Below, one piece after another: positions 1 to 64,000 of a stretch of 64,000 nt of DNA. Under the pieces are notes generated by a model. It ran no database searches. It was not told the DNA's origin and saw only the letters and a program-made list of their open reading frames with translations. The translations under genes were made by a program, and so were the position numbers. The stretch comes from a virus: the IMG/VR virus record IMGVR_UViG_3300034032_000013, positions 1-64,000 of that record, one strand, 5' to 3'. Each line of letters opens with the position of its first letter. Positions within the stretch are counted from its first letter, which is position 1.

Positions 1-1
1 T

Positions 2-1624
2 GCTCTATTAGATAGAACAACTAAAACAAGTAAAGGTGAGTACTCAGATGACCAAAACAATCATACATTATTCAGAGATAACCATACTACCATTAAAGGT
101 ATGTATGATTCAGTGTTTGAAATAGCTGAACTTAATGGTCATACTTTTGGTTCAAATTTTACAGATGAGAATGGTAATATTCGTGAACTTCGTGTAAGAT
201 GGAAATCATTACGTCAAGTACTTAAAGTAAAGTACTATGATGAATATGGTGAGACTCAATATAGATTTGAATCTGAAGAGTACATCGTCGATAAGAATAT
301 GGGTGAAGAAGCTACTAAATTCTGGGTCAACGAAGGTTGGGAAGGAATTAAGTTGGGTACAGACATTTATCTTAAAATGCGTCCTCTACCAGTTCAATAT
401 ATTAAAGCAAATAATCCATCAAGAGGTCACCTTGGAATTATAGGTCAAATCTATAATACTAATCAAGGTCGTGCTGTATCTTTAGTAGATAGAGCTAAGA
501 ATTTCCAATATATGTATGATGCTATATTTGACAGACTAAATAAAGCTATTGCATCTAATTATGGTAAAATATTAGAACTTGATTTATCTAAAGTACCTGC
601 TAATTGGGAAATTGAAAAGTGGATGCACTTTGCAGTAGTCAATAAGATTGCTGTAATAGATTCATTTAAAGAAGGTAATCATGGTGCAGCTACAGGTAAA
701 CTTGCAGGTTCAATGAATACTCAAGGTGGTCGAGTTATGGATATGGAAACGGGTAGTTATATCCAACAACATATTCAATTACTTGAATTCATTAAAGTTG
801 AAATGGGTGAACTTTGTGGTGTATCACGACAAAGAGAAGGTCAAATTGAAAATAGAGAAACTGTTGGTGGTGTTGAACGTTCTGTTAATCAAAGTTCACA
901 CGTAACTGAATATTGGTTTATGCAACACGAGTCAGTTAAGATTCGTGTATTAGAAGCATTTCTTGAAACAGCTAAAATTGCATTACGTAGTGCTGAAAAT
1001 AAGAAAGTACAATATATACTTGATGACCAAACAATTGAGATACTTAATATGGAAGGAGAAGAATTCTCTGAAAATGATTATGGTATCTTAGTAAGTTCTA
1101 CTACTAAAGCAATGGAACTTGAACAAGCTATTAAAGGTTATGCTCAAGCATTTATTCAAAATGGTGGTTCTATGTCAACAATTATGGATATTTACTTTAG
1201 TCCTTCATTGATGGATATGCGTCGTAAGTTGGAAACTGCTGAAGAGCAATTACAACAACGTAATAGCGAACAAGCTCAAGAACAAAGTAAAGTTGCTCGT
1301 GAACAAATGGCTGCTCAAGCTCAATTGGAACAACAAAAACTTGAACTTGATGATTTGAAGAATCAACGAGATAATAATACCAAACGTTATATTGCAGAGA
1401 TAAATGAGAAAGGTGGAAATCTTAATCCAATTGATGCAGATAATGATGGTATAGCTGACCCACTTGATAATAGTAAATTCAGACTAGATGTTGAAAAAGC
1501 ACGTAAAGATTACGAAATAAAGATTAAGACACTTAATCAAGATATGCAGAAGCACGAAGATGCTATGGAAGCTAAGAAAGTTGACCAACAAATTAATCGA
1601 ATTAAGAAGAAGTCAACTACATAA
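2..1624 (+). CDS. portal protein, C-terminal part (5' end lies outside window)
   Basis: The frame is open from the window edge (pos 2) to TAA 1622-1624. The product has a Gln/Glu-rich C-terminal coiled coil (EEQLQQRNSEQAQEQSKVAREQMAAQAQLEQQKLELDDLKNQ) like podovirus portal barrels. The gene sits directly upstream of scaffold-like and capsid-like genes. There is no motif-level proof. Confidence 0.5.
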   Translation, partial: ALLDRTTKTSKGEYSDDQNNHTLFRDNHTTIKGMYDSVFEIAELNGHTFGSNFTDENGNIRELRVRWKSLRQVLKVKYYDEYGETQYRFESEEYIVDKNMGEEATKFWVNEGWEGIKLGTDIYLKMRPLPVQYIKANNPSRGHLGIIGQIYNTNQGRAVSLVDRAKNFQYMYDAIFDRLNKAIASNYGKILELDLSKVPANWEIEKWMHFAVVNKIAVIDSFKEGNHGAATGKLAGSMNTQGGRVMDMETGSYIQQHIQLLEFIKVEMGELCGVSRQREGQIENRETVGGVERSVNQSSHVTEYWFMQHESVKIRVLEAFLETAKIALRSAENKKVQYILDDQTIEILNMEGEEFSENDYGILVSSTTKAMELEQAIKGYAQAFIQNGGSMSTIMDIYFSPSLMDMRRKLETAEEQLQQRNSEQAQEQSKVAREQMAAQAQLEQQKLELDDLKNQRDNNTKRYIAEINEKGGNLNPIDADNDGIADPLDNSKFRLDVEKARKDYEIKIKTLNQDMQKHEDAMEAKKVDQQINRIKKKSTT

Positions 1625-1633
1625 AAAGCTATT

Positions 1634-1691
1634 AGAGAATTTTCCAAATGAGTAAATTTTATATATATTCATTTGGAAAAATTTTCTTTTT
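1634..1691 (+). terminator. hairpin terminator after portal gene
   Basis: Imperfect inverted repeat agagaattttccaaatga / tcatttggaaaaattttct followed by a T run, 10 nt after the stop codon. Confidence 0.55.
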
Positions 1692-1731
1692 ACACTATAT
1701 TTGTAATTCAATAACATAATAAAACATTTCT

Positions 1732-2829
1732 ATGGAAGAAGTAAATGATTTAGATATGGGATTGTTCGGTGATAATATGCAATTAAATATGCCTTTTTAT
1801 GAATCACCAGATGATACTATAGATAACGAAGATGATGAAACAGATGACGGTTCTCAAGTTAACCCGAATCTAGAACAAGATAATAACACTATCGAGGAGG
1901 ATAATCCAGAGGAAGTAGATGGTGAAGAAGATGATACAGATGAAGGTAATGACGAAGGTGGTGATAAATCTTCTTCCAACCTATATTCTTCTTTAGCCAC
2001 CGTTGTTTACGAACAAGGTCTATTACCTTCACTGGACATCGAAAAAATTAAAGATATTAAAGATGTTGATGGATTAGTTGAAGCTTTTAAAGTTGAAAAA
2101 GAACTTTTGGCTAAACAACAGTTGGATGAATATATTGCTAATCTTGATACTACTTCAGTAGTTCAAGCTAAAAAAGCTCTTACTGATTTAGAATCTATCA
2201 CTGAAGATACTTTAAAAGATAATTTAGAATTAGCTAAACAAATTATATACGAAGATTATATTAATCAAGGTGTAGGTGAAGCTAAAGCTACAAGGTATTT
2301 AAAACGTATTCTTGACTTAGGTGAAGATGCAATTCTTGAAGAAGCTGCTGATTCATTAGTAAGTGCTAAAGAATTTCAAACTCGGCAAATTGAAGAAGCT
2401 AAAATTAATAGTGTTAAAGAATTTGAAAATCAAAAAGCTGAACAAGCTAAGTTAGATGAACAGTTGAGAAAAACTGTATATGAATCTACTGATTTGATTA
2501 AAGGTTTCAAACCTACTAAAGCTCTACAAGACAAAGTTTACAAATCTATTAATGATATTGTAGGTAAATCACCTGAAGGTTACTTTGAAAACAAATTTAT
2601 GCGTGAGCGTAGAGAAAATCCATTAGAGTTTGAAACTCGTATGTATATGTTCTATGAACTTACAAATGGATTTAAAGATTATTCAAAAGTGCAATCTTCA
2701 GCTAAATCTAGTGCTGTTAAAGATTTAGAAAAGATAGCACAACAAACTAAAATAAAGGACAACGGTACCCCAATATGGATGCAAGATGACAATAGTTATG
2801 GCGGAGTAGGGCACGTGTTGAACATATAA
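1732..2829 (+). CDS. acidic scaffolding-like protein
   Basis: 365 aa. The first ~80 aa are extremely acidic (DDTIDNEDDETDDG...EEVDGEEDDTDEGNDEGGD) and the rest is K/E/A/Q-rich and helical-looking. It lies between the portal and capsid genes. Confidence 0.4.
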   Translation: MEEVNDLDMGLFGDNMQLNMPFYESPDDTIDNEDDETDDGSQVNPNLEQDNNTIEEDNPEEVDGEEDDTDEGNDEGGDKSSSNLYSSLATVVYEQGLLPSLDIEKIKDIKDVDGLVEAFKVEKELLAKQQLDEYIANLDTTSVVQAKKALTDLESITEDTLKDNLELAKQIIYEDYINQGVGEAKATRYLKRILDLGEDAILEEAADSLVSAKEFQTRQIEEAKINSVKEFENQKAEQAKLDEQLRKTVYESTDLIKGFKPTKALQDKVYKSINDIVGKSPEGYFENKFMRERRENPLEFETRMYMFYELTNGFKDYSKVQSSAKSSAVKDLEKIAQQTKIKDNGTPIWMQDDNSYGGVGHVLNI

Positions 2830-2852
2830 TAAATATAATTCAATAAACAAAA

Positions 2853-4361
2853 ATGACAAGTAAATTTCAAATGACGAAAGGAATGGCGTGGAGTGGATTG
2901 ACTCTGAAGAATCACATTGGTGCATTGTTCGGTTCTCAGCCTCAGCTTATTTCCCCTTTAACTACAGTTCTTCTTCAAAACTCAGGTATGAAGAACCTTG
3001 ACACAACTTTATCGTTGTTCCCTGAAAAAATTCTACCTACATCTGACGATTTCGTTTGGAAAGTAGTTGGAAGTGATGAAAGGAATATTCCTTTGGTTGA
3101 AGCACGTTATAATGGTGCTGTGGTAGATGCTAACACTGTAGGTGTAGGTGCTGCTCGTTCAACATTTGAATTAGTATTTGGTGAAAAATGGTTTACTAAA
3201 ATGCACTTGATTGCTGGTCACCGACCTGACGTATATCAAATGCGTATCCTAGAAGAGCCGTATGAAGATGGTCAAAACTACGTTTATACTTGTGAAGTAT
3301 GGGGTGGTCAAGAATCTTTAGCAGGTATTCCTGGTGATGAGTTACTTCCTACTATGCGATTCTCGATTGAAGGTGCTCCTGTTGAGGATGAACTTTCGAT
3401 TCAAGGTGCTGGTATTCAATTTACGTCTCCGTACTTAATGAGAAATTCAGTTACTTCTATCCGTATGGAGCATAAAGTTTCTGGTGCTATGATTGATTGT
3501 AAAGTTCAACCAGTTTATTTTACTGGAATTGAAACAAGAGACCCTAACACTGGTAAAGTTCATAGCTCTACAACTTGGATGCAAGAAGTATACTGGCAGT
3601 TTGAAAAAGCTCTTTCTCGTATTAAGTCACGTACAATTATGTTTGGTAAAACCAACCGTGATGAGAATGGACGTTACTTGAATAAAGGTAACTCTAACAT
3701 CGAAATTAAAGCTGGTTCAGGTATCCGTGAGCAAATGGAAGTATCTAACACAGTTACTTATAACCGTTTCTCTATTCGTCTATTGGAAGATATGCTTTCT
3801 GAGCTATCTGAAGGTAAACTAGATTGGAACGAAAGGAAATTTATGCTTCGTACAGGTGAGCGTGGTGCTGCCCAGTTCCACCGTGCTATTGCTGAAGTTG
3901 CTTCAGGATGGGGTGCTCTAGGATTTGATAATACTGGTGCTAACGCTATCAAGAATGTATCTTCTAAATTCCACAACAACGCTTTTTCTGCTGGATTCCA
4001 ATTCACAGAATATCGTGCTCCAGGTAACATCCACGTAATGTTGGAAGTTGACCCAATGTATGATGATAAAGTAAGAAATAAAGTTATGCACCCTGATGGT
4101 GGTGTAGCTGAGTCTTACCGATATGACATCCTTTATATTGGTTCTATGGAAGAGCCGAATATCCAAAAGGTAAAAGTAAAAGGTTCTGATGAACTTCGAG
4201 GTTACCAAGGTGGTATTCGTAATCCATTCACTGGACGTAGAGGTGGTGAGATGCAAACTATGGAAGATTCTGCAACAATGACTGCCCTTGTAGAAGGTAT
4301 CGGTGCATTTGTTAAAGACCCTTCAAGAACTGCAACTCTCAAACCAGCAATTATAGACTAA
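2853..4361 (+). CDS. probable major capsid protein
   Basis: 502 aa ORF following the scaffold-like gene and ending at a clean rho-independent terminator. Its size and position match the major capsid protein of crAss-like phages. No diagnostic motif is readable by eye. Confidence 0.5.
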   Translation: MTSKFQMTKGMAWSGLTLKNHIGALFGSQPQLISPLTTVLLQNSGMKNLDTTLSLFPEKILPTSDDFVWKVVGSDERNIPLVEARYNGAVVDANTVGVGAARSTFELVFGEKWFTKMHLIAGHRPDVYQMRILEEPYEDGQNYVYTCEVWGGQESLAGIPGDELLPTMRFSIEGAPVEDELSIQGAGIQFTSPYLMRNSVTSIRMEHKVSGAMIDCKVQPVYFTGIETRDPNTGKVHSSTTWMQEVYWQFEKALSRIKSRTIMFGKTNRDENGRYLNKGNSNIEIKAGSGIREQMEVSNTVTYNRFSIRLLEDMLSELSEGKLDWNERKFMLRTGERGAAQFHRAIAEVASGWGALGFDNTGANAIKNVSSKFHNNAFSAGFQFTEYRAPGNIHVMLEVDPMYDDKVRNKVMHPDGGVAESYRYDILYIGSMEEPNIQKVKVKGSDELRGYQGGIRNPFTGRRGGEMQTMEDSATMTALVEGIGAFVKDPSRTATLKPAIID

Positions 4362-4423
4362 TTAAAATATTGAGAAACCACCTATAATATATGTTTAGTG
4401 GGTATCAATAAAATAATGCAATC

Positions 4424-4450
4424 GGGCAGATAGTCTCTGCCCTTTTGTTT
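4424..4450 (+). terminator. rho-independent terminator
   Basis: gggcaga-tagtc-tctgccc stem-loop followed by ttttgttt. Confidence 0.7.
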
Positions 4451-4491
4451 ATTACTAACAATCTTTCGGAAGAAGATAAAAATAAAGAAGA

Positions 4492-5370
4492 ATGGAAAAT
4501 AATACAGGAAAACTAGCAGGAAGTTCTAATAGTAATTTCAAGCTACCAAATGAAATAGTTATAGTTAAATACATTCCACGAAGAAAAGGAATGGCTGCAA
4601 ACGTAGATGCTAATCACGTTATTGCAGGTGGAATGCTAACAAATTCAACTCGTAAATTCTCAGCACCATTGCAAAGAAATGGTTCTATTAAGAATGTACT
4701 TAGCGAAGAAGAAAAAGAACATCTAGAAAAACTTACTGGATTGAATCTTTCAGTATATGGTGATTTCTGGAGAGACTTCAGAGTTAGTCTACATAAAGAA
4801 GATGCACACAACCGATTTGATTTAAGTAATCCAATGGATTATATTTCAGTCAAACTGTTGGAGAGTCTTAAACATGATGTAGCTAAAAACTGGGCTGACC
4901 GTTTTAAAGACCAAAGTTATCAGTTTGCTATCGCTAGAGAGAATGAAGAAATGTTAGAATCTAAAGGTAAATATGATTCTAAAAAAGAAGCTTACAAATT
5001 GTATGGTAAAATTGAAGAAGACAAAGACCAACTTATTGGTGTACTTAAACTTCTTACCAATAAACCAATTTCAAAAGATTCTACACTAGATTGGATTCAA
5101 CATAAAGTAGAAGAGTTTATTGATACAATGCCTACACTATTTGTGAATGCAATGAAAGATAAAACTCTTTATACTAAACTATTACTTAACCAGGCTGTTG
5201 AAGCAGGTGTAGTTGTTCAGAAGAGCAACCGATATTCTACTATTGATGGGCTTGATTTGTGTAATGCAGGTGAAGTAGCTACTTTTGATAATGCAATTGC
5301 ATACCTAGATAATCCAAAAAATCAAGAAGTTAGGTCAATAATCGAAGCTAAAATTAATAAAGTTAAATAA
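4492..5370 (+). CDS. hypothetical virion-module protein
   Basis: 292 aa ORF in the late operon, 6 nt from the next gene. No recognisable motif. Confidence 0.7.
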   Translation: MENNTGKLAGSSNSNFKLPNEIVIVKYIPRRKGMAANVDANHVIAGGMLTNSTRKFSAPLQRNGSIKNVLSEEEKEHLEKLTGLNLSVYGDFWRDFRVSLHKEDAHNRFDLSNPMDYISVKLLESLKHDVAKNWADRFKDQSYQFAIARENEEMLESKGKYDSKKEAYKLYGKIEEDKDQLIGVLKLLTNKPISKDSTLDWIQHKVEEFIDTMPTLFVNAMKDKTLYTKLLLNQAVEAGVVVQKSNRYSTIDGLDLCNAGEVATFDNAIAYLDNPKNQEVRSIIEAKINKVK

Positions 5371-5376
5371 TAATAT

Positions 5377-6114
5377 ATGACAGTTCAGGAATTTAACAAC
5401 CTTTTTGATATACACTATAATAATATCGCAGGTCAATCAAATCCTGATTTAGATGTATTTGAGAAAAGTAATTATTTAACTACAGCACAATTAGAAATAA
5501 TTAAGAATTATTACGACCCACAGAGTAATAGAAAACAAAAGAGTTTTGAGAATACGGAGAAAAGACGTAGAGACTTAAATCAATTAGTACAGGATTATAA
5601 ATCATCTGTACAAGTTATAAGCTCTAAAGGAATCCATAATAACTCAAAGTTTTTTGTTATACCTAAAGATACACTATTTATCGTTAATGAAAAAGTAGTT
5701 GTAAGCTCTACAGATTGTGATAACGGTAAAGCTGTTTCAGTTAAACCTATAACACACGATGAATTCAATACTAATATAAATAATCCATTTAAAAATCCAG
5801 ACAATAATGTTGCTTGGAGATTGGATATAAGTAATATTAGTAATAACAAAGTTGTTGAAATAATATCTCCATATAAAAATTTAGAATACCAAATAAGATA
5901 TATTAAATATCCTAAGCCTATTATATTAGAAGATTTAGCAACAGCATACCCAAATGAAAACTTGTCTATTGATGGACAAACTATAGCATCAACCTCTGAA
6001 TTAAATGAATCTATACATAGAGAAATATTAGATAGAGCTGTTGAATTAGCATTACTGGATTATAAACCCCAAGATTTACAAGGGAAAGTTCAGTTAGATG
6101 TTAGAAATGAATAA
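5377..6114 (+). CDS. hypothetical virion-module protein
   Basis: 245 aa ORF, tightly spaced in the late operon. No recognisable motif. Confidence 0.7.
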   Translation: MTVQEFNNLFDIHYNNIAGQSNPDLDVFEKSNYLTTAQLEIIKNYYDPQSNRKQKSFENTEKRRRDLNQLVQDYKSSVQVISSKGIHNNSKFFVIPKDTLFIVNEKVVVSSTDCDNGKAVSVKPITHDEFNTNINNPFKNPDNNVAWRLDISNISNNKVVEIISPYKNLEYQIRYIKYPKPIILEDLATAYPNENLSIDGQTIASTSELNESIHREILDRAVELALLDYKPQDLQGKVQLDVRNE

Positions 6115-6149
6115 AAACAATTATTATTATAAATTAAAACTCAAAAATT

Positions 6150-7154
6150 ATGTTTGGACCAAATCAAGTTGGTGAATTGATGGTTGGTAATGCAGTAGCT
6201 ACTGAAACAACTGTAGCAACATTTATTGCATCAGCATCTGACAAAGAACTAAAAGTACTATCTAAAGATGGTGGTAACGTTGCAGCAGGGAAACCTTTCT
6301 TCGTACTTCAGAAATCTGATGGTATTCCAGGTGGTATTGAATTCTCTGATAAAGTAGACCCTCGATACATCGATAAAATTACCGTTAGACCATACGAACC
6401 AGAAGTTGCTGGTGTATATAAAGTTGACGGATTTGCAACAGCTGGTGTTGTTGCAGAAAAAAGAACTTACGAGATTGAAATTCGTTTACAAGAAGGTTTA
6501 TCTTCTGAGAATTTTGAAATTATTCAAGGTTACTATGTAACTGGTCAAGTAATAGGTTCTGATACAGCTACAACTGTACGTAATGGGCTTATCGCTTCAT
6601 TGAATAAAAACCTTGCTCGTAGAGGTGGTGGTGAATTTCTAGTTGAAGCTGATGGTACAGGTATTAAAGTTACTGAAATCCTTCAACCAAACTTCCCAGG
6701 ACGTGATTCAGGACGTAAACTATTGTTTACTGTAACTGGAAAAGTATTTGAAAATGTACCAACTAATGGTAATGGTTCAAATCTTAACTTCCTTACAAGT
6801 ACTCAACTTACTGCACCTTACCCAGGTAATGGTACTGGTAAATGGGCTACTAATTACGAATGGTTTGTAAAAGGTTATAAATATGATAGAGACCGTCAGA
6901 TGGGTGCTCCTGCTGATTTTGCAGGTGTTCCTTACTACGCTTCTAAAAGTGGTATGTATAATACTATTCATATTAAATATTTTGCTCCTCGTACTGAAAC
7001 TATAGTTGAACGTCAATATAAAGTGTTAACAATTATTGTTGAAAAATCAGCAAATACTTTGGCACAAAATGCTAATACCAATGCTATCCTAGCTGATATT
7101 AGAACTGCTGTTGGAACTCTAGCTGTTGTTCCTGCTAACTTAGCTGTAGCTTAA
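6150..7154 (+). CDS. abundant structural protein candidate (capsid auxiliary/decoration type)
   Basis: 334 aa, Gly/Val/Thr/Ala-rich and beta-looking, followed immediately by a strong terminator as expected for a highly expressed gene. The functional label is only positional. Confidence 0.3.
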   Translation: MFGPNQVGELMVGNAVATETTVATFIASASDKELKVLSKDGGNVAAGKPFFVLQKSDGIPGGIEFSDKVDPRYIDKITVRPYEPEVAGVYKVDGFATAGVVAEKRTYEIEIRLQEGLSSENFEIIQGYYVTGQVIGSDTATTVRNGLIASLNKNLARRGGGEFLVEADGTGIKVTEILQPNFPGRDSGRKLLFTVTGKVFENVPTNGNGSNLNFLTSTQLTAPYPGNGTGKWATNYEWFVKGYKYDRDRQMGAPADFAGVPYYASKSGMYNTIHIKYFAPRTETIVERQYKVLTIIVEKSANTLAQNANTNAILADIRTAVGTLAVVPANLAVA

Positions 7155-7185
7155 TTATTAAAATAGAATATAAACTAACCTAAAA

Positions 7186-7217
7186 GGGAGTTGAGTCACT
7201 ACTCGCTCCCTTTTTTT
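7186..7217 (+). terminator. rho-independent terminator
   Basis: gggag-tt-gagt cact actc-g-ctccc hairpin followed by ttttttt. Confidence 0.7.
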
Positions 7218-7229
7218 ATTTAAAAAAAT

Positions 7230-7814
7230 ATGAGTATAATAATAAATAATCTGGAAATCATTGAAGACGGGTCTAAGTTAGCCTTCAACCTTGAAACAGC
7301 AGAGGGATTTAATATAACTTCTTTATTGCTTTGGAAGATGGATGATTTTAAAGATTATTCTTTAGCTAAAAACTTAACTTATAAATTACAACAAATAAAT
7401 AACAAAGAAGTATTTATTATAACAGCTGCTGAAGTTGACTTATCTACATTTGAAGATGTTTACTTTATAGAAGTTGATAGTAATGAAGAAGATGATAATG
7501 GATGTAGTTCCTGTTTACAACCTACTTTAGGTATCACTTACAATCTATCTAAATATTATCAATGTTTACTAGGTTATTTCTTTGAAGCTAATGATGCTAA
7601 TAAACCTTGTAAAACCTGTCACGATGTTAATACTAAACCAGAAATTATATCTATCAATCTATTAATAGAAATGGTAGAAACCTCAATACAATTAGGATAT
7701 TATACACAAGCTATTAATATGATAAAGAAACTTAAAAAACTTTGTCATCTTAAAAAATGTAATAATTGTCCACCTATCAATTGCAGTTCTTGTAGTAAAT
7801 TTAAAATATATTAA
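7230..7814 (+). CDS. Cys-rich hypothetical protein
   Basis: 194 aa. Cysteine clusters: CSSC, CKTC, and a C-terminal C-x5-C-x2-C-x5-C-x2-C (CHLKKCNNCPPINCSSC). Confidence 0.65.
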   Translation: MSIIINNLEIIEDGSKLAFNLETAEGFNITSLLLWKMDDFKDYSLAKNLTYKLQQINNKEVFIITAAEVDLSTFEDVYFIEVDSNEEDDNGCSSCLQPTLGITYNLSKYYQCLLGYFFEANDANKPCKTCHDVNTKPEIISINLLIEMVETSIQLGYYTQAINMIKKLKKLCHLKKCNNCPPINCSSCSKFKIY

Positions 7815-7815
7815 T

Positions 7816-8460
7816 ATGTTAAATATAGAGGAAAAAGGACACGTGATGACAGTATATTCGTCATTAGAAAAATTATTTAAACAAGCTCAGTTAGAAGGTA
7901 AACTTTATCCTCAAGATGTTTATATATTAAATATATTATATAAATTACTTGGATGTAATTTTGAATTAAGTAAGTCACAATATAATTGTATATTTGAATT
8001 ATACAATAATATATTATTAAATTCACAATATGTTTGTCCTATTCTAACAGCTAGTAATTACCAAACAACCCCAATACAAACTTTTACTCAAGCTGAAGTA
8101 ACTGATAACAATGATTATCCAATTACATCTAAAATTATTTATTGGCAGGAAGATGACTATTCAACAAGTATTGAATCTATTCAAGCTTTAATAACAACAA
8201 ATGGATATTTAGAAGATAAATTATCAGATAGTTATCAATCATTTAATACAGGTAAATTAATATCTTATAAAAGTATAGGAAGAATATCTTTCTTACTTGT
8301 AGGTTCAGGTAATAATACTTATACTATAACAGATGAACTTGGTAATAATGTAACTGATGCTTTCGTAGAATCATATATACCATCGTTAAACTCAAAATTA
8401 TTTATATCAACTAATGTGTACAGTCACGGTGATATGAAATTTAAAATAAAACTAAACTAA
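7816..8460 (+). CDS. hypothetical virion-module protein
   Basis: 214 aa ORF, 1 nt after the preceding stop. Confidence 0.65.
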   Translation: MLNIEEKGHVMTVYSSLEKLFKQAQLEGKLYPQDVYILNILYKLLGCNFELSKSQYNCIFELYNNILLNSQYVCPILTASNYQTTPIQTFTQAEVTDNNDYPITSKIIYWQEDDYSTSIESIQALITTNGYLEDKLSDSYQSFNTGKLISYKSIGRISFLLVGSGNNTYTITDELGNNVTDAFVESYIPSLNSKLFISTNVYSHGDMKFKIKLN

Positions 8461-8461
8461 T

Positions 8462-9223
8462 ATGCCAACAGATTATAATAATTTACCGAAAGGTAATAGA
8501 GTTCAAACACAAATACCTTTAGATGTTAAAACATATGCTAAAAATGAAAGTGAACTAGCTTATTTAGGTTCTAATGATTCTTTAGCTTTTACATATATTC
8601 AAGGTCTAACTATATATTGTGCTGAAGAAGGTACACGATGGGAATGGCGAGAAGTAGAATCTGGTCAGGAAGATACAGGATTGGTACCATTGGATTTTAT
8701 ATATCCTAATCCTTGGATTGCATTTGAAATTGATTATTCAGGTAAAAGATTTAATTTCTTTCAAGTACAACTTAATGGAGAACCTGGACCTGTAGGACCA
8801 ACTGGAGCTACTGGAGTACAAGGTATTCCTGGAAAAGATGCTACATTTGCATTAGTAGATGGTGTTACTACTGAAGTAACAGGACTTGGTACTGAAGATA
8901 GCCCATTTGTAGTAGAGGTTATTAATCTGCAAAAAGTAGTGAATGTATTTCCATATTTCTTATCCAGTATAGATGATAATTATACATTATTTTTAGATAA
9001 CTCTGCTTCAAATGTTACTGTATATATTCCTGATAATTTAATTTCAGGATTCAGTGCTGCTTTTGTACAGAAAGGTACAGGTACTATTTCATTTGAAGAA
9101 ATGGGTGATACTATTTTAAGAGCTCCAATTGGTAAGAAAATTAAATCTCAATATCATCATTGTTTAATTGAAAAAGAAATTAATACTGATTCAGTATATT
9201 TAATTGGTAGTTTAAAAATATAA
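8462..9223 (+). CDS. collagen-like repeat fibre protein
   Basis: 253 aa with seven consecutive G-X-Y triplets (GEPGPVGPTGATGVQGIPGKD). Confidence 0.55.
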   Translation: MPTDYNNLPKGNRVQTQIPLDVKTYAKNESELAYLGSNDSLAFTYIQGLTIYCAEEGTRWEWREVESGQEDTGLVPLDFIYPNPWIAFEIDYSGKRFNFFQVQLNGEPGPVGPTGATGVQGIPGKDATFALVDGVTTEVTGLGTEDSPFVVEVINLQKVVNVFPYFLSSIDDNYTLFLDNSASNVTVYIPDNLISGFSAAFVQKGTGTISFEEMGDTILRAPIGKKIKSQYHHCLIEKEINTDSVYLIGSLKI

Positions 9224-9225
9224 AT

Positions 9226-9477
9226 ATGATATTAAAAAATAAAAATATATATCGTCTTTTTAATGATGAAAATGGTGATGCAATAGAACCCACTTGTACA
9301 AAATATATTGTTGAAGTATTAGTTCCCACTAATCTTGTGTTTCATTATACTGATTGTGAAGATATTGCTCAAGATATTACATTAGGTGAAGGAACTCATA
9401 TTATATGTGCTCACGAAGGACCTACTACAAGTGCCGCAAGCTCAAAATATACTATCGCTTTAGATGGTGAATGTTAA
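9226..9477 (+). CDS. hypothetical small protein
   Basis: 83 aa ORF, tightly packed between fibre genes. Confidence 0.55.
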   Translation: MILKNKNIYRLFNDENGDAIEPTCTKYIVEVLVPTNLVFHYTDCEDIAQDITLGEGTHIICAHEGPTTSAASSKYTIALDGEC

Positions 9478-9495
9478 TAATAAAATCTACAAAAA

Positions 9496-9897
9496 ATGAC
9501 GATAGAATGTAATGAAATACAACAAGTTGGAAATGAATTGCTAATAGCATTCCAAGATTGTAATAAAATAAAAAATAGTGATTTAAGAAAATTAGTAGAG
9601 TTAGTTCTTGCTGTAAGTACCTGTAATAATGGTGGTCCTGATTATAATACTTTAATAACTGAAGTATATGAACCAGTATCTGACCAAGTTATTACTTATG
9701 AACCTAATAGTTTCCATAGTGTTTCTATTATGGTATTAGCAGGTAATATTGAAGAAGAATCTAATTTAGGTACTGTTACATATCCAACAGGTACAGTTCT
9801 TAATACGGAATTTACAAATCTTAATCAAACAACTTTAACCTTCACTGTAGTTGCAGGAAGTCAAGTAGTTGTTAAATATTTAATAGAAACAGTATAA
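9496..9897 (+). CDS. hypothetical protein
   Basis: 133 aa ORF. Its stop overlaps the next start (TAATG). Confidence 0.6.
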   Translation: MTIECNEIQQVGNELLIAFQDCNKIKNSDLRKLVELVLAVSTCNNGGPDYNTLITEVYEPVSDQVITYEPNSFHSVSIMVLAGNIEEESNLGTVTYPTGTVLNTEFTNLNQTTLTFTVVAGSQVVVKYLIETV

Positions 9898-11249
9898 TGG
9901 CAAAAGTAAACGGTTCATTAGGTCAGACAGGACAATCTCAATCTGGAATTACTAATCAAGATAACTTTGATAAATTTAAATATATCATTGTACAAACTAC
10001 TGACATAAGTGAAGTTGTTGATATTATGAATAATCTTAATCCATATATAATTAATGATATTACCAACCCATTGTGGATTGTAGCTGTTAAGTATGGTATT
10101 AATAAAAATTCTACTCCAACCAAATATATTTATAAAGTAAGTAATTTAGGTAAAGGAACATATGGTTTAAATCAGACTCCACTTACACTTGGTAATATAG
10201 AATTAATTAGTGTATTAAATTTAACTGTAGAAAATGTTGAAATATTACCTAATACCCAAATATTTGATTTAGGTAATATTAATAATGTTAGTATTTCAGA
10301 TTATGTAAATACTTTAACACCATCAATAACCCTGCAATCTCAACTAATAGGATACAGATTGTTTAAAACAACTACAGGAGATTATTTATATATTTCTAAT
10401 GAGGGTACTTATGGACAGAATGATTTACAAACCGTAGATGAAGATTTTCAAATTTTATCAACAACTATAAATGTTAATTCTACATCAATATATCATCAGT
10501 CATTCACTTTTGAAGGTTCTTCAGATTTTAATTTAGATTTTCCTACAAATAATGTCATCTCTGTCAGTGTAAATGGTCAAACATTGAATCAAGTAGTTCC
10601 TGGACCAATTCAATATGAAATTAGTGAAGATATAATTCTTCATATATATGATACACTTGAATATGATGATATTATAACTATTACGTATAGTCACGTAATA
10701 ACAGATACTGAAGGATTTACAAAAGCAGAAATTATAGCTTTGATTAATCAAGCTTATAGACAAGAATTTACTTTAAGTTTCCCTAGAGTAAGAATTTCAA
10801 ATACTGGTGTTCCAGGAACATATCATATATTTTCACCTACTGCTGGAGATAGTGCTTTAAATATAACAACTAATATAGGTATTAGCGATACTAACTTAAT
10901 TGGTAATTATAATTTTGCAAGAAATCAAGTGGTAACGGTAGCACCATATGATTGTAGAGTAGACCATATTTACAGTCAACAAAATATATCAGGTGGTGCA
11001 TATTATGATATTGTAATATATAGAGGTACAAAACATCCTGATGAACCAATTAATTTTAGTTTTGTAAATAAAGTAAAGGTTGCACAAGTAAGTAGTGCAG
11101 ATGGTCAACAATCAATTTATCAAAATATTGCTGGTACAGAAACAATTAAAAAGGGTGATTTTATATTTATACTTTCTAAGTTAACTCATCCAACTCTTCC
11201 GAATACTATATCATTAGGTGGATTACATATAAGATTTAAACAAATATAA
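9897..11249 (+). CDS. tail fibre protein, paralogue 1
   Basis: 450 aa. The N-terminal ~190 aa is paralogous to the next gene (LGKGTYG..., NTQxxDLGxIxxxSIS, DFQ). The remainder is Asn/Thr/Ile-rich and beta-looking. Confidence 0.5.
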   Translation: MAKVNGSLGQTGQSQSGITNQDNFDKFKYIIVQTTDISEVVDIMNNLNPYIINDITNPLWIVAVKYGINKNSTPTKYIYKVSNLGKGTYGLNQTPLTLGNIELISVLNLTVENVEILPNTQIFDLGNINNVSISDYVNTLTPSITLQSQLIGYRLFKTTTGDYLYISNEGTYGQNDLQTVDEDFQILSTTINVNSTSIYHQSFTFEGSSDFNLDFPTNNVISVSVNGQTLNQVVPGPIQYEISEDIILHIYDTLEYDDIITITYSHVITDTEGFTKAEIIALINQAYRQEFTLSFPRVRISNTGVPGTYHIFSPTAGDSALNITTNIGISDTNLIGNYNFARNQVVTVAPYDCRVDHIYSQQNISGGAYYDIVIYRGTKHPDEPINFSFVNKVKVAQVSSADGQQSIYQNIAGTETIKKGDFIFILSKLTHPTLPNTISLGGLHIRFKQI

Positions 11250-13241
11250 ATGGATTCAACAATAAAAATAAAAGATGGTCAATTACAGAATCCTGGTGGT
11301 AATGGTAATGGTCAAACAATAATACAAGATAATAGATTTATATTAAAAAATATAGGTACTATTGATACTGATACACCTGTTAATGTTGCAGCTGCTATAA
11401 ATTCTTTACAATCATTTGTTGTAACTGAACACCAAATACCCATATTTAATTATACCAAGCGTATAGGAGAGAATACACAAGTAGTTGATGTAATATTATT
11501 AATGTTAGGTAAGGGTACATATGGTTCAGGTGGCACAGTTGTTACAGTAAATAATGTTAAAGTTATTTCACGTTATTATGCAACAACTTTAAACATTGAA
11601 GAATTAATAAATACTCAAAAAGTTGATTTAGGTGATATAGGTGCTTTATCAATATCACAACATATAAATGAAAATGATTCAATCTTTATTCAAGACCAAG
11701 CTGATGGATATGTAGTATTTAAAGCTATAATAAATGGATTAGAAAAGAGTTATCTATATTTAGGTCCTGGTGGAGATTTTGGTCTTGATGCAGATACAAT
11801 ACTTCAACAAGATTTTCAACCATTGTATGCTGAAATTGAACAAACTGAATTTGAAATTCCTTCTATTGATGAAGTAATATCTCAAGGTGGAAATACAACT
11901 TCTGGGTCAGTTAACTTTACATCAGGAAGTTCTAATGTTACTTTTAACAATGGATTGGGTTACACATCGGGAATGAACTCTGAAAGAGTTATTGTAAATA
12001 GAACAGATTTTGATGGAATTTATACTGTAATTATCAGAGGTAATAATATAGAGTTTAGTAAAGATGATGGTTCAGTATGTACATTTTATCCATCATTATA
12101 TGGTAATACCACAAATATATTTTTACCCGATGCAGATGGAACACTAGCTACTGAAGAATATGTAAATATAGCTATAGCCAGTAGTGGTGGCGGTGGAGGT
12201 GGTGGTGTAACCGAACAGCAGCTTGATGATGCTATTGACGGTGCAAATGCAACAGCGCAAGGTTACGCAAATACAGCGGAAAGCAACGCTATTGCTGCGG
12301 CTGCGGCTGCGTTGGCAGGGGATATAGAAGTAAATAACATTACAGCGGTAGGCAGTATTGATGCAGCTTCTGTGTCTGCAATTAATAACGTTATAGGTTC
12401 TAACATAACCGCAACCAACGCAACCGATATAGCCACTTTACAATCAGGTAAAGTTGACAAAGTTACAGGTAAAGGACTTTCAACAGAGGATTATACTACA
12501 GTAGATAAAGATAAAGTATCTCTATTATCAGGTACAAATTCAGGTAACGAAACAGCAACCACAATTGGTACACTTGTAAATGGTGCTACATCTAAAACAA
12601 CACCTGTTGATGCCGATATGATTCCTTTAATGGATTCAGCGGCTTCAAATATTATCAAGAAATTAAGTTGGGCGAATGTTAAAGCAACTCTGAAAACTTA
12701 CTTTGATACTCTTTACGCAACAGTAGCTGACTTAGCTAATTTAGAGAGATATTTTTATAGAAGTATAACACCTTCAACTATTACTGCTGGAACTACTACT
12801 CCTGGAACAGGTGATGTAGTAATGAGGTCTATAACAATTGCACCAAATACATTTGCAGTAGGTTCTTTATTGAAAGCTTCATTTAACGTAAGTAGAACAG
12901 CCAGCAATTTAGTTTATGCTGCTTATTATCTAACTACAACGCCTCCGACAGTAGGTTCATCACCGCCCGTAGGTTCAACACAAGTAGGAGGTTTTTATAC
13001 ATCAGGAGCTAGTGAACTTAGTTTTATATTTAGTAGAGTATTTGTTATAAAATCTGATGGTTTACACGTAAATAGAGTAGAAGGTACAGGTGCAGTAGAT
13101 AATGAAAGAGGTAGTACAATAGCTGCTCAAATCATTCCTTTTAATCCATCTACTACCTATTATCTTATGGAAATAATAAATAGAACTAATACTAGTAATG
13201 GTGTTGCAAGTGAAGCATCATTTGTAAAAGGAGTGAAATAA
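11250..13241 (+). CDS. tail fibre protein, paralogue 2 (mosaic, receptor-binding candidate)
   Basis: 663 aa with a shared N-terminal domain. It has a Gly7 linker and an Ala-rich coiled segment (ANATAQGYANTAESNAIAAAAAALAG). It also carries a KVDKVTGKGLSTEDYT motif of the kind common in phage fibres. Confidence 0.55.
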   Translation: MDSTIKIKDGQLQNPGGNGNGQTIIQDNRFILKNIGTIDTDTPVNVAAAINSLQSFVVTEHQIPIFNYTKRIGENTQVVDVILLMLGKGTYGSGGTVVTVNNVKVISRYYATTLNIEELINTQKVDLGDIGALSISQHINENDSIFIQDQADGYVVFKAIINGLEKSYLYLGPGGDFGLDADTILQQDFQPLYAEIEQTEFEIPSIDEVISQGGNTTSGSVNFTSGSSNVTFNNGLGYTSGMNSERVIVNRTDFDGIYTVIIRGNNIEFSKDDGSVCTFYPSLYGNTTNIFLPDADGTLATEEYVNIAIASSGGGGGGGVTEQQLDDAIDGANATAQGYANTAESNAIAAAAAALAGDIEVNNITAVGSIDAASVSAINNVIGSNITATNATDIATLQSGKVDKVTGKGLSTEDYTTVDKDKVSLLSGTNSGNETATTIGTLVNGATSKTTPVDADMIPLMDSAASNIIKKLSWANVKATLKTYFDTLYATVADLANLERYFYRSITPSTITAGTTTPGTGDVVMRSITIAPNTFAVGSLLKASFNVSRTASNLVYAAYYLTTTPPTVGSSPPVGSTQVGGFYTSGASELSFIFSRVFVIKSDGLHVNRVEGTGAVDNERGSTIAAQIIPFNPSTTYYLMEIINRTNTSNGVASEASFVKGVK

Positions 13242-13248
13242 TATAATT

Positions 13249-15486
13249 ATGAAAATTACAATATATAAAAGCGGAACTGCTCCAGAAATATTTGGTGAAC
13301 ATCTTGACGTAGTAAATTCATTATTAGATATAGGTGCTAAAACATTTGGTGTTGATATTGAAATTGAAGAAGATTTACCTGAAGATACTCCTGAAGAAAA
13401 TGAATTATACATAGTAAATTTACAGAAATTTAATATTGTTCCTGGTAAATTATTTAAAGATTCAGATGGTCATTATAATGATGAACAATACAGAATAGCC
13501 TATAACAATGGTTTAGGTGTACAAAGTGCAATGGTTTATGCAAAAGAGAATGGATATAAAGGTTGTTTAATGCCTAATAATATATACAGTTTCACATACA
13601 AGAAAGCCGAAGTAAAACAAGATATTTATACTAAAGGTGTTATTTACTTATTATCTGACCAAGTATTAGACCTCAATGGTTCTACATTTCAGGTTATATA
13701 TGACAGCACCAAAAAGTCACCATATCATACAGCACCTGAATCTGAAGCTTGGAAATTAGAAGGATGGTTAATAGCTACTCAAAATACCATTAATGCAGAA
13801 ATAACCAATGGTACATTAAAAGGTGATGTTTATGAACGTTCTTTTAATGATGGTGGTACTGGTTTTAATAGTGAAAATGGTAGAGAACAAACTTCTGGAA
13901 TTTCAATTTCTACCAATTCATATGGTGTCGATATAAACAACTTAGACATTAGTGGTTTTATGGGTGATGGAGTAAGAATGGTAACTCGTGGTTTCAGCTA
14001 CGCTCATAACTACTTTATTACACCTAAGATTATTGAAATGACTAAAGGATATTATAATCCTGATGGTTCATTAACAATTACTGAAGGAAGTTTTTATACT
14101 AACGAAATTTTGAAAATTGATAGAAGTCAATTAGCAACTAAATGTCCATTATATCCTAATCAATTACAATTACAAACAGGTGGTGGTTATACTAGGATTC
14201 CTAAATTCGGTGGACAACAATTTGTAGAAGTAGTTTTCTTTGATTCTAATAATGTATTTATAAGTAAACAAACTATACAATATCTTGATATTTTTACATT
14301 ACCTGAAAATGCAGTTGGAATACGTTTGCAATTAAAAGATATTGATTCTAATATTTTCGTACATCCACATATCGCATTTACTCAAGTAGCATCAAGAGAT
14401 GTTATTGTAAGTCATTGCGATATACACGATAATCATAGAGGCGGTATTTCTAATTGTGCAGATAACACAATTATTGAATTTAATAACATTGAAAATAACG
14501 GAATGGATTGCGGTATTGGTGCGCCAATATTTCCCGATTCAACGAGGTATGCAATTAATTGTGAGGACCACGTTAGTAATAATGTTATTATACGTTATAA
14601 TACTATAAAACGAGGTTTTGCAGGAATTGGTGTTGGTTGTTATAAAATGGAAATTTATGATAACGAATTTGAAAATATTGGAGGAGTATCTGTTTATAAT
14701 AATTTAAGTACGATAATTAGAAATAATATATTTAGAAATAGTGGTCAGATAGGTATAAGAAAAGGTACTATTTCTGCTGATATTCTTTTTGATAATAATA
14801 CAGTTATAAATGATTCAAATACAACTTTCTCTATAACAGCGGTTGACGGAACATCAACAGCATTATTTACAAATAACAATATTACAGGAAAAAATATACA
14901 AATACAAAGGTCTGAAGATGTTAAAATTTTATTTAATGATAATATTTTAAATTCAGATTTACTAGTTGGTAAATTAAATTATATAGCACAAAATATTAAT
15001 GTTGATGAATTCTTTAGAAACACTGTTACTTGGATAAATGAAGATAATTATCTTAAACTTTCACTATTTTATAAATCTGGTGGTTTTAATAAATTCATAA
15101 ATGTTGATTTTGCATCAAAAGCTAATTTAGGAACTGTAATTAATTTTACAAATGAAGAATTTACTGAATGCCATATCAACCCTATTGTAACTCCAAGTAA
15201 AGTGGGTGAATATTTAGTTGATATATCTAATTCAAAATTCAATGATTGTTTAATATCACCTTTTAATGGTTATATAAAAAATCCAACAAAAATTGAAGTT
15301 TCTAAATTAACACTTAATAATTGTGAGATTAACATAAAAGGTAAACAAACATTTGTAGCTAAGTCATACCCCAACACAATAGATTATGAGGTGAAATTAA
15401 TAGGTTGTGAAATAAATTATCTCGAAGAAAACCACCCATTATTAGTGGCAACAACATCACCAATAACAGAAATTAAAATAATATGA
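13249..15486 (+). CDS. tailspike with right-handed beta-helix (depolymerase-like)
   Basis: 745 aa with repeated PbH1-like turns (IVSHCDIHDNHRGGISN, IIEFNNIENNGMDCGIG, IIRNNIFRNSGQIGI, FTNNNITGKNIQI). Confidence 0.6.
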   Translation: MKITIYKSGTAPEIFGEHLDVVNSLLDIGAKTFGVDIEIEEDLPEDTPEENELYIVNLQKFNIVPGKLFKDSDGHYNDEQYRIAYNNGLGVQSAMVYAKENGYKGCLMPNNIYSFTYKKAEVKQDIYTKGVIYLLSDQVLDLNGSTFQVIYDSTKKSPYHTAPESEAWKLEGWLIATQNTINAEITNGTLKGDVYERSFNDGGTGFNSENGREQTSGISISTNSYGVDINNLDISGFMGDGVRMVTRGFSYAHNYFITPKIIEMTKGYYNPDGSLTITEGSFYTNEILKIDRSQLATKCPLYPNQLQLQTGGGYTRIPKFGGQQFVEVVFFDSNNVFISKQTIQYLDIFTLPENAVGIRLQLKDIDSNIFVHPHIAFTQVASRDVIVSHCDIHDNHRGGISNCADNTIIEFNNIENNGMDCGIGAPIFPDSTRYAINCEDHVSNNVIIRYNTIKRGFAGIGVGCYKMEIYDNEFENIGGVSVYNNLSTIIRNNIFRNSGQIGIRKGTISADILFDNNTVINDSNTTFSITAVDGTSTALFTNNNITGKNIQIQRSEDVKILFNDNILNSDLLVGKLNYIAQNINVDEFFRNTVTWINEDNYLKLSLFYKSGGFNKFINVDFASKANLGTVINFTNEEFTECHINPIVTPSKVGEYLVDISNSKFNDCLISPFNGYIKNPTKIEVSKLTLNNCEINIKGKQTFVAKSYPNTIDYEVKLIGCEINYLEENHPLLVATTSPITEIKII

Positions 15487-15505
15487 ACCTACTAAAATAA
15501 AATTA

Positions 15506-15922
15506 ATGAAAATACTGGACCAAAATCCAAAAGAGTATTTTGACAAAATTGTTGATGCTAAGAAAGAAGATAGACCTTGGGTTTTATCAGTTGTACTTAT
15601 TTTTTGTTCTTTTATAGTAGCTGTTGTATCCTTCTTTGTATTTAGAGCTGGAGAAGAAAAAGCTACTGCTAGAGCAATTAAAGCTGAAACAATGCTTGAG
15701 ACTCAAAGGGTTTTAAATCTAACTGATGCTAAAAATTGTCCTCAAGAAGTAAGAATGGCTGAAAAAGCAAGAGATGAATTTCACGAAGCAAGATACTTAC
15801 TTTTAGAACAAAAATATTTAAATGAACAAAAAGAATTCTTAACTAAGTTTGAACAACTTCATAGACAAAGTATAAATCTTAGAAATGAACAACAACGAAT
15901 TAACAAAATAGTAAGAGAATGA
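15506..15922 (+). CDS. single-pass membrane protein with coiled coil (holin/spanin-like, lysis cassette)
   Basis: 138 aa with one TM helix (WVLSVVLIFCSFIVAVVSFFVF) followed by a charged helical tail. It has an ATGA overlap with the next gene and lies just upstream of the endolysin. Confidence 0.4.
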   Translation: MKILDQNPKEYFDKIVDAKKEDRPWVLSVVLIFCSFIVAVVSFFVFRAGEEKATARAIKAETMLETQRVLNLTDAKNCPQEVRMAEKARDEFHEARYLLLEQKYLNEQKEFLTKFEQLHRQSINLRNEQQRINKIVRE

Positions 15923-16146
15923 TAAGAACAATTCTTATATCACTACTTTTTGTATTTATAACAAGTTATAAACCTTTAACAGAAATACATTATACGCCTG
16001 TAAACAAAATACAAGAAGTTGATTATGTAAACAAAATTCAAAATAACTTTAATGTGGTTGAAAATGACCTGGAAGAAGTTAAAGATATTTTAAACGACCC
16101 TAAAAAGCTTAAAGATATTAAGCGTAAAATTAAAAGAAATAAATAA
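15919..16146 (+). CDS. small membrane/secreted protein (lysis cassette)
   Basis: 75 aa with a hydrophobic N-terminus (MIRTILISLLFVFITS). Translationally coupled on both sides. Confidence 0.4.
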   Translation: MIRTILISLLFVFITSYKPLTEIHYTPVNKIQEVDYVNKIQNNFNVVENDLEEVKDILNDPKKLKDIKRKIKRNK

Positions 16147-16670
16147 TGGCAGCAGATAAAATAACCTTAGAGAGAATAAAGCAATCACATCCTAAAGTAC
16201 GTGAAGAACTATTACAAATATATAATCATATAAATGAGAAGATACTTGGTAAAGGGGTTCGATTAAGATTCTCATATGTGTATCGTTCACCTGAAGAGCA
16301 AGATAAATTGTTCTTACAAAGACCTAAAGTAACTGATGCTAGAGCTTGGCAAAGTATTCATCAATATGGACTTGCTTTTGATATAGTATTAATGTATGAT
16401 AATAATGGTGATGAAAACTTTGAAGAAGCATCTTGGAATATGCGTAGAGACCACGATAAAGATGGTATTGCTGATTGGTTAGAAGTTACCAAATATTTAG
16501 AATCTAAGGGGTGGAAAAATGGTTTTATTACTAATGGTAAAAAATGGGATTTTCCACATTTCCAAAAAGACTTTGGATTGAGCTGGCAAAAAATGAAAGC
16601 TAAAATTGATAGTGGTAGTTATTGTTCAGAAAATGTAAATGGTATACCAATTAAATATATAAACATATAA
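16146..16670 (+). CDS. endolysin, M15/LAS-type zinc peptidase (VanY / L-alanyl-D-glutamate peptidase-like)
   Basis: Contains the SxHxxGxAxD motif (SIHQYGLAFD) and a downstream DFPHF histidine motif. It is flanked by membrane proteins. Confidence 0.75.
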   Translation: MAADKITLERIKQSHPKVREELLQIYNHINEKILGKGVRLRFSYVYRSPEEQDKLFLQRPKVTDARAWQSIHQYGLAFDIVLMYDNNGDENFEEASWNMRRDHDKDGIADWLEVTKYLESKGWKNGFITNGKKWDFPHFQKDFGLSWQKMKAKIDSGSYCSENVNGIPIKYINI

Positions 16671-16672
16671 GT

Positions 16673-17308
16673 ATGAAAATAAATATAAAATGGGCACTGG
16701 TAATAGGTGCCCTATTATTATTGTTAGGAGGTTTTTTAATTGGTCGTTCAACAAAACAGACAGTTATTGAAAAAGTTCCAATTGTTGTACCAGGTCATTC
16801 AGGACAATCACCAATTATAGTTAATCCAACTCCTTTACCCTCTACTACTACAGATACGGTTATAATAGGTGGACAAACCATTGTAAATGAGAACCCTATT
16901 AATGAAGAGATTGCTAATAAATATATTGAATTAGGAAAACTATATTCAGGTACTTTACTTGAACAGGAAAGACTTAAATTATTATTATCTTCAACACAAG
17001 AAGAGAGATATGAAATTCCTTTTGAGGATGATTACATTAAGATTACAGGTAATTTTAAAACATATGGTAAGTTGTTATCAACTGAATATAAATATGATAT
17101 TAAACCTCGTACAGTAATGGCTGATGTACCTGTAAAGAAACCTTCTATTAATATATTAGGTGGACCTAGTGTGGAAAATAATTTAGACCTTACTAAGTTT
17201 AATGTTAATGCTAAATTAGGTTTACAAAGACGTAATGGAGATTTGATATTAGGGTCTTATGGTATATTTGATAAGTCAGTAGAAGTAGGTTACTTATTCA
17301 AATTCTAA
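16673..17308 (+). CDS. N-terminally anchored membrane protein (lysis accessory candidate)
   Basis: 211 aa with an N-terminal TM (WALVIGALLLLLGGFLIG), directly after the endolysin. Confidence 0.4.
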   Translation: MKINIKWALVIGALLLLLGGFLIGRSTKQTVIEKVPIVVPGHSGQSPIIVNPTPLPSTTTDTVIIGGQTIVNENPINEEIANKYIELGKLYSGTLLEQERLKLLLSSTQEERYEIPFEDDYIKITGNFKTYGKLLSTEYKYDIKPRTVMADVPVKKPSINILGGPSVENNLDLTKFNVNAKLGLQRRNGDLILGSYGIFDKSVEVGYLFKF

Positions 17309-17369
17309 ATTACTTACAAAATATTATAAAATAATTGGGTAAAAATTAGGATTTTACAAATATATTGTT

Positions 17370-17377
17370 TATCTTTG
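17370..17377 (+). promoter_or_regulatory. Bacteroidota-type -7 promoter box (TAtcTTTG)
   Basis: Matches TAnnTTTG, 25 nt upstream of ATG 17403. The same tatctttgtaa string recurs at 32898. It overlaps the 3' arm of a 12-bp inverted repeat. Confidence 0.4.
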
Positions 17378-17402
17378 TAAGTAATAATACTAAAACATAA
17401 CT

Positions 17403-18323
17403 ATGAAGTTAGAAGAAGTAAAAAGTTTTTTAAGAAATAGACGAGGTTATTTGAAAGAAGGTGGATTTAGACTTGCTGAAAGGTTAGGAACAAGAGACTT
17501 TGAAATGTGCAAACAAGCAATACGAGAAGTTAAAACTGAACTATATCAAGAAAGAGGTAGCTTAGATAAAAAACCTGAATTTGAACCTAAGAGAAATAGA
17601 GATATTTTTAATGGTGCATTTCAAAATAAAATAAAACCTGCTAAACAACCCATTGTTAAAGTAAAACAAAAACACGGTAAGAACGTTCTGATTATTGGTG
17701 ATTTACATTTACCTTTTTCATTAGAAGGTTATTTAGAACATTGTATTGAAACATATAATAAATTTAACTGTAACGAAGTAGTCTTTATTGGTGATGTTAT
17801 AGATAATCACGCAAGTTCTTATCACGAAACTGACCCAGATGGTGATAATGCAGGACAGGAGTTGGCTAAAGCAATTAGTCAAATTAAAGATTGGTATGAA
17901 GCTTTTCCTAAAGCAACAGTAATTATTGGTAATCACGATAGACTTATTATGCGTAAAGCTTATTCAAGTGGTTTATCTAAAATGTGGATTAGAGACTATG
18001 CTGAAGTATTAGGAGTACCTGGATGGAATTTTGTCGAATCAATAGAGATTGATGATGTTCTTTATATTCACGGTGAAGGTGGAACTGCACGGAATAGGGT
18101 GATTCAAGACTTACAATCAATTGTACAAGGACATTTGCATACTCAATGTTATGTAGAATGGGTAGTCGGTGCTAGATTTAAAGTATTTGGTATGCAAGTA
18201 GGATGTGGTATTGACCACAAGACATACGCAATGGCTTATGCTAAAGCTGGTAAAAAACCTGCAATTGCCTGTGGAGTTGTATTAAAAGGTATAACTGCAA
18301 TTAATATTATGATGGATTTATAA
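17403..18323 (+). CDS. calcineurin-like metallophosphoesterase
   Basis: All signature motifs are in order: GDLH (DxH), GDVIDN (GDxxD), GNHD, HGE, GHLH (GHxH). Confidence 0.75.
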   Translation: MKLEEVKSFLRNRRGYLKEGGFRLAERLGTRDFEMCKQAIREVKTELYQERGSLDKKPEFEPKRNRDIFNGAFQNKIKPAKQPIVKVKQKHGKNVLIIGDLHLPFSLEGYLEHCIETYNKFNCNEVVFIGDVIDNHASSYHETDPDGDNAGQELAKAISQIKDWYEAFPKATVIIGNHDRLIMRKAYSSGLSKMWIRDYAEVLGVPGWNFVESIEIDDVLYIHGEGGTARNRVIQDLQSIVQGHLHTQCYVEWVVGARFKVFGMQVGCGIDHKTYAMAYAKAGKKPAIACGVVLKGITAINIMMDL

Positions 18324-18341
18324 TAATAACAACAAACTCAA

Positions 18342-18368
18342 AGCCATTCCGAAAGGGTGGCTTTTTTT
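18342..18368 (+). terminator. rho-independent terminator
   Basis: agccattc-cgaaa-gggtggct hairpin (with G-U pairs) followed by tttttt. Confidence 0.6.
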
Positions 18369-18378
18369 ATATAACAAT

Positions 18379-19062
18379 ATGACAGAAGCACAATTATGTT
18401 ATTCGGTTCGTGAAGGTGTTAGACAACACACTGATGATACTGATATATCAGATAGATATATTATGTATCTTTTTAATTTAAAAAGAAGTAAGTTTCTTAG
18501 AAATGATTTAAATAACTTACAAAAAACTATTGACCAATCTGTTATACAAACGTTATGTATGGAACTTGAAGAAGTTCATATTAATGAATGTAATGTAGAT
18601 TATGATTGTGGCACTATTATGAGAACTAAATTGAAGTTACCTTCTCCTATAGAGTTACATCTTAAATCAGCTGTTATTAATGTTAAACCTACCAATAGAC
18701 TAGCTGTACCATTTAACTTTGTTAATAAAACACAAGCTATATGGAGTAAATATTCCTCTTTTGGTAGAAGTATTTATGCTTTTTTAGATAATGATGATTA
18801 TATTTATTTAGTTAGTGAATCAGATGCTATTAAACTTATTGAATGTATATCTGTATCAGCTATATTTGAAGACCCAATGTTATTAAAAGATTTTAATAAC
18901 TGCTGTGGTTGTCAAATACCTAAACCTTGCTATGACCCATTAACTACTGAATATCCATTACAGGCACATCACGTAGATAACATTACAGAAGAAATTATAA
19001 AAACTTTAATCAGGAAACTTCAACTTCCTGAAGATGAAACTAATAATGCGGATGATAAATAG
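18379..19062 (+). CDS. hypothetical virion-module protein
   Basis: 227 aa ORF. It ends in TAG immediately followed by TAA (19060-19065). Confidence 0.65.
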   Translation: MTEAQLCYSVREGVRQHTDDTDISDRYIMYLFNLKRSKFLRNDLNNLQKTIDQSVIQTLCMELEEVHINECNVDYDCGTIMRTKLKLPSPIELHLKSAVINVKPTNRLAVPFNFVNKTQAIWSKYSSFGRSIYAFLDNDDYIYLVSESDAIKLIECISVSAIFEDPMLLKDFNNCCGCQIPKPCYDPLTTEYPLQAHHVDNITEEIIKTLIRKLQLPEDETNNADDK

Positions 19063-19567
19063 TAAAAGGACAAAGGGTAAAATATCCAAGGATTATGGTA
19101 TGAGAGATTACTTTAAATACTATAAAACTAATAGTAAAAATCCTGTTAGTTCTCAGAAGTTTAATAAAGTAATATCTGAATTTAATAAAGCTATAGTTGA
19201 TGCTATTATTAATGATGGTTTAGAATATACACCACCTAAACTTCAAATGACTTTTTGTATTAGAAAATATAAAAAGCTTATTAAAATTGAAAATGGTAAG
19301 TTAGTAAACAATAATCCTATTGATTGGAAAACAACTAAACAATTATGGGATGATGATGCTGATGCTGCTGAAAGAAAAATACTTATTAAGTTTTTAAATA
19401 ATCATACTTCTAAATACATTTTTAGAATAAAAGTTTTAAAAACTGGATACTTTTATAAAAACAAAAAATTCTATAAATTTAAAGCTTGCAGAAGTTTTCA
19501 AAGAAGATTAGCTAAAAGAATATTAGACCCTAATCAAGATAACTTTCAGGCATATGATTTATACTAA
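19034..19567 (+). CDS. basic protein, possible HU/IHF-like DNA-binding protein
   Basis: 177 aa and Lys-rich. A helix then beta-arm-like segment (FNKVISEFNKAIVDAIINDGLEYTPPKLQMTFCIRKY) is reminiscent of HU/IHF. crAss-like virion modules are reported to carry IHF-like genes. The start is ambiguous (19034, 19046 or 19052). Confidence 0.3.
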   Translation: MKLIMRMINSKRTKGKISKDYGMRDYFKYYKTNSKNPVSSQKFNKVISEFNKAIVDAIINDGLEYTPPKLQMTFCIRKYKKLIKIENGKLVNNNPIDWKTTKQLWDDDADAAERKILIKFLNNHTSKYIFRIKVLKTGYFYKNKKFYKFKACRSFQRRLAKRILDPNQDNFQAYDLY

Positions 19568-19578
19568 TACTACAAAAT

Positions 19579-20256
19579 ATGGTGAATGGTAAAAGTGTCT
19601 CAATAGGCACAATAATGTACAGGGTTCTAAGAAACCCACTTTGTTCAGATATGTCTTATGACCAATGTGCTGAATTTGCTTTGGAATATTTAAGATTATT
19701 AGGCTCACCTTTATCATTTTCTGATAAGATAGCTTGTATTACTGTAAAGAATTATAAAGCTGAAGCACCTAAAGATTTAGTTCATTTACGAGGTATTAAA
19801 TTTGGTGGCGTAGCAATGAGATATGCCAGTGATGTATATCATAATGAAGAAGATAATGTTACCAGTGAATTAACTTATACACTTAATAACTGTGTTATTC
19901 AAACTTCATTTAAAGATGGAGAAATTGTGGTATCTTATAAAGCAATTGAAACTGATGAATTTGGTTATCCACTTATTCCAGATAATGAATCATTTAAAAA
20001 AGGTTTAGAATATTTTATTATTCATATGTATATCGAACCTTTATGGGCTATGGGTAAAATTCAGGATAAAGTATTCAGTTATTATGAACAAAAAAGACAT
20101 TTCTACTCAGGTCAAGCAAGCACATCTATGATGGTAGCTAATTTAGACCACTTAGAAACAATGATGAATTCAATTAATAGATTAATTATAGATGTTAATC
20201 CACAGGAAACATTTTATAAAAACTTTGGAAGTAAGGAAAATATAATTCGACACTAA
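19579..20256 (+). CDS. hypothetical tail/neck protein
   Basis: 225 aa ORF, 1 nt before the 1349-aa tail gene. Confidence 0.6.
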   Translation: MVNGKSVSIGTIMYRVLRNPLCSDMSYDQCAEFALEYLRLLGSPLSFSDKIACITVKNYKAEAPKDLVHLRGIKFGGVAMRYASDVYHNEEDNVTSELTYTLNNCVIQTSFKDGEIVVSYKAIETDEFGYPLIPDNESFKKGLEYFIIHMYIEPLWAMGKIQDKVFSYYEQKRHFYSGQASTSMMVANLDHLETMMNSINRLIIDVNPQETFYKNFGSKENIIRH

Positions 20257-20257
20257 T

Positions 20258-23200
20258 ATGAACAAACAAGTAAAACATACTTATGGGGGTATGAATCAAG
20301 ATGTATCCAAATATAAGTTTCCACCTAATATATATTTTGAAGGTAGGAATATTAGGATTGTGGCTACTGATTCACAAAGTACTAGTGCCGTTACTAATGA
20401 AAAAGGTAATACTTTAAAGGTTACTATTCCAATTCCTGTAATTAATCAAACGAATATAACATATAATAATAAAACACTTCCTTATAATACTCCAGAATTG
20501 AATCCTACGATGATTTCTGGCACGCAAACTATTGTTGGACACTCTTTCATCAGAGGCTATATTATCGTGCTTACAACGGACGATAATGGCTTTGATTGTA
20601 TTTGGAAAATTGATGAGAAAACATATGATATTACTTTACTATATGTAAGGAATATGGGTTTTCATACAAATAATCCAATTCAGGTAATTAATAATTATGA
20701 AAATAAGGCTATAGATAAAATATATTGGGTAGACTCTGTTCATCAATTACGTTTTATTAATATATACCATAGTATAGATAATGGTGATTTAGAGGAATTA
20801 ATTGATTTAAGTATTAACTCAATTGAGTCTGTAGGAGAATTTACATTTTCCCAACCACAAATTACAGATATATTATCTGGTGGTATACACACATCAGGAA
20901 TGATTCAGTATGCTTATAATTTATTTAAAGTAAATGGTTCTCAAACTAGGATAAGTCCATTAAGTGAATTAGTACCACTTGATAAAGGTGATGGTAATGG
21001 TGGTGGAGAAGTTAATGAGATAACTGGTACTACACCTGTTATTAAAATTACAAACCTTGACCCATTATATACTAATATTAAATTATATGCTATAAAGTAT
21101 ACATCCTATAATGAACAACCTTCAGTAAGTTTAATATTAGATTCTAGTATTGTAGGACTCACTGAAATTACTCATTATGATGATGGTAGAATAATTAATA
21201 CTATTTCATTAGAAGAATTATTATATTTAGGTTCTGATATTATAATTCCTAAACATATAGCTACTAAACATAATAGAATGTTTTTAGCTAATTATAAAGA
21301 AAAGAACTATAATTTAGATATTGATTGTAGAGCTTACTCATTTCCAGAATTAGATTTTACAACAAGGATATATGACCAAGTTATAAAAGATGAGGAAAAT
21401 GATGTACTAGCAGGTTTAGAGTTAATAACTGTTGATTCAACTTATAATGTACCTAAAAAACATTCTGCAATTAATATTAACTATGAATATAATAAATATC
21501 AATATAATTCATCCATTTATGGCGGAGAAGGTAAATATTTAAAATATAAATTAGTAAGAAATGAAGTAGGAATTAACGATTTTACTGAAGAAGATAGTAA
21601 GAAAAGATTCTTAAAAGATGATGAAATATATAGAATAGGACTGGAATTTTTTAATTCATATGGTCAGGTAACTCTTCCTAAATGGATTGCAGATTTTAAA
21701 GTATATACAGATGTTTTATCTAATCTTAACGGTAATTATGCCAGTATTGAATTAACATTTAAAGGTGAGTTTTATCAATGGTTAAATACAAGTTCTAACT
21801 TTTTAGATGAAAATGGTAATTATGATGAAAATCTAAAACCTGTTGGTTATAAATTACTTCGTGCTCAGAGAGGTCTTTCAGATAGAACAATTCTTTGTCA
21901 AGGTATATTAAATAGTATGCTATCTCAAACTTCAGGTGATAATACAAATTCTGAAGACTATCCTGATAAAATTAATAAAGTTAATCAAGGATTGAAACTT
22001 CCATCAATGATGAGAAGATTTGATACTTTTCTTATGCCTATGTATGGTGTAGAAAATTATCGACGTTTGGATTTACCAAACCAACAACATCCTTATGGTG
22101 GTATTTCGACTAGTTATTCTGGTAATAATCCTATAGAGAATGATGCTGGAGCAGAAGTCTATGCGGCTCACGCTGGTGGTGAAACTGTTGGTACATATCA
22201 ATTTACATCATTAATACAACTATTTTCTCCTGAAATAACTTTTAATACTATTCAACAATTAGGTTCAGTTAAATTAAAAGTATTAGGACTAGTTGATAAT
22301 GAAATTAACTCTGTATGGAATAAGCGTTTACGAACTACAGATTTAGCTATAATTGATGAACATAAAATTGATAATGCAATTAGTATTTGGGATAGTAAAG
22401 TCGAGGATAGTAATTTGAGTATTATAGCAGGTGGAGAAGGTAATTATCAGATTGGAAGATGGGGGTTTTTTGCTCCAGATTCAGAAGCTCATATGCATTT
22501 TAATCAAACCTATAGAAAATATGGTGATAATTTTATAAAAGCTAAAGCTGAATATGATATATATGGTACACCTGTATTAGTGGAATTAGGTCAAGGTAGA
22601 GCTTTATATAATAATGATGCATTACTCGCATATACTAATTCATTAGAACAATTATCTACAGATATTGGTACTGGTGGTAATAATCCAGCACACGCAATTA
22701 CATCTATTAATACTTGGGGAGCTAAGAATATTACTTTAGCTTTAGGTCCAAATGGATTATCACCTGAAAGTAGGATTACATTAGAACAACTTTATCTTAA
22801 CACAGGTATTAATGACCCAGGTTCAGCTATTATTGCAGAAATTGTATTACCTGAAGAAATGATATATTTAAGTAATATATATGGTGGTAATTCATATGAA
22901 GCTAAGAAACGTACTAATTATATTGAAGTTGGTGAATATCAAAATATAAATAATTCAATTTATAATTGTCTTAATATTGGAGATACTTTTATATCTAATT
23001 TTGATTTTACTAAGCTTGTTAAGACTGAAACTGAGTTATATGATTTCCGTGTTCAGCAGGTTACAGAGATAGTATCATTTCCAGTCGAAACAACTATTGA
23101 TTTGAGTAATAGAAATGATTTTAGTTTAACTCCTTGGGATAACAGATTTCAACCTCGATATGATGAGTATCATAAATACAATAGAGTTTACTCTCAAGAA

Positions 23201-24307
23201 TCTAACTTTATTATTAGAAGAGATTTAGACTATAAATTTAAAGTTGTTAAAGATTATGATACTAATATTATAGCTAGTAAAGCTAAGACAGCAGGAGAAG
23301 TAATTGATAGTTGGACTGATTTACAGATTAATAATGTAATTACACTAGATGGTAAATATGGTCCTATTAATGCACTTAATAACTTTAAAGATGAAATATA
23401 TGCACTACAAGACCAAGGTATAGCCTTTTTGTCTATTAATCCTAGAGTTCAAATTCAAGGGTCTGATGGTATAGGTCTTCAACTTGGTACAGGTAATGTA
23501 TTAGATAGTTATAAATATATTACTGATAATTCTGGTACTAAAAATAAATGGTCATTAGTAAACTCACCTGAAGCATTTTATTATTATGATACTCTTAATA
23601 ATTCATTGAATGTATTTAAAGGTGGAGTAGGAGCATTGTCTGATATTAGAGGTCTACATAGTTTCTTACATAATAATATTAATTATGATATTATTAGTAA
23701 AGATAATCCTATTATAGGTCAAGGTATATCTTCTGGTTATGATTATGATAATAATGATGTATTTTATAGTTTCTTACAAAATGATAAAAAGTTTACTATA
23801 TCATTCAATGAAGGAAAATCATCATATATAAGTTTTTATGATTATCATACAAGTAGATATATTAGTAAAGGAGATAACTTAATTATATTAGATAATACTA
23901 ATAAATCATTATATAAACAGTATGATGGTAATTATAATGAGTTCTTTGGTATAACTTATCCAAGTTATATTACATTACTTGTTAATCCTGAAGCTGATTT
24001 AGATACTGTATTTGATAATATTAAATTCAAATCTGAAGTATATAAGAATGGTATTGACCAGGAAAATCTTACTCTTACACACGTTAGATTATATAATGAA
24101 TATCAAGACTCAGGTTTAATATCATTAGTTCTAGGTCGTTCAACAAATCTTCGTCGTAAGTTTAGAGATTGGAATGCAATATTACCTCGTAATAATGGTA
24201 CTAGGGAACGTATAAGAAACCCTTGGGTGTTCTTACAACTATATTTTCAAAATGAAGATAACTTAAAACTTATACTTCACGATACAATCGTAGACTATAC
24301 GATATAA
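20258..24307 (+). CDS. large tail structural protein (tail hub / tubular type)
   Basis: 1349 aa uninterrupted ORF, Asn/Tyr/Ile-rich and beta-looking, followed by a terminator. The label is based on size and position only. Confidence 0.4.
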   Translation: MNKQVKHTYGGMNQDVSKYKFPPNIYFEGRNIRIVATDSQSTSAVTNEKGNTLKVTIPIPVINQTNITYNNKTLPYNTPELNPTMISGTQTIVGHSFIRGYIIVLTTDDNGFDCIWKIDEKTYDITLLYVRNMGFHTNNPIQVINNYENKAIDKIYWVDSVHQLRFINIYHSIDNGDLEELIDLSINSIESVGEFTFSQPQITDILSGGIHTSGMIQYAYNLFKVNGSQTRISPLSELVPLDKGDGNGGGEVNEITGTTPVIKITNLDPLYTNIKLYAIKYTSYNEQPSVSLILDSSIVGLTEITHYDDGRIINTISLEELLYLGSDIIIPKHIATKHNRMFLANYKEKNYNLDIDCRAYSFPELDFTTRIYDQVIKDEENDVLAGLELITVDSTYNVPKKHSAININYEYNKYQYNSSIYGGEGKYLKYKLVRNEVGINDFTEEDSKKRFLKDDEIYRIGLEFFNSYGQVTLPKWIADFKVYTDVLSNLNGNYASIELTFKGEFYQWLNTSSNFLDENGNYDENLKPVGYKLLRAQRGLSDRTILCQGILNSMLSQTSGDNTNSEDYPDKINKVNQGLKLPSMMRRFDTFLMPMYGVENYRRLDLPNQQHPYGGISTSYSGNNPIENDAGAEVYAAHAGGETVGTYQFTSLIQLFSPEITFNTIQQLGSVKLKVLGLVDNEINSVWNKRLRTTDLAIIDEHKIDNAISIWDSKVEDSNLSIIAGGEGNYQIGRWGFFAPDSEAHMHFNQTYRKYGDNFIKAKAEYDIYGTPVLVELGQGRALYNNDALLAYTNSLEQLSTDIGTGGNNPAHAITSINTWGAKNITLALGPNGLSPESRITLEQLYLNTGINDPGSAIIAEIVLPEEMIYLSNIYGGNSYEAKKRTNYIEVGEYQNINNSIYNCLNIGDTFISNFDFTKLVKTETELYDFRVQQVTEIVSFPVETTIDLSNRNDFSLTPWDNRFQPRYDEYHKYNRVYSQESNFIIRRDLDYKFKVVKDYDTNIIASKAKTAGEVIDSWTDLQINNVITLDGKYGPINALNNFKDEIYALQDQGIAFLSINPRVQIQGSDGIGLQLGTGNVLDSYKYITDNSGTKNKWSLVNSPEAFYYYDTLNNSLNVFKGGVGALSDIRGLHSFLHNNINYDIISKDNPIIGQGISSGYDYDNNDVFYSFLQNDKKFTISFNEGKSSYISFYDYHTSRYISKGDNLIILDNTNKSLYKQYDGNYNEFFGITYPSYITLLVNPEADLDTVFDNIKFKSEVYKNGIDQENLTLTHVRLYNEYQDSGLISLVLGRSTNLRRKFRDWNAILPRNNGTRERIRNPWVFLQLYFQNEDNLKLILHDTIVDYTI

Positions 24308-24321
24308 TAGAATACCAAATT

Positions 24322-24370
24322 AGCGGTATAGTTTATACTTATCAAAAGATATAAATTATACCGCTTTTTA
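24322..24370 (+). terminator. hairpin terminator
   Basis: agcggtata ... tataccgct 9-bp stem followed by tttttattt. Confidence 0.6.
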
Positions 24371-24394
24371 TTTGGAATGAATACTTAAATAACT

Positions 24395-24402
24395 TATATT
24401 TG
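24395..24402 (+). promoter_or_regulatory. Bacteroidota-type -7 promoter box (TAtaTTTG) inside a perfect palindrome
   Basis: TAnnTTTG 34 nt upstream of ATG 24437. It is embedded in atatttgtat-aa-atacaaatat (24396-24417). Confidence 0.4.
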
Positions 24403-24436
24403 TATAAATACAAATATGTATTAAAATATATATAAT

Positions 24437-26515
24437 ATGCCAGATAGAAAAAAACCCATTAAAGTTAAGGACAAAAATGACCCTAGATATAAAGCTTATA
24501 AGGATAGTTTAGATACATTTAATTTTACTAAAAATAAAATTAAATCAATTAAAAATAACCCAGATATTTCTGCTCAAGATTTAATAGAACAAACAGCTAA
24601 ATTAAAAGATTTTAAACATAAAGACATTGAATCTTATAAATATCCTGGAAAAACTAATATACAACCTGATTTTTATTATGGAACAGGTGATAAAGGTAAA
24701 CCTTTTATGGCAACTATACCTAGATATAAAGAACCTCAACAACCAATTATCTTAGAAAGTGATAAACCAAGAGAAAAAGTTAATCCTCTTGATTTAAAAT
24801 TTAATCCTATAGGTCTTAAAACAAGCAATACTATACCTGAAACTGACTCAAATGTAACTATATATCAACCAACTGCTAAGAATTTTAAAGTTAGAGATGA
24901 AATTATACAACCTTTTGGTGGTAGTACAACCGATTATATTATAAATGGTCCTGAAGATTTAATGAGAAGTGATTTAGGTCCTGGTAATAAACGTACAATA
25001 ACTCCACAATATGCTATGGGTGGAACATTAAATACAAATAATAAACAAACTATGTTAAACGAATTTAATGAAGGTGGCTCACATGAAACAAATCCATTAG
25101 GTGGTATTCCACAAGGTAATGGTAATACAGTAGAACAAGGTGAAACACGTAAAGGTGATTTCATATATAGTGATAGAATTACTCTGACACCAGATGTAAT
25201 TGAACAATTTGCTTTACCTAAATCACTTACACATAAGACAGTAGCTGAAGCAAGTAAAATAATGAATAACAAATTTGAAGGTAGAAATGATAGAATATCT
25301 GATTCTACTAAACGCAATCTATTAGATAAGGTTGCACAAGCTCAAGAAACTATTAAAGCTAAACAAGCTGCTTTAGCTGAAGCTCAAAATGCTAATGCTA
25401 CTCAAGTTCCTGATATGATGAACGGAATGATTCCTCCAGGATTTGAAGGTCAAATGGTATTCGGTGGAGATATGATGACTGATGATATGGGTATGGATAT
25501 ACTTAAAACTGGAGCTACAGCTGGATTGAATGCTTTACTTCCAGGTTCTGGTGCTATCGCTGGACCCGCAATTGATATGATTGGTGGAGCTATTAATAAA
25601 CATAAAATGCGTCAATCATTCTTAGAAGATGAAAGAATGTCTACTATGAGAGATATTAATATGCAACGTTCTGATTTTGCTAAAGGTGGACCACTTAAAA
25701 AACCAGGTCTAGTAACTGATGATTATACAACTCCATCAATAGATGGTATATCTCTAAAGACTCTACCTTTTAATTTGGATTACAATAACCAAATAATTGG
25801 TCAAGAGGAAAATCCGACCATAGCACCATTAAATCCTGTTAACTATAAAACACCACAATCACCTCTATCAAAAGTTGGTGATGTGTTAGGACAAGCTGCT
25901 AGATATGCTCCAATTGCTGCTAATGTAATGCAGTTAAATCGTATGAAAGGACCTGCTCAGCAACGTCTACAGAGATTAGACCAACGTTTCAATCCTGAAT
26001 ATGTAGATGAGAGAAGTGGTCAAATTATCGCTGATAATGAAATGAATAATACTATTGGTGCAATTACTCAAATGGGAGCTTCTGAAGGAGCTATGAGAAA
26101 TAGTTTGCTTGGAGCTGGTTTAAATAAAGCTAAAGCTTTAAGTGATATTCAAATGAAAGCTGCTGCTCAAAATATGAATACTAATATGCAAGGTCAAGAA
26201 TTTAATGCTAATATTAATAGAGTCAATCTTCATCAAGCTAATACTGAAATGGATATTAATGATAGAAATTCTGCTAATTTTAGAAGTCAAAAATCTAAAC
26301 TAGTAGCTGGTATTGCAGAAGGTATTGGTGATGTTGGTAAAGAAGAAACTTATAAAAAATTAGCTAAGGAAACATTTGGTTATAAATGGAATGGTAAATA
26401 TTATATCAAACCTGATGGAACTACAATTACTCCACAAGAATTTAAACTTGAAGCTGATAGTAAAAATACTACTCAAAATAGATTGGGTGGTTTTCTAAAT
26501 AAAAAATTACGATAA
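24437..26515 (+). CDS. large virion protein (internal/ejected-protein candidate)
   Basis: 692 aa with a Gly/Met/Asn/Gln-rich low-complexity centre (MMNGMIPPGFEGQMVFGGDMMTDDMGMD). First of five consecutive large genes that include the virion RNAP. Confidence 0.4.
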   Translation: MPDRKKPIKVKDKNDPRYKAYKDSLDTFNFTKNKIKSIKNNPDISAQDLIEQTAKLKDFKHKDIESYKYPGKTNIQPDFYYGTGDKGKPFMATIPRYKEPQQPIILESDKPREKVNPLDLKFNPIGLKTSNTIPETDSNVTIYQPTAKNFKVRDEIIQPFGGSTTDYIINGPEDLMRSDLGPGNKRTITPQYAMGGTLNTNNKQTMLNEFNEGGSHETNPLGGIPQGNGNTVEQGETRKGDFIYSDRITLTPDVIEQFALPKSLTHKTVAEASKIMNNKFEGRNDRISDSTKRNLLDKVAQAQETIKAKQAALAEAQNANATQVPDMMNGMIPPGFEGQMVFGGDMMTDDMGMDILKTGATAGLNALLPGSGAIAGPAIDMIGGAINKHKMRQSFLEDERMSTMRDINMQRSDFAKGGPLKKPGLVTDDYTTPSIDGISLKTLPFNLDYNNQIIGQEENPTIAPLNPVNYKTPQSPLSKVGDVLGQAARYAPIAANVMQLNRMKGPAQQRLQRLDQRFNPEYVDERSGQIIADNEMNNTIGAITQMGASEGAMRNSLLGAGLNKAKALSDIQMKAAAQNMNTNMQGQEFNANINRVNLHQANTEMDINDRNSANFRSQKSKLVAGIAEGIGDVGKEETYKKLAKETFGYKWNGKYYIKPDGTTITPQEFKLEADSKNTTQNRLGGFLNKKLR

Positions 26516-28314
26516 TGAATAGATATGATGATGTAACTGTAGCTAAGTTTAACCCCTTATCTATGCAGGAAATAATGATGGTTCCTATGATGAAGCGTAA
26601 ACAACACGATGATTTAGCTGCACAACAGGAAGCATTAAGACAGGGTTTAGCTAAAGTAGACCCTCACGATAAATATTATGAAGAAGCATTACGTATTAAA
26701 AATGGTTTAAACGATAGAATATCATCTCAAGCTGAGTTATTAGCTAAACAAGGTATTAATGGTACAACTCAACAAGATTTTTTAAAACTTAATAGAGAGT
26801 ATCAAGATACTACATCTGCTACGGGTAAACTTGGACAAATAAATGCTCATAAAGTTAACCTTAATAAAACATATGCTGATTATGTAGAACGTTCTATTAA
26901 AGCTGGTAATTCACCTATGATTGCTAAAATGCACGCTGAAAAAGCTTTACAAGAACATATGCAAGAACCATTATATGACGATAGAGGTAGAGTTATCGAT
27001 TATAGCATTAAAGGTGACCCTGCTAAATATATTGATGTAGCTAAACGTGTACAAGATTATGCTACTGCTGCTGGATTTACAAGTTCAGAGTGGGCTAAAG
27101 CAGCTGGAGCTCTATCATATGATAAAGCGGGTAATAGATATGTTATTAATAGAGATGCTTCAGGACTTACTGAAACAAATAGAAATAATCTGAATAAAGT
27201 TTTAGAAACTCTTAATAGAGAAATCTCTGACCCATCTAATGAAGTGCGTCAATCTATTGATTATAACTTTAGAGACCCTCAAAGTGTATTAACAGATGTG
27301 CAAACTCAACTTGGTATCTATACTGAAGATAAAGTTAAAAATACTCAAGGTCAGTCGGTAGGTTCTGTAGATTGGGTTAAACAAGATGATATTGTTGATG
27401 ATTTAGATGCTGTTAATGTTGAAGGTGTTGATGTAAGTCCATCTGATGATTTAATTGATAGACTGAATGGTATATCATCTGTAGATGCTAAACCTATAGA
27501 TATTATTGCTGCCAGAGCGGGAGCTTATAAAGAAAAACCAGGAGATATTAAGATAAAAACAATTAATGATGCAGTAAATTCTCCTGAATATCGTAAGATT
27601 GCATATGGTGTCACTAAAGGTACTAAACTAGAAGGTAAAAAATGGGATTCTCCTGAAGTGAAAGCAGCAGTTATAAAATATCTAAAAGATAATTCAAATG
27701 TAACTGTTCAAAATAGATATGTTGACCCTAATAGTAATAAACAGGGTAGACTATTTGCTAGTCAAGAAATTCCTAAAGATAAAAAAGCTGCAAGTGATTT
27801 AATTTTAGAACGTGCTCAACGTGGTGCATATGAAGTTCGTGATGAAAATGGTGATGTTATTGAAAAAGATGATTTAGGTAAATATAAGTTTACATATAGT
27901 GGAGATATGACACCTAAATCTATTATTAGAAGAAAAGGTAGTAAACAAGGTATATTTGATAATCCTAAACAGAATATTGGAGCTCGTACAGGAGTTTTAA
28001 TTGATGAAGATGGTAAAGCAAAAACTGTTTATATCAGTAGAAGTTCTGATGATTTTGATACACCTCAATTTAAAGCGATGAATGAAATTAATGCAATATC
28101 TAAAATTGCTGACCATAAACCTAGTATTTATCATCGAATAAAATCACAAGTATTTACAGGCTGGGGATTAGAAGATGTTGAAGTAAAGTATAATAAAAAT
28201 AGCGGAACTTATAACCTTAGATATAAAGAAGGTGGTAAACAAATGCCTACATTGGAATATAGTGATGATGAATTTCAATCACTAATATTAGAGGCACATA
28301 AAAAAATGAGATAA
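26515..28314 (+). CDS. large virion protein (internal/ejected-protein candidate)
   Basis: 599 aa, with a TAATG overlap to the previous gene. Confidence 0.4.
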   Translation: MNRYDDVTVAKFNPLSMQEIMMVPMMKRKQHDDLAAQQEALRQGLAKVDPHDKYYEEALRIKNGLNDRISSQAELLAKQGINGTTQQDFLKLNREYQDTTSATGKLGQINAHKVNLNKTYADYVERSIKAGNSPMIAKMHAEKALQEHMQEPLYDDRGRVIDYSIKGDPAKYIDVAKRVQDYATAAGFTSSEWAKAAGALSYDKAGNRYVINRDASGLTETNRNNLNKVLETLNREISDPSNEVRQSIDYNFRDPQSVLTDVQTQLGIYTEDKVKNTQGQSVGSVDWVKQDDIVDDLDAVNVEGVDVSPSDDLIDRLNGISSVDAKPIDIIAARAGAYKEKPGDIKIKTINDAVNSPEYRKIAYGVTKGTKLEGKKWDSPEVKAAVIKYLKDNSNVTVQNRYVDPNSNKQGRLFASQEIPKDKKAASDLILERAQRGAYEVRDENGDVIEKDDLGKYKFTYSGDMTPKSIIRRKGSKQGIFDNPKQNIGARTGVLIDEDGKAKTVYISRSSDDFDTPQFKAMNEINAISKIADHKPSIYHRIKSQVFTGWGLEDVEVKYNKNSGTYNLRYKEGGKQMPTLEYSDDEFQSLILEAHKKMR

Positions 28315-28316
28315 CT

Positions 28317-31300
28317 ATGGAAGAAGAAGAATTACAAGGTTCAAGTCCTACAAATAATACATCTCCAATAAATAATACACCTCCAAAGCAAAGTTTCACT
28401 CAACTTGCTAGAACAGTAGGTACTACACCTAATGAATTCTCTAAATTAGCTAAAGCATATTCTAATAACTTACACTATAATACAGGGTTTGGTAAATCAA
28501 AATATGATGAAGGTTTTAATTTTGATGCACAATTAGATGAAAATGACCCATTAGCTAGTGTAAATGAACATAGAGCTAATAATCAAAGTTGGGCTACAAA
28601 GTCAGCTGCTGGTATTGCTAGAATTGGTGTTAAAGCTGTTAGTGAAATTGCTAAAATGCCAGGATATGTTGGTGGAGCTATTATGGCTATAGATGCTAAA
28701 GAAGGTGAAGGTTTTGAAACTGCATTTAATAATAAATTTATTCAAGCTATTAATGGTTTTAATGAGGAAGTTAATACTGAATTACTTCCTGTATATGTAA
28801 AGAAAGCTGTAAGCGAAGGAAATCTATGGGATAATATTAGTTCTATAGATTTCTGGGCTACAGAAGGAGCTGATGGTATTGGATATATTGCATCAATGTT
28901 TGCACCTGGAGCTGCTATTAAAGCTTTAGGTGTAGGTCATAAAGCAATGGGTATAACTGCTAAAGGTCTATCTATGGTAAATGGTGAAGCTAAATTAAAT
29001 GGAGCTGTTAGAGCTTTAAGTAATTTAGGTATTACTGCTAACAGATTTGATGTTGCTGCTACAGCGATGGCTAATACATTATTTGAGTCAGGTGCTGAAG
29101 CAGGTTCAGCTATGCAAGCATTAGATGAGCAAAAAGATTCTATCATTGCTAAATGGTTATCTGAAGGTATGACTCCTGAACAAGCTGAAGCTCAATTCAC
29201 TGAGCAAAAAGGTTTGTTAGGTCGAGATATATTTACATCAAATATGGGTATATTATTAGTACCTAACCTTATTCAATCTAAAATGATATGGGGTAAAGGT
29301 GCTCCAAAAGCATTAACTGTTGGTGATGCAACTGTTAAAAATACAGCTAAAAATGCAATCGGTAGAATTGCAGGTGCTACTGCATCTGAAGGTTTTATTG
29401 AAGAAGCTGGTCAATCTACAGTTGAACATATGTTTAGTGAAAAAGCTAAAAGAGGTCAATTGAATAAATCAGGTATTACTGATGATTTTAATATAGGAGA
29501 ACTTGCTGATTCATACTTAGATACTATATCTAGTACTGAAGGTCAAAAAGCAATGTTTCTAGGGGCTTTCTTAGGGGGTGGTATGGCAGCATATCACGGT
29601 TATAAAGGTGATAAAGCTGAACGTAACCAAACTAATGAAGTATTAGCTAAATCTAAAGAACAAGTTGATAACTTTAATAAAATTATTGAATCAGATATTT
29701 ATAAAAGAGATGCTGATAATAAAATTATATTTGATGCAAATAATAAACCTGAATTAGATGCTGTTAAAGTTGTTGAAGTTGCAAGAGCTTTAAAAGCTAC
29801 TGAAGAAGATAATGCTAAATTTGAAGAAGCAGCATTAAATGGTGATTATGAAACTGTATCTGAACTTAAAGATAAAGCTATAACTCAACTTATTCGACCT
29901 TATGCAACTCAAGGTGAAATGGGTATTCAAGCTTTAAGACAACATCTTGAAGAAACTTCTAAAGCTGAAGAGATTAAAGGTTTAGTTAAACCTGAAGAAG
30001 TTAAACAAACTATTGATAAAGCAGTAGCTCAAGCTAGTTATATGCAAAAACAATATGAAGCTTATCAGGATTTTAGTAGAGAACTTATTAATATACAACA
30101 TCCTAATGCTAAACCAGAAGATGTTGAAAGTTTCTATAATCATTTAGCTGATACATTTCTAACATTAAAAGGTATTGAGTATCAACAAAAAGGTAAGCTT
30201 ACTGAATTACAAAAACAAAAAGATATTTTATTAGCTGATATTGGTACTGAAATGATACGTACTGATGTAATTATTGATGAGGAATCATTTGATGATGCTT
30301 TCAGATATGAACATATAACTGACCCAAGAGCTAAATTACTTAATGATAAAATTGATAAAGCTAAATCTAATATAAAAGATATTGATAAGTTTATTAATAA
30401 TGATGTTTGGAACTCTGAAAAAGTTAACGAATCTTTTGCAAATATCGTAGAAGAAAGAAATGATATTCGTTCTCAAGAACAAAAGACTGAAGAAATTAAT
30501 ACTGAAATTGAATCTATTCAACAAATAAATGATATAGCTGAACTTGATAAAGTTAAAATAGATAATCCACATATTGCTGAAGTAATAGCTAAACGTAGAG
30601 AAATTTTACTTGAAGTTGAAAGATTAAAAAAAGAAGCTTTAGATGAAGAGAATCGTAAAATAGCTGAAGAAGCTTTAAATACTCCTACTGAAGTAGAAGT
30701 CCCAACTGAAAATGCTGAAGTTAATTCTGACATTAATTTAGATGGTAATCCTGAAGTTAATCCTGAAGAGGACACACCTGTTCAGAATAATGAAAATTTA
30801 ACTGAAAAAGATGTTGATTCGGAAATAAGTAAACTACAACCAGGAGCTAAAGTTATTTCATATAATAGAGTAATAAAAAATGTTTTTAATTTTATAACTG
30901 ACTCTTTTATTGCTTATGAGAGGAATGGTAAAGATAAATCCAATGATAAAGTTGAATTCAGAATTAACAATTTAATTAAGAATATCGAATCTGATAAAAA
31001 GAAAGAACTTCAACAAGTTGAGGATTCTTGGAAGGAAGATGTTGATGATAAAGGTTATCCAAATAGCTCATTACAACCGCTTCTTAAAGTTGTTGAAGAT
31101 AGGTATGCTAAACAACTTTCAAGTTTAAACAAGGATTGGATTAAAGCTGTTGAATTAGTAGATAATAAAGATTTTACAGATATGCAATTTCTTTATGATA
31201 ATTTACCTATTAATGTTCAGATTAATAATGTATATGCTCCTATTGAAACAAAACCTGCATCGGTGTCAGCACAAAAGATATTTGAAGCTGAAACTTTACC

Positions 31301-32873
31301 AATGCGGAAAGCTATTATTGATGCATTAGCTAATGGTCAATCAATTAGTGAATTATCTACTAATATAGTTAAACAGTTTCCAGGTCAACTAAAAGTACAA
31401 CCAAATACTCAACAAGAAGATGGTTCTATGAAAACTCCAGAAAACAGTATTAGAGACCTTCAATTTTTTAAAGGGATGTCTGAGATGGAAGTTATGAAAG
31501 AGTTGACCAAAAGAGCTTATTTTGTTGATTATGATGGTATATTAACTAATGTAGTTAATCGTAAAGATAAAAAAGAGACTAAATCTGCTCATAAAGGTAA
31601 AGGTGAAGTATTTATATTTATTCCACAAAATAATGGTGAAGATTTCCCATTAAAACTCAACTTTAAAAGAATGGACTATGATAAAGCTGAAGCTGTTTAT
31701 GAAGTTGTTAAAGCTTTAAGTACTGTTGCTAAAACCATAGATAATCCTAATAGAGGTTCTATGTTAATGACAGAGTTCTTAGATACACTTCAAGACGATA
31801 TTAAAGATAAATTAATGTTTGCTATTGGTGATGAAATTGATTTAGTTAATAATATGGAGTCTAATGAAGCTGAAAAGACTATAGATAAACTGTTAGATAT
31901 ACTTGTATTTCAAAAGAGTAAAAATAAATTTACTAAGTTTGAATTAGATGAATTTGGTAATTTAAATTTAGGTTCATTATCAGGATTAAACAGAGTTACT
32001 AAAGATGAACTATTAAATGATATTCATAAAGAATCTATCATTAATTTCTTATCTCGAAAACGACATAATGTTCTTATTACTAAAGATGATAAGTTTACTT
32101 TTAATAATCCTAATTATGTTAGTTATCTTTTAAATAATAATATCATCAATACGAATGCAGTAGTCAATGAACCAACTTTTCAAGGTTATTCTACTATATA
32201 TGTTAATAGAGATATTCAAGGTGTTAAACCTAAATTGAAAGTTCCTGAAGTAAGCATTCAACAACCTGTTTCAACTACTAATAATAAAGTACAAGAAATA
32301 AAAAACTTGGAAAAATCTATTGAAGGTAGAATGATTTTTAAAGCTAGTGAAGTTCCTAATGAGTTAGTAGAAATCTTACAATATGTATATGAAGATATTA
32401 GTCTTACCAAAGAAAATTATCCTAGTAAATTATATAACGATGGTGCTATGGGTATGGATATGCTCACTAGACCTGACGTAACAGGATTTTTACAAGAGTT
32501 GAGAAGTACTCCTACATATAAAGCAAGAATGAAAGAAGAAGTTATTAAACCTCGTAAAGTTGGTAAAGTAGGATTACCTGTTGAGGATGTAGCTGATTTT
32601 TCTGGTACTAATTTAGTAAATTTATTTGGTGAACCAGAAGCTCCTAAAACTGTTCAAGATATTAAGGTGGATACTACATTCAATTTTGATAAACTCGATA
32701 GTACAAAACAAACAATACTCATTAAGAAACTTACTAAAACTTTAAATGTAACTTTAGATAATTCTACAAGAGATTTAATAGCTACTAATAAAAAAGCTGT
32801 CTTTGATATATTAATAAATAAGGCTAAAGCTAAGAATGAGAATATTGACAACTTAATAAAAAGATGTAGCTAA
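28317..32873 (+). CDS. giant virion protein (cargo/ejection-protein candidate)
   Basis: 1518 aa. The N-terminal third has several Gly/Ala-rich hydrophobic segments (GYIASMFAPGAAIKALGVG, KAMFLGAFLGGGMAAYHGY). The centre is a long charged coiled coil. Confidence 0.4.
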   Translation: MEEEELQGSSPTNNTSPINNTPPKQSFTQLARTVGTTPNEFSKLAKAYSNNLHYNTGFGKSKYDEGFNFDAQLDENDPLASVNEHRANNQSWATKSAAGIARIGVKAVSEIAKMPGYVGGAIMAIDAKEGEGFETAFNNKFIQAINGFNEEVNTELLPVYVKKAVSEGNLWDNISSIDFWATEGADGIGYIASMFAPGAAIKALGVGHKAMGITAKGLSMVNGEAKLNGAVRALSNLGITANRFDVAATAMANTLFESGAEAGSAMQALDEQKDSIIAKWLSEGMTPEQAEAQFTEQKGLLGRDIFTSNMGILLVPNLIQSKMIWGKGAPKALTVGDATVKNTAKNAIGRIAGATASEGFIEEAGQSTVEHMFSEKAKRGQLNKSGITDDFNIGELADSYLDTISSTEGQKAMFLGAFLGGGMAAYHGYKGDKAERNQTNEVLAKSKEQVDNFNKIIESDIYKRDADNKIIFDANNKPELDAVKVVEVARALKATEEDNAKFEEAALNGDYETVSELKDKAITQLIRPYATQGEMGIQALRQHLEETSKAEEIKGLVKPEEVKQTIDKAVAQASYMQKQYEAYQDFSRELINIQHPNAKPEDVESFYNHLADTFLTLKGIEYQQKGKLTELQKQKDILLADIGTEMIRTDVIIDEESFDDAFRYEHITDPRAKLLNDKIDKAKSNIKDIDKFINNDVWNSEKVNESFANIVEERNDIRSQEQKTEEINTEIESIQQINDIAELDKVKIDNPHIAEVIAKRREILLEVERLKKEALDEENRKIAEEALNTPTEVEVPTENAEVNSDINLDGNPEVNPEEDTPVQNNENLTEKDVDSEISKLQPGAKVISYNRVIKNVFNFITDSFIAYERNGKDKSNDKVEFRINNLIKNIESDKKKELQQVEDSWKEDVDDKGYPNSSLQPLLKVVEDRYAKQLSSLNKDWIKAVELVDNKDFTDMQFLYDNLPINVQINNVYAPIETKPASVSAQKIFEAETLPMRKAIIDALANGQSISELSTNIVKQFPGQLKVQPNTQQEDGSMKTPENSIRDLQFFKGMSEMEVMKELTKRAYFVDYDGILTNVVNRKDKKETKSAHKGKGEVFIFIPQNNGEDFPLKLNFKRMDYDKAEAVYEVVKALSTVAKTIDNPNRGSMLMTEFLDTLQDDIKDKLMFAIGDEIDLVNNMESNEAEKTIDKLLDILVFQKSKNKFTKFELDEFGNLNLGSLSGLNRVTKDELLNDIHKESIINFLSRKRHNVLITKDDKFTFNNPNYVSYLLNNNIINTNAVVNEPTFQGYSTIYVNRDIQGVKPKLKVPEVSIQQPVSTTNNKVQEIKNLEKSIEGRMIFKASEVPNELVEILQYVYEDISLTKENYPSKLYNDGAMGMDMLTRPDVTGFLQELRSTPTYKARMKEEVIKPRKVGKVGLPVEDVADFSGTNLVNLFGEPEAPKTVQDIKVDTTFNFDKLDSTKQTILIKKLTKTLNVTLDNSTRDLIATNKKAVFDILINKAKAKNENIDNLIKRCS

Positions 32874-32897
32874 TTTGCATATGTTAAATAAATTACG

Positions 32898-32905
32898 TAT
32901 CTTTG
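32898..32905 (+). promoter_or_regulatory. Bacteroidota-type -7 promoter box (TAtcTTTG)
   Basis: TAnnTTTG 18 nt upstream of ATG 32924. The same tatctttgtaa core occurs at 17370. Confidence 0.4.
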
Positions 32906-32923
32906 TAAACTTAAATAATAAAA

Positions 32924-35900
32924 ATGGCTTGTAAAAGACAAACAAAAACAAATAGTGCTGATTCAATACTATTTAATACTATTTATGAAAACTTAGCTGA
33001 CCAAAATGAATTGAAAGCTGATGAATTATATAGTTATTTTCATAGTGAAGATTTCATTGAACAATTTGGCAATTATATCCAAGATAGAACGAATGAAACT
33101 ATTCTTGATAGAGTAGATGAAAATGGTGAACCTAAACTTGATTATGATGGTATAGCTAAGAAATATTATTTTGTTGATAAAACTGGAGAGAAAATCTTTT
33201 ACCCTCTTATTAAGAGAGGGTTAAGGTCTCTCTTTGATTATAAACAAATAGAAGCTATAACATCTCAACTTGCTTTAAGCTATTTTAAGACTAATACTAA
33301 CTACGATTTTAATAATATTGATTTCGAGACTGGACAGGAACTTCCTAATCTTACTGAATTTCTTAAACAAAAAATTAAATCTAAGGTTGACGAACTTTCA
33401 CAAACAGGTGATGATAAAGATTTATTTAACTCTATGGATTTAGAGGAAAGTTTAGAACATATTGAAGAATGGAAAGATAATGTAGATGTCTTCTTTAAAA
33501 AGATAGGTCTTAAAAGAAATGATAATGTAGAGGATGAATCTTCCGAGTCTATTGAAGAAATTGAAGAAGATTCTAAAGACCCTGCATTTAATAAAGCATC
33601 ATTTGAAAGAGATACAAAAGATTCTATTTCAACTAATATGAAATTGCGTTTATCTTTACTTACAGATAATAACACAAAAGATACTATTTGGAATGAACCA
33701 CAGTTTGTTAAATTTGATGATATATATTCAACTTTACTTACTGTTTTATCAGACCAAGTTACTATAGGTAATGAAGATATATTTGAAATATATAAACAAG
33801 AGTTGGTAAGAGTGGCTTCTAAGAAACCATTTTTTGACCAACTTGTGTCATTTGTGAATGAACCATCTTTTTCTGAAAATGAAAAAAATGAATTTACTCA
33901 AGCATTTAGATTACATAAAAATAACTTTCTTGTAACTGAATTAAAAAATGATTTTGTTGAAAGTTATGATGAAAATTATCAGATTATTAAATCTGAAGTA
34001 TTTAATCACGTAGTTAAAACAGTATCTAATTCGGGTAATAGAAGTTCAAGATTAATGTCTGATTGGGGTAATAATTTTAAAGCATTATATCAAAATCAAG
34101 ATGGTAGCTTTAAGAAAGATATTTCTGAAAAAATTACTATCATTCAAAGTCAATTAGATGAACTTAATAAGTCATTTAATAATAAATCAACTACACAGGA
34201 CTTTGAATCTGCTGTAAATGAATATGTTCAGATACTTAATAAATTAGGAGTAGAAACTACTGAACTAGGATTTACGCATTATCTTGATTCAGATGGTAGA
34301 AATATTTTTAATCATCAACAACAAATAGTTAGATTAAGTTCTGCAATTGTTAATACTTTAGATGCTGTTAAAAAAATTAAAACTTGGAGTAAAAGAGAAG
34401 TTAATGAGGATAGACTTGACGATAAAGATAATAACGCTAACATATTTATTTCTACTAGACAAAATATCTTTAAACAAATTGCTAATTCTGAAGCTTTCTT
34501 TTTAGGTGAAGGTTCTGATGCTAGTATACATTCGGGTGGTAAAACTAAATGGTTATATTCATATCCATCTTATCTATCTACCAAGATACTTCAGTGGAAG
34601 AAAGATAGAAATACATTATTGGATTTGTATAACAAGTCGGCTTATAATCAAGGTTCTCATTTAATGAAATGGTTACTTGCTAAAGAATTATCTCGAATTG
34701 ATGAAGAAACTGTATCCAAAGAAAGAATTAACTCATTCGAGATGGGTATATTTTCTAACTTACAGGAAGTTGGTGGAGAATCTAAAGCTGGTAGTGAAAT
34801 TTCATTTAATGATTATTTCTTAGACCACGTTAATAAAGTTTTAACGAATGGTTATGTAAGAACTACAACTCCTGCTGATAAGAGTACAGATATTCAATTA
34901 AAAACTGGATTTTTTGAAAATTCGTTTTCTGGATTTAGTAATAATCAAATTCAACTTACAGAATCTACACAAAAGATATTCTTTGAATATTTTAATTCTG
35001 AGTTCAATAGAATGAAAGAAGCTTATAAAGAAATTCAAGCTTATAGGAATAATCCATCTAAATTAACCATTCATTACCACTTTAAAAAAGGTAGTTTTCT
35101 TTATAATGAAGATGGTTCAATTAATCCAAAAGCATTAGGTAATGCATTTAAGTCACAATACTTCCCTAATTTATCATTTGATTCAAAAACAACTAATCCA
35201 TTAGCTATTCAAATTAAGTCATTACTTTATACTAATAGTATACCTAATGAATTTGCAGGAGCTGATTTACGTAATAATCCAAAAGGTGAATTAGATGATA
35301 AAGCTGTTGGTATTAAAACATTAATACAGCAGTATATTAATATAGAATTATCTAATGGTATTATTGAAACAGGTGCAACATTTAGAGCTCAAGGTATATA
35401 TGATATAGCTGAAGATGGTAAAACTATAAATAAGTTAATTAATACCGAAACTTTTAATAAGTACGTAACTAATAAACCTTTAGCAGCTGCTTCAGATTTC
35501 TATATTAATAGTCTTATTCAAAATATTGAATATTCTAAAATGTTTACAGGTGATGTAGCATTTTATAAAGATATGATTGATTATAAGAAACGTGTACCTG
35601 CTACTTATACTGATGGTTTACAATTAAGACTTAAACCAGGTGAAGAAACTTTCAATGTTGCTACAATTAGTAGTGTTGAAATACCATCACCTTTTATGAA
35701 TGAGTTACGTGAAATGATTGGAGATGGAGCTAATGCATATTCTAACATCAACTCTGCTGATGCTCAGGCTTGGATTACTCCTAAACGTTGGAAATTTTTA
35801 GTTGAAAGATTAGGTAAATGGACTCCTGTTCATAATACTCTATATTCTAAGATGATTTCTGATGTTGCTGAACAATACACTGAAGAAGAACTTAAAATTG

Positions 35901-38900
35901 CTGCTCAACCACTTAAAGGTGTATATTTTGATATTAATGGTAAGACTCCTTCATATCTTAAATATTCTCAAGCTGTACTTACTAAGAATTTAGTTAAAGG
36001 TACTGATTTACAAAGAATGTATGATAAAATGGTAGCTCAGGATATTGATGAAGTTATTACTTTAGATGGTTTTAAAGTTGGTTCATCTACTCCTACTACA
36101 ATTCATAACGAAGATGGTACAATTAAAGATGATTTTGATTTTAATATCATTCCGTTATTCAATAGTGGATGGAAACTTCAACAAGATTTACCTACTAAAA
36201 CATTTAAAGAAACTGAAGTAGGTTCTCAAATTCAAAAGAATATCTTTGGTGGTCTTAAATTTAATAGAGATGCTACGTTTATATTAGATGGTCAAGACGT
36301 AACTGGTCAAAATATTATTGATGAAATTACTCAGGTTACAAAATCATTATCAGATATGGGTATGGATTCTTTGAAAAAAGAATTTAATATTGATAATAAT
36401 GGTAAGATTAAAAATGTAAGAGGATTTTACAATTCACTTATATCCGAACTTGAAAAAAGAGGTGGTTCTAAGAATGTTATTGATGCTTTAAAGAAAGAAA
36501 TTACTTTATATGGTGTACCACAAGCTGGTACTAAAATCATAAATGTATTTTCATCTATAATGAACAAACGATTAGTTAAAATTAAGACTAATGGTGGTTC
36601 ATTTATTCAAATGAGTAACTTTGGTCTTAATAAACAAGAAGGTGATAACAGAGGTGTTTTATGGTCTCCTGATGCATTTGATACTACTAATGAACCAACA
36701 CGCTATGTTGATGAAAATGGTAAAGTCAGAATTAGACCAGGTGGTATATTATTATCAGGTAGTTTCATAGCTAAATATATTCCTAATTATAGAGATTATA
36801 CTTCAGAACAATTATTTAATGAAATAATTGATAAAAGAATAACTGAAAATCTAATTGGTTATCGTATTCCTAACCAAGGTTTAGCATCAAATGATGCTTT
36901 ACGTGTTGTAGGTATACTTCCTGAAGAAAATGGTGATACTGTTGTAGCTTATACAGGTATTACTACTAAGACAGGTTCCGATTTTGATATTGATAAAATG
37001 TATTTAATGTTTCCATCATTTACATTACAAAGAACTCAAGAATTTAAAGATGGTAAGTTAGTGTATATAACTGGTAATTCAAAAGAAGGTTTACAAAATA
37101 GACTTATTGAACTTTATCAATCAGTACTTACACATCCTGAAGTTATTAAAGATGTAATGAAACCTATTGATATTGATTTTATAAAGAATTATATCAATCA
37201 TTTACTACCATCTGAAACTAAAGGTACATTAGGTCATTTCAATTCTTATAATGACATAAAACTTCTATATGATTTTAGAGGTGGTAAAGCAGGGGTTGGT
37301 CAGGAAGCTAATGCTGTAGTTGATATTAACCGTCTAGGTCAATTAAGTTTAAATCAAACTTATATTGATTGGGGTCATATGAATGATAGAAGTGAAACTA
37401 TCTTTGATGAAGAATATTCAGTTCCTTTAAGTAAAGCTGATATTGAATACTTTGTTGAAGATATGGAAAAATTCTATAAGTCACAAGGTATGAAATTCGA
37501 TAAACAAGGTTTAATCGAAGAAGTATCTAAAGTTAGAATTGGTGATTCATTAACAGCTATTTTGAATGCATTTGTGGATATTGCAAAAGACCCTTATATT
37601 ACTAGAGGTAACTGGGTAACATCTACAACTAATACAGGTAACTTAATGTTACGTGCAGGAATGCATCCATTATATGTTACTGCATTTATGGCTCAACCTG
37701 TTATTAGAGATTATATTGATTATCAAACAAGTAAAGAATCTATTATTGGTAATAATAGTGGTAATATGAAATTTAAGTTTAAGCAGGATATTGTAATGGA
37801 TAATCTTAAAGATAAAGTTATTGAATATACTACTGATAAAGGTATTGTTACTAGACCCCTTGCACTTATATATAAGTCTTTAATACGTACTGAAAAAGTT
37901 GACCCTTCTACTAAATTAGATGAACAAACAGTAGCTAAGAACTTAGGTTTAAAAAATCCTACAGATGAAGATTTGATAAAAATTAATAAAGCTATTAATA
38001 CTATTATTAAGGAACACGATACTACTTTTAAACTTCAGAACTTTAATTGGTCGAGAGTTACTTTAAAAGATTTTCGTGACCAAATTAAAGATAAAAAAGA
38101 TGGTCCTTTTCAAATGGCTGTCTTTAATAAATTTCAGGAGTTACAGGAGTATAGCAAAGCAATGCGTGAAAATATTAATGTATCCAAATCAGATACATCT
38201 GGTATGGGTAAAAATATTAGTACTGTATACGCTACTGCAAACCAGAAACAATATATATTAGATAAAGAAGTTGGTGCTGAAATGGGTGTCCTTAATGGAT
38301 TTGGAAGTAAATTTGATAATACTGTTTTATCTGCATATTATAATAATGTTATTAATGAAACTATTAAACTTATAACAGCTAATGCTGATTTGTTTCCACA
38401 AGGTACACATCAGGTTCAAAATATGTTTAATGAAGTATCACAAGATTTATATGGTACACCAGCATTTGATACTAAACTAATGACAATCCTTGAAAGAGAA
38501 TACTATAGTTATGCTATGGCTAACTTTTTTGATATTAGTTCTGAAGAATCTATTGATTTAATTACTAAATTACCAAATGAATTTCAAGCATTTAGAAAAG
38601 CTAATCGCCATAAGTATTTAATATTAGATGAATTGGAAATTAAACAAGGTGATAGTCGTATTAAGAAATTTATCAGTTTGAATAATAGAAAGAAATCTCC
38701 TGATTTTGAAGATAGGTTTACAGACTCTTGGAGAGATTTAAGAATTGATAACCCTGAACTAGCTAATAAATTAATTAGGTACTCCTTCCTAACTTCTGGG
38801 TTTAAAATTAACTCTAATCAGTTTTTTACATATATTCCTAATGAATATTTTGTTGAAAATAATATTAATAGATTTATTAAATCTTTCGTTAATACTAATC

Positions 38901-39490
38901 AACAAGATTTCTTGGATAAATTCTATCTAAATAATTACACTGATAAGAAATTTGTACCTAACGTATTTCCTACCCAAAGTATATCATTGGAAAATACTAA
39001 GTTAGAAAATGGTAAGACTTCAAGTAATTTTAGAAGTGGATTTATTATGAATGAACCTGGTAAAGCTAGATATTATACAACTCATTTCTCTAATAAGATG
39101 ATTTATAAATTAGAAGGTTATGATTCTGAAGGTAGAGGTGTATATACTAGAGTTAATCCTTATGGTTATAAAGCAGGAACTAATTACATCAGCGAATATG
39201 GTAATCAATACACAGATAAATTATTTGAAGGTAGAGGTAAACTAGATGTTATTCCTGAACACGTTCAACAACTTAAAAATATGGTAGAAACTTATAGAAG
39301 ATATTCTGAACCATTTGAATTATCATTAGAAGATAATTCTACTAATGATGTTGTAGAAAATCTTTGGAATGAATATAAAGATAATATATTATCAGTTAAT
39401 CCTGATACTACATTAGAAACTTTAAAACAAATGGAAGAAGAATTCGGTACTAAAGAAACTATCGAATTTATAAAAAAATGTAAAGGCTAA
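32924..39490 (+). CDS. virion-packaged RNA polymerase of crAss-like phages (phi14:2 gp66-like)
   Basis: 2188 aa single ORF. It carries the metal-binding DxDxD signature as GSDFDIDKMYLMFPSF (D1353-F-D-I-D1357, nt 36980-36994). Size, motif context and the flanking giant genes match the crAss-like vRNAP. Confidence 0.75.
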   Translation: MACKRQTKTNSADSILFNTIYENLADQNELKADELYSYFHSEDFIEQFGNYIQDRTNETILDRVDENGEPKLDYDGIAKKYYFVDKTGEKIFYPLIKRGLRSLFDYKQIEAITSQLALSYFKTNTNYDFNNIDFETGQELPNLTEFLKQKIKSKVDELSQTGDDKDLFNSMDLEESLEHIEEWKDNVDVFFKKIGLKRNDNVEDESSESIEEIEEDSKDPAFNKASFERDTKDSISTNMKLRLSLLTDNNTKDTIWNEPQFVKFDDIYSTLLTVLSDQVTIGNEDIFEIYKQELVRVASKKPFFDQLVSFVNEPSFSENEKNEFTQAFRLHKNNFLVTELKNDFVESYDENYQIIKSEVFNHVVKTVSNSGNRSSRLMSDWGNNFKALYQNQDGSFKKDISEKITIIQSQLDELNKSFNNKSTTQDFESAVNEYVQILNKLGVETTELGFTHYLDSDGRNIFNHQQQIVRLSSAIVNTLDAVKKIKTWSKREVNEDRLDDKDNNANIFISTRQNIFKQIANSEAFFLGEGSDASIHSGGKTKWLYSYPSYLSTKILQWKKDRNTLLDLYNKSAYNQGSHLMKWLLAKELSRIDEETVSKERINSFEMGIFSNLQEVGGESKAGSEISFNDYFLDHVNKVLTNGYVRTTTPADKSTDIQLKTGFFENSFSGFSNNQIQLTESTQKIFFEYFNSEFNRMKEAYKEIQAYRNNPSKLTIHYHFKKGSFLYNEDGSINPKALGNAFKSQYFPNLSFDSKTTNPLAIQIKSLLYTNSIPNEFAGADLRNNPKGELDDKAVGIKTLIQQYINIELSNGIIETGATFRAQGIYDIAEDGKTINKLINTETFNKYVTNKPLAAASDFYINSLIQNIEYSKMFTGDVAFYKDMIDYKKRVPATYTDGLQLRLKPGEETFNVATISSVEIPSPFMNELREMIGDGANAYSNINSADAQAWITPKRWKFLVERLGKWTPVHNTLYSKMISDVAEQYTEEELKIAAQPLKGVYFDINGKTPSYLKYSQAVLTKNLVKGTDLQRMYDKMVAQDIDEVITLDGFKVGSSTPTTIHNEDGTIKDDFDFNIIPLFNSGWKLQQDLPTKTFKETEVGSQIQKNIFGGLKFNRDATFILDGQDVTGQNIIDEITQVTKSLSDMGMDSLKKEFNIDNNGKIKNVRGFYNSLISELEKRGGSKNVIDALKKEITLYGVPQAGTKIINVFSSIMNKRLVKIKTNGGSFIQMSNFGLNKQEGDNRGVLWSPDAFDTTNEPTRYVDENGKVRIRPGGILLSGSFIAKYIPNYRDYTSEQLFNEIIDKRITENLIGYRIPNQGLASNDALRVVGILPEENGDTVVAYTGITTKTGSDFDIDKMYLMFPSFTLQRTQEFKDGKLVYITGNSKEGLQNRLIELYQSVLTHPEVIKDVMKPIDIDFIKNYINHLLPSETKGTLGHFNSYNDIKLLYDFRGGKAGVGQEANAVVDINRLGQLSLNQTYIDWGHMNDRSETIFDEEYSVPLSKADIEYFVEDMEKFYKSQGMKFDKQGLIEEVSKVRIGDSLTAILNAFVDIAKDPYITRGNWVTSTTNTGNLMLRAGMHPLYVTAFMAQPVIRDYIDYQTSKESIIGNNSGNMKFKFKQDIVMDNLKDKVIEYTTDKGIVTRPLALIYKSLIRTEKVDPSTKLDEQTVAKNLGLKNPTDEDLIKINKAINTIIKEHDTTFKLQNFNWSRVTLKDFRDQIKDKKDGPFQMAVFNKFQELQEYSKAMRENINVSKSDTSGMGKNISTVYATANQKQYILDKEVGAEMGVLNGFGSKFDNTVLSAYYNNVINETIKLITANADLFPQGTHQVQNMFNEVSQDLYGTPAFDTKLMTILEREYYSYAMANFFDISSEESIDLITKLPNEFQAFRKANRHKYLILDELEIKQGDSRIKKFISLNNRKKSPDFEDRFTDSWRDLRIDNPELANKLIRYSFLTSGFKINSNQFFTYIPNEYFVENNINRFIKSFVNTNQQDFLDKFYLNNYTDKKFVPNVFPTQSISLENTKLENGKTSSNFRSGFIMNEPGKARYYTTHFSNKMIYKLEGYDSEGRGVYTRVNPYGYKAGTNYISEYGNQYTDKLFEGRGKLDVIPEHVQQLKNMVETYRRYSEPFELSLEDNSTNDVVENLWNEYKDNILSVNPDTTLETLKQMEEEFGTKETIEFIKKCKG

Positions 39491-42400
39491 TGAATTGTAT
39501 AAATAAAAATACACAAGAATTTAAAACGTTGTTGGAAGCTACTAAGCTTCCTTCAATTGTTTTAGAAATGAGAATAAGTAAATGGCAGGAAAATAATGGA
39601 TTAGATAGTTATCCTAGTACAGAAGATATACAACATCCTAGTGAAGTCAATTTTACTTTGAAAGCTGTTAATATATTAACTTCTGATAAAGGTAAAGAAA
39701 TCTTTGAAAAAGGTAAGAAAGCTGGTTGGGATTTGAATAAAATTCTTACTGAACTACAAGTACCTAAAGAACAGAAACAACTTCTATTAGATTTAAGTAT
39801 TACTGATAGAGAACAACTTGCTGTAGAATTAGCTGCTACTTATAGTTATAGTGTTAACATTAATACTACTCAAAAATTTGATTTAGAACCTGGTCAAGAA
39901 CCTGATATTGATTATGAAATAATAGAAGATGAGGATGGGATGCCAATTGAAATGAGACCTTTTTCAACTACACCTATAGTCAATACTAAATACTATTCAA
40001 ATCTAACAGTTCCAGGTGGTACTAACTACACGGAACAGGAAATATCTACTCCACTAATTACTCCTTCTATTAAAGGTCACGCTCAATTTGCTACTGATAA
40101 AGGAATTGGATGGTTCAGAAGTGATGAACAAGCTGGTGAAAAGATTGGACCTGGTTATGAAAATGGATTAATGGATGAAAATGGAAAGATTATAAATTCT
40201 TCTGTTTATAAAAATATTGATTCTAAAACTCGTAGAATACTTGAAGTACAATCTGATTTATTTCAAAAAGGTAGAGATAAGGTTAATTTAGTTGGGTTAA
40301 AATCTGATTTGAATTCACAAGAAGAAGATTCTTTCCAAAGACATTTATTAGAAACTGGACAAATCACACAAGAAGAATTTAATAATCCACCTATTATAGA
40401 ATCTTTATTTAAAGAAAATCAGTTTTTACAACTTTTAAATAAAGATTCTAATTGGGTTACATTCTTTATTAAATCTATTATTCAAGATTCTGCTAAGAAA
40501 GGTTATGAGAAAGTTCTATTTCCGTCTGGTAATACTGCTAGTAAAGTTGAAGGTCATGAAACATTAGAAAACTTTGTTGAACAAAAACAAAGTAGAATAA
40601 ATTATCTTGAAGAAAAGAAAAAAGGTGAAATTGAATGGGTAGTTGAAGAAGCTGGTGGTGAAGAATATAAATTTAGTACAGAAAATGATGCTAATAATTT
40701 TTTAAATAGTAAAGAATTTAGTGAGGAATTCTCGAAACCTACACAATATACCAAGAGTGGTGAATATTTAGGTGATATTGATAGAGAAATAAATCAACTA
40801 ACTCAAGAAATTAAAAATGTAAGAACTGATGGTTTATCTGCTTTAAAACCTATTTACGATTTTTATGAAAATAAAGTTCAAAATATAATTAAAAAACAAG
40901 GTTACAATCCTACTCGAACTACAGATGAACATGGTAATGATTGGTTTGAAATAACTATTGATAATACTCGTGATACTTCAACTATATTTGCTAAGAAAAT
41001 AGAAGATTTAATAGACCCAAATTCTGAAAATATATTCCCTAATGAGTCTAATATAAGAAGTTCTGTAATTCCTGATTATTCAGCTGAACATAGTAGAATA
41101 CTATTTAATAATAAACAAGGTAAAATTACTGTAGATGAAATATTAGAAAATATTTTAAATAACTTTAATGATTTAAGTCCAAAAGGTCGTGAATTAATTG
41201 AAAAATCTCGAAGATTAGTTGGTAGAACTGGAGCTAAATTTAAATTTATATCGGATGCTAAGTTAATTAGTAAAAATACATTAATGCAAATCGATGGTAA
41301 TACTAATACTATTGAAATTAATAGAGATAGACTTAAAAATTTTAGACCTAGTCTTGTAGTAGAATCGTTTATACATGAAGTAGTTCATGCTCAGAGTATA
41401 CAGGCTTTAATGAATCCTCAAACTTTTGAAGAAAAAGAATTTAAGAGATTGATTGACGATAAATATAGAACTTACCTTGATAGACAAGTTGATAAAGAGC
41501 TAGATAGGATTGGTAACTATCATCCAGATTTACAAAGTTATGGTTTTACGAATGAAAAAGAATTTGTAGCTGAGATATATGCTAATGCAGCATTTAGAGA
41601 AGAATTAAGACAACTTGATAAAGAAAATAATACTTCATTCTGGAAACAATTTATCGAAGCTGTAAGACGTTTATTTGGAATAGCTAAATCTACTGAAGCT
41701 AATGACCTTATTGAACAAGTTGTTGACTTTGTTGAACAGGATAGACGAGATTATCAGGGTATGAATCTTCAAAGAAAACTTATATTTGCTAAAAAAACAG
41801 TAGAAATTCCTAATTTAACTAGTCTAGCTGAAAGATTAATAAATCTTTCCAATAAAGCTAAAGATAGGATGGACCAAGCTTATAAAAGAGCTCAAAATAA
41901 TAGAGATATTAGTCCTGAGAAAAGAGCTGAAAATTTAAAAGATATTCAAACTGTAATTGATGAAATGGCATCTTTTGATGATATTAATCAATGGAAAGTT
42001 ATTACATCATATACACAATCATTAGCTGATAAAGTTAATAGTCTTAAAGTTTCTTTTGAGAAAAAAGATGTTACACACGATGGTTTGATTAAGATGATTA
42101 ATAACTATGAAGATTATTTATCATCTTATGATTTACTTCCTGGTATTCAACAATTAATTGGAGAAGCTAGACGTGAACAATTATCTGAAGAAGATTTAAA
42201 AGATGTTAATGAACTTGATAATATTATTAGAACTTTTGAAGGTAATCATTCAAGGTTATTAGTTGATTTTAAGGTTGCAAAAGAGGCTCAAAGTATTGAA
42301 ATACTTTCTGACCCTAGATTTAACACTAAAGTAGAAACTGATAATCGTATTCGTTTACAAAAAGAATATCGTGATTTAAAAATAACTGGTGAATCTATGA

Positions 42401-44964
42401 GTGAATATGTATCTCGTATGATGAATACAAGAGATGCTGCTCGTATTAAAGAAGAGCTTCATACTTCTGCATTAGAATTAATTAATAATCCTTCGTTTGA
42501 TATTAGTAAAATGGAAGGAATGTTATATGATAGTACTAATACTAATAGTAGACTTATTCAAATTGTAATGAATATTATATCTAGTGTTAGAGAGAAAGTA
42601 ATATCACGATTTAATGCTAAAAATGCTGAATTAGGTAAACTTTATAAAGATTTCATTAATGAAAAAGGTAATCCTAGACCATCTGAATTGTATAAAAATA
42701 TGTATGAACAAGATGCTCAAGGTAATTATTATTTAAAAGGTGAATATAAAGTTGAATTTAGAGATAAATATATTAATGAATTTCTACCTTTAAATAAAGC
42801 GTTCTTTGAAGTACAAAAAAGATTTAAAGAAGAAGGTTTTTCTTTTTATGACTATAATACATTTCCTGAATTTATTAAAGTTAGAGATGCTCGTCGAAAA
42901 TGGTTGAAAGAAAATACTATTAAAGATGCATCTGATATTACTAAAAAGGCTTGGTTACCTCATCCTAAATATAAAAATAAAGATTTAACAGGTACTGAAG
43001 CTAGAGTATTATCTGAATTTAGAAATATTACTATTGATTCTGACCAAAATACAGGTGGTAAAAGAAGTCTTATTCGTAAAATTGATAATAAAGGTAATAA
43101 ATTATTTTTCTTTAAATTACCTGCACATTCTAAAACTGATTTTGAAAGACGATTAGAAGTTGATGTTAAAGGTTTAACTAAAGATAAATGGACTGATTTA
43201 ACTACAATTAAAGCAGATGATATTGGTTATGCTTATGGTGAAGCAATTGACTCAAAGAATGAGACTCTTAAATCTGTTAAAGTACATTTTAGAGGTAAAA
43301 TTGACCCTACTGAACAATCATTAGATTTAATGACAATGTATCGTTATGAGTTTTTAAATGGTGTAAACTATGCTGAAAAAAGTAAAGAAGAATTAACTCT
43401 AAATCTTTTAGCTGATATTTCTAAAAATAAAAGTTATATTAAACGTTCTAACAGGTCAGGTCTTGCAATGATGAATGTATTTGCTAAACGTGAACCACTT
43501 ACAACCTATGATGGTGAATTTTCACAAGAATATAAACGTATTCAAGGTATTATAGAAAGTAATATTTATGATATTACAAGTTATGCTGGTGGTAAATTAG
43601 GACCGTTAGATGTTAATAAACTTTCTAGTGCAATTAGTGGATATACAGCACAGGTATCAATGATATTTAATGCTGGTACAGGTGTAGCTAACGTTTTAAA
43701 CGGTACTACGCAATTATTTATAGAGTCACTAGGTAGTAAGTTCATTACTAAAAAATCGTTGCTTAAAGCTGAAGCTAAGTATAATGCTGACCTTCCTCAA
43801 ATTATGTCTGATTTAAGTAATCCACATAAGACTTCATTTACTAATCAAGTATTAAGAATGTTTGATACATTTGGTGGTTTCTCACCAGAACAACAAACTT
43901 TTCTTAAAAATACAATTGCTAGAAAATTAGGTTCTACTGAAAGTTTAAATGCTTTTCAAGAGATGGGTGAACATATGATGAATTCAGTTCTTACTATGGG
44001 TGTATTAGATACACTTAAAGTAATGAATGAAAATCATCAATTCATTGACAAAGATGGTAATGTTGTTGAAGAATCTAAAGCTGCATCATTACTTGATATG
44101 TTGAAACGTGATAGTCAAGGTGAACTTTATATGGATGAAAAGGTAGCGTATACTAATCATAATATGAATGTTAAATATCATAAAGGTGGTAAAGTACACG
44201 TTAATCTTCTTATTAAAAAGAAAAGTCACGATTTATTTGGTGTATATGACCCTAATTTCCAAAATGAGTTATATAAAACTTGGTATGGTAAAGCTATAAT
44301 GATGTTTAAGAAGTTCTTTATAGCAGGTGCTCAATACAGATATAAAGGTTTCCAAACATCTACTAAATCTAAAGAAGAATTATCTGATGAGGATTTAATT
44401 TATAACTCTGCTATCAAGGAATATGATGAAGGTGTTTATACATCACTTATTAGATTTTTTGCTCAAGGTGTAATACCAACTCTTAAAAATCTTAGTTTAT
44501 CTTATACAAAAGATTATTATAATAATATGACTGATTTTGAAAGAGCTAACTTACGTAAAGCTACAGCAGAGATTCTTGCAACATCTATATTAATTCCAGC
44601 AATTGGTATGTTATTAGCGGCAGCAGGTGGTGAAGATGATGACGATAAACTATGGTTTTGGATATATCAAACTCGTAGATTGGAATCTGAACTTTCACAA
44701 TTTAGGAATATTATTGAAGCAGGACGTTTAATTCAAAATCCTATTGCAGGAGTTAGAACTATTCAAAATGCTACAGGTTTCTTATATGAAGTGTTAACAC
44801 CACTTAACTTTATGCCTGATGATAAAGAAAATTTCTTCTCTTATTTAGATGAAAATTCTAAAGGTGAAAATATCCTTTGGAAGAAAACTAAAAAGATGAC
44901 TCCTATTATTAGTCAATGGGATAAAGATTATCAGACAATGCATAACTTTATTAATAAAAAGTAA
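39490..44964 (+). CDS. giant polyvalent virion protein with zincin metallopeptidase motif
   Basis: 1824 aa. HExxH is present as SFIHEVVHAQS (H629-H633, nt 41374-41388), with acidic EFVAEIYANAAF about 60 aa downstream. There is a C-terminal TM-like segment ILATSILIPAIGMLLAAAGG. TAATG overlap with the RNAP gene. Confidence 0.5.
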   Translation: MNCINKNTQEFKTLLEATKLPSIVLEMRISKWQENNGLDSYPSTEDIQHPSEVNFTLKAVNILTSDKGKEIFEKGKKAGWDLNKILTELQVPKEQKQLLLDLSITDREQLAVELAATYSYSVNINTTQKFDLEPGQEPDIDYEIIEDEDGMPIEMRPFSTTPIVNTKYYSNLTVPGGTNYTEQEISTPLITPSIKGHAQFATDKGIGWFRSDEQAGEKIGPGYENGLMDENGKIINSSVYKNIDSKTRRILEVQSDLFQKGRDKVNLVGLKSDLNSQEEDSFQRHLLETGQITQEEFNNPPIIESLFKENQFLQLLNKDSNWVTFFIKSIIQDSAKKGYEKVLFPSGNTASKVEGHETLENFVEQKQSRINYLEEKKKGEIEWVVEEAGGEEYKFSTENDANNFLNSKEFSEEFSKPTQYTKSGEYLGDIDREINQLTQEIKNVRTDGLSALKPIYDFYENKVQNIIKKQGYNPTRTTDEHGNDWFEITIDNTRDTSTIFAKKIEDLIDPNSENIFPNESNIRSSVIPDYSAEHSRILFNNKQGKITVDEILENILNNFNDLSPKGRELIEKSRRLVGRTGAKFKFISDAKLISKNTLMQIDGNTNTIEINRDRLKNFRPSLVVESFIHEVVHAQSIQALMNPQTFEEKEFKRLIDDKYRTYLDRQVDKELDRIGNYHPDLQSYGFTNEKEFVAEIYANAAFREELRQLDKENNTSFWKQFIEAVRRLFGIAKSTEANDLIEQVVDFVEQDRRDYQGMNLQRKLIFAKKTVEIPNLTSLAERLINLSNKAKDRMDQAYKRAQNNRDISPEKRAENLKDIQTVIDEMASFDDINQWKVITSYTQSLADKVNSLKVSFEKKDVTHDGLIKMINNYEDYLSSYDLLPGIQQLIGEARREQLSEEDLKDVNELDNIIRTFEGNHSRLLVDFKVAKEAQSIEILSDPRFNTKVETDNRIRLQKEYRDLKITGESMSEYVSRMMNTRDAARIKEELHTSALELINNPSFDISKMEGMLYDSTNTNSRLIQIVMNIISSVREKVISRFNAKNAELGKLYKDFINEKGNPRPSELYKNMYEQDAQGNYYLKGEYKVEFRDKYINEFLPLNKAFFEVQKRFKEEGFSFYDYNTFPEFIKVRDARRKWLKENTIKDASDITKKAWLPHPKYKNKDLTGTEARVLSEFRNITIDSDQNTGGKRSLIRKIDNKGNKLFFFKLPAHSKTDFERRLEVDVKGLTKDKWTDLTTIKADDIGYAYGEAIDSKNETLKSVKVHFRGKIDPTEQSLDLMTMYRYEFLNGVNYAEKSKEELTLNLLADISKNKSYIKRSNRSGLAMMNVFAKREPLTTYDGEFSQEYKRIQGIIESNIYDITSYAGGKLGPLDVNKLSSAISGYTAQVSMIFNAGTGVANVLNGTTQLFIESLGSKFITKKSLLKAEAKYNADLPQIMSDLSNPHKTSFTNQVLRMFDTFGGFSPEQQTFLKNTIARKLGSTESLNAFQEMGEHMMNSVLTMGVLDTLKVMNENHQFIDKDGNVVEESKAASLLDMLKRDSQGELYMDEKVAYTNHNMNVKYHKGGKVHVNLLIKKKSHDLFGVYDPNFQNELYKTWYGKAIMMFKKFFIAGAQYRYKGFQTSTKSKEELSDEDLIYNSAIKEYDEGVYTSLIRFFAQGVIPTLKNLSLSYTKDYYNNMTDFERANLRKATAEILATSILIPAIGMLLAAAGGEDDDDKLWFWIYQTRRLESELSQFRNIIEAGRLIQNPIAGVRTIQNATGFLYEVLTPLNFMPDDKENFFSYLDENSKGENILWKKTKKMTPIISQWDKDYQTMHNFINKK

Positions 44965-44969
44965 AAGTC

Positions 44970-45011
44970 AAAAAAAAGCCCCTATAGTCGTAATGACCGT
45001 AGGGGCTTTTT
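44970..45011. terminator. bidirectional terminator between convergent blocks
   Basis: aaaaaaaa-gcccctatagtc-gtaat-gaccgtaggggc-ttttt. The hairpin is flanked by an A run and a T run and sits between the last + gene and the last - gene. Confidence 0.75.
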
Positions 45012-45014
45012 GCA

Positions 45015-45296
45015 TTAAATCAATTCTGTAGCTTGAAATGTCTCAACAAAACTTTCTACCAATTTTGCGTGGTACGTTTTCTTTGTAGGCATTTGAGGTT
45101 CTTTACCTCTTAATATAGCATACGCTATAAATAAGTGCATAAGTCTCTCAGAATTACTAACAGTCACACACGATGCTGTATAAGCATCAACAGTTCTATT
45201 ACCTGTAAAGTAAACAGTTTTTCTCTGAGGTTTCAATTCAGTCTGTTCTTTAGATAATCTTTTAATCTCTTCTACAATCTTATGGAATCTTCTCAT
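45015..45296 (-). CDS. hypothetical protein
   Basis: 93 aa. ATGA overlap with the upstream PTH2-like gene. Confidence 0.6.
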   Translation of the reverse strand: MRRFHKIVEEIKRLSKEQTELKPQRKTVYFTGNRTVDAYTASCVTVSNSERLMHLFIAYAILRGKEPQMPTKKTYHAKLVESFVETFQATELI

Positions 45297-45634
45297 GATA
45301 ATGTTAAATTTAAGTTTTTAAATAATTTCTTGTGCAAATCCTCAGGAATTGCTTGAATCGTTATAGATGTAATTTCATTACCAATGTCAGGTTCTTCAAA
45401 TACAGTATACTTAATTCTTAAATCATCTAGTTTGGAAATCATAATATTCATCTTTAATTTAGAAGTTTCTAAACAACAAAGGTAATTTGATTGTAATTCC
45501 CAGTCCTTAAATTCAGGTCCATGTCTAGCTGCAAACTCAGCTAATCCATGACATGATTGAACCACTTTGTAACCAGAAGAGATGTCTTCTCGAACAATGA
45601 TGGTGAGTTTATCACCTTTTCTAATCTACGTCAT
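45293..45634 (-). CDS. PTH2-like (peptidyl-tRNA hydrolase 2 fold) protein with in-frame TAG at codon 3
   Basis: The track ORF starts at GTG 45565. The frame continues upstream as ATG ACG TAG ATT AGA AAA GGT GAT AAA CTC ACC ATC ATT GTT CGA GAA GAC..., which encodes KLTIIVREDISSGYKVVQSCHG. That matches the PTH2 N-terminal pattern (hydrophobic strand-VRxDL-xxG-K-xxAQ-xxHA). There is no ATG, GTG or TTG between the TAG and 45565. Confidence 0.45.
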
Positions 45635-45654
45635 AATAACAAATTTAATGTTAG

Positions 45655-45726
45655 CGACCTGTATGGGACTCGAACCCATAACCTGCGGTTTTAGAGACCG
45701 CTGCTCTACCATTGAGCTAACAAGTC
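45655..45726 (-). tRNA. amber suppressor tRNA, anticodon CUA (tRNA-Trp-like body)
   Basis: Minus-strand sequence GACTTGT-TA-GCTC-AATGGTA-GAGC-A-GCGGT-CTCTAAA-ACCGC-AGGTT-ATGGG-TTCGAGT-CCCAT-ACAGGTC-G. It has a 7-bp acceptor stem, 4-bp D stem, 5-bp anticodon stem and 5-bp T stem, with a TTCGAGT T-loop. In the anticodon loop C-U-[CUA]-A-A, U33 and A37 are in place. No CCA is encoded. Confidence 0.85.
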
Positions 45727-45752
45727 TTTTGGGAGAAATTAATCTCCCATTT

Positions 45753-46136
45753 TTATTTAGTTAAATACCAATATGTTAAAAATAATTGACAATAATGTAA
45801 GAATTGGTCAAAACCAATCCAACTGAAAGCACCAATATTTGGTATTGAACTTCCAAGTTCTTTTCTTGCAAATTTTCTGCTTACTATTTTACTAGTTATA
45901 AAATCTGTTATTGTATGCGCAATAAAAGTTATACCTATGAATTTCAGTGTGAACACTATAGAGTGGTCTAAAATTAACATAATTGGTATAAACCATAATA
46001 CTGAATACACAGCTGTATGAGTTAGTAAATCTGAAAGATTACTACTCTTACCTAAAGCCCATTTTTCATCTTGACAAATGAAATCATTTATCCAATGAAA
46101 TAATGCTATGAGTAATATTGCTTTAATTTCTATCAT
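45753..46136 (-). CDS. multi-pass membrane protein (DUF3307-like)
   Basis: 127 aa with 3-4 hydrophobic helices and an HWINDFICQ motif. Confidence 0.5.
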   Translation of the reverse strand: MIEIKAILLIALFHWINDFICQDEKWALGKSSNLSDLLTHTAVYSVLWFIPIMLILDHSIVFTLKFIGITFIAHTITDFITSKIVSRKFARKELGSSIPNIGAFSWIGFDQFLHYCQLFLTYWYLTK

Positions 46137-46137
46137 T

Positions 46138-46449
46138 TTAAATTAATTTTTCAGTTTCAACAACTGTTAAAATTTCAATTGATTCAATCGTATGAATACC
46201 ATACTCTCCATAAGGAATATAATTTTCTAAAAACTCAATTTCTTCTTCTGATAATTGTGGATATAAAATATGAGGGTCATTATCCTCATCTTGTATATCT
46301 CCTCTACCCCAAGATAAATCATAACTTCCAATATTAAGTTTACTTAAAATATCTTTTACTTTAATAATATCATCTTCAGTAATCTGAGTTTTTTTGTTTA
46401 TATAATCACCATCATTTGTATCTGCTTGAACTATAATATATTTTATCAT
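46138..46449 (-). CDS. hypothetical acidic protein
   Basis: 103 aa, 1 nt spacing on both sides. Confidence 0.6.
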   Translation of the reverse strand: MIKYIIVQADTNDGDYINKKTQITEDDIIKVKDILSKLNIGSYDLSWGRGDIQDEDNDPHILYPQLSEEEIEFLENYIPYGEYGIHTIESIEILTVVETEKLI

Positions 46450-46450
46450 A

Positions 46451-46663
46451 TTAAAATTTTACTAAGAAACTACCTTCTTTCAAAGATACATCTTGATTTA
46501 ACAACCAAATATCCAATTTATCTAATTTTTCATCATCAGAAAAATGACATTCAACATAAGTATATTCTTTTTTATATGTTGATAATATACTATCTCTAGT
46601 AAGTTCTTCTGGAATATCACTATAATTTATTACTTTAAATGTAATCTTTTTTACTTTACTCAT
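46451..46663 (-). CDS. hypothetical protein
   Basis: 70 aa. Overlaps the thyX stop by 8 nt. Confidence 0.55.
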   Translation of the reverse strand: MSKVKKITFKVINYSDIPEELTRDSILSTYKKEYTYVECHFSDDEKLDKLDIWLLNQDVSLKEGSFLVKF

Positions 46664-47381
46664 CTAAACTCATTATTAATTCTTTATACTTTTCACACTT
46701 TTCTTCAAATTTAATTCTATTATCAATAACTTTAAGTATATTTTCCAATTTACCTTCAGTTTCATTTTGAACTAAATCCCACATTACTTGAGCTATTTCT
46801 CGAATTTCCAATTGAGCATGTTCACTATTTCTAAGTTTAATAAAATTAGCAAAACTTCTCATATTGAATTGAATATCAACTTGAATTTGAGAACTATAAG
46901 TTTTAAAGAATCTAGCACTTTCTTTAGCTCTTTTACGACCTAATATAGGTGTTAAATCTTCTAAACATTGATGGTATAATTTATTACCCATTATATTAAA
47001 TCCCTCTAATATATCAATCCATCTTTCCCCTTGTTCATCTTGAATAACATCTTTTGATACTCTCGCAATATCGATATTCCAATCTTCGGGTAAATAATAC
47101 TTATCTTCTTTTAGCTCTTTATATCTAGCAGATTCACCATTAATACTAGCAATACGATGCTTTAATAATTGAATATGACTAGCTATTTCACTATCAACAA
47201 GAAAATGTACATTCACCTTTTCAAATGGAGTTTCGTGTTTATTGCTCCATAAAGTTTCAAGCAGATTAGGTATTCTCGCTCTTTTGCTATCAGTAAGTTC
47301 TCTCGATGTACTTGTCCAAGCACTTAAAGCTACTGTTTCATCACTACCATAAAAACCTAATAATTCTACTTTATTTGTCAT
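46656..47381 (-). CDS. thyX: flavin-dependent thymidylate synthase ThyX
   Basis: ThyX signature (R/K)HRxxSxxxxSxR is present as KHRIASINGESAR. The C-terminal LRNSEHAQLEIREIA element is also present. 241 aa. Confidence 0.8.
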   Translation of the reverse strand: MTNKVELLGFYGSDETVALSAWTSTSRELTDSKRARIPNLLETLWSNKHETPFEKVNVHFLVDSEIASHIQLLKHRIASINGESARYKELKEDKYYLPEDWNIDIARVSKDVIQDEQGERWIDILEGFNIMGNKLYHQCLEDLTPILGRKRAKESARFFKTYSSQIQVDIQFNMRSFANFIKLRNSEHAQLEIREIAQVMWDLVQNETEGKLENILKVIDNRIKFEEKCEKYKELIMSLDE

Positions 47382-47544
47382 TTACCGATTTATTGTATTT
47401 ATAGATTAACCATTCAATTTCGGATATTCTAGCATTTAATTCAACTATTTTTATATTATCATAAAATTTAGTGAATTTTGGTCGCATTGCAGTAGCTAAA
47501 TCTGATTTTAAATGGTTTAATCTATCGTTAAGTATCTTTTCCAT
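47371..47544 (-). CDS. small hypothetical protein (not in supplied ORF track)
   Basis: 57 aa: MEKILNDRLNHLKSDLATAMRPKFTKFYDNIKIVELNARISEIEWLIYKYNKSVNDK. Its ATG overlaps the upstream stop (TAATG at 47542-47546). Its 3' end overlaps the thyX start by 11 nt, filling an otherwise empty 160-nt gap. Confidence 0.5.
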   Translation of the reverse strand: MEKILNDRLNHLKSDLATAMRPKFTKFYDNIKIVELNARISEIEWLIYKYNKSVNDK

Positions 47545-47873
47545 TATTCATCTTGACTTTCTATTCTATCAATTATTGATGCCATTTTAAGTATAAGATA
47601 AATAACATTATCTCCAAATTTCTCATCTAATACTTTAATCGTTGGTAATTTACCTTCTACTAAATCATTAGTAATATCTGCAATAGATATTTCGTGTTTT
47701 AATAACATTCCATCCAATACTTTCTCACGTATTAACCCAGACTTCTGAGCACCTACATCAAAATTATGAAATGGATTATTATTACGTCTATATTCTTTTC
47801 CCTTTACAATAAGAGTTTCTCTAATCCCATTAAGGAATACATCTACTACTTCATCAAATCTCTTTTCTGTCAT
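47544..47873 (-). CDS. small helical protein, possibly MazG/DUF1599 (Nmad1)-like
   Basis: 109 aa. The segment KGKEYRRNNNPFHNF...LLKHEISIADI...VIYLILKMASIID has the feel of all-alpha NTP-pyrophosphatase-like domains. Unverified. Confidence 0.25.
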   Translation of the reverse strand: MTEKRFDEVVDVFLNGIRETLIVKGKEYRRNNNPFHNFDVGAQKSGLIREKVLDGMLLKHEISIADITNDLVEGKLPTIKVLDEKFGDNVIYLILKMASIIDRIESQDE

Positions 47874-48244
47874 TATTCTTTTGGTTTATAATGTTTATCA
47901 CATAGTACAGTAACCCATCCATCATTTCTAACTTTACCAGGTTCTCCACATTCTTCACAAGTGTGGTAAGAAAGTTCTTCATACTTATCGACTATCAATC
48001 TTTGTTCTTGAGTTAATCCATTAGTATAAAATCTTAATCCACCAAACTTTTCTTTAACTTGAGTAATATGCTTATCCCAACCAGCTTGTATTAATTCTTC
48101 AATTAAATCTTTTACTAGTTGATACCAACCTTTACCTATACTAAAAAATCCAGCAGACTTAATAGGTGGTTTGTTTGTAAACATACCATTCTCTAATCCA
48201 CCAATACTTTCAAGATATTCTTCAAATTCTTTTTCTGTTACCAT
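47873..48244 (-). CDS. hypothetical protein with C-terminal zinc-ribbon-like Cys/His cluster
   Basis: 123 aa with HTCEECGEPG...LCDKH. Confidence 0.5.
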   Translation of the reverse strand: MVTEKEFEEYLESIGGLENGMFTNKPPIKSAGFFSIGKGWYQLVKDLIEELIQAGWDKHITQVKEKFGGLRFYTNGLTQEQRLIVDKYEELSYHTCEECGEPGKVRNDGWVTVLCDKHYKPKE

Positions 48245-48888
48245 ATTATAGGTTCTTTAAGTAATTGATTAACTTTATTAAAGCAATCATTACAATTCCA
48301 CGTTCCACCTCTATAAACTGCTGCAACTGGATGTTCAGCTGTTATAACTTCACTATTATGTATATAAGGTAATAATGTTTGAGCATCTTTTCCCCATAAT
48401 AGAAATATAACACCACCTTTCTTATCCAATTTTTCAATAGTTCTTCGAGTAAATATTTCCCAACCCTTACCTTTATGACTATTACTAACACCTTTGTCAA
48501 CGGTTAGTACATTATTAAGTAACATCACACCTTGGTCAACCCATCTAGTAAGATTATTATTCCAAAATGGATGTATAGTACCACCATAAACAGTCTTAGC
48601 AATTGCTTTTTCAATTTGTCTAAGACTTGGTGTATAACTACCATCCTCTACTGAAAATGATAATCCGTGAGCCTGATTAGGTTTAATATAAGGGTCTTGA
48701 CCTACTATACAAACTTTAACATTTGAATATGGTGTTGAACGATATGCATTAAATATATTATGAGCTTCAGGATATATAGTAGTTTCTAACCTTCTTTGTT
48801 TAACAAAGTTATTTAAATCTTCCATATATTGCTTACCAAACTCATCTTTCATTAACTCATACCATTCTTCACCTAATAATTCTTTCAT
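48238..48888 (-). CDS. ung: uracil-DNA glycosylase, family 1
   Basis: VGQDPY (catalytic Asp), AHGLSFSV, TPSLRQI, MLLNNVLTV, NSHKGKGWEIFT, FLLWGKDAQ and a C-terminal EHPVAA His motif are all present, in canonical order. Confidence 0.85.
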   Translation of the reverse strand: MKELLGEEWYELMKDEFGKQYMEDLNNFVKQRRLETTIYPEAHNIFNAYRSTPYSNVKVCIVGQDPYIKPNQAHGLSFSVEDGSYTPSLRQIEKAIAKTVYGGTIHPFWNNNLTRWVDQGVMLLNNVLTVDKGVSNSHKGKGWEIFTRRTIEKLDKKGGVIFLLWGKDAQTLLPYIHNSEVITAEHPVAAVYRGGTWNCNDCFNKVNQLLKEPIIW

Positions 48889-49175
48889 TATATTTGTCCT
48901 TTATATTTTCCAGATTTAAAATATTCTGCAAATTTACCTAATTTGTAAGTAACTCTAGCTTTCACATCATCTTTAGAAAACAATTCTTCTAATACTTTTA
49001 GGCGTATCTTAACATCACCAATTTCATCAGTTACTTCTTTTAAATTAACTTTATTAGGTTTATTAACTAATTGTATAAGTACTAATGAAAGTTCATTAAG
49101 CTCTTCTGCTGCTTTTAAAAGGTTATAAGTATAATCATTAGTTTCAGCTAATTTATTTATAATCTCTTTATCCAT
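48888..49175 (-). CDS. MazG-like nucleotide pyrophosphohydrolase
   Basis: 95 aa with an EExxE ... ExxD arrangement (AAEELNEL ... TDEIGDV). Confidence 0.45.
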   Translation of the reverse strand: MDKEIINKLAETNDYTYNLLKAAEELNELSLVLIQLVNKPNKVNLKEVTDEIGDVKIRLKVLEELFSKDDVKARVTYKLGKFAEYFKSGKYKGQI

Positions 49176-49941
49176 TAGGTTGTAATTTTAATCTATTTAT
49201 AGCAGCTTGTATACCAAAGTTATGTACACTCATTGCATTTACAGTAACACCTACATCTTTATATTTATATAAAAAGACTTTCTTATTCTTCTTACTATTA
49301 TTATAGAAAGTTAAAGCAAGATTTTTCATATAATTATCAGATGATATAATAGTTTTATGATTTGTTATTATTTCTTCAGTACTTAATTTAAGTTCTTCTT
49401 CTGTAATATTAAAATAACATCTAATAATTAATGTAAATACACTTATTAAAGCTGTTGTTTTAGTCCAAAATATAGGAGATTCAAAAATTAATGTATCTTC
49501 ATCAAGAATAATAACTGTTCTACTAGGTAATTTTAACATTTCTTCAAATCTATTAATAAACTGTTGAAGATTTTGATATCTTTCAATTAATAATTTTTTT
49601 GCTTTATCAAAATCTGCCCAATTTCCACCACCATTACGATGTAGAGTATTAACACCCAGATAAAAAATATCTTTACCATCAAAACAATTTAATATCTCAT
49701 GATTATAACCATATGCTACACCAATAGTTTTCTTTTCAGATTCAACGAATATAAAATCATTTAAATAATCTTTACAAGCTGTAAATGGCATAAGACAGTT
49801 GTATTTATCTTTATCTGTTTTTTCAAGTATAGAAAAGCCAATACCATAATCTCTTCCTTCACCAAGGTTTTCACGACCTGCTTTATCTTTAATTTTTTTC
49901 ATTAAGTTTATATTTTTGTATACAGTCTTTAACACTATCAC
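49168..49941 (-). CDS. hypothetical protein
   Basis: 257 aa ORF. The start may instead be the internal MKKIKDK (49902), which reduces the overlap with the helicase gene. Confidence 0.6.
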   Translation of the reverse strand: MIVLKTVYKNINLMKKIKDKAGRENLGEGRDYGIGFSILEKTDKDKYNCLMPFTACKDYLNDFIFVESEKKTIGVAYGYNHEILNCFDGKDIFYLGVNTLHRNGGGNWADFDKAKKLLIERYQNLQQFINRFEEMLKLPSRTVIILDEDTLIFESPIFWTKTTALISVFTLIIRCYFNITEEELKLSTEEIITNHKTIISSDNYMKNLALTFYNNSKKNKKVFLYKYKDVGVTVNAMSVHNFGIQAAINRLKLQPNG

Positions 49942-51097
49942 AATAGATGATATTAAAATCTGTTAAATTTTCAGTCATTTTAGTAAACCAAACTTCTTCT
50001 TGAGTGTTCATAGTTAATAGGATAAAAACATTTCCATCTTTATCACCATCTTTACGAAGTCTTCCCCATTGTTGAACAGCGTGTACTTCTGAACTATAAT
50101 AAGACATTATTATAGCATTGGTTAAACCCACTAAATTTGCTCCCTGACGAAGTTTTTTGAACGAACCAATAAGATTTATCTTATCGCTATCAAAGTTGTC
50201 TCTAATCGCTTTATTTTGGTCCTCAGTGTATCTTGATGATACAACATTCTTTGTTATTTTAAGTAAACTATCTAAGCTATTACCAAATAGGATTGTTTTT
50301 CCTTTTAACATTGGTAATAATTGTTTAACAGCTTCAATTTTGGAAGGTAAATTAAATAATAGATTACTTCTCTTTGTAGAAGTTATTCTTATCTTTAATG
50401 ATTTTAAATCTTCGTCTTCTAAATACCAAGATTTTTTATGTTCTCTATCCCAATAATCATATGCTGCTTTCTCTGTTTGGTAGAAAGGTTTATTAGCCCT
50501 ACCAGCTTTAATAGTTTTATTTACACTATCCAAATTTTGTTGAATAACATAAACATTAAGATTTCTTCCCACACCATCATCTTTAGCCTGAGACAAAGTA
50601 TACTTAAAGCATACTGGTGCTATTTTATCTAATAAATCTTTTTTTCTAACTATTTTATCATCAATCATATAACTTGTATTAGCATCAATAGTTGCTGATA
50701 ATCCTACAATTGCATCATAAGTATTATTAAAAAAGAATTTTGAATATTCTGGAGTTAATGCATTATGAATTTCATCAGCTCCAACCAATCCAACTTTAGC
50801 TTCTGACATTTTATATGCAGATTGATAAGTTAGAAACTTTAAATCATAATCTTTTCGAGTAGTAGTACCAAATATCTTATCATATTTAGTAATATCCTTC
50901 TTTAAATCATTTTCTCTATCGACAACTTCAGCTAAAAAGAAATGAATATCATCATTTTTAGGCATACTATGTAAGCAATGTAGAAACATAAATGTTTTAC
51001 CTACACCAGTACTTACTTGAAATGTACCTTTTTTATTAGCATTCAACCAGCTCTCGACTGCTTGCTTCTGAATTTCATCTTGTTTTAGATTATTCAT
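49889..51097 (-). CDS. superfamily 2 DNA helicase (DEAH box)
   Basis: Walker A STGVGKTF, motif II GADEIH, motif III LSATID and motif VI QWGRLRK. Confidence 0.75.
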   Translation of the reverse strand: MNNLKQDEIQKQAVESWLNANKKGTFQVSTGVGKTFMFLHCLHSMPKNDDIHFFLAEVVDRENDLKKDITKYDKIFGTTTRKDYDLKFLTYQSAYKMSEAKVGLVGADEIHNALTPEYSKFFFNNTYDAIVGLSATIDANTSYMIDDKIVRKKDLLDKIAPVCFKYTLSQAKDDGVGRNLNVYVIQQNLDSVNKTIKAGRANKPFYQTEKAAYDYWDREHKKSWYLEDEDLKSLKIRITSTKRSNLLFNLPSKIEAVKQLLPMLKGKTILFGNSLDSLLKITKNVVSSRYTEDQNKAIRDNFDSDKINLIGSFKKLRQGANLVGLTNAIIMSYYSSEVHAVQQWGRLRKDGDKDGNVFILLTMNTQEEVWFTKMTENLTDFNIIYCDSVKDCIQKYKLNEKN

Positions 51098-51112
51098 TTT
51101 ATATTTATAAAA

Positions 51113-51192
51113 AAATATTAACAGCTCGGTGCTTCGTTTTCGCCTGTGGAAATCCCGATAGTTTTAATTTATCCAGGACACTGTTAATATTT
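51113..51192 (-). terminator. long structured intergenic element / terminator downstream of RNR
   Basis: A 12-bp stem aaatattaacag / ctgttaatattt encloses 56 nt that is visibly more G+C-rich (tgtcctggataaattaaaactatcgggatttccacaggcgaaaacgaagcaccgag on the - strand). A T7 run follows on the - strand. Confidence 0.45.
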
Positions 51193-51207
51193 AATATTTA
51201 ATAATTA

Positions 51208-52127
51208 TTATTTAATTTCACAACCATCTGGTCCACAAGCTAGATTTTCACCTAATGAAGTATTATCAGCTAGTTCAATTACTTTAGTCAAATCAACATC
51301 CTTTAATGTCAACATCATCTTTTCGTAAGTTTCTTTGCTACAATCTTCAAATGGTGTTTGTTTATATGTACCACCATCATATGGTAATACAGATAATCCA
51401 TTATAATACTCCTTATTAGCCCACATCCATTCTCCTACAATTTTCCATTCATCAGGTCGCACTGATACTGTACAAGATACATTGTGTGTATTTTGTCCTT
51501 TAACGTGACCTGTCTTAACCCAGTCACGGGAAATTAATTTAACTCTTTCAAGTAAATTCAATGTAGCTTCATGCCGTGTAATCGCTCCTTCAGGGGCTCT
51601 TTGTGGTACTGATATTACTGCTGTAGTCTTAGGACTAAAATATTCATCTTCCAGAAGCTCTGGGTGGTAGATTGATAAGTAAGAATATAATGCTTCATTC
51701 TTATTTATCCTCATTCTACGAATATAATAATCATTATGCCAAGCGTGAATACCTGAACTTGTACCTAATACGAGACTAGTAGTACCTGCTGGTTTAACAG
51801 CGGTAGTTCTAGCTGCTGAATTGATACCTAGTTCTTCTGCAAGTTGTTTATTTTGCTCAATTACAATTTTAGATGCTTCTTCATAATTTAATGCGAGGTT
51901 TGGCTCGGAAGCTATTCCCGTCATTGAAACTCCTAATAAAGCATCTTTCTCAGTATTCTTTCTCCAAATATCACGAAGATAATGAAAGTCAGTATATGAG
52001 GCTTGTAATGTTGCAATATATGATGCCGCTTGAGCACGTTCATTCAAATCAGATTGGTCTTTAATATCACCCATTCCTATCTCAACCAAATTACAAAATT
52101 GGTATGGACGGAGAGCAATTTCACAAC
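51208..52127 (-). CDS. ribonucleotide reductase, exon 2 (class II, monomeric RTPR-like)
   Basis: Begins (C)CEIALRPYQFCNL, then VKPAGTTS and LPYDGGTYKQTPFE, and ends with a C-terminal CGPDGC redox pair. No start codon precedes the conserved CEI...FCNL segment; TGA lies at 52129-52131. Confidence 0.7.
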
Positions 52128-53023
52128 CTCACACTGTAGAGTTACATCAATAATATCTACTCGTGCGCTGGACTATCGCATACGATATGTCTCCAAGTTT
52201 TATCTTTTCTAATAAAATCAATTACATAATTTTTGACATTATATATATCTGCAATTTCATTATTTGATAATCCTTCTTTTATTAGTTTACATTTAATACA
52301 TTTTACCTGTTCTTCATTTAATAACGCTTTACCATTATTTGAACCAACAGATACATTTTTGTATGAATATTTATTAGCTACTCTTGATTGTTTAGCTCTT
52401 TCAGAACGTTTATATTTAGAATCTTTTAATTTTATACCTTCTTTAGTTTTAATTGAAGTATTAATAGAATGTTTTTCCTTATTTTCAGATATTTCGTACC
52501 ATTCTTTTTCAACTCCCAAATTACCACCTTTCTGTGAATTCCAACCAATATTTTGTTTATATCGTAATTGTCCTTCAATCATTAAAGCATCTTTTAATGA
52601 TAGATTATCATAAAGAATTAAAATTTCTAAATTATTCCATCCATATTTTTTTATTGCATTAGTAAGATGTGTTTTCTTCTTATTTTTTTTATGAGATTTA
52701 ATTCTTTCTTCATAATTAGAAGTTAAGCCAATATAACCTTGACTTATTTCATCACCTTTTTGTATAGTATGTTCTAATAAATGTATCCAGTAGATACAAT
52801 ACACATCGTCTCCCTCGCTTAGTCTCTCAGGCTGCACAGAAAATACTTCTTTAATAATTAAAGTAATTTCTTGCTTGCCCCCTGTCGCTGTATTGTCAGC
52901 TTCCAAGTCAATCAGAGGGAGTTTTAAATCCGCATTATGTGTCTTCATAAATAATAATATTTGTTATACAAATATAAGAAATTTTTATAATAATTCCTAA
53001 TTATTTTGAAACTTTTTTAGTTT
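52128..53023 (-). mobile_element. group I intron (896 nt) with internal GIY-YIG homing endonuclease ORF
   Basis: P1: exon AAUCCGU (53030-53024) pairs with GCGGAUU (52933-52927), with a U.G pair at the splice site. P10: exon 2 GUUGUG (52127-52122) pairs with CAUAAU (52939-52934). An R-like element GAGAGACUAAG (about 52817-52830) and an S-like element GAUAGUCC (52170-52177) give P7 GACUA/UAGUC. The intron ends in G (52128). The spliced frame is continuous (1863 nt). Confidence 0.75.
52157..52948 (-). CDS. GIY-YIG homing endonuclease (intron-encoded)
   Basis: Shows VYCIYWI ... GYIGLTSN ... R..SH ... E spacing typical of GIY-YIG. It has a C-terminal helix-turn-helix-like tail (LSNNEIADIYNVKNYVIDFI). 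The ORF ends in TAG. Confidence 0.8.
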   Translation of the reverse strand: MKTHNADLKLPLIDLEADNTATGGKQEITLIIKEVFSVQPERLSEGDDVYCIYWIHLLEHTIQKGDEISQGYIGLTSNYEERIKSHKKNKKKTHLTNAIKKYGWNNLEILILYDNLSLKDALMIEGQLRYKQNIGWNSQKGGNLGVEKEWYEISENKEKHSINTSIKTKEGIKLKDSKYKRSERAKQSRVANKYSYKNVSVGSNNGKALLNEEQVKCIKCKLIKEGLSNNEIADIYNVKNYVIDFIRKDKTWRHIVCDSPAHE

Positions 53024-53966
53024 ACGGATTAGTTCCCCAATCTTTATCATTGGTTAAATAAATCCCTGGTTCACCCGAACCTGATGCTTCAATACGTTCC
53101 CAAACTTTATCAAAAGTTTTCTTGTCAATCTTATGTCTTAATAATACAACAGAGTTATTAGACCTTCCTAACTCAGGCATAATTTCCCACCAATTACCTG
53201 CTTTACAATTTAACATAGCATCGCTATCTAAATCAAATAAACAAATCATTGCTGCTCTACGTATACCACCTGCTAATACTGCATCTGCAATAAAACATTG
53301 TATTCTATGACATTCAATATCAGTAAGTTTACTACCATTTTCTTTTTCACGAAGAATAGCTTCAATTTTCACTAAAGCAATCCTAAGTGGTTCAGGTCCT
53401 GGAGCCTTACCACCAGCTGTAACTAATGCAGCACCTTTTGGTCGAATATCTGATAAATCAAATTCAACATGAGAATTCATACTACCTGTATAAGTTTTCA
53501 TCAACACTTTAATGGCATCAGCCCAGCCTATAATAGAATCCTGAACAACATATCGTTTAGTTCTATTAGAAGAAGGTTTTCTTATCTCTGGTAGTTTATC
53601 TATGTGATGATTCTGGACAGAATATCCCACACCCGTACCACCCAATAATAGAAACATAGTCTCAGAGAAACTATGTATGCTATCAACTGGTAAAAACGCA
53701 CAATTATATATTCTTGCATTGTTTAATTCGATTGCTCGACCTCCGAATTGAAGGGAGCGCATAGAAGGTAATACCTTCTTGGTAAATACATATTCTTGAT
53801 AAATTTTTTCAATATTTTGTTGCAGTTTTGGATATTTTTTAATATGCATCTCCATATTTCTCTTCACAAGTTCGTCCCAAGTTTCCCTCCTTTCTAATTC
53901 GGGCTTAAACTTAGCATACTTACTGTGAACAGTTATGTCTGATAATATCTTTTTATCTACTTCCAA
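53024..53966 (-). CDS. ribonucleotide reductase, exon 1
   Basis: The N-terminal part has VLPSMRSLQFGG and GGTGVGYS and ends ...DWGTNP. This is the first half of the NxCxE active-site loop. TTG is the only available start (53966). Confidence 0.7.
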
Positions 53967-53988
53967 TTCTAATATTTTAAAAATTTAT

Positions 53989-54420
53989 TTATTTTCCTGT
54001 TGAACCAAATCCACCGTTTCCACGGTCAGTATTATCAAGCTCGTCTACTTCTTCAAATTCCATTTGTGGTACTGGTAGAATTACAATTTGTGCAACTCTC
54101 TCTCCCACTTGATATTCCACACTATGTGGAACAGTTTTAAATCGAAGCATTACTTCTCCTCGATAATTTGAATCTACTACTCCAATCGAATTAGCCAATA
54201 TATGACCTGTTTTAGATACTGAACTTCTTGGAAAAAGTAATCCAACATATCCTTCAGGTATTTCCATTGCTAACCCTGTACCAAATTCGGTATAACCATA
54301 TGAACCTGTATCTACAACTTTTTTAGTAGTTGCAGTTAAATCCATACCTGCATCACCTTGTAATGCGTAACTAGGTGTTACGGCTTTTTCATCTAACTTC
54401 TTAAACTTTACTTTTAACAA
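53989..54420 (-). CDS. dut: dUTP diphosphatase (trimeric dUTPase)
   Basis: Motifs AGMDL, GVVDSNYRGE and a C-terminal RGNGGFGSTG. Confidence 0.9.
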   Translation of the reverse strand: MLKVKFKKLDEKAVTPSYALQGDAGMDLTATTKKVVDTGSYGYTEFGTGLAMEIPEGYVGLLFPRSSVSKTGHILANSIGVVDSNYRGEVMLRFKTVPHSVEYQVGERVAQIVILPVPQMEFEEVDELDNTDRGNGGFGSTGK

Positions 54421-54988
54421 ACTCTTCTATTTTAAATGTTTCATATTCTTGTTCAACATACTCTCCAAGTTCCTGATTTACATCAAGAACAACTTTATGC
54501 TCTTTTGAACTAAGTTCCTTTTCAATTTTTTCTTTTAATTTTGGTGATTTGTATAATATATCTTTTACTTTTTGTAAAAAAGGAATACCTAGTGTATTTC
54601 CTGAATAAACTTGACCCCAGAAATCTAATATCAATTGTTTAGCGTCTTCTCCAAATTTGGAATATTGGCTATTGTAAAGATATGCGTATTCATTTAGGTA
54701 TTCTTCAGGAAATCTAAAGATGTATATTACCTTGTTATCCAAATCTATATGCTTAACAAACAATGGGTTATTAGTTAACTTATGTTCGTAAGCAGTAAAA
54801 TCTGGATTCTTAAATGAAAATTCGTGCAATATATAAAAACAATTCTGCAATTCAGGGTCTTCCCCAAACATATAAGTATTGATTAAATATGGCATAAACT
54901 TTATATCAAGAGATAGCACCTGAGCTATCAACGGTAATAAATAAGTCTTTGACTTATTATATCTAGGTTTCATTATTTTATCACTCAT
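54401..54988 (-). CDS. hypothetical protein
   Basis: 195 aa ORF, overlapping its neighbours at both ends. Confidence 0.6.
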   Translation of the reverse strand: MSDKIMKPRYNKSKTYLLPLIAQVLSLDIKFMPYLINTYMFGEDPELQNCFYILHEFSFKNPDFTAYEHKLTNNPLFVKHIDLDNKVIYIFRFPEEYLNEYAYLYNSQYSKFGEDAKQLILDFWGQVYSGNTLGIPFLQKVKDILYKSPKLKEKIEKELSSKEHKVVLDVNQELGEYVEQEYETFKIEEFVKSKV

Positions 54989-56031
54989 TAATTTACTTCT
55001 ATAAAATCATCATTTAAAATTACGTTACCATTATTTTCATAAATTTCTTTATCAAATTCATAACGTTTGTTTTTCCAGTGATAATATATTAGGTCAAGAT
55101 TTTCATCTAACCCTTTATATTTATAACCAGAAATCGTTTTAAATCCCCTCAAAGCTGCATTATGCCACTTTTCACTTATTTCAAATACGTGTGGTACTTT
55201 TTCAAATCTACCAATAAATATAAATTTAAATGGTGCTAGAGTGTAATTCTCTAATTTAAGTAATCTACATATTTCTCCAAAAGCTAAAGTGTAAACACAT
55301 TCTTGGAAATCATAACGATATTTCAGAAAGCTCTTAGTGAATTCGCAAGCTTTACTTGAACCCGTTTTAATATCCTCTATATATACCATTTTAGTATCGT
55401 GGTCTATAGAAAGTTTATCAATTAATCCTCTCAATGTAAAGTTTTTGTATTCAAAACTAAAAGGAAATTGATAATGATTCTCAAAATTATTATTAAATAA
55501 ATGTGATGTGTGTTTATGATTCAATAAAGTATTCACACAATCAAGAGCATCATCATAATCTTTTTGGTCTACTACCAATTTGTTTTTTGTTTCAAATCGA
55601 ATTTTAAGATAATTATGCAATTCAGGAACATCAAATTTCCCTAGTAAAACGTCTTCTTTTTTAACGTTACTCCAAAACTCGTTATGTTTAACTATTTTTA
55701 ACATAGTTTGAACATCTGGTATTGTATCATAATTTTCTATAATTATATCTGCTAATTGTCCTAACATTGCTTTAGGTTTATTATCATCATATAATACATA
55801 ATTCTCTTTAAAAATTGTACTTCCTGTAAGTCTGTCTACAAGCATATCATCAGTCAATGACCCAAAACGTAATCCTTCACCATCAACCAAAATTCTTTTG
55901 ACTAATGCTTTAGGTCCATTTCTATCAAAATCTGAGATTCTTGAATAAGAAAGTTTTAAATCAATTTCTTCTTCATCACTAAGCAATCTTTCTAGTTTGC
56001 TCATCATTTCTTTCTCCTCTTTCATCCGCAA
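54988..56031 (-). CDS. PD-(D/E)XK nuclease (RecB/Cas4-like exonuclease)
   Basis: GLIDKLS ... VYIEDIKTGS (D ... ExK) followed by YRYDFQECVY (the QxxxY element). Confidence 0.6.
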   Translation of the reverse strand: MRMKEEKEMMSKLERLLSDEEEIDLKLSYSRISDFDRNGPKALVKRILVDGEGLRFGSLTDDMLVDRLTGSTIFKENYVLYDDNKPKAMLGQLADIIIENYDTIPDVQTMLKIVKHNEFWSNVKKEDVLLGKFDVPELHNYLKIRFETKNKLVVDQKDYDDALDCVNTLLNHKHTSHLFNNNFENHYQFPFSFEYKNFTLRGLIDKLSIDHDTKMVYIEDIKTGSSKACEFTKSFLKYRYDFQECVYTLAFGEICRLLKLENYTLAPFKFIFIGRFEKVPHVFEISEKWHNAALRGFKTISGYKYKGLDENLDLIYYHWKNKRYEFDKEIYENNGNVILNDDFIEVN

Positions 56032-56254
56032 TTATTAGTTCGATTACCTCGTCTACTAATTCATTAGCTTCTTTATATGGGGAAAGTTTTATATCATAAG
56101 CCATATCTTCCATTTGTTCAATAAGCTTCTCTAGAAATAATCTAGCAGAATTATATTCTTTAAAGTTGATATATCTCTTAAATGTGATATAATCCTTTTC
56201 CTCAAATATAAATTTAGCTAAATTAATTATTTTTCGTAATCTTTTAATGTTCAT
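55979..56254 (-). CDS. hypothetical protein
   Basis: 91 aa. Ends in TAG followed directly by TGA. Overlaps the nuclease gene by up to 53 nt. Confidence 0.5.
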   Translation of the reverse strand: MNIKRLRKIINLAKFIFEEKDYITFKRYINFKEYNSARLFLEKLIEQMEDMAYDIKLSPYKEANELVDEVIELIIADERGERNDEQTRKIA

Positions 56255-56267
56255 TTTAATTTTTATA

Positions 56268-56711
56268 TTAATCTATCTTAATATATACACCAGGATTCTC
56301 CTTGTCTATACTATACGCTTTCCCATCTATAATTAGAGGATAAGGTAAAAAGAATCTCATATTATCATCTTCAATAATATTATGAGCAACCATTAAATCT
56401 GCTAATATTTGATTAGCATTATTAAAGTCAAAATCGTGTTTTGATTTTCTTACGAAGTGAAAGCCTATTTTAAAAGGTTCTTTTTTACCTTCCATTGCTT
56501 TTTCAAACTGTACTCGTAATTTCTCAAATTCATTTTCTCTTTTTACATAACCTTTAACTTCTTTTTTGGATGAAGAATAACTTTGAATACCAAGCTTACC
56601 GAGATATGCTTTAACTGTTTTAGAGCTAAATATACCTCGGCTTGTCTTGATTTTACTATTCTTCAATGAAGGTACATTATATGGAATCCATATTAATCCC
56701 TCTTCTACCAT
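56268..56711 (-). CDS. RusA-like Holliday junction resolvase
   Basis: 147 aa with an N-terminal VPSLKNSK and DFDFNNANQILADLMVAHNIIEDDN. These resemble the RusA PxSxN and DxDN...D..DD acidic motifs. Confidence 0.4.
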   Translation of the reverse strand: MVEEGLIWIPYNVPSLKNSKIKTSRGIFSSKTVKAYLGKLGIQSYSSSKKEVKGYVKRENEFEKLRVQFEKAMEGKKEPFKIGFHFVRKSKHDFDFNNANQILADLMVAHNIIEDDNMRFFLPYPLIIDGKAYSIDKENPGVYIKID

Positions 56712-57406
56712 TCTATTAATTCTTTATGGTAATGATGAACATACTTATCTAAATCATAAAATATTCTTGAGTCTTTTGGTAAAACAATTTCGTCGTTTGA
56801 AAAGATTTTATGTTTCTTTTCATCTATAAATTGCTTATAATAATTACAAGTATTATCAAGAAATACAAAAGCAATATTTTGATGTGTAAGATTAATATGT
56901 TTTATCACAAACCTTGTGAAATGAGCCCAACATTTATGGTGAGAATTATGAAATTCTGATGTTAGACTCGTATTTAACATTAAACAACCTTGTTCCGCCC
57001 AACTTTCTAAAGTATAATCAAATGTTTTCTTATTATCCTGATACTTATAAGTAGTATTTTCAACACACGTTTTAATGTTATTAAGAGCAGGTGGTATCAT
57101 TATAGTATCTTCTGCTACTCCATATGCCAGTCCATTAGACTTCAAATTAGAATAAGGTTGTTTACCTATAAATATTACCTTTAATTCATCATATTTACAC
57201 ATACGAAATGCCCTGAATACATCATCTTTATCACAAGGATAAATCTGTTCAGGAGATGCATATTTTTGATTTATAAACCACGCTAAATTATCCATATAAC
57301 GTTGAATTATAATCTGTATCAAAGGTTGTGCCCAAGTACCTAGTTCATCGCTGTAATTAACCTTTAAACCAGTCTTATCTATTGGATTGATGTGTTCTAC
57401 TACCAT
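56705..57406 (-). CDS. degenerate UDG-fold protein (catalytic residues lost)
   Basis: Collinear with family-1 UDG: IGKQPY (vs GQDPY, Asp to Gln), NGLAYGV, PPALNNI, MLNTSLT, NSHHKCWAHFT, FVFLDNT. It lacks the C-terminal HPSP-type His motif. TAATG overlap with the amidoligase gene. Ends in TAG. Confidence 0.6.
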   Translation of the reverse strand: MVVEHINPIDKTGLKVNYSDELGTWAQPLIQIIIQRYMDNLAWFINQKYASPEQIYPCDKDDVFRAFRMCKYDELKVIFIGKQPYSNLKSNGLAYGVAEDTIMIPPALNNIKTCVENTTYKYQDNKKTFDYTLESWAEQGCLMLNTSLTSEFHNSHHKCWAHFTRFVIKHINLTHQNIAFVFLDNTCNYYKQFIDEKKHKIFSNDEIVLPKDSRIFYDLDKYVHHYHKELIEW

Positions 57407-59256
57407 TATACCATTTCCTCATTAGATTCTTTAATAGGGTCAACAAATTCTAAATCTTGTTTGATAGCATTTGCTTTCGATTGATTATGTAAATGTAACA
57501 TAGCATCATCAAGCATTTGTTTTGATAAATTTACATATGATTTAGAATTTGAATAAGTAGAATTATATATCATATTTTTATGTGCACCTTCATCCATTTT
57601 ATCTGTCCAAACTTTTGTTACAAGTTCTACTTCGGCAATTGGATTAATAGTTATAGGCGCAGATATATAATCATCTTCCTGCATAGATACTTTAGGAGCA
57701 GATTGTTTTGCACGTTTTATCTCTTTTAAATTTATAGGAATATGAATATCCCTTTTATTAAAATCAAGATATTTTGAAACACGAATATGCTCCTCTTTAC
57801 CGATAATATCTCCTCTACAATTATTAGATTCAGTCACCTGTTTCCTAACACTTAAATAGTCATCCATACACATAATTATACTATCTCTATTGGATACATT
57901 GGAAGTATTTAAATACTCTGTAATAATACGACGTAAATCTTTACCATATAAAAAATTCTTGTTTTCAAGAATATTTTTCTGATACTTTTTAGTAAAGTTA
58001 ACCAAGATTGCTGACATTAATATAAATGGAACAATTTTATTTACCTCATAAGTTGGAGTATGTATTCTAAATTCAACAGTTGTTTTGTTACCAAATATCA
58101 ACGGAATTAAATTATGAATGTAATACCTTGTATGAATATTCCACTTTTGATTGTTATTTGGGTCAGAAGGGTGAACTTTTACTTTATCTAAATCATTATT
58201 ATATGCAGCAAAAGGTTGTCCTTGTGATAAATATTCAAATAAAACATTAAAGTTTTCATTAATATTTTCACGAGTAATTATAGCATCCATTCTACTTAAT
58301 AAATCAAATATAGGATATGGTTTAGAATAATTTTTATTCTTAACTTTAAAATTATATTTTTTATATAAAGGAAACATTTGATACATATCATCTTGTACAA
58401 GACAAGTTAATTTAAAAAATGCAAGAATGAATTCTTTTGTTCTAGGAACATTTCCAATATGTAAGTGTAAAGAACAAGTATTATCATAAACAGTTCGTTC
58501 CTTTAAAGGTTCCAACATATCGACTACTGTTTGTAACCCTTTTTCTCCTGAAAGTGGTATAGTTACATATTCTATACCACTTATACTTCCATCTCGTAAA
58601 GGTATTAATCCCACTTTGTTCAAAATTCTATCAGGAATAAATCCTCTAGTAGTTTCAAACTCCAAACCAAAAGATACATCTTCTAAAATTGGAGCATAGG
58701 TTTTAACAACATTACTTATTCTACTTTCATAAAATTTATTATACTTCTCTGTAAAAGCATCAGTAATCCCTCTTGAGTCATAAGGTAGAGATGTTTTATA
58801 CTCTTGTGAAGGTATAATTATTTTATTAAAAGCATTTGCAGGCAATCTTTTAATGTGATAGTATATACCTGATGATAGTTCTTCACGATATTCTCTATTA
58901 TTTTCCAACAATTTCTCGTCTAAAATATAATAGTGTTCACCATTTTCTAAACCTATTTCAGCTTTACCTTCCGCATCAAAATGCCCAAAAATAGGTTGAT
59001 TATTTTCAAAACCAACAATACCATTTACTAGGTTATTTTTATTCATTGTATATTCTTTTGTACTGTGGTTAAAAACGATATTACCAGTTTCGGCTCGATA
59101 ACAACTTTTATTAATAATGTAACAATCTCCTGAATTCTCTTCATTGGTATTACCTATTTTGTAATATCCTGTTGGAAATTTTCTACATTGTGATATTGGT
59201 AATTTCTCGCCTTTAATAGTAATTACTTCTTTTTGCTTACTCATTTTCTTTTTCAT
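57406..59256 (-). CDS. amidoligase (glutamine-synthetase-fold COOH-NH2 ligase, Amidoligase_2-like)
   Basis: 616 aa. Core: FGLEFETTRG ... DGSISGIEYVTIPLSG ... CSLHLHIGN. Confidence 0.65.
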   Translation of the reverse strand: MKKKMSKQKEVITIKGEKLPISQCRKFPTGYYKIGNTNEENSGDCYIINKSCYRAETGNIVFNHSTKEYTMNKNNLVNGIVGFENNQPIFGHFDAEGKAEIGLENGEHYYILDEKLLENNREYREELSSGIYYHIKRLPANAFNKIIIPSQEYKTSLPYDSRGITDAFTEKYNKFYESRISNVVKTYAPILEDVSFGLEFETTRGFIPDRILNKVGLIPLRDGSISGIEYVTIPLSGEKGLQTVVDMLEPLKERTVYDNTCSLHLHIGNVPRTKEFILAFFKLTCLVQDDMYQMFPLYKKYNFKVKNKNYSKPYPIFDLLSRMDAIITRENINENFNVLFEYLSQGQPFAAYNNDLDKVKVHPSDPNNNQKWNIHTRYYIHNLIPLIFGNKTTVEFRIHTPTYEVNKIVPFILMSAILVNFTKKYQKNILENKNFLYGKDLRRIITEYLNTSNVSNRDSIIMCMDDYLSVRKQVTESNNCRGDIIGKEEHIRVSKYLDFNKRDIHIPINLKEIKRAKQSAPKVSMQEDDYISAPITINPIAEVELVTKVWTDKMDEGAHKNMIYNSTYSNSKSYVNLSKQMLDDAMLHLHNQSKANAIKQDLEFVDPIKESNEEMV

Positions 59257-61186
59257 TTGACACTATGAATGTGCTTAAAATTCCGTTAATGTTATCTATT
59301 GTTTTGATAAATTCTTTTGCTATAGAATTTGGCAGATAACCTTCAAGATTTTTCTTAGTTTGATTTAAACTTACAATTGGTTCAGTCAATTCTTCATTAA
59401 TTAAGTTACTAACGATTTCGTCTTCTTCTTTACCTTTCATTTCTAAGTCATCACCAGTATAATCATCTTTAAAATCTTCTTGGTCTTCTTCAACCTTTTT
59501 CATAAAAATAGCATCTGATTGTTCCATAATAGCTGCTGTTTGAGCCTCTTCGTGAGCAAATAAACTTTTCTCTACTCCTTCAAGTACATCTTTTTTAAAA
59601 GGTACGATAGCAACATCTTTAACATCTTCTTTTTTAGACATTGAAATAGGAAGTTGAATAACATCTTTAACAGGGTTTTTAACATCTAATTGAATGTCAA
59701 CACGAGTTCTCATATTTACTAAATTACCCTTACTAAATTCATATACTCTTTCAGAACCTAACGGACAGATATTACCTGTATATAACTTACCATCAAAGTA
59801 AACCTTTTGGTCAGTCATAGGTTCCATTGTCATAGGTGGTACAGGATGTTTAGCTACAATAGATAAATCAATATGATTAAGATACTTTTGATTTTTGTCT
59901 AAAGTTGCTAATCTTTGTTTCATTACATTATAATCATAAACAGTTCTGAGCATTACACCTTGTATAAAATAACAAAGCATTGGTACCTGATGTAATTTAA
60001 ATGGTATAAAATCTGTTGCAGGTTCTACTGTACGATTTCTATGAAATTCTCCATTGATAAATGGTACTCCTGTATATGATTTAATATCTTTTAAAGCCTC
60101 ATCTCTAGTTTGACCCATAGAATGAAAACCGTAACCAGGAATATAAACATATACACCCGTAATAACGTGCCCATTCCTTTTGTATCTTCCTTGATTATAA
60201 TAGGGTTTTCCTTGTCGTAATGGAAGTGGGATGAAGAGGTCTTCTGTGTGAATGTTAACGGTTGATGACATTCCTGAAGTTCTTCTACTGGGATATACCT
60301 CACTAATATCAGATGTCTTAGTACCATAAGTTACAGTATTATGTCTGATATTATTAACATTTATAGGTGATGTATAAGATACATTTTTACTAACATAAGG
60401 TACATTCTGCCAAGTATTTCTTCTACTTACTAAAAGTTTAGTGGCATTTTTAAAATCACCATCTGTTATACAATATACTGTATTATTATCAATTTGAAAA
60501 GCTTGTGTTTCATCAGCTCCTAAAGCATAAAGACTTTCTATCATTGAAGAAAAGAATGTTGAATTTTTACTTCTTTGATATACGCATAAGGGTCTTTCAA
60601 TAGTCATATTAATACTCGTGTCCCAATCTTTTGAAGCACCTGAAAATAGATAAATCTTATTAGGTTCTTCTAACCAAGTCCAAGCTAAAGCTGCACCACC
60701 GATGTATTTACTTAGTACTGTATAATTTTTTTCTTTATACATAATTTCCAGTAATATTTCACTATCTATTTTCTTACGAACATATTTAATGTTATTACTG
60801 AAATATTCTTCTTCAATATCGATATTGTACATTTTAGCAAGCTCTTCATAATTTTTAAGAGTACCATTATGGCAACCAATAAATTCATAGTTACCATTAT
60901 CTAAAGCACCGAAACCAAAAGGATGAGCGTTAAAAGCATTTATTGCACCTACACTAGATTGTCTTGTATGACCAAATATAGTAGGTACACTCTTCGGCTT
61001 AATGTGCCGCTTTTTTATAAAATCACTATATAGCTTATCTTTATCAAGACCTAAATATATTTCACCATCATATGTTAATCCGCAAGAGCTTTTACCTCTT
61101 TCGATATTAAATAGACCTAATATATTCATTTCACCAACTGATAAGCTATTTACATTTTTTGTTACGTGTCCAAAAATTCCGCACAT
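59237..61186 (-). CDS. class II (Ntn) glutamine amidotransferase domain protein with long C-terminal extension
   Basis: The N-terminus MCGIFG (Cys2 nucleophile) is followed by ERGKSSCG, GHTRQSS, AHPF and CHNGTLKNY, as in PurF/AsnB/GlmS GAT-II domains. About 400 aa of unknown sequence and an acidic tail follow. Confidence 0.7.
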   Translation of the reverse strand: MCGIFGHVTKNVNSLSVGEMNILGLFNIERGKSSCGLTYDGEIYLGLDKDKLYSDFIKKRHIKPKSVPTIFGHTRQSSVGAINAFNAHPFGFGALDNGNYEFIGCHNGTLKNYEELAKMYNIDIEEEYFSNNIKYVRKKIDSEILLEIMYKEKNYTVLSKYIGGAALAWTWLEEPNKIYLFSGASKDWDTSINMTIERPLCVYQRSKNSTFFSSMIESLYALGADETQAFQIDNNTVYCITDGDFKNATKLLVSRRNTWQNVPYVSKNVSYTSPINVNNIRHNTVTYGTKTSDISEVYPSRRTSGMSSTVNIHTEDLFIPLPLRQGKPYYNQGRYKRNGHVITGVYVYIPGYGFHSMGQTRDEALKDIKSYTGVPFINGEFHRNRTVEPATDFIPFKLHQVPMLCYFIQGVMLRTVYDYNVMKQRLATLDKNQKYLNHIDLSIVAKHPVPPMTMEPMTDQKVYFDGKLYTGNICPLGSERVYEFSKGNLVNMRTRVDIQLDVKNPVKDVIQLPISMSKKEDVKDVAIVPFKKDVLEGVEKSLFAHEEAQTAAIMEQSDAIFMKKVEEDQEDFKDDYTGDDLEMKGKEEDEIVSNLINEELTEPIVSLNQTKKNLEGYLPNSIAKEFIKTIDNINGILSTFIVSNEKENE

Positions 61187-61210
61187 TTATTTTTATATTT
61201 TTAATTATTT

Positions 61211-62029
61211 TTAAGCCACTTGTAGTGAATATTCACCAATTTTCTCTAATAATTCTATTGCTAAAGATTTATTATTTTCGTTAATTGCTTTAACAATCTG
61301 TTCAGAATATTTATCACTTAATTCATCAACCAATCCTGAATTTACAAGATTAATTGCTTCATAAGTAGTATTCCAAGCCCAAGCTATTAGTTCGTCTGTT
61401 GCAATCCAGAAATTTGATGGTGTACGATACTCCATACCATATGGTTTAAATCTGAAACAACCAGCTTTACCATACAACTCTTTACGTCTATCATCTTTAT
61501 CTAATGCTAAAGACTTCAAGCCTACAGTCATATCCATCGCTTTAACTAATCGTTCCACTGTTTCATCAGCTTCTTCCATAGTCATTTCAGATTTATCAAA
61601 CCCAATATGAATATGACCACCTGCACTTCGCATATTACTTTCAGCATTTGGTGGTTCATTCATACCTTGAGTATAAACATTAAAATCAGGGTCACACCCA
61701 AATTCTTTAGCTTTATCAGAATCCAATTCTTTTTCAGCTAATATAGCAGATGCTGAATAATTAGGTTTACAACCCATTGCAGCAGTGATAATAGTCAAAT
61801 GGTTTTTTACGAAATTGATACTTTCAGTAAATTCTTCAACTGTTTTAGCAGGTGGAATACAAAATTCCATTAACACATTATCTTCTTGGATAGCGTGTCC
61901 TTTTTCACTAATAGGTTTTGGTTCATCTTTACTACCACCAATTAGACCAATTGCTGATACAATTTCTCCATCTCTTTCTAAGAACAATTCTGGGTCACAA
62001 CCAAGTGTGATATTATTAATTTTTTTCAT
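61211..62029 (-). CDS. phage-type COOH-NH2 ligase (type 2, GCS2/glutamine-synthetase fold)
   Basis: 272 aa: GCDPELFL ... QEDNVLMEFCIPP ... AGGHIHIGF ... YRTPSN. It resembles the phiEco32-like amidoligase family, recalled from memory. Confidence 0.5.
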   Translation of the reverse strand: MKKINNITLGCDPELFLERDGEIVSAIGLIGGSKDEPKPISEKGHAIQEDNVLMEFCIPPAKTVEEFTESINFVKNHLTIITAAMGCKPNYSASAILAEKELDSDKAKEFGCDPDFNVYTQGMNEPPNAESNMRSAGGHIHIGFDKSEMTMEEADETVERLVKAMDMTVGLKSLALDKDDRRKELYGKAGCFRFKPYGMEYRTPSNFWIATDELIAWAWNTTYEAINLVNSGLVDELSDKYSEQIVKAINENNKSLAIELLEKIGEYSLQVA

Positions 62030-62047
62030 TTTTTATAATTTTTAAAT

Positions 62048-63067
62048 TTAACCTTTTTTTTTAATTAATACTTCTGGGGTTTTATAAGTGTTTTGTGAAA
62101 ATGGATTTTTACTTTCAATGAAAGGTTTAATAGGTAATGGTTTACTTCTGTTATAACTCTCTTCCTTTTTAGGTGGAATTGAAATTGTTTTAAACAAATA
62201 CATATCCATTAATTTAAAACACCACTGTTTAGTTTTTTCAGGACAATGATTATACTCAGGATGTCCTTGAATACACAAAGAATTTGATTCAGGATAATAA
62301 ATAATCTCAGGTTCTAGGAAATCTTTAGGTAAATCAAATTCTTCATCATTACCATTTAAATATTTAGTACTCTGAAAATATTGACTATGTGCAACTAATT
62401 CAAAGCGATGATCTGGTAAATTAAAAGGGAACATCATTTGATGATGCGTTGATGTAATTTCATATACCTGTCCTGAACCAACGTGTGTAATTTTATGATT
62501 ACCACTATGATTATTTACATCTTGAATCATTTTACCACCGTTCATAACAGTTAAAAATTGACCACCACGACAGATACCTAGTTTAGGCATATCAAATGGT
62601 AATTTTTCATATATCATCATTTCATAATCATCTCTTCTAGAATTAACACCAGTCCAAGAACCTCTTTTATCTCCATATAATGCAGGATTGACATCTTCAC
62701 CACCTGTAAATAGAACTAAATCTACTTCTTGTGATAATCTTTTAGTATTGTCACCTAAGATATTATGATTTACTACAGTTACATCAAAACGAGTATTAAG
62801 ATAATCTACATATTCGTGTGATTTAGTATTATCTGCAATTAAAATTCGTAAAGGTCTTTTTTCAACAATTTCCTGTTCTATTTTATCTTCCCGACGTTCA
62901 AAATATTCAATTAGAAACAGTGCTTTTTCAATTGAACCATGACCTGGAATATTTTGATATACTAATCCTGGCATTCCAACTACATATTTCGATAACAAAT
63001 CAGGATTATTAAGTATATTTTGAGGAAAAACATGATTATCTAAGTAATTTATTACTTCTTTTTTCAT
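62048..63067 (-). CDS. class I glutamine amidotransferase / peptidase C26 (gamma-glutamyl hydrolase-like)
   Basis: LFTGGEDVNPALYG, LGICRGGQFL (nucleophile Cys), STHHQM and IQGHPEY (His-Glu of the triad). Confidence 0.75.
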   Translation of the reverse strand: MKKEVINYLDNHVFPQNILNNPDLLSKYVVGMPGLVYQNIPGHGSIEKALFLIEYFERREDKIEQEIVEKRPLRILIADNTKSHEYVDYLNTRFDVTVVNHNILGDNTKRLSQEVDLVLFTGGEDVNPALYGDKRGSWTGVNSRRDDYEMMIYEKLPFDMPKLGICRGGQFLTVMNGGKMIQDVNNHSGNHKITHVGSGQVYEITSTHHQMMFPFNLPDHRFELVAHSQYFQSTKYLNGNDEEFDLPKDFLEPEIIYYPESNSLCIQGHPEYNHCPEKTKQWCFKLMDMYLFKTISIPPKKEESYNRSKPLPIKPFIESKNPFSQNTYKTPEVLIKKKG

Positions 63068-63939
63068 TATAAATTTGCTTTTTTATTAATTAATTTTGGA
63101 ATCATTTCAATATATTTTCTTGCACATACACTTAGTTCACCTGTTCCATTATCCATAGAACTGGCACTATTACATTCAAGAAGTATATAATCCTGATATT
63201 CCCTTTTCTTACCTTTACCATCAACTGGTGATTGTACTTTAACATCAAAACTAAGTACATCTGCACCTACAGATTTTAAAGCTTTAACACAATCTTTCTC
63301 AATATCACTCCAACTATTAGGTTTGAAGAAAGATTCATTTTCTTCTAAGAACCATACACAAGTTGAATCGTGAAAATGCCATTTTTCTTCTTCAGGTGTA
63401 TCTTTACGTAATGCTTTTCTACAAGCATAAAAACAACCATCTTCAGTAATATGAAGTCTAAACTCGTGAGCATAGTTCATAAACTTTTCAAAGATATAGT
63501 TAGCTAAGGTTTTATCAACTTTCCAAGCATCCAATTCAGCTTGAGATTTAATTAAAGTATTACCTTTACCTTTACTACCATAATGAGCTTTTGCTACAAT
63601 AGGGAATTGAAGTTGCCCACCTTCCATTTTAGCAGCTAATTCAGCTTCAAAGTTTGCTCCACCTTGAACCCATATAGCAGTTCTAACACCTGATGCCTCG
63701 AAACAACGTTTCATAAGTAGTTTATTTGCTGAATTCTTTACAGCTTGTACTGTATTAATCTCAACACGTCTACCACCATTAGCAATAGTATCCTGAACTT
63801 CAGTAGTGCTGCCAAATCTGACAACACTACGAATTTTAGATAATGGTAAGTTCTTAGAACTAAACTTTAAACAATTATGTGATGGATGTCTTGAAACAAC
63901 CATTGGTCTGAACATTGTAATTTGTTTTTTAACTGCCAT
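63067..63939 (-). CDS. ATP-grasp ligase (RimK-like)
   Basis: FPIVAKAHYGSKGKGNTLI, EKFMNYAHEFRLHI and the terminal ILLECNSASSM element are in ATP-grasp order. TAATG overlap with the next gene. Confidence 0.6.
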   Translation of the reverse strand: MAVKKQITMFRPMVVSRHPSHNCLKFSSKNLPLSKIRSVVRFGSTTEVQDTIANGGRRVEINTVQAVKNSANKLLMKRCFEASGVRTAIWVQGGANFEAELAAKMEGGQLQFPIVAKAHYGSKGKGNTLIKSQAELDAWKVDKTLANYIFEKFMNYAHEFRLHITEDGCFYACRKALRKDTPEEEKWHFHDSTCVWFLEENESFFKPNSWSDIEKDCVKALKSVGADVLSFDVKVQSPVDGKGKKREYQDYILLECNSASSMDNGTGELSVCARKYIEMIPKLINKKANL

Positions 63940-63941
63940 TT

Positions 63942-64000
63942 TTATTTTAATTTATTTTTAACTATACTTTTTAATCTACGCATATCTATATCATCTAAAT
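63942..64000 (-). CDS. 3' end of an upstream gene (partial, extends beyond window)
   Basis: The frame is open from the window edge and reads ...LDDIDMRRLKSIVKNKLK, ending at TAA 63942-63944, 2 nt before the ATP-grasp ATG. Confidence 0.35.
   Translation of the reverse strand, partial: LDDIDMRRLKSIVKNKLK

Follow-up and report, generated by a model that had tools for sequence, protein, structure and literature searches.

A catalytically dead UNG restores viral replication in EBV, and the UNGs of vaccinia virus and HCMV are needed for replication (PMC5934625). Among bacteriophages, an inactive UDG domain is part of the N4-like polymerases, and docking on phage polymerases is predicted for UDGs encoded in trans (PMC13697223). 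We found no description in the literature of dead family-1 UDGs in crAss-like phages. A UDG gene in such a phage is routinely annotated as an active repair enzyme. Here we describe UDG2, a family-1-like gene in a crAss-like phage whose genome is complete at 104 kb; the window that we analysed is a stretch of 64,000 nucleotides (positions 1 to 64,000 of IMG/VR record IMGVR_UViG_3300034032_000013), and it also encodes a canonical enzyme, UDG1. The features discussed below are collected in Table 1.

Table 1. Positions in the window of UDG2, its altered and retained elements, the neighbouring genes and UDG1.
Feature	Position	Strand	Description
Amidoligase cassette, in-window part	57406..63939	(-)	ATP-grasp, C26-type GATase, COOH-NH2 ligase, Ntn-GATase protein, Amidoligase_2; Pfam and PHROG matches
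TAATG	57404..57408	(-)	Overlap of amidoligase stop codon and UDG2 start codon
UDG2	56705..57406	(-)	233-aa ORF; family-1 UDG fold without catalytic Asp, His/Leu loop and Ser/Gly-Ser pinching loops
UDG2 residues 1-20	57347..57406	(-)	Clade-specific N-terminal beta-hairpin extension, MVVxH...
UDG2 G81-K82-Q83-P84-Y85 codons	57152..57166	(-)	Former water-activating loop, GQDPY in Ung; Gln83 replaces catalytic Asp
UDG2 Asn145 codon	56972..56974	(-)	Counterpart of the uracil-recognising Asn of Ung, end of beta2; retained
UDG2 residues 204-214	56765..56797	(-)	Short loop in place of the HPSPLS His/Leu-intercalation loop
ATGGTAG	56705..56711	(-)	Overlap of RusA-like start codon and UDG2 stop codon
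RusA-like resolvase	56268-56711	(-)	Conserved neighbour downstream of UDG2
91-aa ORF	55979-56254	(-)	Conserved neighbour downstream of UDG2
PD-(D/E)XK exonuclease	54988-56031	(-)	Conserved neighbour downstream of UDG2; the three-gene block spans 54988..56711
UDG1	48238..48888	(-)	Canonical family-1 UDG, between helicase and ThyX genes

The UDG2 reading frame contains all of the landmarks that the first-pass annotation had listed (GKQPY, NGLAYGV, PPALNNI, MLNTSLT, NSHHKCWAHFT and FVFLDNT), and its similarity to solved Ung proteins is significant in both sequence and structure, which places it in family 1 by fold and homology. A search of the PDB with phmmer returned an Ung match with an E value of 1.7e-21, and the AF2 model of UDG2 (pLDDT 96.6) aligns with E. 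coli Ung in Foldseek over 222 columns at a TM score of 0.80, a probability of 1.00 and an rmsd of 2.3 Å. NCBIfam Ung models match it at E values of 1e-32 to 1e-35 with 113-122 bits, below their curated equivalog cut-offs (113 bits vs 185.75 and 122.2 vs 162; TIGR00628, NF003592), and the Pfam UDG score is likewise below the cut-off (17.9 vs 24.3).

We compared the columns of UDG2 and its degenerate clade with those of 62 canonical relatives. The catalytic Asp of the water-activating loop, present in 62/62 canonical relatives, has become Gln83 in UDG2 and is Glu in 48%, Gln in 15% and Arg in 7% of the degenerate clade. The catalytic His column, occupied by His in 100% of canonical relatives, holds Glu206 in UDG2 and Gly (44%), Asn (22%) or Glu (7%) in the clade, with a 2-residue gap. 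Alignments to solved Ung structures bear out the loss of both catalytic motifs as it was first reported: there is no His in the catalytic His column, and the match ends at about residue 203, ahead of the HPSPLS loop, with no conserved His nearby; in the AF2 model, beta4 (200-203) is followed by a loop and a helix (215-227). In addition, the canonical PPS of the Pro-rich loop is PPA in UDG2, with loss of the Ser, and the canonical Trp-Gly of the Gly-Ser loop (Gly in 62/62) is replaced by Leu183-Asp184. Asn145 is matched by Asn in 96% of the degenerate clade and 98% of canonical relatives, and UDG2 also keeps the stacking aromatic residue and the hydrophobic core. The columns of the N-terminal hairpin are gaps in 95% of canonical relatives; its His5 is kept in 78% of the degenerate clade, and Arg165, also clade-specific, is invariant there (100%). 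UDG2 is thus a UDG-fold protein that would lack canonical glycosylase chemistry, encoded beside an amidoligase gene, in agreement with the original description.

Motif A is hypervariable in the UDG2 subclade, where it reads GKQPY, GLRPT, GNQPF, SNNAP, NEKPH, DNSPS or TNVHT. In the sister subclade the former Asp is often replaced by Glu, and some members of that subclade may have residual or altered chemistry. A neighbouring subfamily found at the same genomic position has kept the His and carries paired Asp-to-Glu and Asn-to-Asp changes that resemble a specificity shift.

The clade to which UDG2 belongs lacks both the Asp and the His in 21/21 sampled members (IQ-TREE, SH-aLRT 99) and in 27/28 (FastTree), and reading frames at this position are intact across dozens of clusters sharing <50% identity. 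Within a 9-phage subclade the degenerate genes have a median dN/dS of 0.40 (range 0.25-0.80, NG86), and the corresponding value for the amidoligase is 0.42. On these sequence grounds UDG2 is a predicted pseudo-glycosylase under purifying selection. It is also among the fastest-evolving genes of its array, which fits a weak or accessory function rather than that of a core replisome subunit.

UDG1 carries GQDPY and HPVAA, as had been noted, and passes the NCBIfam Ung equivalog cut-offs that UDG2 fails (207.9 bits vs a cut-off of 162). The first-pass annotation called UDG2 a paralogue of this gene. The two are indeed homologous (30% identity over 142 aa, E 2e-15), but they are not recent duplicates, since they fall in separate well-supported clades, and a tree forcing them together as sister copies was rejected (AU p 0.017). 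UDG1 therefore has an origin separate from that of UDG2. One other phage contig, L186, has an orthologue of UDG1 in the same position that is 61% identical, whereas the UDG2-position genes of the same two phages share 30% identity; compared between these two, UDG1 evolves at about half the rate of its degenerate counterpart. We also considered whether a dead copy needs a second, canonical UDG in compensation. This fits the phage of the window and L186; two UDGs were found in 0/49 related genomes, 16/49 had no UDG match, and no second UDG was found in Cellulophaga phage phi14:2.

The overlap between the amidoligase stop and the UDG2 start is as first described. UDG2 is not, as had been supposed, the last cistron, because the RusA-like gene begins within its stop codon. 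The array continues past it in the same direction through exonuclease, dUTPase and RNR genes, no gap exceeding 25 nt, and no terminator-like site was found on the array strand. Since a scan for promoters and terminators gave counts at chance level, no operon boundary can be placed. Upstream, the cassette extends beyond the window (in L104) as far as the primase gene, and this part holds a 258-aa ORF, a C26 GATase and two GGACT genes. UDG2 is in this way embedded in a replication module that comprises Sak4, primase, cassette, UDG2, RusA, exonuclease, dUTPase, RNR and helicase. The polymerase of the phage, a PolB (G000), lies at ~75.6-77.7 kb.

Relatives of UDG2 are divergent. A word-indexed homologue search returned only the query because the relatives are too divergent, as did pattern scans built on UDG2 or on the amidoligase alone, and it was an exhaustive HMMER search that found them. 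At the DNA level, 10 kb of the window had no match in the phage collection, a metagenome scan with the degenerate-clade alignment gave generic UDGs only, and anchoring on the exonuclease and RusA-like genes for cassette-free crAss-like phages gave either alignments that were too divergent or cassette-bearing genomes only.

UDG2 occupies an ancestral slot for UDG in the crAss-like replication module, which runs primase, variable cassette, UDG, RusA and exonuclease. The order of RusA-like gene, 91-aa ORF and exonuclease recurs in phi14:2, cr108_1, cr85_1 and metagenomic contigs. Canonical UDGs occupy the slot beside the same cassette in cr108_1, L010, L058, L241, L243, L262 and L265, and without a cassette in cr85_1 and FpV4. 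Of 79 viral contigs with the cassette, 4 have a canonical and 49 a non-canonical slot gene, and the gene is cleanly missing from ~22; these absences include cassette-bearing genomes estimated to be 93-100% complete that have no UDG anywhere. Degenerate UDG-like genes also occur in other phage contigs without a cassette within 10 kb. Since the slot gene may be canonical, non-canonical or absent among cassette-bearing contigs, the ligases do not need it, and a test of UDG2 as an obligate component found no two-way co-occurrence of UDG and cassette. The adjacency of UDG2 and the amidoligase probably reflects backbone synteny. The proposal that UDG2 is functionally coupled to the ligases is not supported in the form in which it was made: the slot belongs to the module backbone, canonical UDGs fill it with and without the cassette, a UDG-like gene is missing from ~22/79 cassette-bearing contigs, and UDG-like genes occur independently of the ligase genes, the pattern that the first-pass annotation itself had named as counting against it. 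A separate pattern, dead UDGs with PolB and canonical ones with PolA, was suggested by 7 genomes and rejected on 50; in PolA-positive genomes the slot gene may be canonical, dead or absent, and canonical genes occur in PolA-negative genomes too.

Our preferred reading, to which we assign a probability of roughly 0.55, is that UDG2 is a pseudo-glycosylase derived from the slot UDG and kept for a non-catalytic role in DNA binding or at the replisome. Its ancestor would have been a UDG gene at a fixed position in the replication module of crAss-like and related Bacteroidota phages. In the UDG2 lineage this gene would have lost the water-activating Asp, the catalytic His with the Leu-intercalation loop and the Ser-Pro and Gly-Ser pinching loops, while keeping the fold, the core residues and the pocket Asn and gaining the conserved N-terminal beta-hairpin with its His and the invariant Arg. 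Its most likely role would be to bind DNA or the phage replication machinery independently of catalysis, like the herpesvirus and poxvirus UNGs, and uracil excision in this phage would be supplied by the separately acquired UDG1, by the host or by both. Several observations count against this reading, the fast evolution of the gene among them. The loops with which canonical UNGs contact DNA are the parts that have been lost, so that UDG2 would have to bind DNA in a new way; the slot gene can be dispensed with, ~22/79 cassette-bearing contigs doing without it; and the state of the slot gene does not follow the polymerase type, PolA or PolB.

The retained Asn145, the clade-specific His5 and the invariant Arg165 would also suit a protein that is still a DNA glycosylase or another nucleic-acid enzyme, rewired so that His5 or Arg165 replaces the lost Asp and His. 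MUG and UDG families 4 and 5 are active without the family-1 Asp, and the paired substitutions in the neighbouring His-retaining subfamily of the same slot point the same way. We nevertheless consider this unlikely: the hypervariability of motif A in the UDG2 subclade extends to the pocket-shaping Tyr, which is unexpected for an active site, and UDG2 has neither the Leu wedge nor any of the three Ser-containing pinching loops. It is likewise unlikely that UDG2 is instead a decaying copy with no function of its own, heading for deletion. Such a fate would accord with the loss of catalytic residues, with the fastest evolution among its neighbours, with the frequency of complete loss in related phages and with the lack of a compensating second UDG in any of the 49 related genomes, 16 of them without a UDG match. 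Dead genes are, however, normally purged fast from phage genomes, and here dN/dS is ~0.4 rather than 1, full-length frames are intact over a deep and diverse clade, the fold is predicted with very high confidence, and the gene has acquired new residues and an N-terminal extension that are conserved.

UDG2 could also be a partner of the amidoligase cassette: as a scaffold for bases or nucleotides it would hand a pyrimidine or a gamma-glutamylated nucleotide to the ligases, or shield what they make, and it would have lost glycosylase chemistry under selection owing to the product of the cassette. In favour of this, 10/10 non-canonical slot genes with enough upstream contig directly follow Amidoligase_2, usually with overlapping stop and start codons, and UDG2 still has the pocket Asn and the stacking aromatic residue. 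Slot genes are non-canonical at 49/53 loci in cassette-bearing IMG/VR phages vs ~11/80 other viral UDG loci (canonical, 4/53 vs ~69/80), counts that ignore shared ancestry. We regard a partnership as quite doubtful all the same, given that the cassette also occurs with canonical UDGs and at ~22/79 loci with none, and that degenerate UDG-likes exist without a cassette nearby. The thymidine-hypermodification markers HMUDK and aGPT-Pplase3 are absent from the genome (PF18723 and PF18746 had no match in the complete 104-kb sequence, two other aGPT-Pplase families lying outside the search), and the phage has kept both a dUTPase and a canonical UDG, which speaks against a DNA chemistry that is derived from uracil and vulnerable to an active UDG. 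Three runs of complex prediction for amidoligase and UDG2 gave 0.40, 0.00 and 0.00, which counts neither for nor against a partnership. A bolder version, which we think improbable, is that the dead slot UDGs are a new functional family whose chemistry was lost repeatedly under pressure from the amidoligase/GATase/GGACT cassette next door; the gamma-glutamyl product of the cassette might then act on or mimic a pyrimidine nucleotide or DNA base that the UDG fold binds and does not cut. It is very improbable that UDG2 is a decoy, as was also suggested at the outset; here the decoy would soak up UDG inhibitors or UDG-directed host factors. Its overall UDG shape and the active UDG1 in the same genome would suit a decoy; judging from their complex structures, however, the inhibitors Ugi, p56 and SAUGI bind in the DNA groove and also capture the Leu loop, both of which are missing in UDG2. 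Moreover, a decoy would have nothing to protect in most relatives whose slot gene is dead, as these have no active UDG, and the defence-system models of PADLOC gave no match.

Across a large environmental branch of crAss-like phages the slot gene is usually deficient in catalytic residues or missing, yet it is under selection, and annotations such as that of phi14:2 g042 should be corrected. The natural series from canonical through partly changed and fully dead to deleted genes shows a repair enzyme becoming a pseudoenzyme. If UDG2 is a pseudo-glycosylase kept for a non-catalytic role, the herpesvirus and poxvirus idea of a second, non-catalytic UNG job would extend to bacteriophages and to trans-encoded family-1 UDGs, a question that can be put to the test since phi14:2 is culturable. 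The enrichment of dead copies beside the amidoligase cassette offers a rare handle on the role of that widespread cassette; were the dead slot UDGs a new family shaped by it, a widespread phage cassette unexplained since 2009 would be tied to nucleic-acid chemistry.

How does UDG2 compare with known systems? With the family-1 Ung/UNG enzymes (E. coli 1EUG/2UUG, human 1AKZ) it has in common the fold, the pocket Asn, the stacking aromatic residue and the hydrophobic core, and it differs from them in the Gln for Asp, the deleted His and Leu loop, the replaced Pro-rich Ser and Gly-Ser elements and the extra N-terminal beta-hairpin. The closest counterparts by position are Cellulophaga phage phi14:2 g042 and crAss phage cr108_1 gp035, which share its slot between cassette and RusA-like and exonuclease genes at ~28-33% identity. 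Unlike UDG2, cr108_1 gp035 is fully canonical (GQDPY, HPAYF), and phi14:2 g042, with GKEPY, EDPIQA and a full-length C-terminus, is intermediate. The annotation of each reads simply uracil-DNA glycosylase.

The UDG domain of N4-like family-A polymerases is, like UDG2, a naturally degenerate UDG fold in phage replication machinery; it is, however, of family-4 type and fused in cis, whereas UDG2 is of family 1, encoded in trans and without a link to polymerase type. EBV BKRF3, HCMV UL114 and vaccinia D4/mpox E4 resemble UDG2 as UDGs within the replication gene set of a dsDNA virus, and their replication role is separable from catalysis. These herpesvirus and poxvirus UNGs are active enzymes with full catalytic motifs, whereas UDG2 has lost its motifs in nature and belongs to a gene that is dispensable in many related phages.

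The window lies within a complete viral genome of 104,241 bp with direct terminal repeats, whose nearest described relatives are Steigviridae crAss-like phages, namely Cellulophaga phage phi14:2 and the gut phage cr108_1. Two of its genes encode family-1 uracil-DNA glycosylase (UDG) homologs, UDG1 and UDG2, both members of PHROG 12143. UDG1 has both the GQDPY and the HPVAA motif of the textbook UDG described in the first-pass annotation and, at 191–208 bits, clears the cut-offs of the NCBI Ung equivalog models (162–186 bits). With the same models UDG2 scores 113–122 bits, a clear homolog but under the cut-offs, and with the broad Pfam UDG model only 17.9 bits, under threshold. All motifs previously quoted for UDG2 are present in its ORF. 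It matches solved family-1 Ung proteins (E 1.7e-21), and its AlphaFold2 model (mean pLDDT 96.6, with 124 relatives as input) superimposes on E. coli Ung with a TM score of 0.80 and an rmsd of 2.3 Å over 222 columns. Because of these sequence matches and this superposition, membership of UDG2 in the family-1 fold family is beyond doubt; profile and structure alike place it inside the UDG superfamily, as had been supposed.

Coordinates of the two UDG genes, their surroundings and compared loci
Feature	Sequence	Coordinates	Strand
UDG2 (233 residues)	window	56705–57406	minus
UDG1 (second UDG gene)	window	48238–48888	minus
UDG1 neighborhood	window	47544–49175	
UDG1 neighborhood	L186	17064–18875	
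339-aa C26-type GATase	window	62048–63067	
Cassette extension, just past window end	L104 (genome 63.9–67.6 kb)	43–3730	
PolB-type DNA polymerase	genome	75.6–77.7 kb	
Split PolB	phi14:2 (NC_021806)	9639–10577 and 10999–12078	
Alternative cassette, cr85_1	L013	4367–7992	
Alternative cassette, FpV4	L102	9772–14874	
Amidoligase stop to RusA start	L254	7437–8372	
Slot UDG P0046	L098	9125–9874	

Read column by column against 62 canonical relatives, UDG2 has lost its catalytic motifs, which was the main point of the first-pass annotation. The catalytic Asp, 100% conserved in canonical Ung, is replaced by Gln83 and the Gln beside it by Lys82; Ala107 stands for the Ser of the Pro-rich loop and Leu183-Asp184 for the Trp-Gly of the Gly-Ser loop, while the HPSPLS loop with its catalytic His (100%) and wedge Leu has given way to a short unrelated loop that places Glu206 where the His would align. 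UDG2 does retain Asn145 in the pocket and the stacking aromatic Tyr95.

Phages phi14:2 and cr108_1 share one gene order (amidoligase cassette, UDG, RusA-like gene, small ORF, exonuclease) with all metagenomic contigs of sufficient length to show it. The cassette-free phage cr85_1 has a canonical UDG in the same place (primase, a different ThiF/metalloprotease cassette, UDG, resolvase, exonuclease), Flavobacterium phage FpV4 has one directly 3′ of its primase, and fully canonical UDGs occupy the cassette-adjoining position in cr108_1 and in two other loci, L010 and L058. This UDG slot of the replication module is an ancestral one that does not depend on the cassette and, since its synteny holds with or without the cassette, the stop/start overlap between the amidoligase gene and UDG2 is expected from tight phage gene packing at a conserved junction. 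In both cr85_1 and FpV4 this variable position, or the spot next to it, is taken by the alternative cassette, with genes for a ThiF-like E1 enzyme, a protein with a metalloprotease domain and hypothetical proteins; the junction between primase and UDG resembles a hotspot at which conjugation-type enzyme cassettes are exchanged.

UDG2 is not the last cistron of its operon, as had been proposed: the RusA-like gene begins inside its stop codon (ATGGTAG), followed on the same strand, with spacings of ≤25 nt, by a 91-aa ORF, a PD-(D/E)XK exonuclease gene, a 195-aa ORF and dUTPase and RNR genes. Consensus scans found no minus-strand terminator-like site across ~54.5–64 kb, and promoter-like sites in the UDG2 region only at the shuffled expectation. 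Past the window end the cassette goes on with a 258-aa ORF, a second C26-type GATase gene and two genes for gamma-glutamyl cyclotransferase-like (GGACT) proteins, before a DnaG-type primase gene and Sak4; with these extra genes, the whole cassette comes to ~9 genes and fills the gap from primase to UDG slot. NCBIfam's best match for the 339-aa C26-type GATase, at 37 bits and far under cut-off, is to gamma-glutamyl-CDP-amidate hydrolase (NF045546); this hints, though weakly, that gamma-glutamyl amides of nucleotides could be among the compounds on which the cassette acts. The PolB-type DNA polymerase is a single 673-aa ORF here and two ORFs ~420 nt apart in phi14:2, each 61–64% identical to it; the split may reflect an intron or other insertion.

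UDG2 had been called a paralog of UDG1, but an origin by duplication is rejected: UDG1 clusters with HPSPL-type, cellular-like Ungs (SH-aLRT 99), and forcing the two together costs 61.7 log-likelihood units (AU p 0.017, for a group named after seeing the tree). The two-UDG layout recurs in one further phage contig, L186, where the canonical UDG is likewise flanked by helicase and ThyX genes. The canonical UDGs of the two phages are 61% identical, the dead copies just 30%, and a comparison across 11 related contigs puts the slot gene among the most divergent syntenic genes. Since the small-gene order (helicase, 94/95-aa ORF, UDG1, small ORF, ThyX) is kept in L186, UDG1 is part of a conserved nucleotide-sanitation block and no lone insertion.

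An exhaustive HMMER search returned 6,620 matches among 1.84 billion representatives. Of those closest to UDG2 (35–42% identity), nearly all have neither the Asp nor the His loop, and both residues are missing from 27 of 28 members of the UDG2 clade by FastTree (support 95) and from all 21 sampled under an IQ-TREE mixture model (SH-aLRT 99). Across the UDG2 subclade the loop of the former active site is hypervariable (GKQPY, GLRPT, GNQPF, SNNAP, NSAAP, NEKPH, DNSPS, TNVHT, SNQFF) and, judged from these sequences, is no longer constrained. Particular to the clade are an N-terminal extension, predicted to form a β-hairpin, which carries His5 (78%), and an invariant Arg165, Arg/Lys161 and Phe182. 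Losses of catalysis look multiple in the UDG tree. A separate lineage lacking Asp and/or His (L040, L051 and L064, with GKQPH or GQKPH and DDPxxY; L044, L047, L024) has the order exonuclease then UDG and no amidoligase cassette within 10 kb; because it too is degenerate, beside close canonical relatives (L018, L034–L036, L089), phage UDG catalysis is evidently lost recurrently. Another slot-UDG subfamily (P0046, L224–L227, L247, P0030, P0070, P0129) keeps the catalytic His in an HPxDA loop; its motif A has Glu for Asp (GxEPY), coupled with Asp for Asn where uracil is recognized (LLD[AS]xST). The human UNG Asn-to-Asp mutant gains cytosine excision, and this subfamily looks shifted in base specificity, not inactivated.

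Using the amidoligase as anchor, we gathered 79 IMG/VR loci and classified the gene that follows it. This was a canonical UDG in four loci, absent in about 22, undeterminable in three and a non-canonical UDG-like gene in 49, with neither Asp nor His (32), Glu and no His (eight), Glu plus His (five) or another residue plus His (four). In 21 slot-absent loci the amidoligase stop lies within ~120 nt of the RusA start; a further one, L254, has an empty 935-nt gap in which no UDG remnant could be detected and the sole ORF is 82 aa long; its slot gene may have been erased recently. Searched with UDG1 as query, 33 of 49 cassette-bearing genomes showed exactly one UDG-like gene and 16 showed none (among them genomes estimated 93–100% complete); no genome had two. 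These counts establish that the cassette needs no UDG-like protein, that a dead slot gene needs no live UDG elsewhere in the genome and that the two-UDG state of the window is unusual.

The functional coupling to the ligases put forward in the first-pass annotation is unsupported as stated, since the slot UDG is ancestral and the cassette often lacks one. Non-canonical genes account for 49 of 53 slot genes in cassette-bearing loci and about 11 of 80 UDGs in other viral loci (UDG pattern scan), an excess beside the cassette in raw counts uncorrected for shared ancestry. Known thymidine-hypermodification markers are absent, and defense-related models gave no match. For nine related phages that form a subclade, the dead UDG-like gene has a median dN/dS (Nei-Gojobori) of 0.40 (range 0.25–0.80), compared with 0.42 for the amidoligase, 0.40 for the Ntn-GATase protein, 0.31 for the ATP-grasp, 0.23 for the COOH-NH2 ligase, 0.20 for the exonuclease and 0.17 for the 195-aa ORF. 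The dead slot UDG is thus under purifying selection of moderate constraint, and is clearly dispensable in some lineages. Taken with reading frames that are intact, a fold predicted with confidence and residues that have become conserved anew, this dN/dS argues against a neutral relic.

UDG2 therefore has a family-1 fold without the catalytic and DNA-pinching residues, in an ancestral replication-module slot. We favor, with a probability of about 0.55, a pseudo-glycosylase maintained by selection whose role is non-catalytic and tied to DNA or the replisome; a re-wired enzyme, a cassette partner, a relic and a decoy share the remainder. Frequent loss and fast evolution of the slot gene, together with the lack of any link between slot-UDG state and polymerase type, count against a core replisome role. 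Databases annotate the degenerate slot genes as uracil-DNA glycosylase, and our literature searches yielded no account, for crAss-like phages or for the vicinity of amidoligase cassettes, of a dead family-1 UDG. That UDG2 would serve a non-catalytic role in DNA metabolism is suggested by precedent: the vaccinia and HCMV UNGs are essential for replication, and in EBV an UNG mutant without catalysis restores viral replication in full (PMC5934625), while N4-like polymerases contain an inactive UDG domain and trans-encoded UDGs are predicted to dock on phage polymerases (PMC13697223).

Follow-up and report, generated by a model that had tools for sequence, protein, structure and literature searches.

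A conserved nine-gene phage cassette that may assemble and trim amide bonds through glutamine and glutamate chemistry

Phage gene neighbourhoods of the kind described here were reportedly predicted by comparative genomics by Iyer, Aravind and co-workers in 2009. In later papers, up to 2026, only this prediction (Iyer et al. 2009) is cited for the neighbourhood, in agreement with the first-pass annotation of this DNA. Our literature search found no experimental function, substrate, product or phenotype for any cassette member in any phage. The locus studied here belongs to a crAss-like phage, kin of Cellulophaga phage phi14:2, and lies in a window of 64,000 nucleotides (the whole stretch of DNA that was analysed).

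Five minus-strand ORFs span positions 57406-63939 (Table 1), and the ORF check confirmed both their coordinates and the earlier description of them as overlapping or separated by at most 24 nt. The ATP-grasp and Peptidase_C26 (C26) genes overlap by 1 nt, gaps of 18 and 24 nt precede the COOH-NH2_lig gene and the amidotransferase gene (59237-61186), respectively, and the latter overlaps the amidoligase gene (57406-59256) by 20 nt. The amidoligase gene in turn shares 1 nt (TAATG) with a gene encoding a UNG-like protein. The entire minus-strand block at 45015-64000 is equally tightly packed, so that the close packing of the five genes is not distinctive. No terminator-like site was seen on this strand between about 54100 and 64000.

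The full contig (104 kb) reveals that the window edge falls inside the cassette. Four extra genes lie upstream: one for a second C26 protein, two for gamma-glutamyl cyclotransferases of the GGACT type and one for a 258-aa phrog_11079 protein; the translation of window positions 63942-63998, which reads LDDIDMRRLKSIVKNKLK up to the stop, is the C-terminus of the latter (L006:6469-7245). Hence, the five genes first annotated as an operon are real, but the whole cassette comprises nine genes, flanked by a DNA primase gene and the degenerate UNG-like gene, and the window cuts through it. Neither a signal peptide nor a membrane segment was predicted in any member, and the cassette is predicted to be cytoplasmic.

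Table 1. Features of the cassette and its flank, in window coordinates
Feature	Position	Strand	Basis or details
Further upstream genes	beyond window edge, downstream of primase gene		C26 243 aa; GGACT 134 aa and 246 aa
Cassette gene 3' end, last 18 codons and stop	63942..63998	-	phrog_11079, 258 aa
ATP-grasp carboxylate-amine ligase (predicted), 290 aa	63067..63939	-	phrog_2599, Pfam ATP-grasp
Peptidase_C26 / class I GATase-fold thiol hydrolase (predicted), 339 aa	62048..63067	-	PF07722, PF00117
COOH-NH2_lig type 2, 272 aa	61211..62029	-	PF14395, phrog_3815
Ntn (class II) glutamine amidotransferase domain, residues 1-262 of 649 aa	60401..61186	-	MCGIFG start, GATase_6
Amidotransferase C-terminal conserved domain, residues 308-498	59693..60265	-	high pLDDT, invariant residues
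Amidotransferase acidic helical tail, residues 499-649	59237..59692	-	pI 4.4, poorly conserved
Amidoligase all-beta N-terminal domain, ~190 aa	58687..59256	-	AF2 beta strands
Amidoligase_2 (GS/GCS-fold) catalytic domain, residues ~191-495 of 616 aa	57772..58686	-	PF12224, phrog_2443
Degenerate family-1 UNG-like protein, 233 aa, not a cassette member	56705..57406	-	NCBIfam Ung

Pfam, PHROGs, Foldseek and profile searches support all five enzyme assignments made at first pass, and alignments show the predicted catalytic residues to be intact in all cassette enzymes. The ATP-grasp protein matches phrog_2599 at 9e-23 and scores 22.3 bits with the Pfam ATP-grasp model, under the cutoff of 27. A profile built from 10 homologues, in which K73, E159, R161, H163, K175, D232, E255 and N257 are invariant, matches structures of PurK (the best, at 1e-8), cyanophycin synthetase, a RimK-type/alpha-L-glutamate ligase and Ddl. 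Neither NCBIfam nor these profile-versus-structure searches assigned a subfamily, and the label 'RimK-like' would reflect weak similarity only. The COOH-NH2_lig protein matches PF14395 (35.1 bits, 1.1e-8), a family classed with the COOH-NH2 ligases by its Pfam model name and taken by us to be GCS/GS-like, and phrog_3815 (4.6e-81); D12, E14, E55, H139, R193, E200 and R202 are among its invariant residues. A tblastn search matched 316 phage records. The family appears phage-specific, nearly all matches in the genome collection lying on phage-like MAG contigs.

The 339-aa C26 protein (PF07722, 66.3 bits, 4.3e-18; PF00117, 6e-7) has an N-terminal extension of about 100 aa, and the intact Cys-His-Glu triad noted earlier (GICRG ... 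HHQ ... HPE) is kept in every homologue aligned. Its best NCBIfam matches, both under cutoff, are gamma-glutamyl-CDP-amidate hydrolase (3e-9) and then PuuD. More generally, the C26 proteins have their closest named relatives among the gamma-glutamyl amide hydrolases (PuuD, gamma-glutamyl-CDP-amidate hydrolase and SpuA-type enzymes), and the 339-aa protein is predicted to be such a hydrolase. In two relatives, the small C26 gene carries homing-endonuclease insertions placed exactly ahead of the codon for its catalytic Cys, and in Bas89 the COOH-NH2_lig CDS is annotated as a join of two pieces with an HNH gene between them; we read both arrangements as an indirect sign of strong constraint on the genes.

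The 649-aa amidotransferase starts with MCGIFG and matches GATase_6 (Pfam, 30.2 bits). The AF2 model of its Ntn domain (pLDDT mostly >80) retrieves GlmS, GFAT, PurF, AsnB and EgtC with Foldseek (1e-10 to 1e-7), and the invariant C2, R30, G31, R75, N107, G108 and D141 correspond to glutamine-binding and oxyanion-hole residues. Class II amidotransferases carry an acceptor or synthase domain at the position of the C-terminal domain, which is modelled here with high AF2 pLDDT and has R334, G344, G353, F376, G410, D418, Y419, S442, P448, G466, Y482 and G487 invariant. Pfam and domain searches found no SIS, PRTase or Asn-synthase domain in the protein, and the C-terminal domain has no PDB sequence match and no recognised fold or family. 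Its profile gave 244 matches against 1.84e9 proteins, nearly all of those listed lying at about positions 300-520 of proteins of about 600-700 aa. The tail is modelled as long helices with mixed pLDDT. The 616-aa amidoligase matches PF12224 Amidoligase_2 (26.4 bits) and phrog_2443 (9e-30), with E195, E197, R217, D218, E225, H260, H262, E391, R393 and H395 invariant (numbering of the 612-aa form). Its AF2 model is moderate (pLDDT 65.8), and the best Foldseek matches (YbdK, GS, PafA and GCL) are all weak, with a top E-value of 2.5e-3. The N-terminal domain, which has no Pfam match and no recognisable family, is conserved in crAss-like and cyanophage versions, its HMM (A2 columns) matching phi14:2 at 2e-30 and Lbo-JY46 at 5e-16.

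The same families occur together, with their order shuffled, in phage phi14:2, the gut crAss phage cr108_1 and cyanophage Lbo-JY46, and also in PaP3/LUZ24-like, phiEco32-like and 7-11-like phages and on 25 further contigs. Among the annotated carriers compared (phi14:2, cr108_1, Lbo-JY46, PaP3, SE131 and Bas89), the order is sometimes rearranged. The 25 further loci were collected by the COOH-NH2_lig motif alone; within 8 kb or less, 18 of them have a C26 gene, 17 an amidotransferase, 18 an amidoligase and 10 an ATP-grasp gene, again in variable order. The amidotransferase and amidoligase genes adjoin, in either order, in the annotated phages compared. Most of the longer loci among the newly found ones show this pairing too (exceptions: L022, L026, L029 and L032). 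Furthermore, phi14:2 and PaP3 have GGCT only and many podovirus-type loci C26 only, while the source phage and Lbo-JY46 carry both C26 and GGACT; this replacement of one by the other fits a common gamma-glutamyl-cleaving role. These comparisons show the same five or six predicted families travelling together across very different phages, whose hosts include Proteobacteria, Bacteroidota, cyanobacteria and possibly CPR and Actinobacteria.

The overall chemistry suggested at first pass, with several carboxylate-amine ligases plus glutamine- or gamma-glutamyl-handling enzymes, stands. We propose, with the balance about even, that the nine genes form a cytoplasmic, ATP-dependent pathway of amide-bond assembly and trimming based on Gln/Glu chemistry. 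With similarly divided confidence, the five genes in the window would be its 3' two-thirds, expressed with replication-phase genes. The Ntn domain (Cys1) would act on L-Gln or a gamma-glutamyl compound, hydrolysing its amide jointly with the usually adjoining GS-fold Amidoligase_2, which would use ATP to convert a substrate carboxylate to an acyl-phosphate and then, with the freed ammonia or amine, to an amide. Ammonia channelling is suggested by this adjacency only, and a pure hydrolase role like that of EgtC is equally compatible. COOH-NH2_lig and the ATP-grasp ligase might each attach one more amino acid or amine. The two C26 and two GGACT enzymes would cleave gamma-glutamyl amides to Glu or 5-oxoproline, either to strip off a gamma-glutamyl group that serves transiently as a handle or for protection, or to recycle side products. 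Most likely, the product is a small soluble metabolite of peptide-like or gamma-glutamyl-amine type, or else a common cellular metabolite in modified form, and would be used in host takeover; biosynthesis of a product and modification of an existing metabolite both fit, and nothing distinguishes them. A macromolecular substrate is possible since the amidotransferase C-terminal domain, the amidoligase N-terminal domain and the 258-aa protein (domain and profile searches) have no recognisable fold or family.

Such a substrate could be a host or phage protein to which the ligases attach Glu/Gln-type residues or a peptide tag, with a logic like that of RimK, LysX/LysW or Pup, the C26 and GGACT enzymes trimming or reversing the mark. 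This is unlikely, although the ATP-grasp protein resembles the RimK family and alpha-L-glutamate ligases, among others: it scores 26 bits with the RimK-specific NCBIfam model against a cutoff of 143, and PurK and cyanophycin synthetase score equally well or better. The amidoligase Foldseek search touches the Pup ligase PafA, but insignificantly (E 0.06). The amidotransferase and amidoligase bear large, putatively recognition-type domains, and a peptide deformylase gene is inserted within the cassette of relative L007. In PaP3, Kuravirus and SE131, a small conserved ORF stands before the ATP-grasp gene; however, these ORFs are not conserved across lineages, are missing from the crAss-type cassette and have no LysW- or Pup-like C-terminus. 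It is quite improbable that the cassette alters the cell envelope or the precursors of peptidoglycan, for instance by amidating or extending the gamma-D-Glu/mDAP stem peptide on cytoplasmic UDP-MurNAc-peptide so as to block superinfection or prepare lysis. Wall amidation does use a ligase plus glutaminase pair (MurT/GatD, or AsnB-type for mDAP), the stem peptide is universal, matching the very broad host range of the carriers, and later papers credit this reading to Iyer et al. 2009. However, no Mur-ligase, Fem-type or envelope-targeting protein is present, no member is predicted to be secreted or membrane-bound, and the cassette is grouped with replication-phase genes, not lysis genes.

The first-pass annotation had favoured an amide-linked, Glu/Gln-derived decoration of a nucleobase or of DNA, which now appears very improbable. 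It relied on the surrounding nucleotide-metabolism block and on the 1-nt overlap with a catalytically dead UDG-fold neighbour. This neighbour, which matches NCBIfam Ung models to 1e-35, yet under cutoff, indeed lacks the catalytic Asp and His (GKQPY versus GQDPY; the HPSPLS-type His is missing). However, a UNG-like gene follows the cassette in some crAss-like relatives only: it is absent within 10 kb on either side at loci L008 and L009 and in Lbo-JY46, from the annotated cassette regions of PaP3, SE131 and Bas89, and at all 25 independently found loci, and the syntenic gene of cr108_1 retains its catalytic motifs. The block does contain ThyX, dUTPase, NTP pyrophosphohydrolase and RNR, which serve canonical dNTP supply, as well as UNG, but as a pointer to the substrate it is weak, since unrelated early and middle genes also sit in the replication module. 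The dTMP/dUTP metabolism in the window is canonical only, with a canonical UNG at 48238-48888, and a search of the window for a 5-hydroxymethyl-pyrimidine-forming enzyme or kinase detected no TS-like pyrimidine hydroxymethylase, 5-hmdU kinase or glycosylase-like transferase. Moreover, DNA of tf and Delta, cassette-bearing phages of LUZ24/PaP3 type, is cut by RsaI, HpaI, EcoRV, SmaI, HaeIII and BamHI and was cloned and Sanger-sequenced. We know of no DNA hypermodification pathway with GS-fold or ATP-grasp ligases. For the large C26, the nearest named relative has a nucleotide-linked gamma-glutamyl amide as its substrate, although the score is under cutoff, and Gordonclarkvirinae (Kuravirus and others) all appear to be carriers; the still unexplained restriction resistance of Kuravirus keeps this reading barely alive, but the BASEL authors invoke a dCTP deaminase and a nucleotidyltransferase instead of the cassette. 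No evidence ties the cassette to DNA modification. Extremely improbable are loose auxiliary metabolic genes that scavenge Glu, Gln or nitrogen with no single pathway product, for instance by breaking down glutathione or gamma-glutamyl-polyamines or by re-making Gln for nucleotide synthesis. In cells, enzymes of the C26 and GGACT types work in catabolism (PuuD, GGACT), and NAD-salvage genes (NAMPT/PncB, Prs) adjoin the cassette in SE131 and Lbo-JY46, but five or six families remain linked across phyla despite many rearrangements, three distinct ligases and a dedicated acceptor-type domain fit poorly, and the COOH-NH2_lig family appears phage-specific.

The earlier interpretation is therefore partly supported. 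Compared with described systems, the predicted assembly and trimming cassette is, as judged from its gene families, a gene cluster of an already-known kind that is widely conserved in phages.

The five minus-strand ORFs that the first-pass annotation had described as an operon were recovered at exactly the same coordinates (see the table). From the ATP-grasp gene onward, the first two overlap by 1 nt, the next two gaps measure 18 and 24 nt, and the last two overlap by 20 nt; the amidoligase gene in turn overlaps the UNG-like gene by 1 nt (TAATG). No terminator-like hairpin was found on the minus strand from ~54100 to 64000. Such tight packing is common to the whole minus-strand block and is not special to these five genes. 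However, the operon as first described is incomplete. The window ends within the gene of a 258-aa protein, of which it holds the last 18 residues. On L006, the locus around the amidotransferase gene on the 104-kb contig of the same phage, the genes upstream of ATP-grasp are, in order, DNA primase, GGACT (246 aa), GGACT (134 aa; Pfam 2e-16), Peptidase_C26 (243 aa; 4e-29) and the 258-aa protein. Hence, the cassette is a unit of nine genes lying between the primase and the UNG-like gene, four of them beyond the window edge.

Coordinates of features in the window and in related loci (L002, Salmonella phage SE131; L004, gut crAss cr108_1; L005, cyanophage Lbo-JY46; L007 and L008, crAss-like relatives; L010, Kuravirus Bas89)
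Feature	Position	Strand	Length	Matches and remarks
Major capsid protein	2853-4361
Tail-spike relative	13249-15486		745 aa
Giant ORFs	20258-44964	+	1349-2188 aa
Tightly packed gene block	45015-64000	-
'Membrane protein' gene	45753-46136			DUF3307 / phrog_2470; distal end of the - strand block
Canonical UNG paralogue	48238-48888
Class II RNR, ORF	51208-52089
Homing-endonuclease gene	52157-52948		263 aa
Class II RNR, ORF	53022-53966
UNG-like protein	56705-57406	-		family-1 Ung relative, 1e-35, 122 bits (cutoff 162)
Amidoligase_2 protein	57406-59256	-	616 aa	Pfam PF12224, 26.4 bits; phrog_2443, 9e-30
Ntn amidotransferase	59237-61186	-	649 aa	N-terminus MCGIFG; Pfam GATase_6, 30.2 bits; several PHROGs amidotransferase families, ~3e-9
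COOH-NH2_lig	61211-62029	-	272 aa	Pfam PF14395, 35.1 bits (cutoff 25); phrog_3815, 5e-81
Peptidase_C26	62048-63067	-	339 aa	Pfam 66.3 bits (cutoff 20.5); phrog_7218, 7e-37
ATP-grasp	63067-63939	-	290 aa	Pfam 22.3 bits, below cutoff; phrog_2599, 9e-23
258-aa protein, C-terminal end	63942-63998			directly upstream of the ATP-grasp gene; phrog_11079, no assigned function
NAD-salvage genes, SE131	L002:1-2549
Paired paralogues gp122/gp123, SE131	L002:6000-7986
Paired paralogues gp029/gp030, cr108_1	L004:13671-15572
NAD-salvage genes, Lbo-JY46	L005:1549-5758
Paired paralogues, Lbo-JY46	L005:3227-4732
Broken small C26 gene	L007:4319-5871
Peptide deformylase gene	L007:9465-9986
Broken small C26 gene	L008:5654-7252
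COOH-NH2_lig CDS in two pieces, Bas89	L010:6475-7786

The major capsid protein shows 62% identity to its counterpart in Cellulophaga phage phi14:2, and 47-49% to the versions found in gut crAss-like phages. These identities, together with the giant plus-strand ORFs, therefore assign the window to a crAss-like (Crassvirales) genome. An exact copy of the amidotransferase protein is found on the 104-kb contig. NCBI assigns the identical protein to an Allosphingosinicella sp. MAG, probably through a binning error since the G+C content of the window is ~29%. No near-identical DNA was found in deposited phages. The cassette lies in a context of canonical dNTP-supply genes (ThyX, dUTPase, NTP pyrophosphohydrolase and class II RNR), along with a helicase. 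The class II RNR is encoded by two ORFs parted by a homing-endonuclease gene, an arrangement that looks intron-like. Outside this region, 66% of a 745-aa protein aligns, at 38% identity, with the Bacillus phage Deep Blue tail spike, a cross-phylum relative that is unexpected for a crAss-like phage. The distal end of the minus-strand block carries a DUF3307 gene.

All five domain assignments of the first-pass annotation are supported by Pfam, PHROGs, AlphaFold models with fold searches, and profiles. For the ATP-grasp protein, a profile of ten homologues matches structures of PurK (1e-8), cyanophycin synthetase, alpha-L-glutamate ligase and Ddl, and the homologues keep the usual Lys, Glu, Arg and Asp/Glu-x-Asn residues. 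PHROGs names this protein RimK (ribosomal protein S6 glutamate ligase), an identity that was rejected: TIGR00768 gives 26.3 bits against a cutoff of 143.4, PurK outscores the RimK model, and the family profile matches PurK and cyanophycin synthetase ahead of RimK-type chains. By sequence, the protein is assigned to the ATP-grasp superfamily and no further. The Cys-His-Glu triad (GICRG, HHQ, HPE) is kept in both C26 paralogue groups. The 649-aa protein has the N-terminal Cys, the Arg/Asp and the Asn-Gly of a class II (Ntn) amidotransferase. C2, R30-G31, R75, N107-G108 and D141 are invariant among 42 homologues; they correspond to the residues of GlmS and PurF that serve as nucleophile, bind the glutamine backbone and form the oxyanion hole. 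In its AlphaFold model (pLDDT 81.5), residues 1-262 match the folds of GlmS, GFAT, PurF, AsnB and EgtC (Foldseek, 1e-10 to 1e-7). Pfam and NCBIfam detect no SIS, PRTase or Asn-synthetase PP-loop domain in this protein, their matches ending at about residue 150-260. GlmS, PurF or AsnB identity was rejected because no known synthase domain follows the Ntn domain, which leaves relatives annotated as 'glucosamine-6-P aminotransferase' without a basis for that name. The amidoligase keeps the E-x-E, R-D, E, H-x-H and E-x-R-x-H set, and its model, of moderate quality (pLDDT 65.8), weakly resembles YbdK, glutamine synthetases, PafA and glutamate-cysteine ligase. PDB sequence searches with COOH-NH2_lig and the amidoligase, as single sequences and as profiles, gave no match. 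No membrane segment was found in the cassette proteins, and PADLOC defense models matched none of ten proteins. At the level of predicted proteins, these comparisons establish three ATP-dependent carboxylate-amine ligases and a glutamine-type Ntn amidohydrolase, each of them intact, along with up to four enzymes that cleave gamma-glutamyl groups. The members are all soluble and are inherited together.

Cassettes of varying order occur in other phages. In phi14:2, the order is GGCT, ATP-grasp, COOH-NH2 lig, amidotransferase, amidoligase, UNG-like, RusA and exonuclease. In gut crAss cr108_1, it is ATP-grasp, two unknowns, class I GATase, COOH-NH2 lig, amidotransferase, amidoligase and UDG. Cyanophage Lbo-JY46 encodes homologues of both C26 paralogues, GGCT, COOH-NH2 lig, ATP-grasp, amidotransferase and amidoligase. 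In PaP3, Salmonella phage SE131 (7-11-like) and the Kuravirus Bas89, the genes are COOH-NH2 lig, a ~200-aa protein, amidoligase, amidotransferase, small ORFs, ATP-grasp and GGCT. The core is also carried by three further crAss-like contigs. Furthermore, a degenerate DNA pattern, written by hand to match a single motif of COOH-NH2_lig and run against a genome collection, retrieved 25 loci, nearly all on MAG contigs of phage-like size. Within at most 8 kb, C26 and amidoligase are each found in 18 of the 25, amidotransferase in 17 and ATP-grasp in 10, in varying order. The amidotransferase and amidoligase genes are adjacent, in one order or the other, in the annotated phages examined (phi14:2, cr108_1, Lbo-JY46, PaP3, SE131 and Bas89) and in most of the longer new loci. 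The families stay together despite rearrangement in phages whose hosts are Proteobacteria, Bacteroidota, cyanobacteria and probably members of other phyla, which argues strongly for one functional unit. GGACT and C26 replace or accompany each other among cassettes, which fits a putative shared role in gamma-glutamyl cleavage. The COOH-NH2 ligase is encoded by 316 deposited phage genomes, including Pseudomonas phages from phage-therapy studies and E. coli Kuraviruses. In metagenomes, 512 relatives of the amidotransferase and 1227 of the amidoligase were found at E <= 1e-5 and, among those listed, many lie on contigs of ~95-105 kb, the size of crAss-like genomes. A search of viral contigs for relatives of the amidoligase locus confirmed none.

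Several of these cassettes are interrupted or flanked by other genes. In two crAss-like relatives (L007 and L008), the small C26 gene is broken by ~1 kb with an opposite-strand 201-aa ORF, the break separating FGI precisely from the catalytic Cys of GICRG. The COOH-NH2_lig CDS of Bas89 is annotated as two joined pieces around an HNH gene, and L007 has a peptide deformylase gene inserted between COOH-NH2_lig and amidotransferase. NAD-salvage genes (NAMPT or PncB, plus PRPP synthetase) lie beside or near the cassette in two unrelated lineages, those of SE131 and Lbo-JY46.

Some parts of the cassette proteins belong to no known family. Residues 308-498 of the amidotransferase form a conserved C-domain with high pLDDT, located where class II amidotransferases have their acceptor domain. 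A profile search of 1.84 billion proteins found this domain in 244 and, among the matches listed, nearly all have it at the same position in proteins of ~600-700 aa. The profile has no PDB sequence match, and full-length fold matches of the amidotransferase are limited to its phi14:2 and cr108_1 orthologues, all others covering the Ntn domain alone. The amidoligase begins with an all-beta N-domain of ~190 aa, which is conserved in crAss-like and cyanophage versions and has no Pfam family. With hhalign and iterative hmmsearch on shallow alignments, no kinship was found among this N-domain, the amidotransferase C-domain, the 258-aa protein and C26, nor with phrog_4877 (PaP3 orf47), the PaP3 orf49/orf50 pair, cr108 gp029/gp030 or the ~200-aa ORF between COOH-NH2_lig and amidoligase of podovirus-type loci. 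In eight podovirus-type loci (L019, L021, L022, L025, L026, L029, L032 and L033), COOH-NH2_lig has a neighboring ORF of ~185-250 aa, found between it and the amidoligase gene or, in L021 and L025, directly next to it; wherever there is an amidoligase gene, the ORF lies toward it. This is the position of phrog_4877 in PaP3, SE131 and Bas89 and of the fused N-domain in crAss-type amidoligases. Six of these ORFs (L021, L022, L025, L026, L029 and L032) form one family, for which no homology to the other two was found. Paired paralogues of ~250-350 aa also lie near the cassettes of SE131, cr108_1 and Lbo-JY46. None of them matches a family, and no relationship was detected between the pair of one phage and that of another.

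The 'dead UDG' noted next to the operon in the first-pass annotation is rightly so called, since the UNG-like protein has GKQPY in place of GQDPY and lacks the His (HPSPLS-type) motif. It may be a non-catalytic uracil-DNA binder. The canonical paralogue in the window has GQDPY and EHPVAA. The degenerate form reads GKEPY in phi14:2 and is still more eroded in L007. A UNG-like gene follows the cassette only in L006, L007, phi14:2 and cr108_1; in cr108_1 alone it is catalytically intact, with its motifs kept. It is absent near the cassette in the crAss-like relatives L008 and L009, in Lbo-JY46, PaP3, SE131 and Bas89, and in all 25 new loci. As this linkage is missing in many relatives, the gene was rejected as a cassette member.

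This bears on the proposal, also made in the first pass, that the operon hypermodifies DNA. GS-fold and ATP-grasp ligases would then decorate a nucleotide or DNA with an amide-linked group derived from Glu/Gln, a chemistry not known from any DNA hypermodification pathway. This would explain the restriction-modification resistance of the cassette-bearing Gordonclarkvirinae, for which the BASEL authors suspect a dCTP deaminase and a nucleotidyltransferase. The 5-hydroxymethyl-pyrimidine-forming enzyme or kinase that was to be looked for did not turn up in the part of the genome available. In the window's minus-strand block, no TS-homologous pyrimidine hydroxymethylase, 5-hmdU DNA kinase or aGPT-Pplase-type transferase was detected, and the sole thymidylate synthase there is ThyX (PF02511). 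Moreover, DNA of the LUZ24-like phage tf is cut by RsaI, HpaI, EcoRV, SmaI and HaeIII and has been Sanger-sequenced (PMC3517423), and DNA of the PaP3-species phage Delta is cut by BamHI (PMC8540360). With the UNG linkage not conserved, no hypermodification enzymes detected in that block and the DNA of two carriers cut, modification of DNA or nucleotides is very unlikely. The initial observation is thus confirmed and correct in its enzymology, but incomplete in extent and unsupported in its reading as DNA hypermodification.

We give an even chance to the cassette producing a small molecule or modifying a common metabolite. The Ntn protein and the amidoligase, neighbors in either order, would act as a pair. 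The Ntn protein would either release ammonia from glutamine for use on an acyl-phosphate that the GS-fold ligase forms, or remove a gamma-glutamyl group as EgtC does. The COOH-NH2_lig and ATP-grasp ligases would add further units, and C26 and GGACT would take off gamma-glutamyl groups as Glu or 5-oxoproline. Modification of a protein or peptide is a possibility that we hold to be doubtful. Small ORFs lie near ATP-grasp in gammaproteobacterial phages; they are not conserved across lineages and are absent in this phage, and a ribosomal peptide or a LysW/Pup-like carrier was therefore rejected as substrate. Cell-wall modification figures, with superinfection exclusion or secondary metabolites, in the 2009 comparative-genomics suggestion as relayed by later papers; that the cassette acts on cell-wall precursors seems improbable to us. 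It is scarcely credible that families which stay together through so much rearrangement are unlinked scavenging genes. The literature mentioning cassette genes yielded annotation or the 2009 suggestion only, and no functional experiment was found in it.

Among the multi-enzyme gene sets of tailed phages whose product is not known, this cassette is one of the more widespread. Identifying what it makes would add a metabolite or modification to those that phages are known to produce, and would allow annotations that mislead, 'GlmS' and 'S6 glutaminyl transferase' among them, to be corrected. The window contributes the nine-gene version, the interchangeable or additive use of C26 and GGACT, and a list of neighbors that are not members. 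As this phage is uncultured, the function is more tractable in carriers that have been brought into culture (phi14:2, LUZ24/PaP3, Kuraviruses).

The logic of the cassette, as proposed here, resembles that of cellular gamma-glutamyl 'handle' pathways and of dapdiamide-type antimetabolite assembly. The former include the glutathione/gamma-glutamyl cycle (GshA, of GCS fold; GshB, an ATP-grasp enzyme; GGCT), ergothioneine synthesis (EgtA, of GCS fold; EgtC, Ntn), the putrescine Puu/Pau pathway (PuuA, GS-like; PuuD, C26) and butirosin synthesis (BtrJ, ATP-grasp; BtrG, a cyclotransferase). They share with the cassette the same folds and the proposed scheme in which a gamma-glutamyl amide is made with ATP and later removed by an Ntn, C26 or cyclotransferase enzyme, and EgtC and PuuD appear among the matches of cassette proteins. 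However, no orthology to their enzymes was found, scores being far below family cutoffs, and the cassette lacks the tailoring enzymes that act between ligation and removal. The likeness would be one of mechanism and not of membership. Dapdiamides, which are small antimetabolites, are made by a carboxylate ligase, the Gln-dependent class II (Ntn) amidotransferase DdaH (which converts an acyl carboxylate to a carboxamide) and the ATP-grasp amino-acid ligase DdaF. The combination of enzymes is common to both systems, with sequence kinship limited to superfamilies, but DdaH carries an Asn-synthetase domain that the cassette amidotransferase does not have.

Among phages, the closest cultured relative is phi14:2 (Crassvirales, Steigviridae). 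Its genes g037-g041 include an amidotransferase of 638 aa, with a full-length Foldseek match of 1e-40, and an amidoligase of 515 aa. It has neither the two C26 genes nor the 258-aa gene, and cassette proteins are only 29-45% identical between the two phages. More broadly, the cassette is an expanded version of a phage neighborhood predicted since 2009. This amidoligase neighborhood was reportedly described by Iyer, Abhiman, Burroughs and Aravind in Mol Biosyst, in a work said to be the origin of the Pfam families COOH-NH2_lig (PF14395) and Amidoligase_2 (PF12224). Its features are all present here: a PF14395 protein, Amidoligase_2 beside an Ntn amidotransferase, and an ATP-grasp and a gamma-glutamyl-cleaving enzyme in the cluster. 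Compared with the phiEco32/PaP3 type, this phage, of a Bacteroidota-type crAss-like host lineage, differs in gene order, has two C26 hydrolases and two GGACT genes, carries the N-domain fused to its amidoligase, has an amidotransferase C-domain with no detectable kinship to that of the PaP3 type, and lacks phrog_4877 and the paired ~300-aa proteins of gammaproteobacterial phages. Nevertheless, both have a type 2 COOH-NH2_lig (36-43% identity), Amidoligase_2, an Ntn amidotransferase, ATP-grasp and a gamma-glutamyl-cleaving enzyme (GGCT/AIG2 in the phiEco32/PaP3 type), and in both these genes are clustered in the early/replication region.
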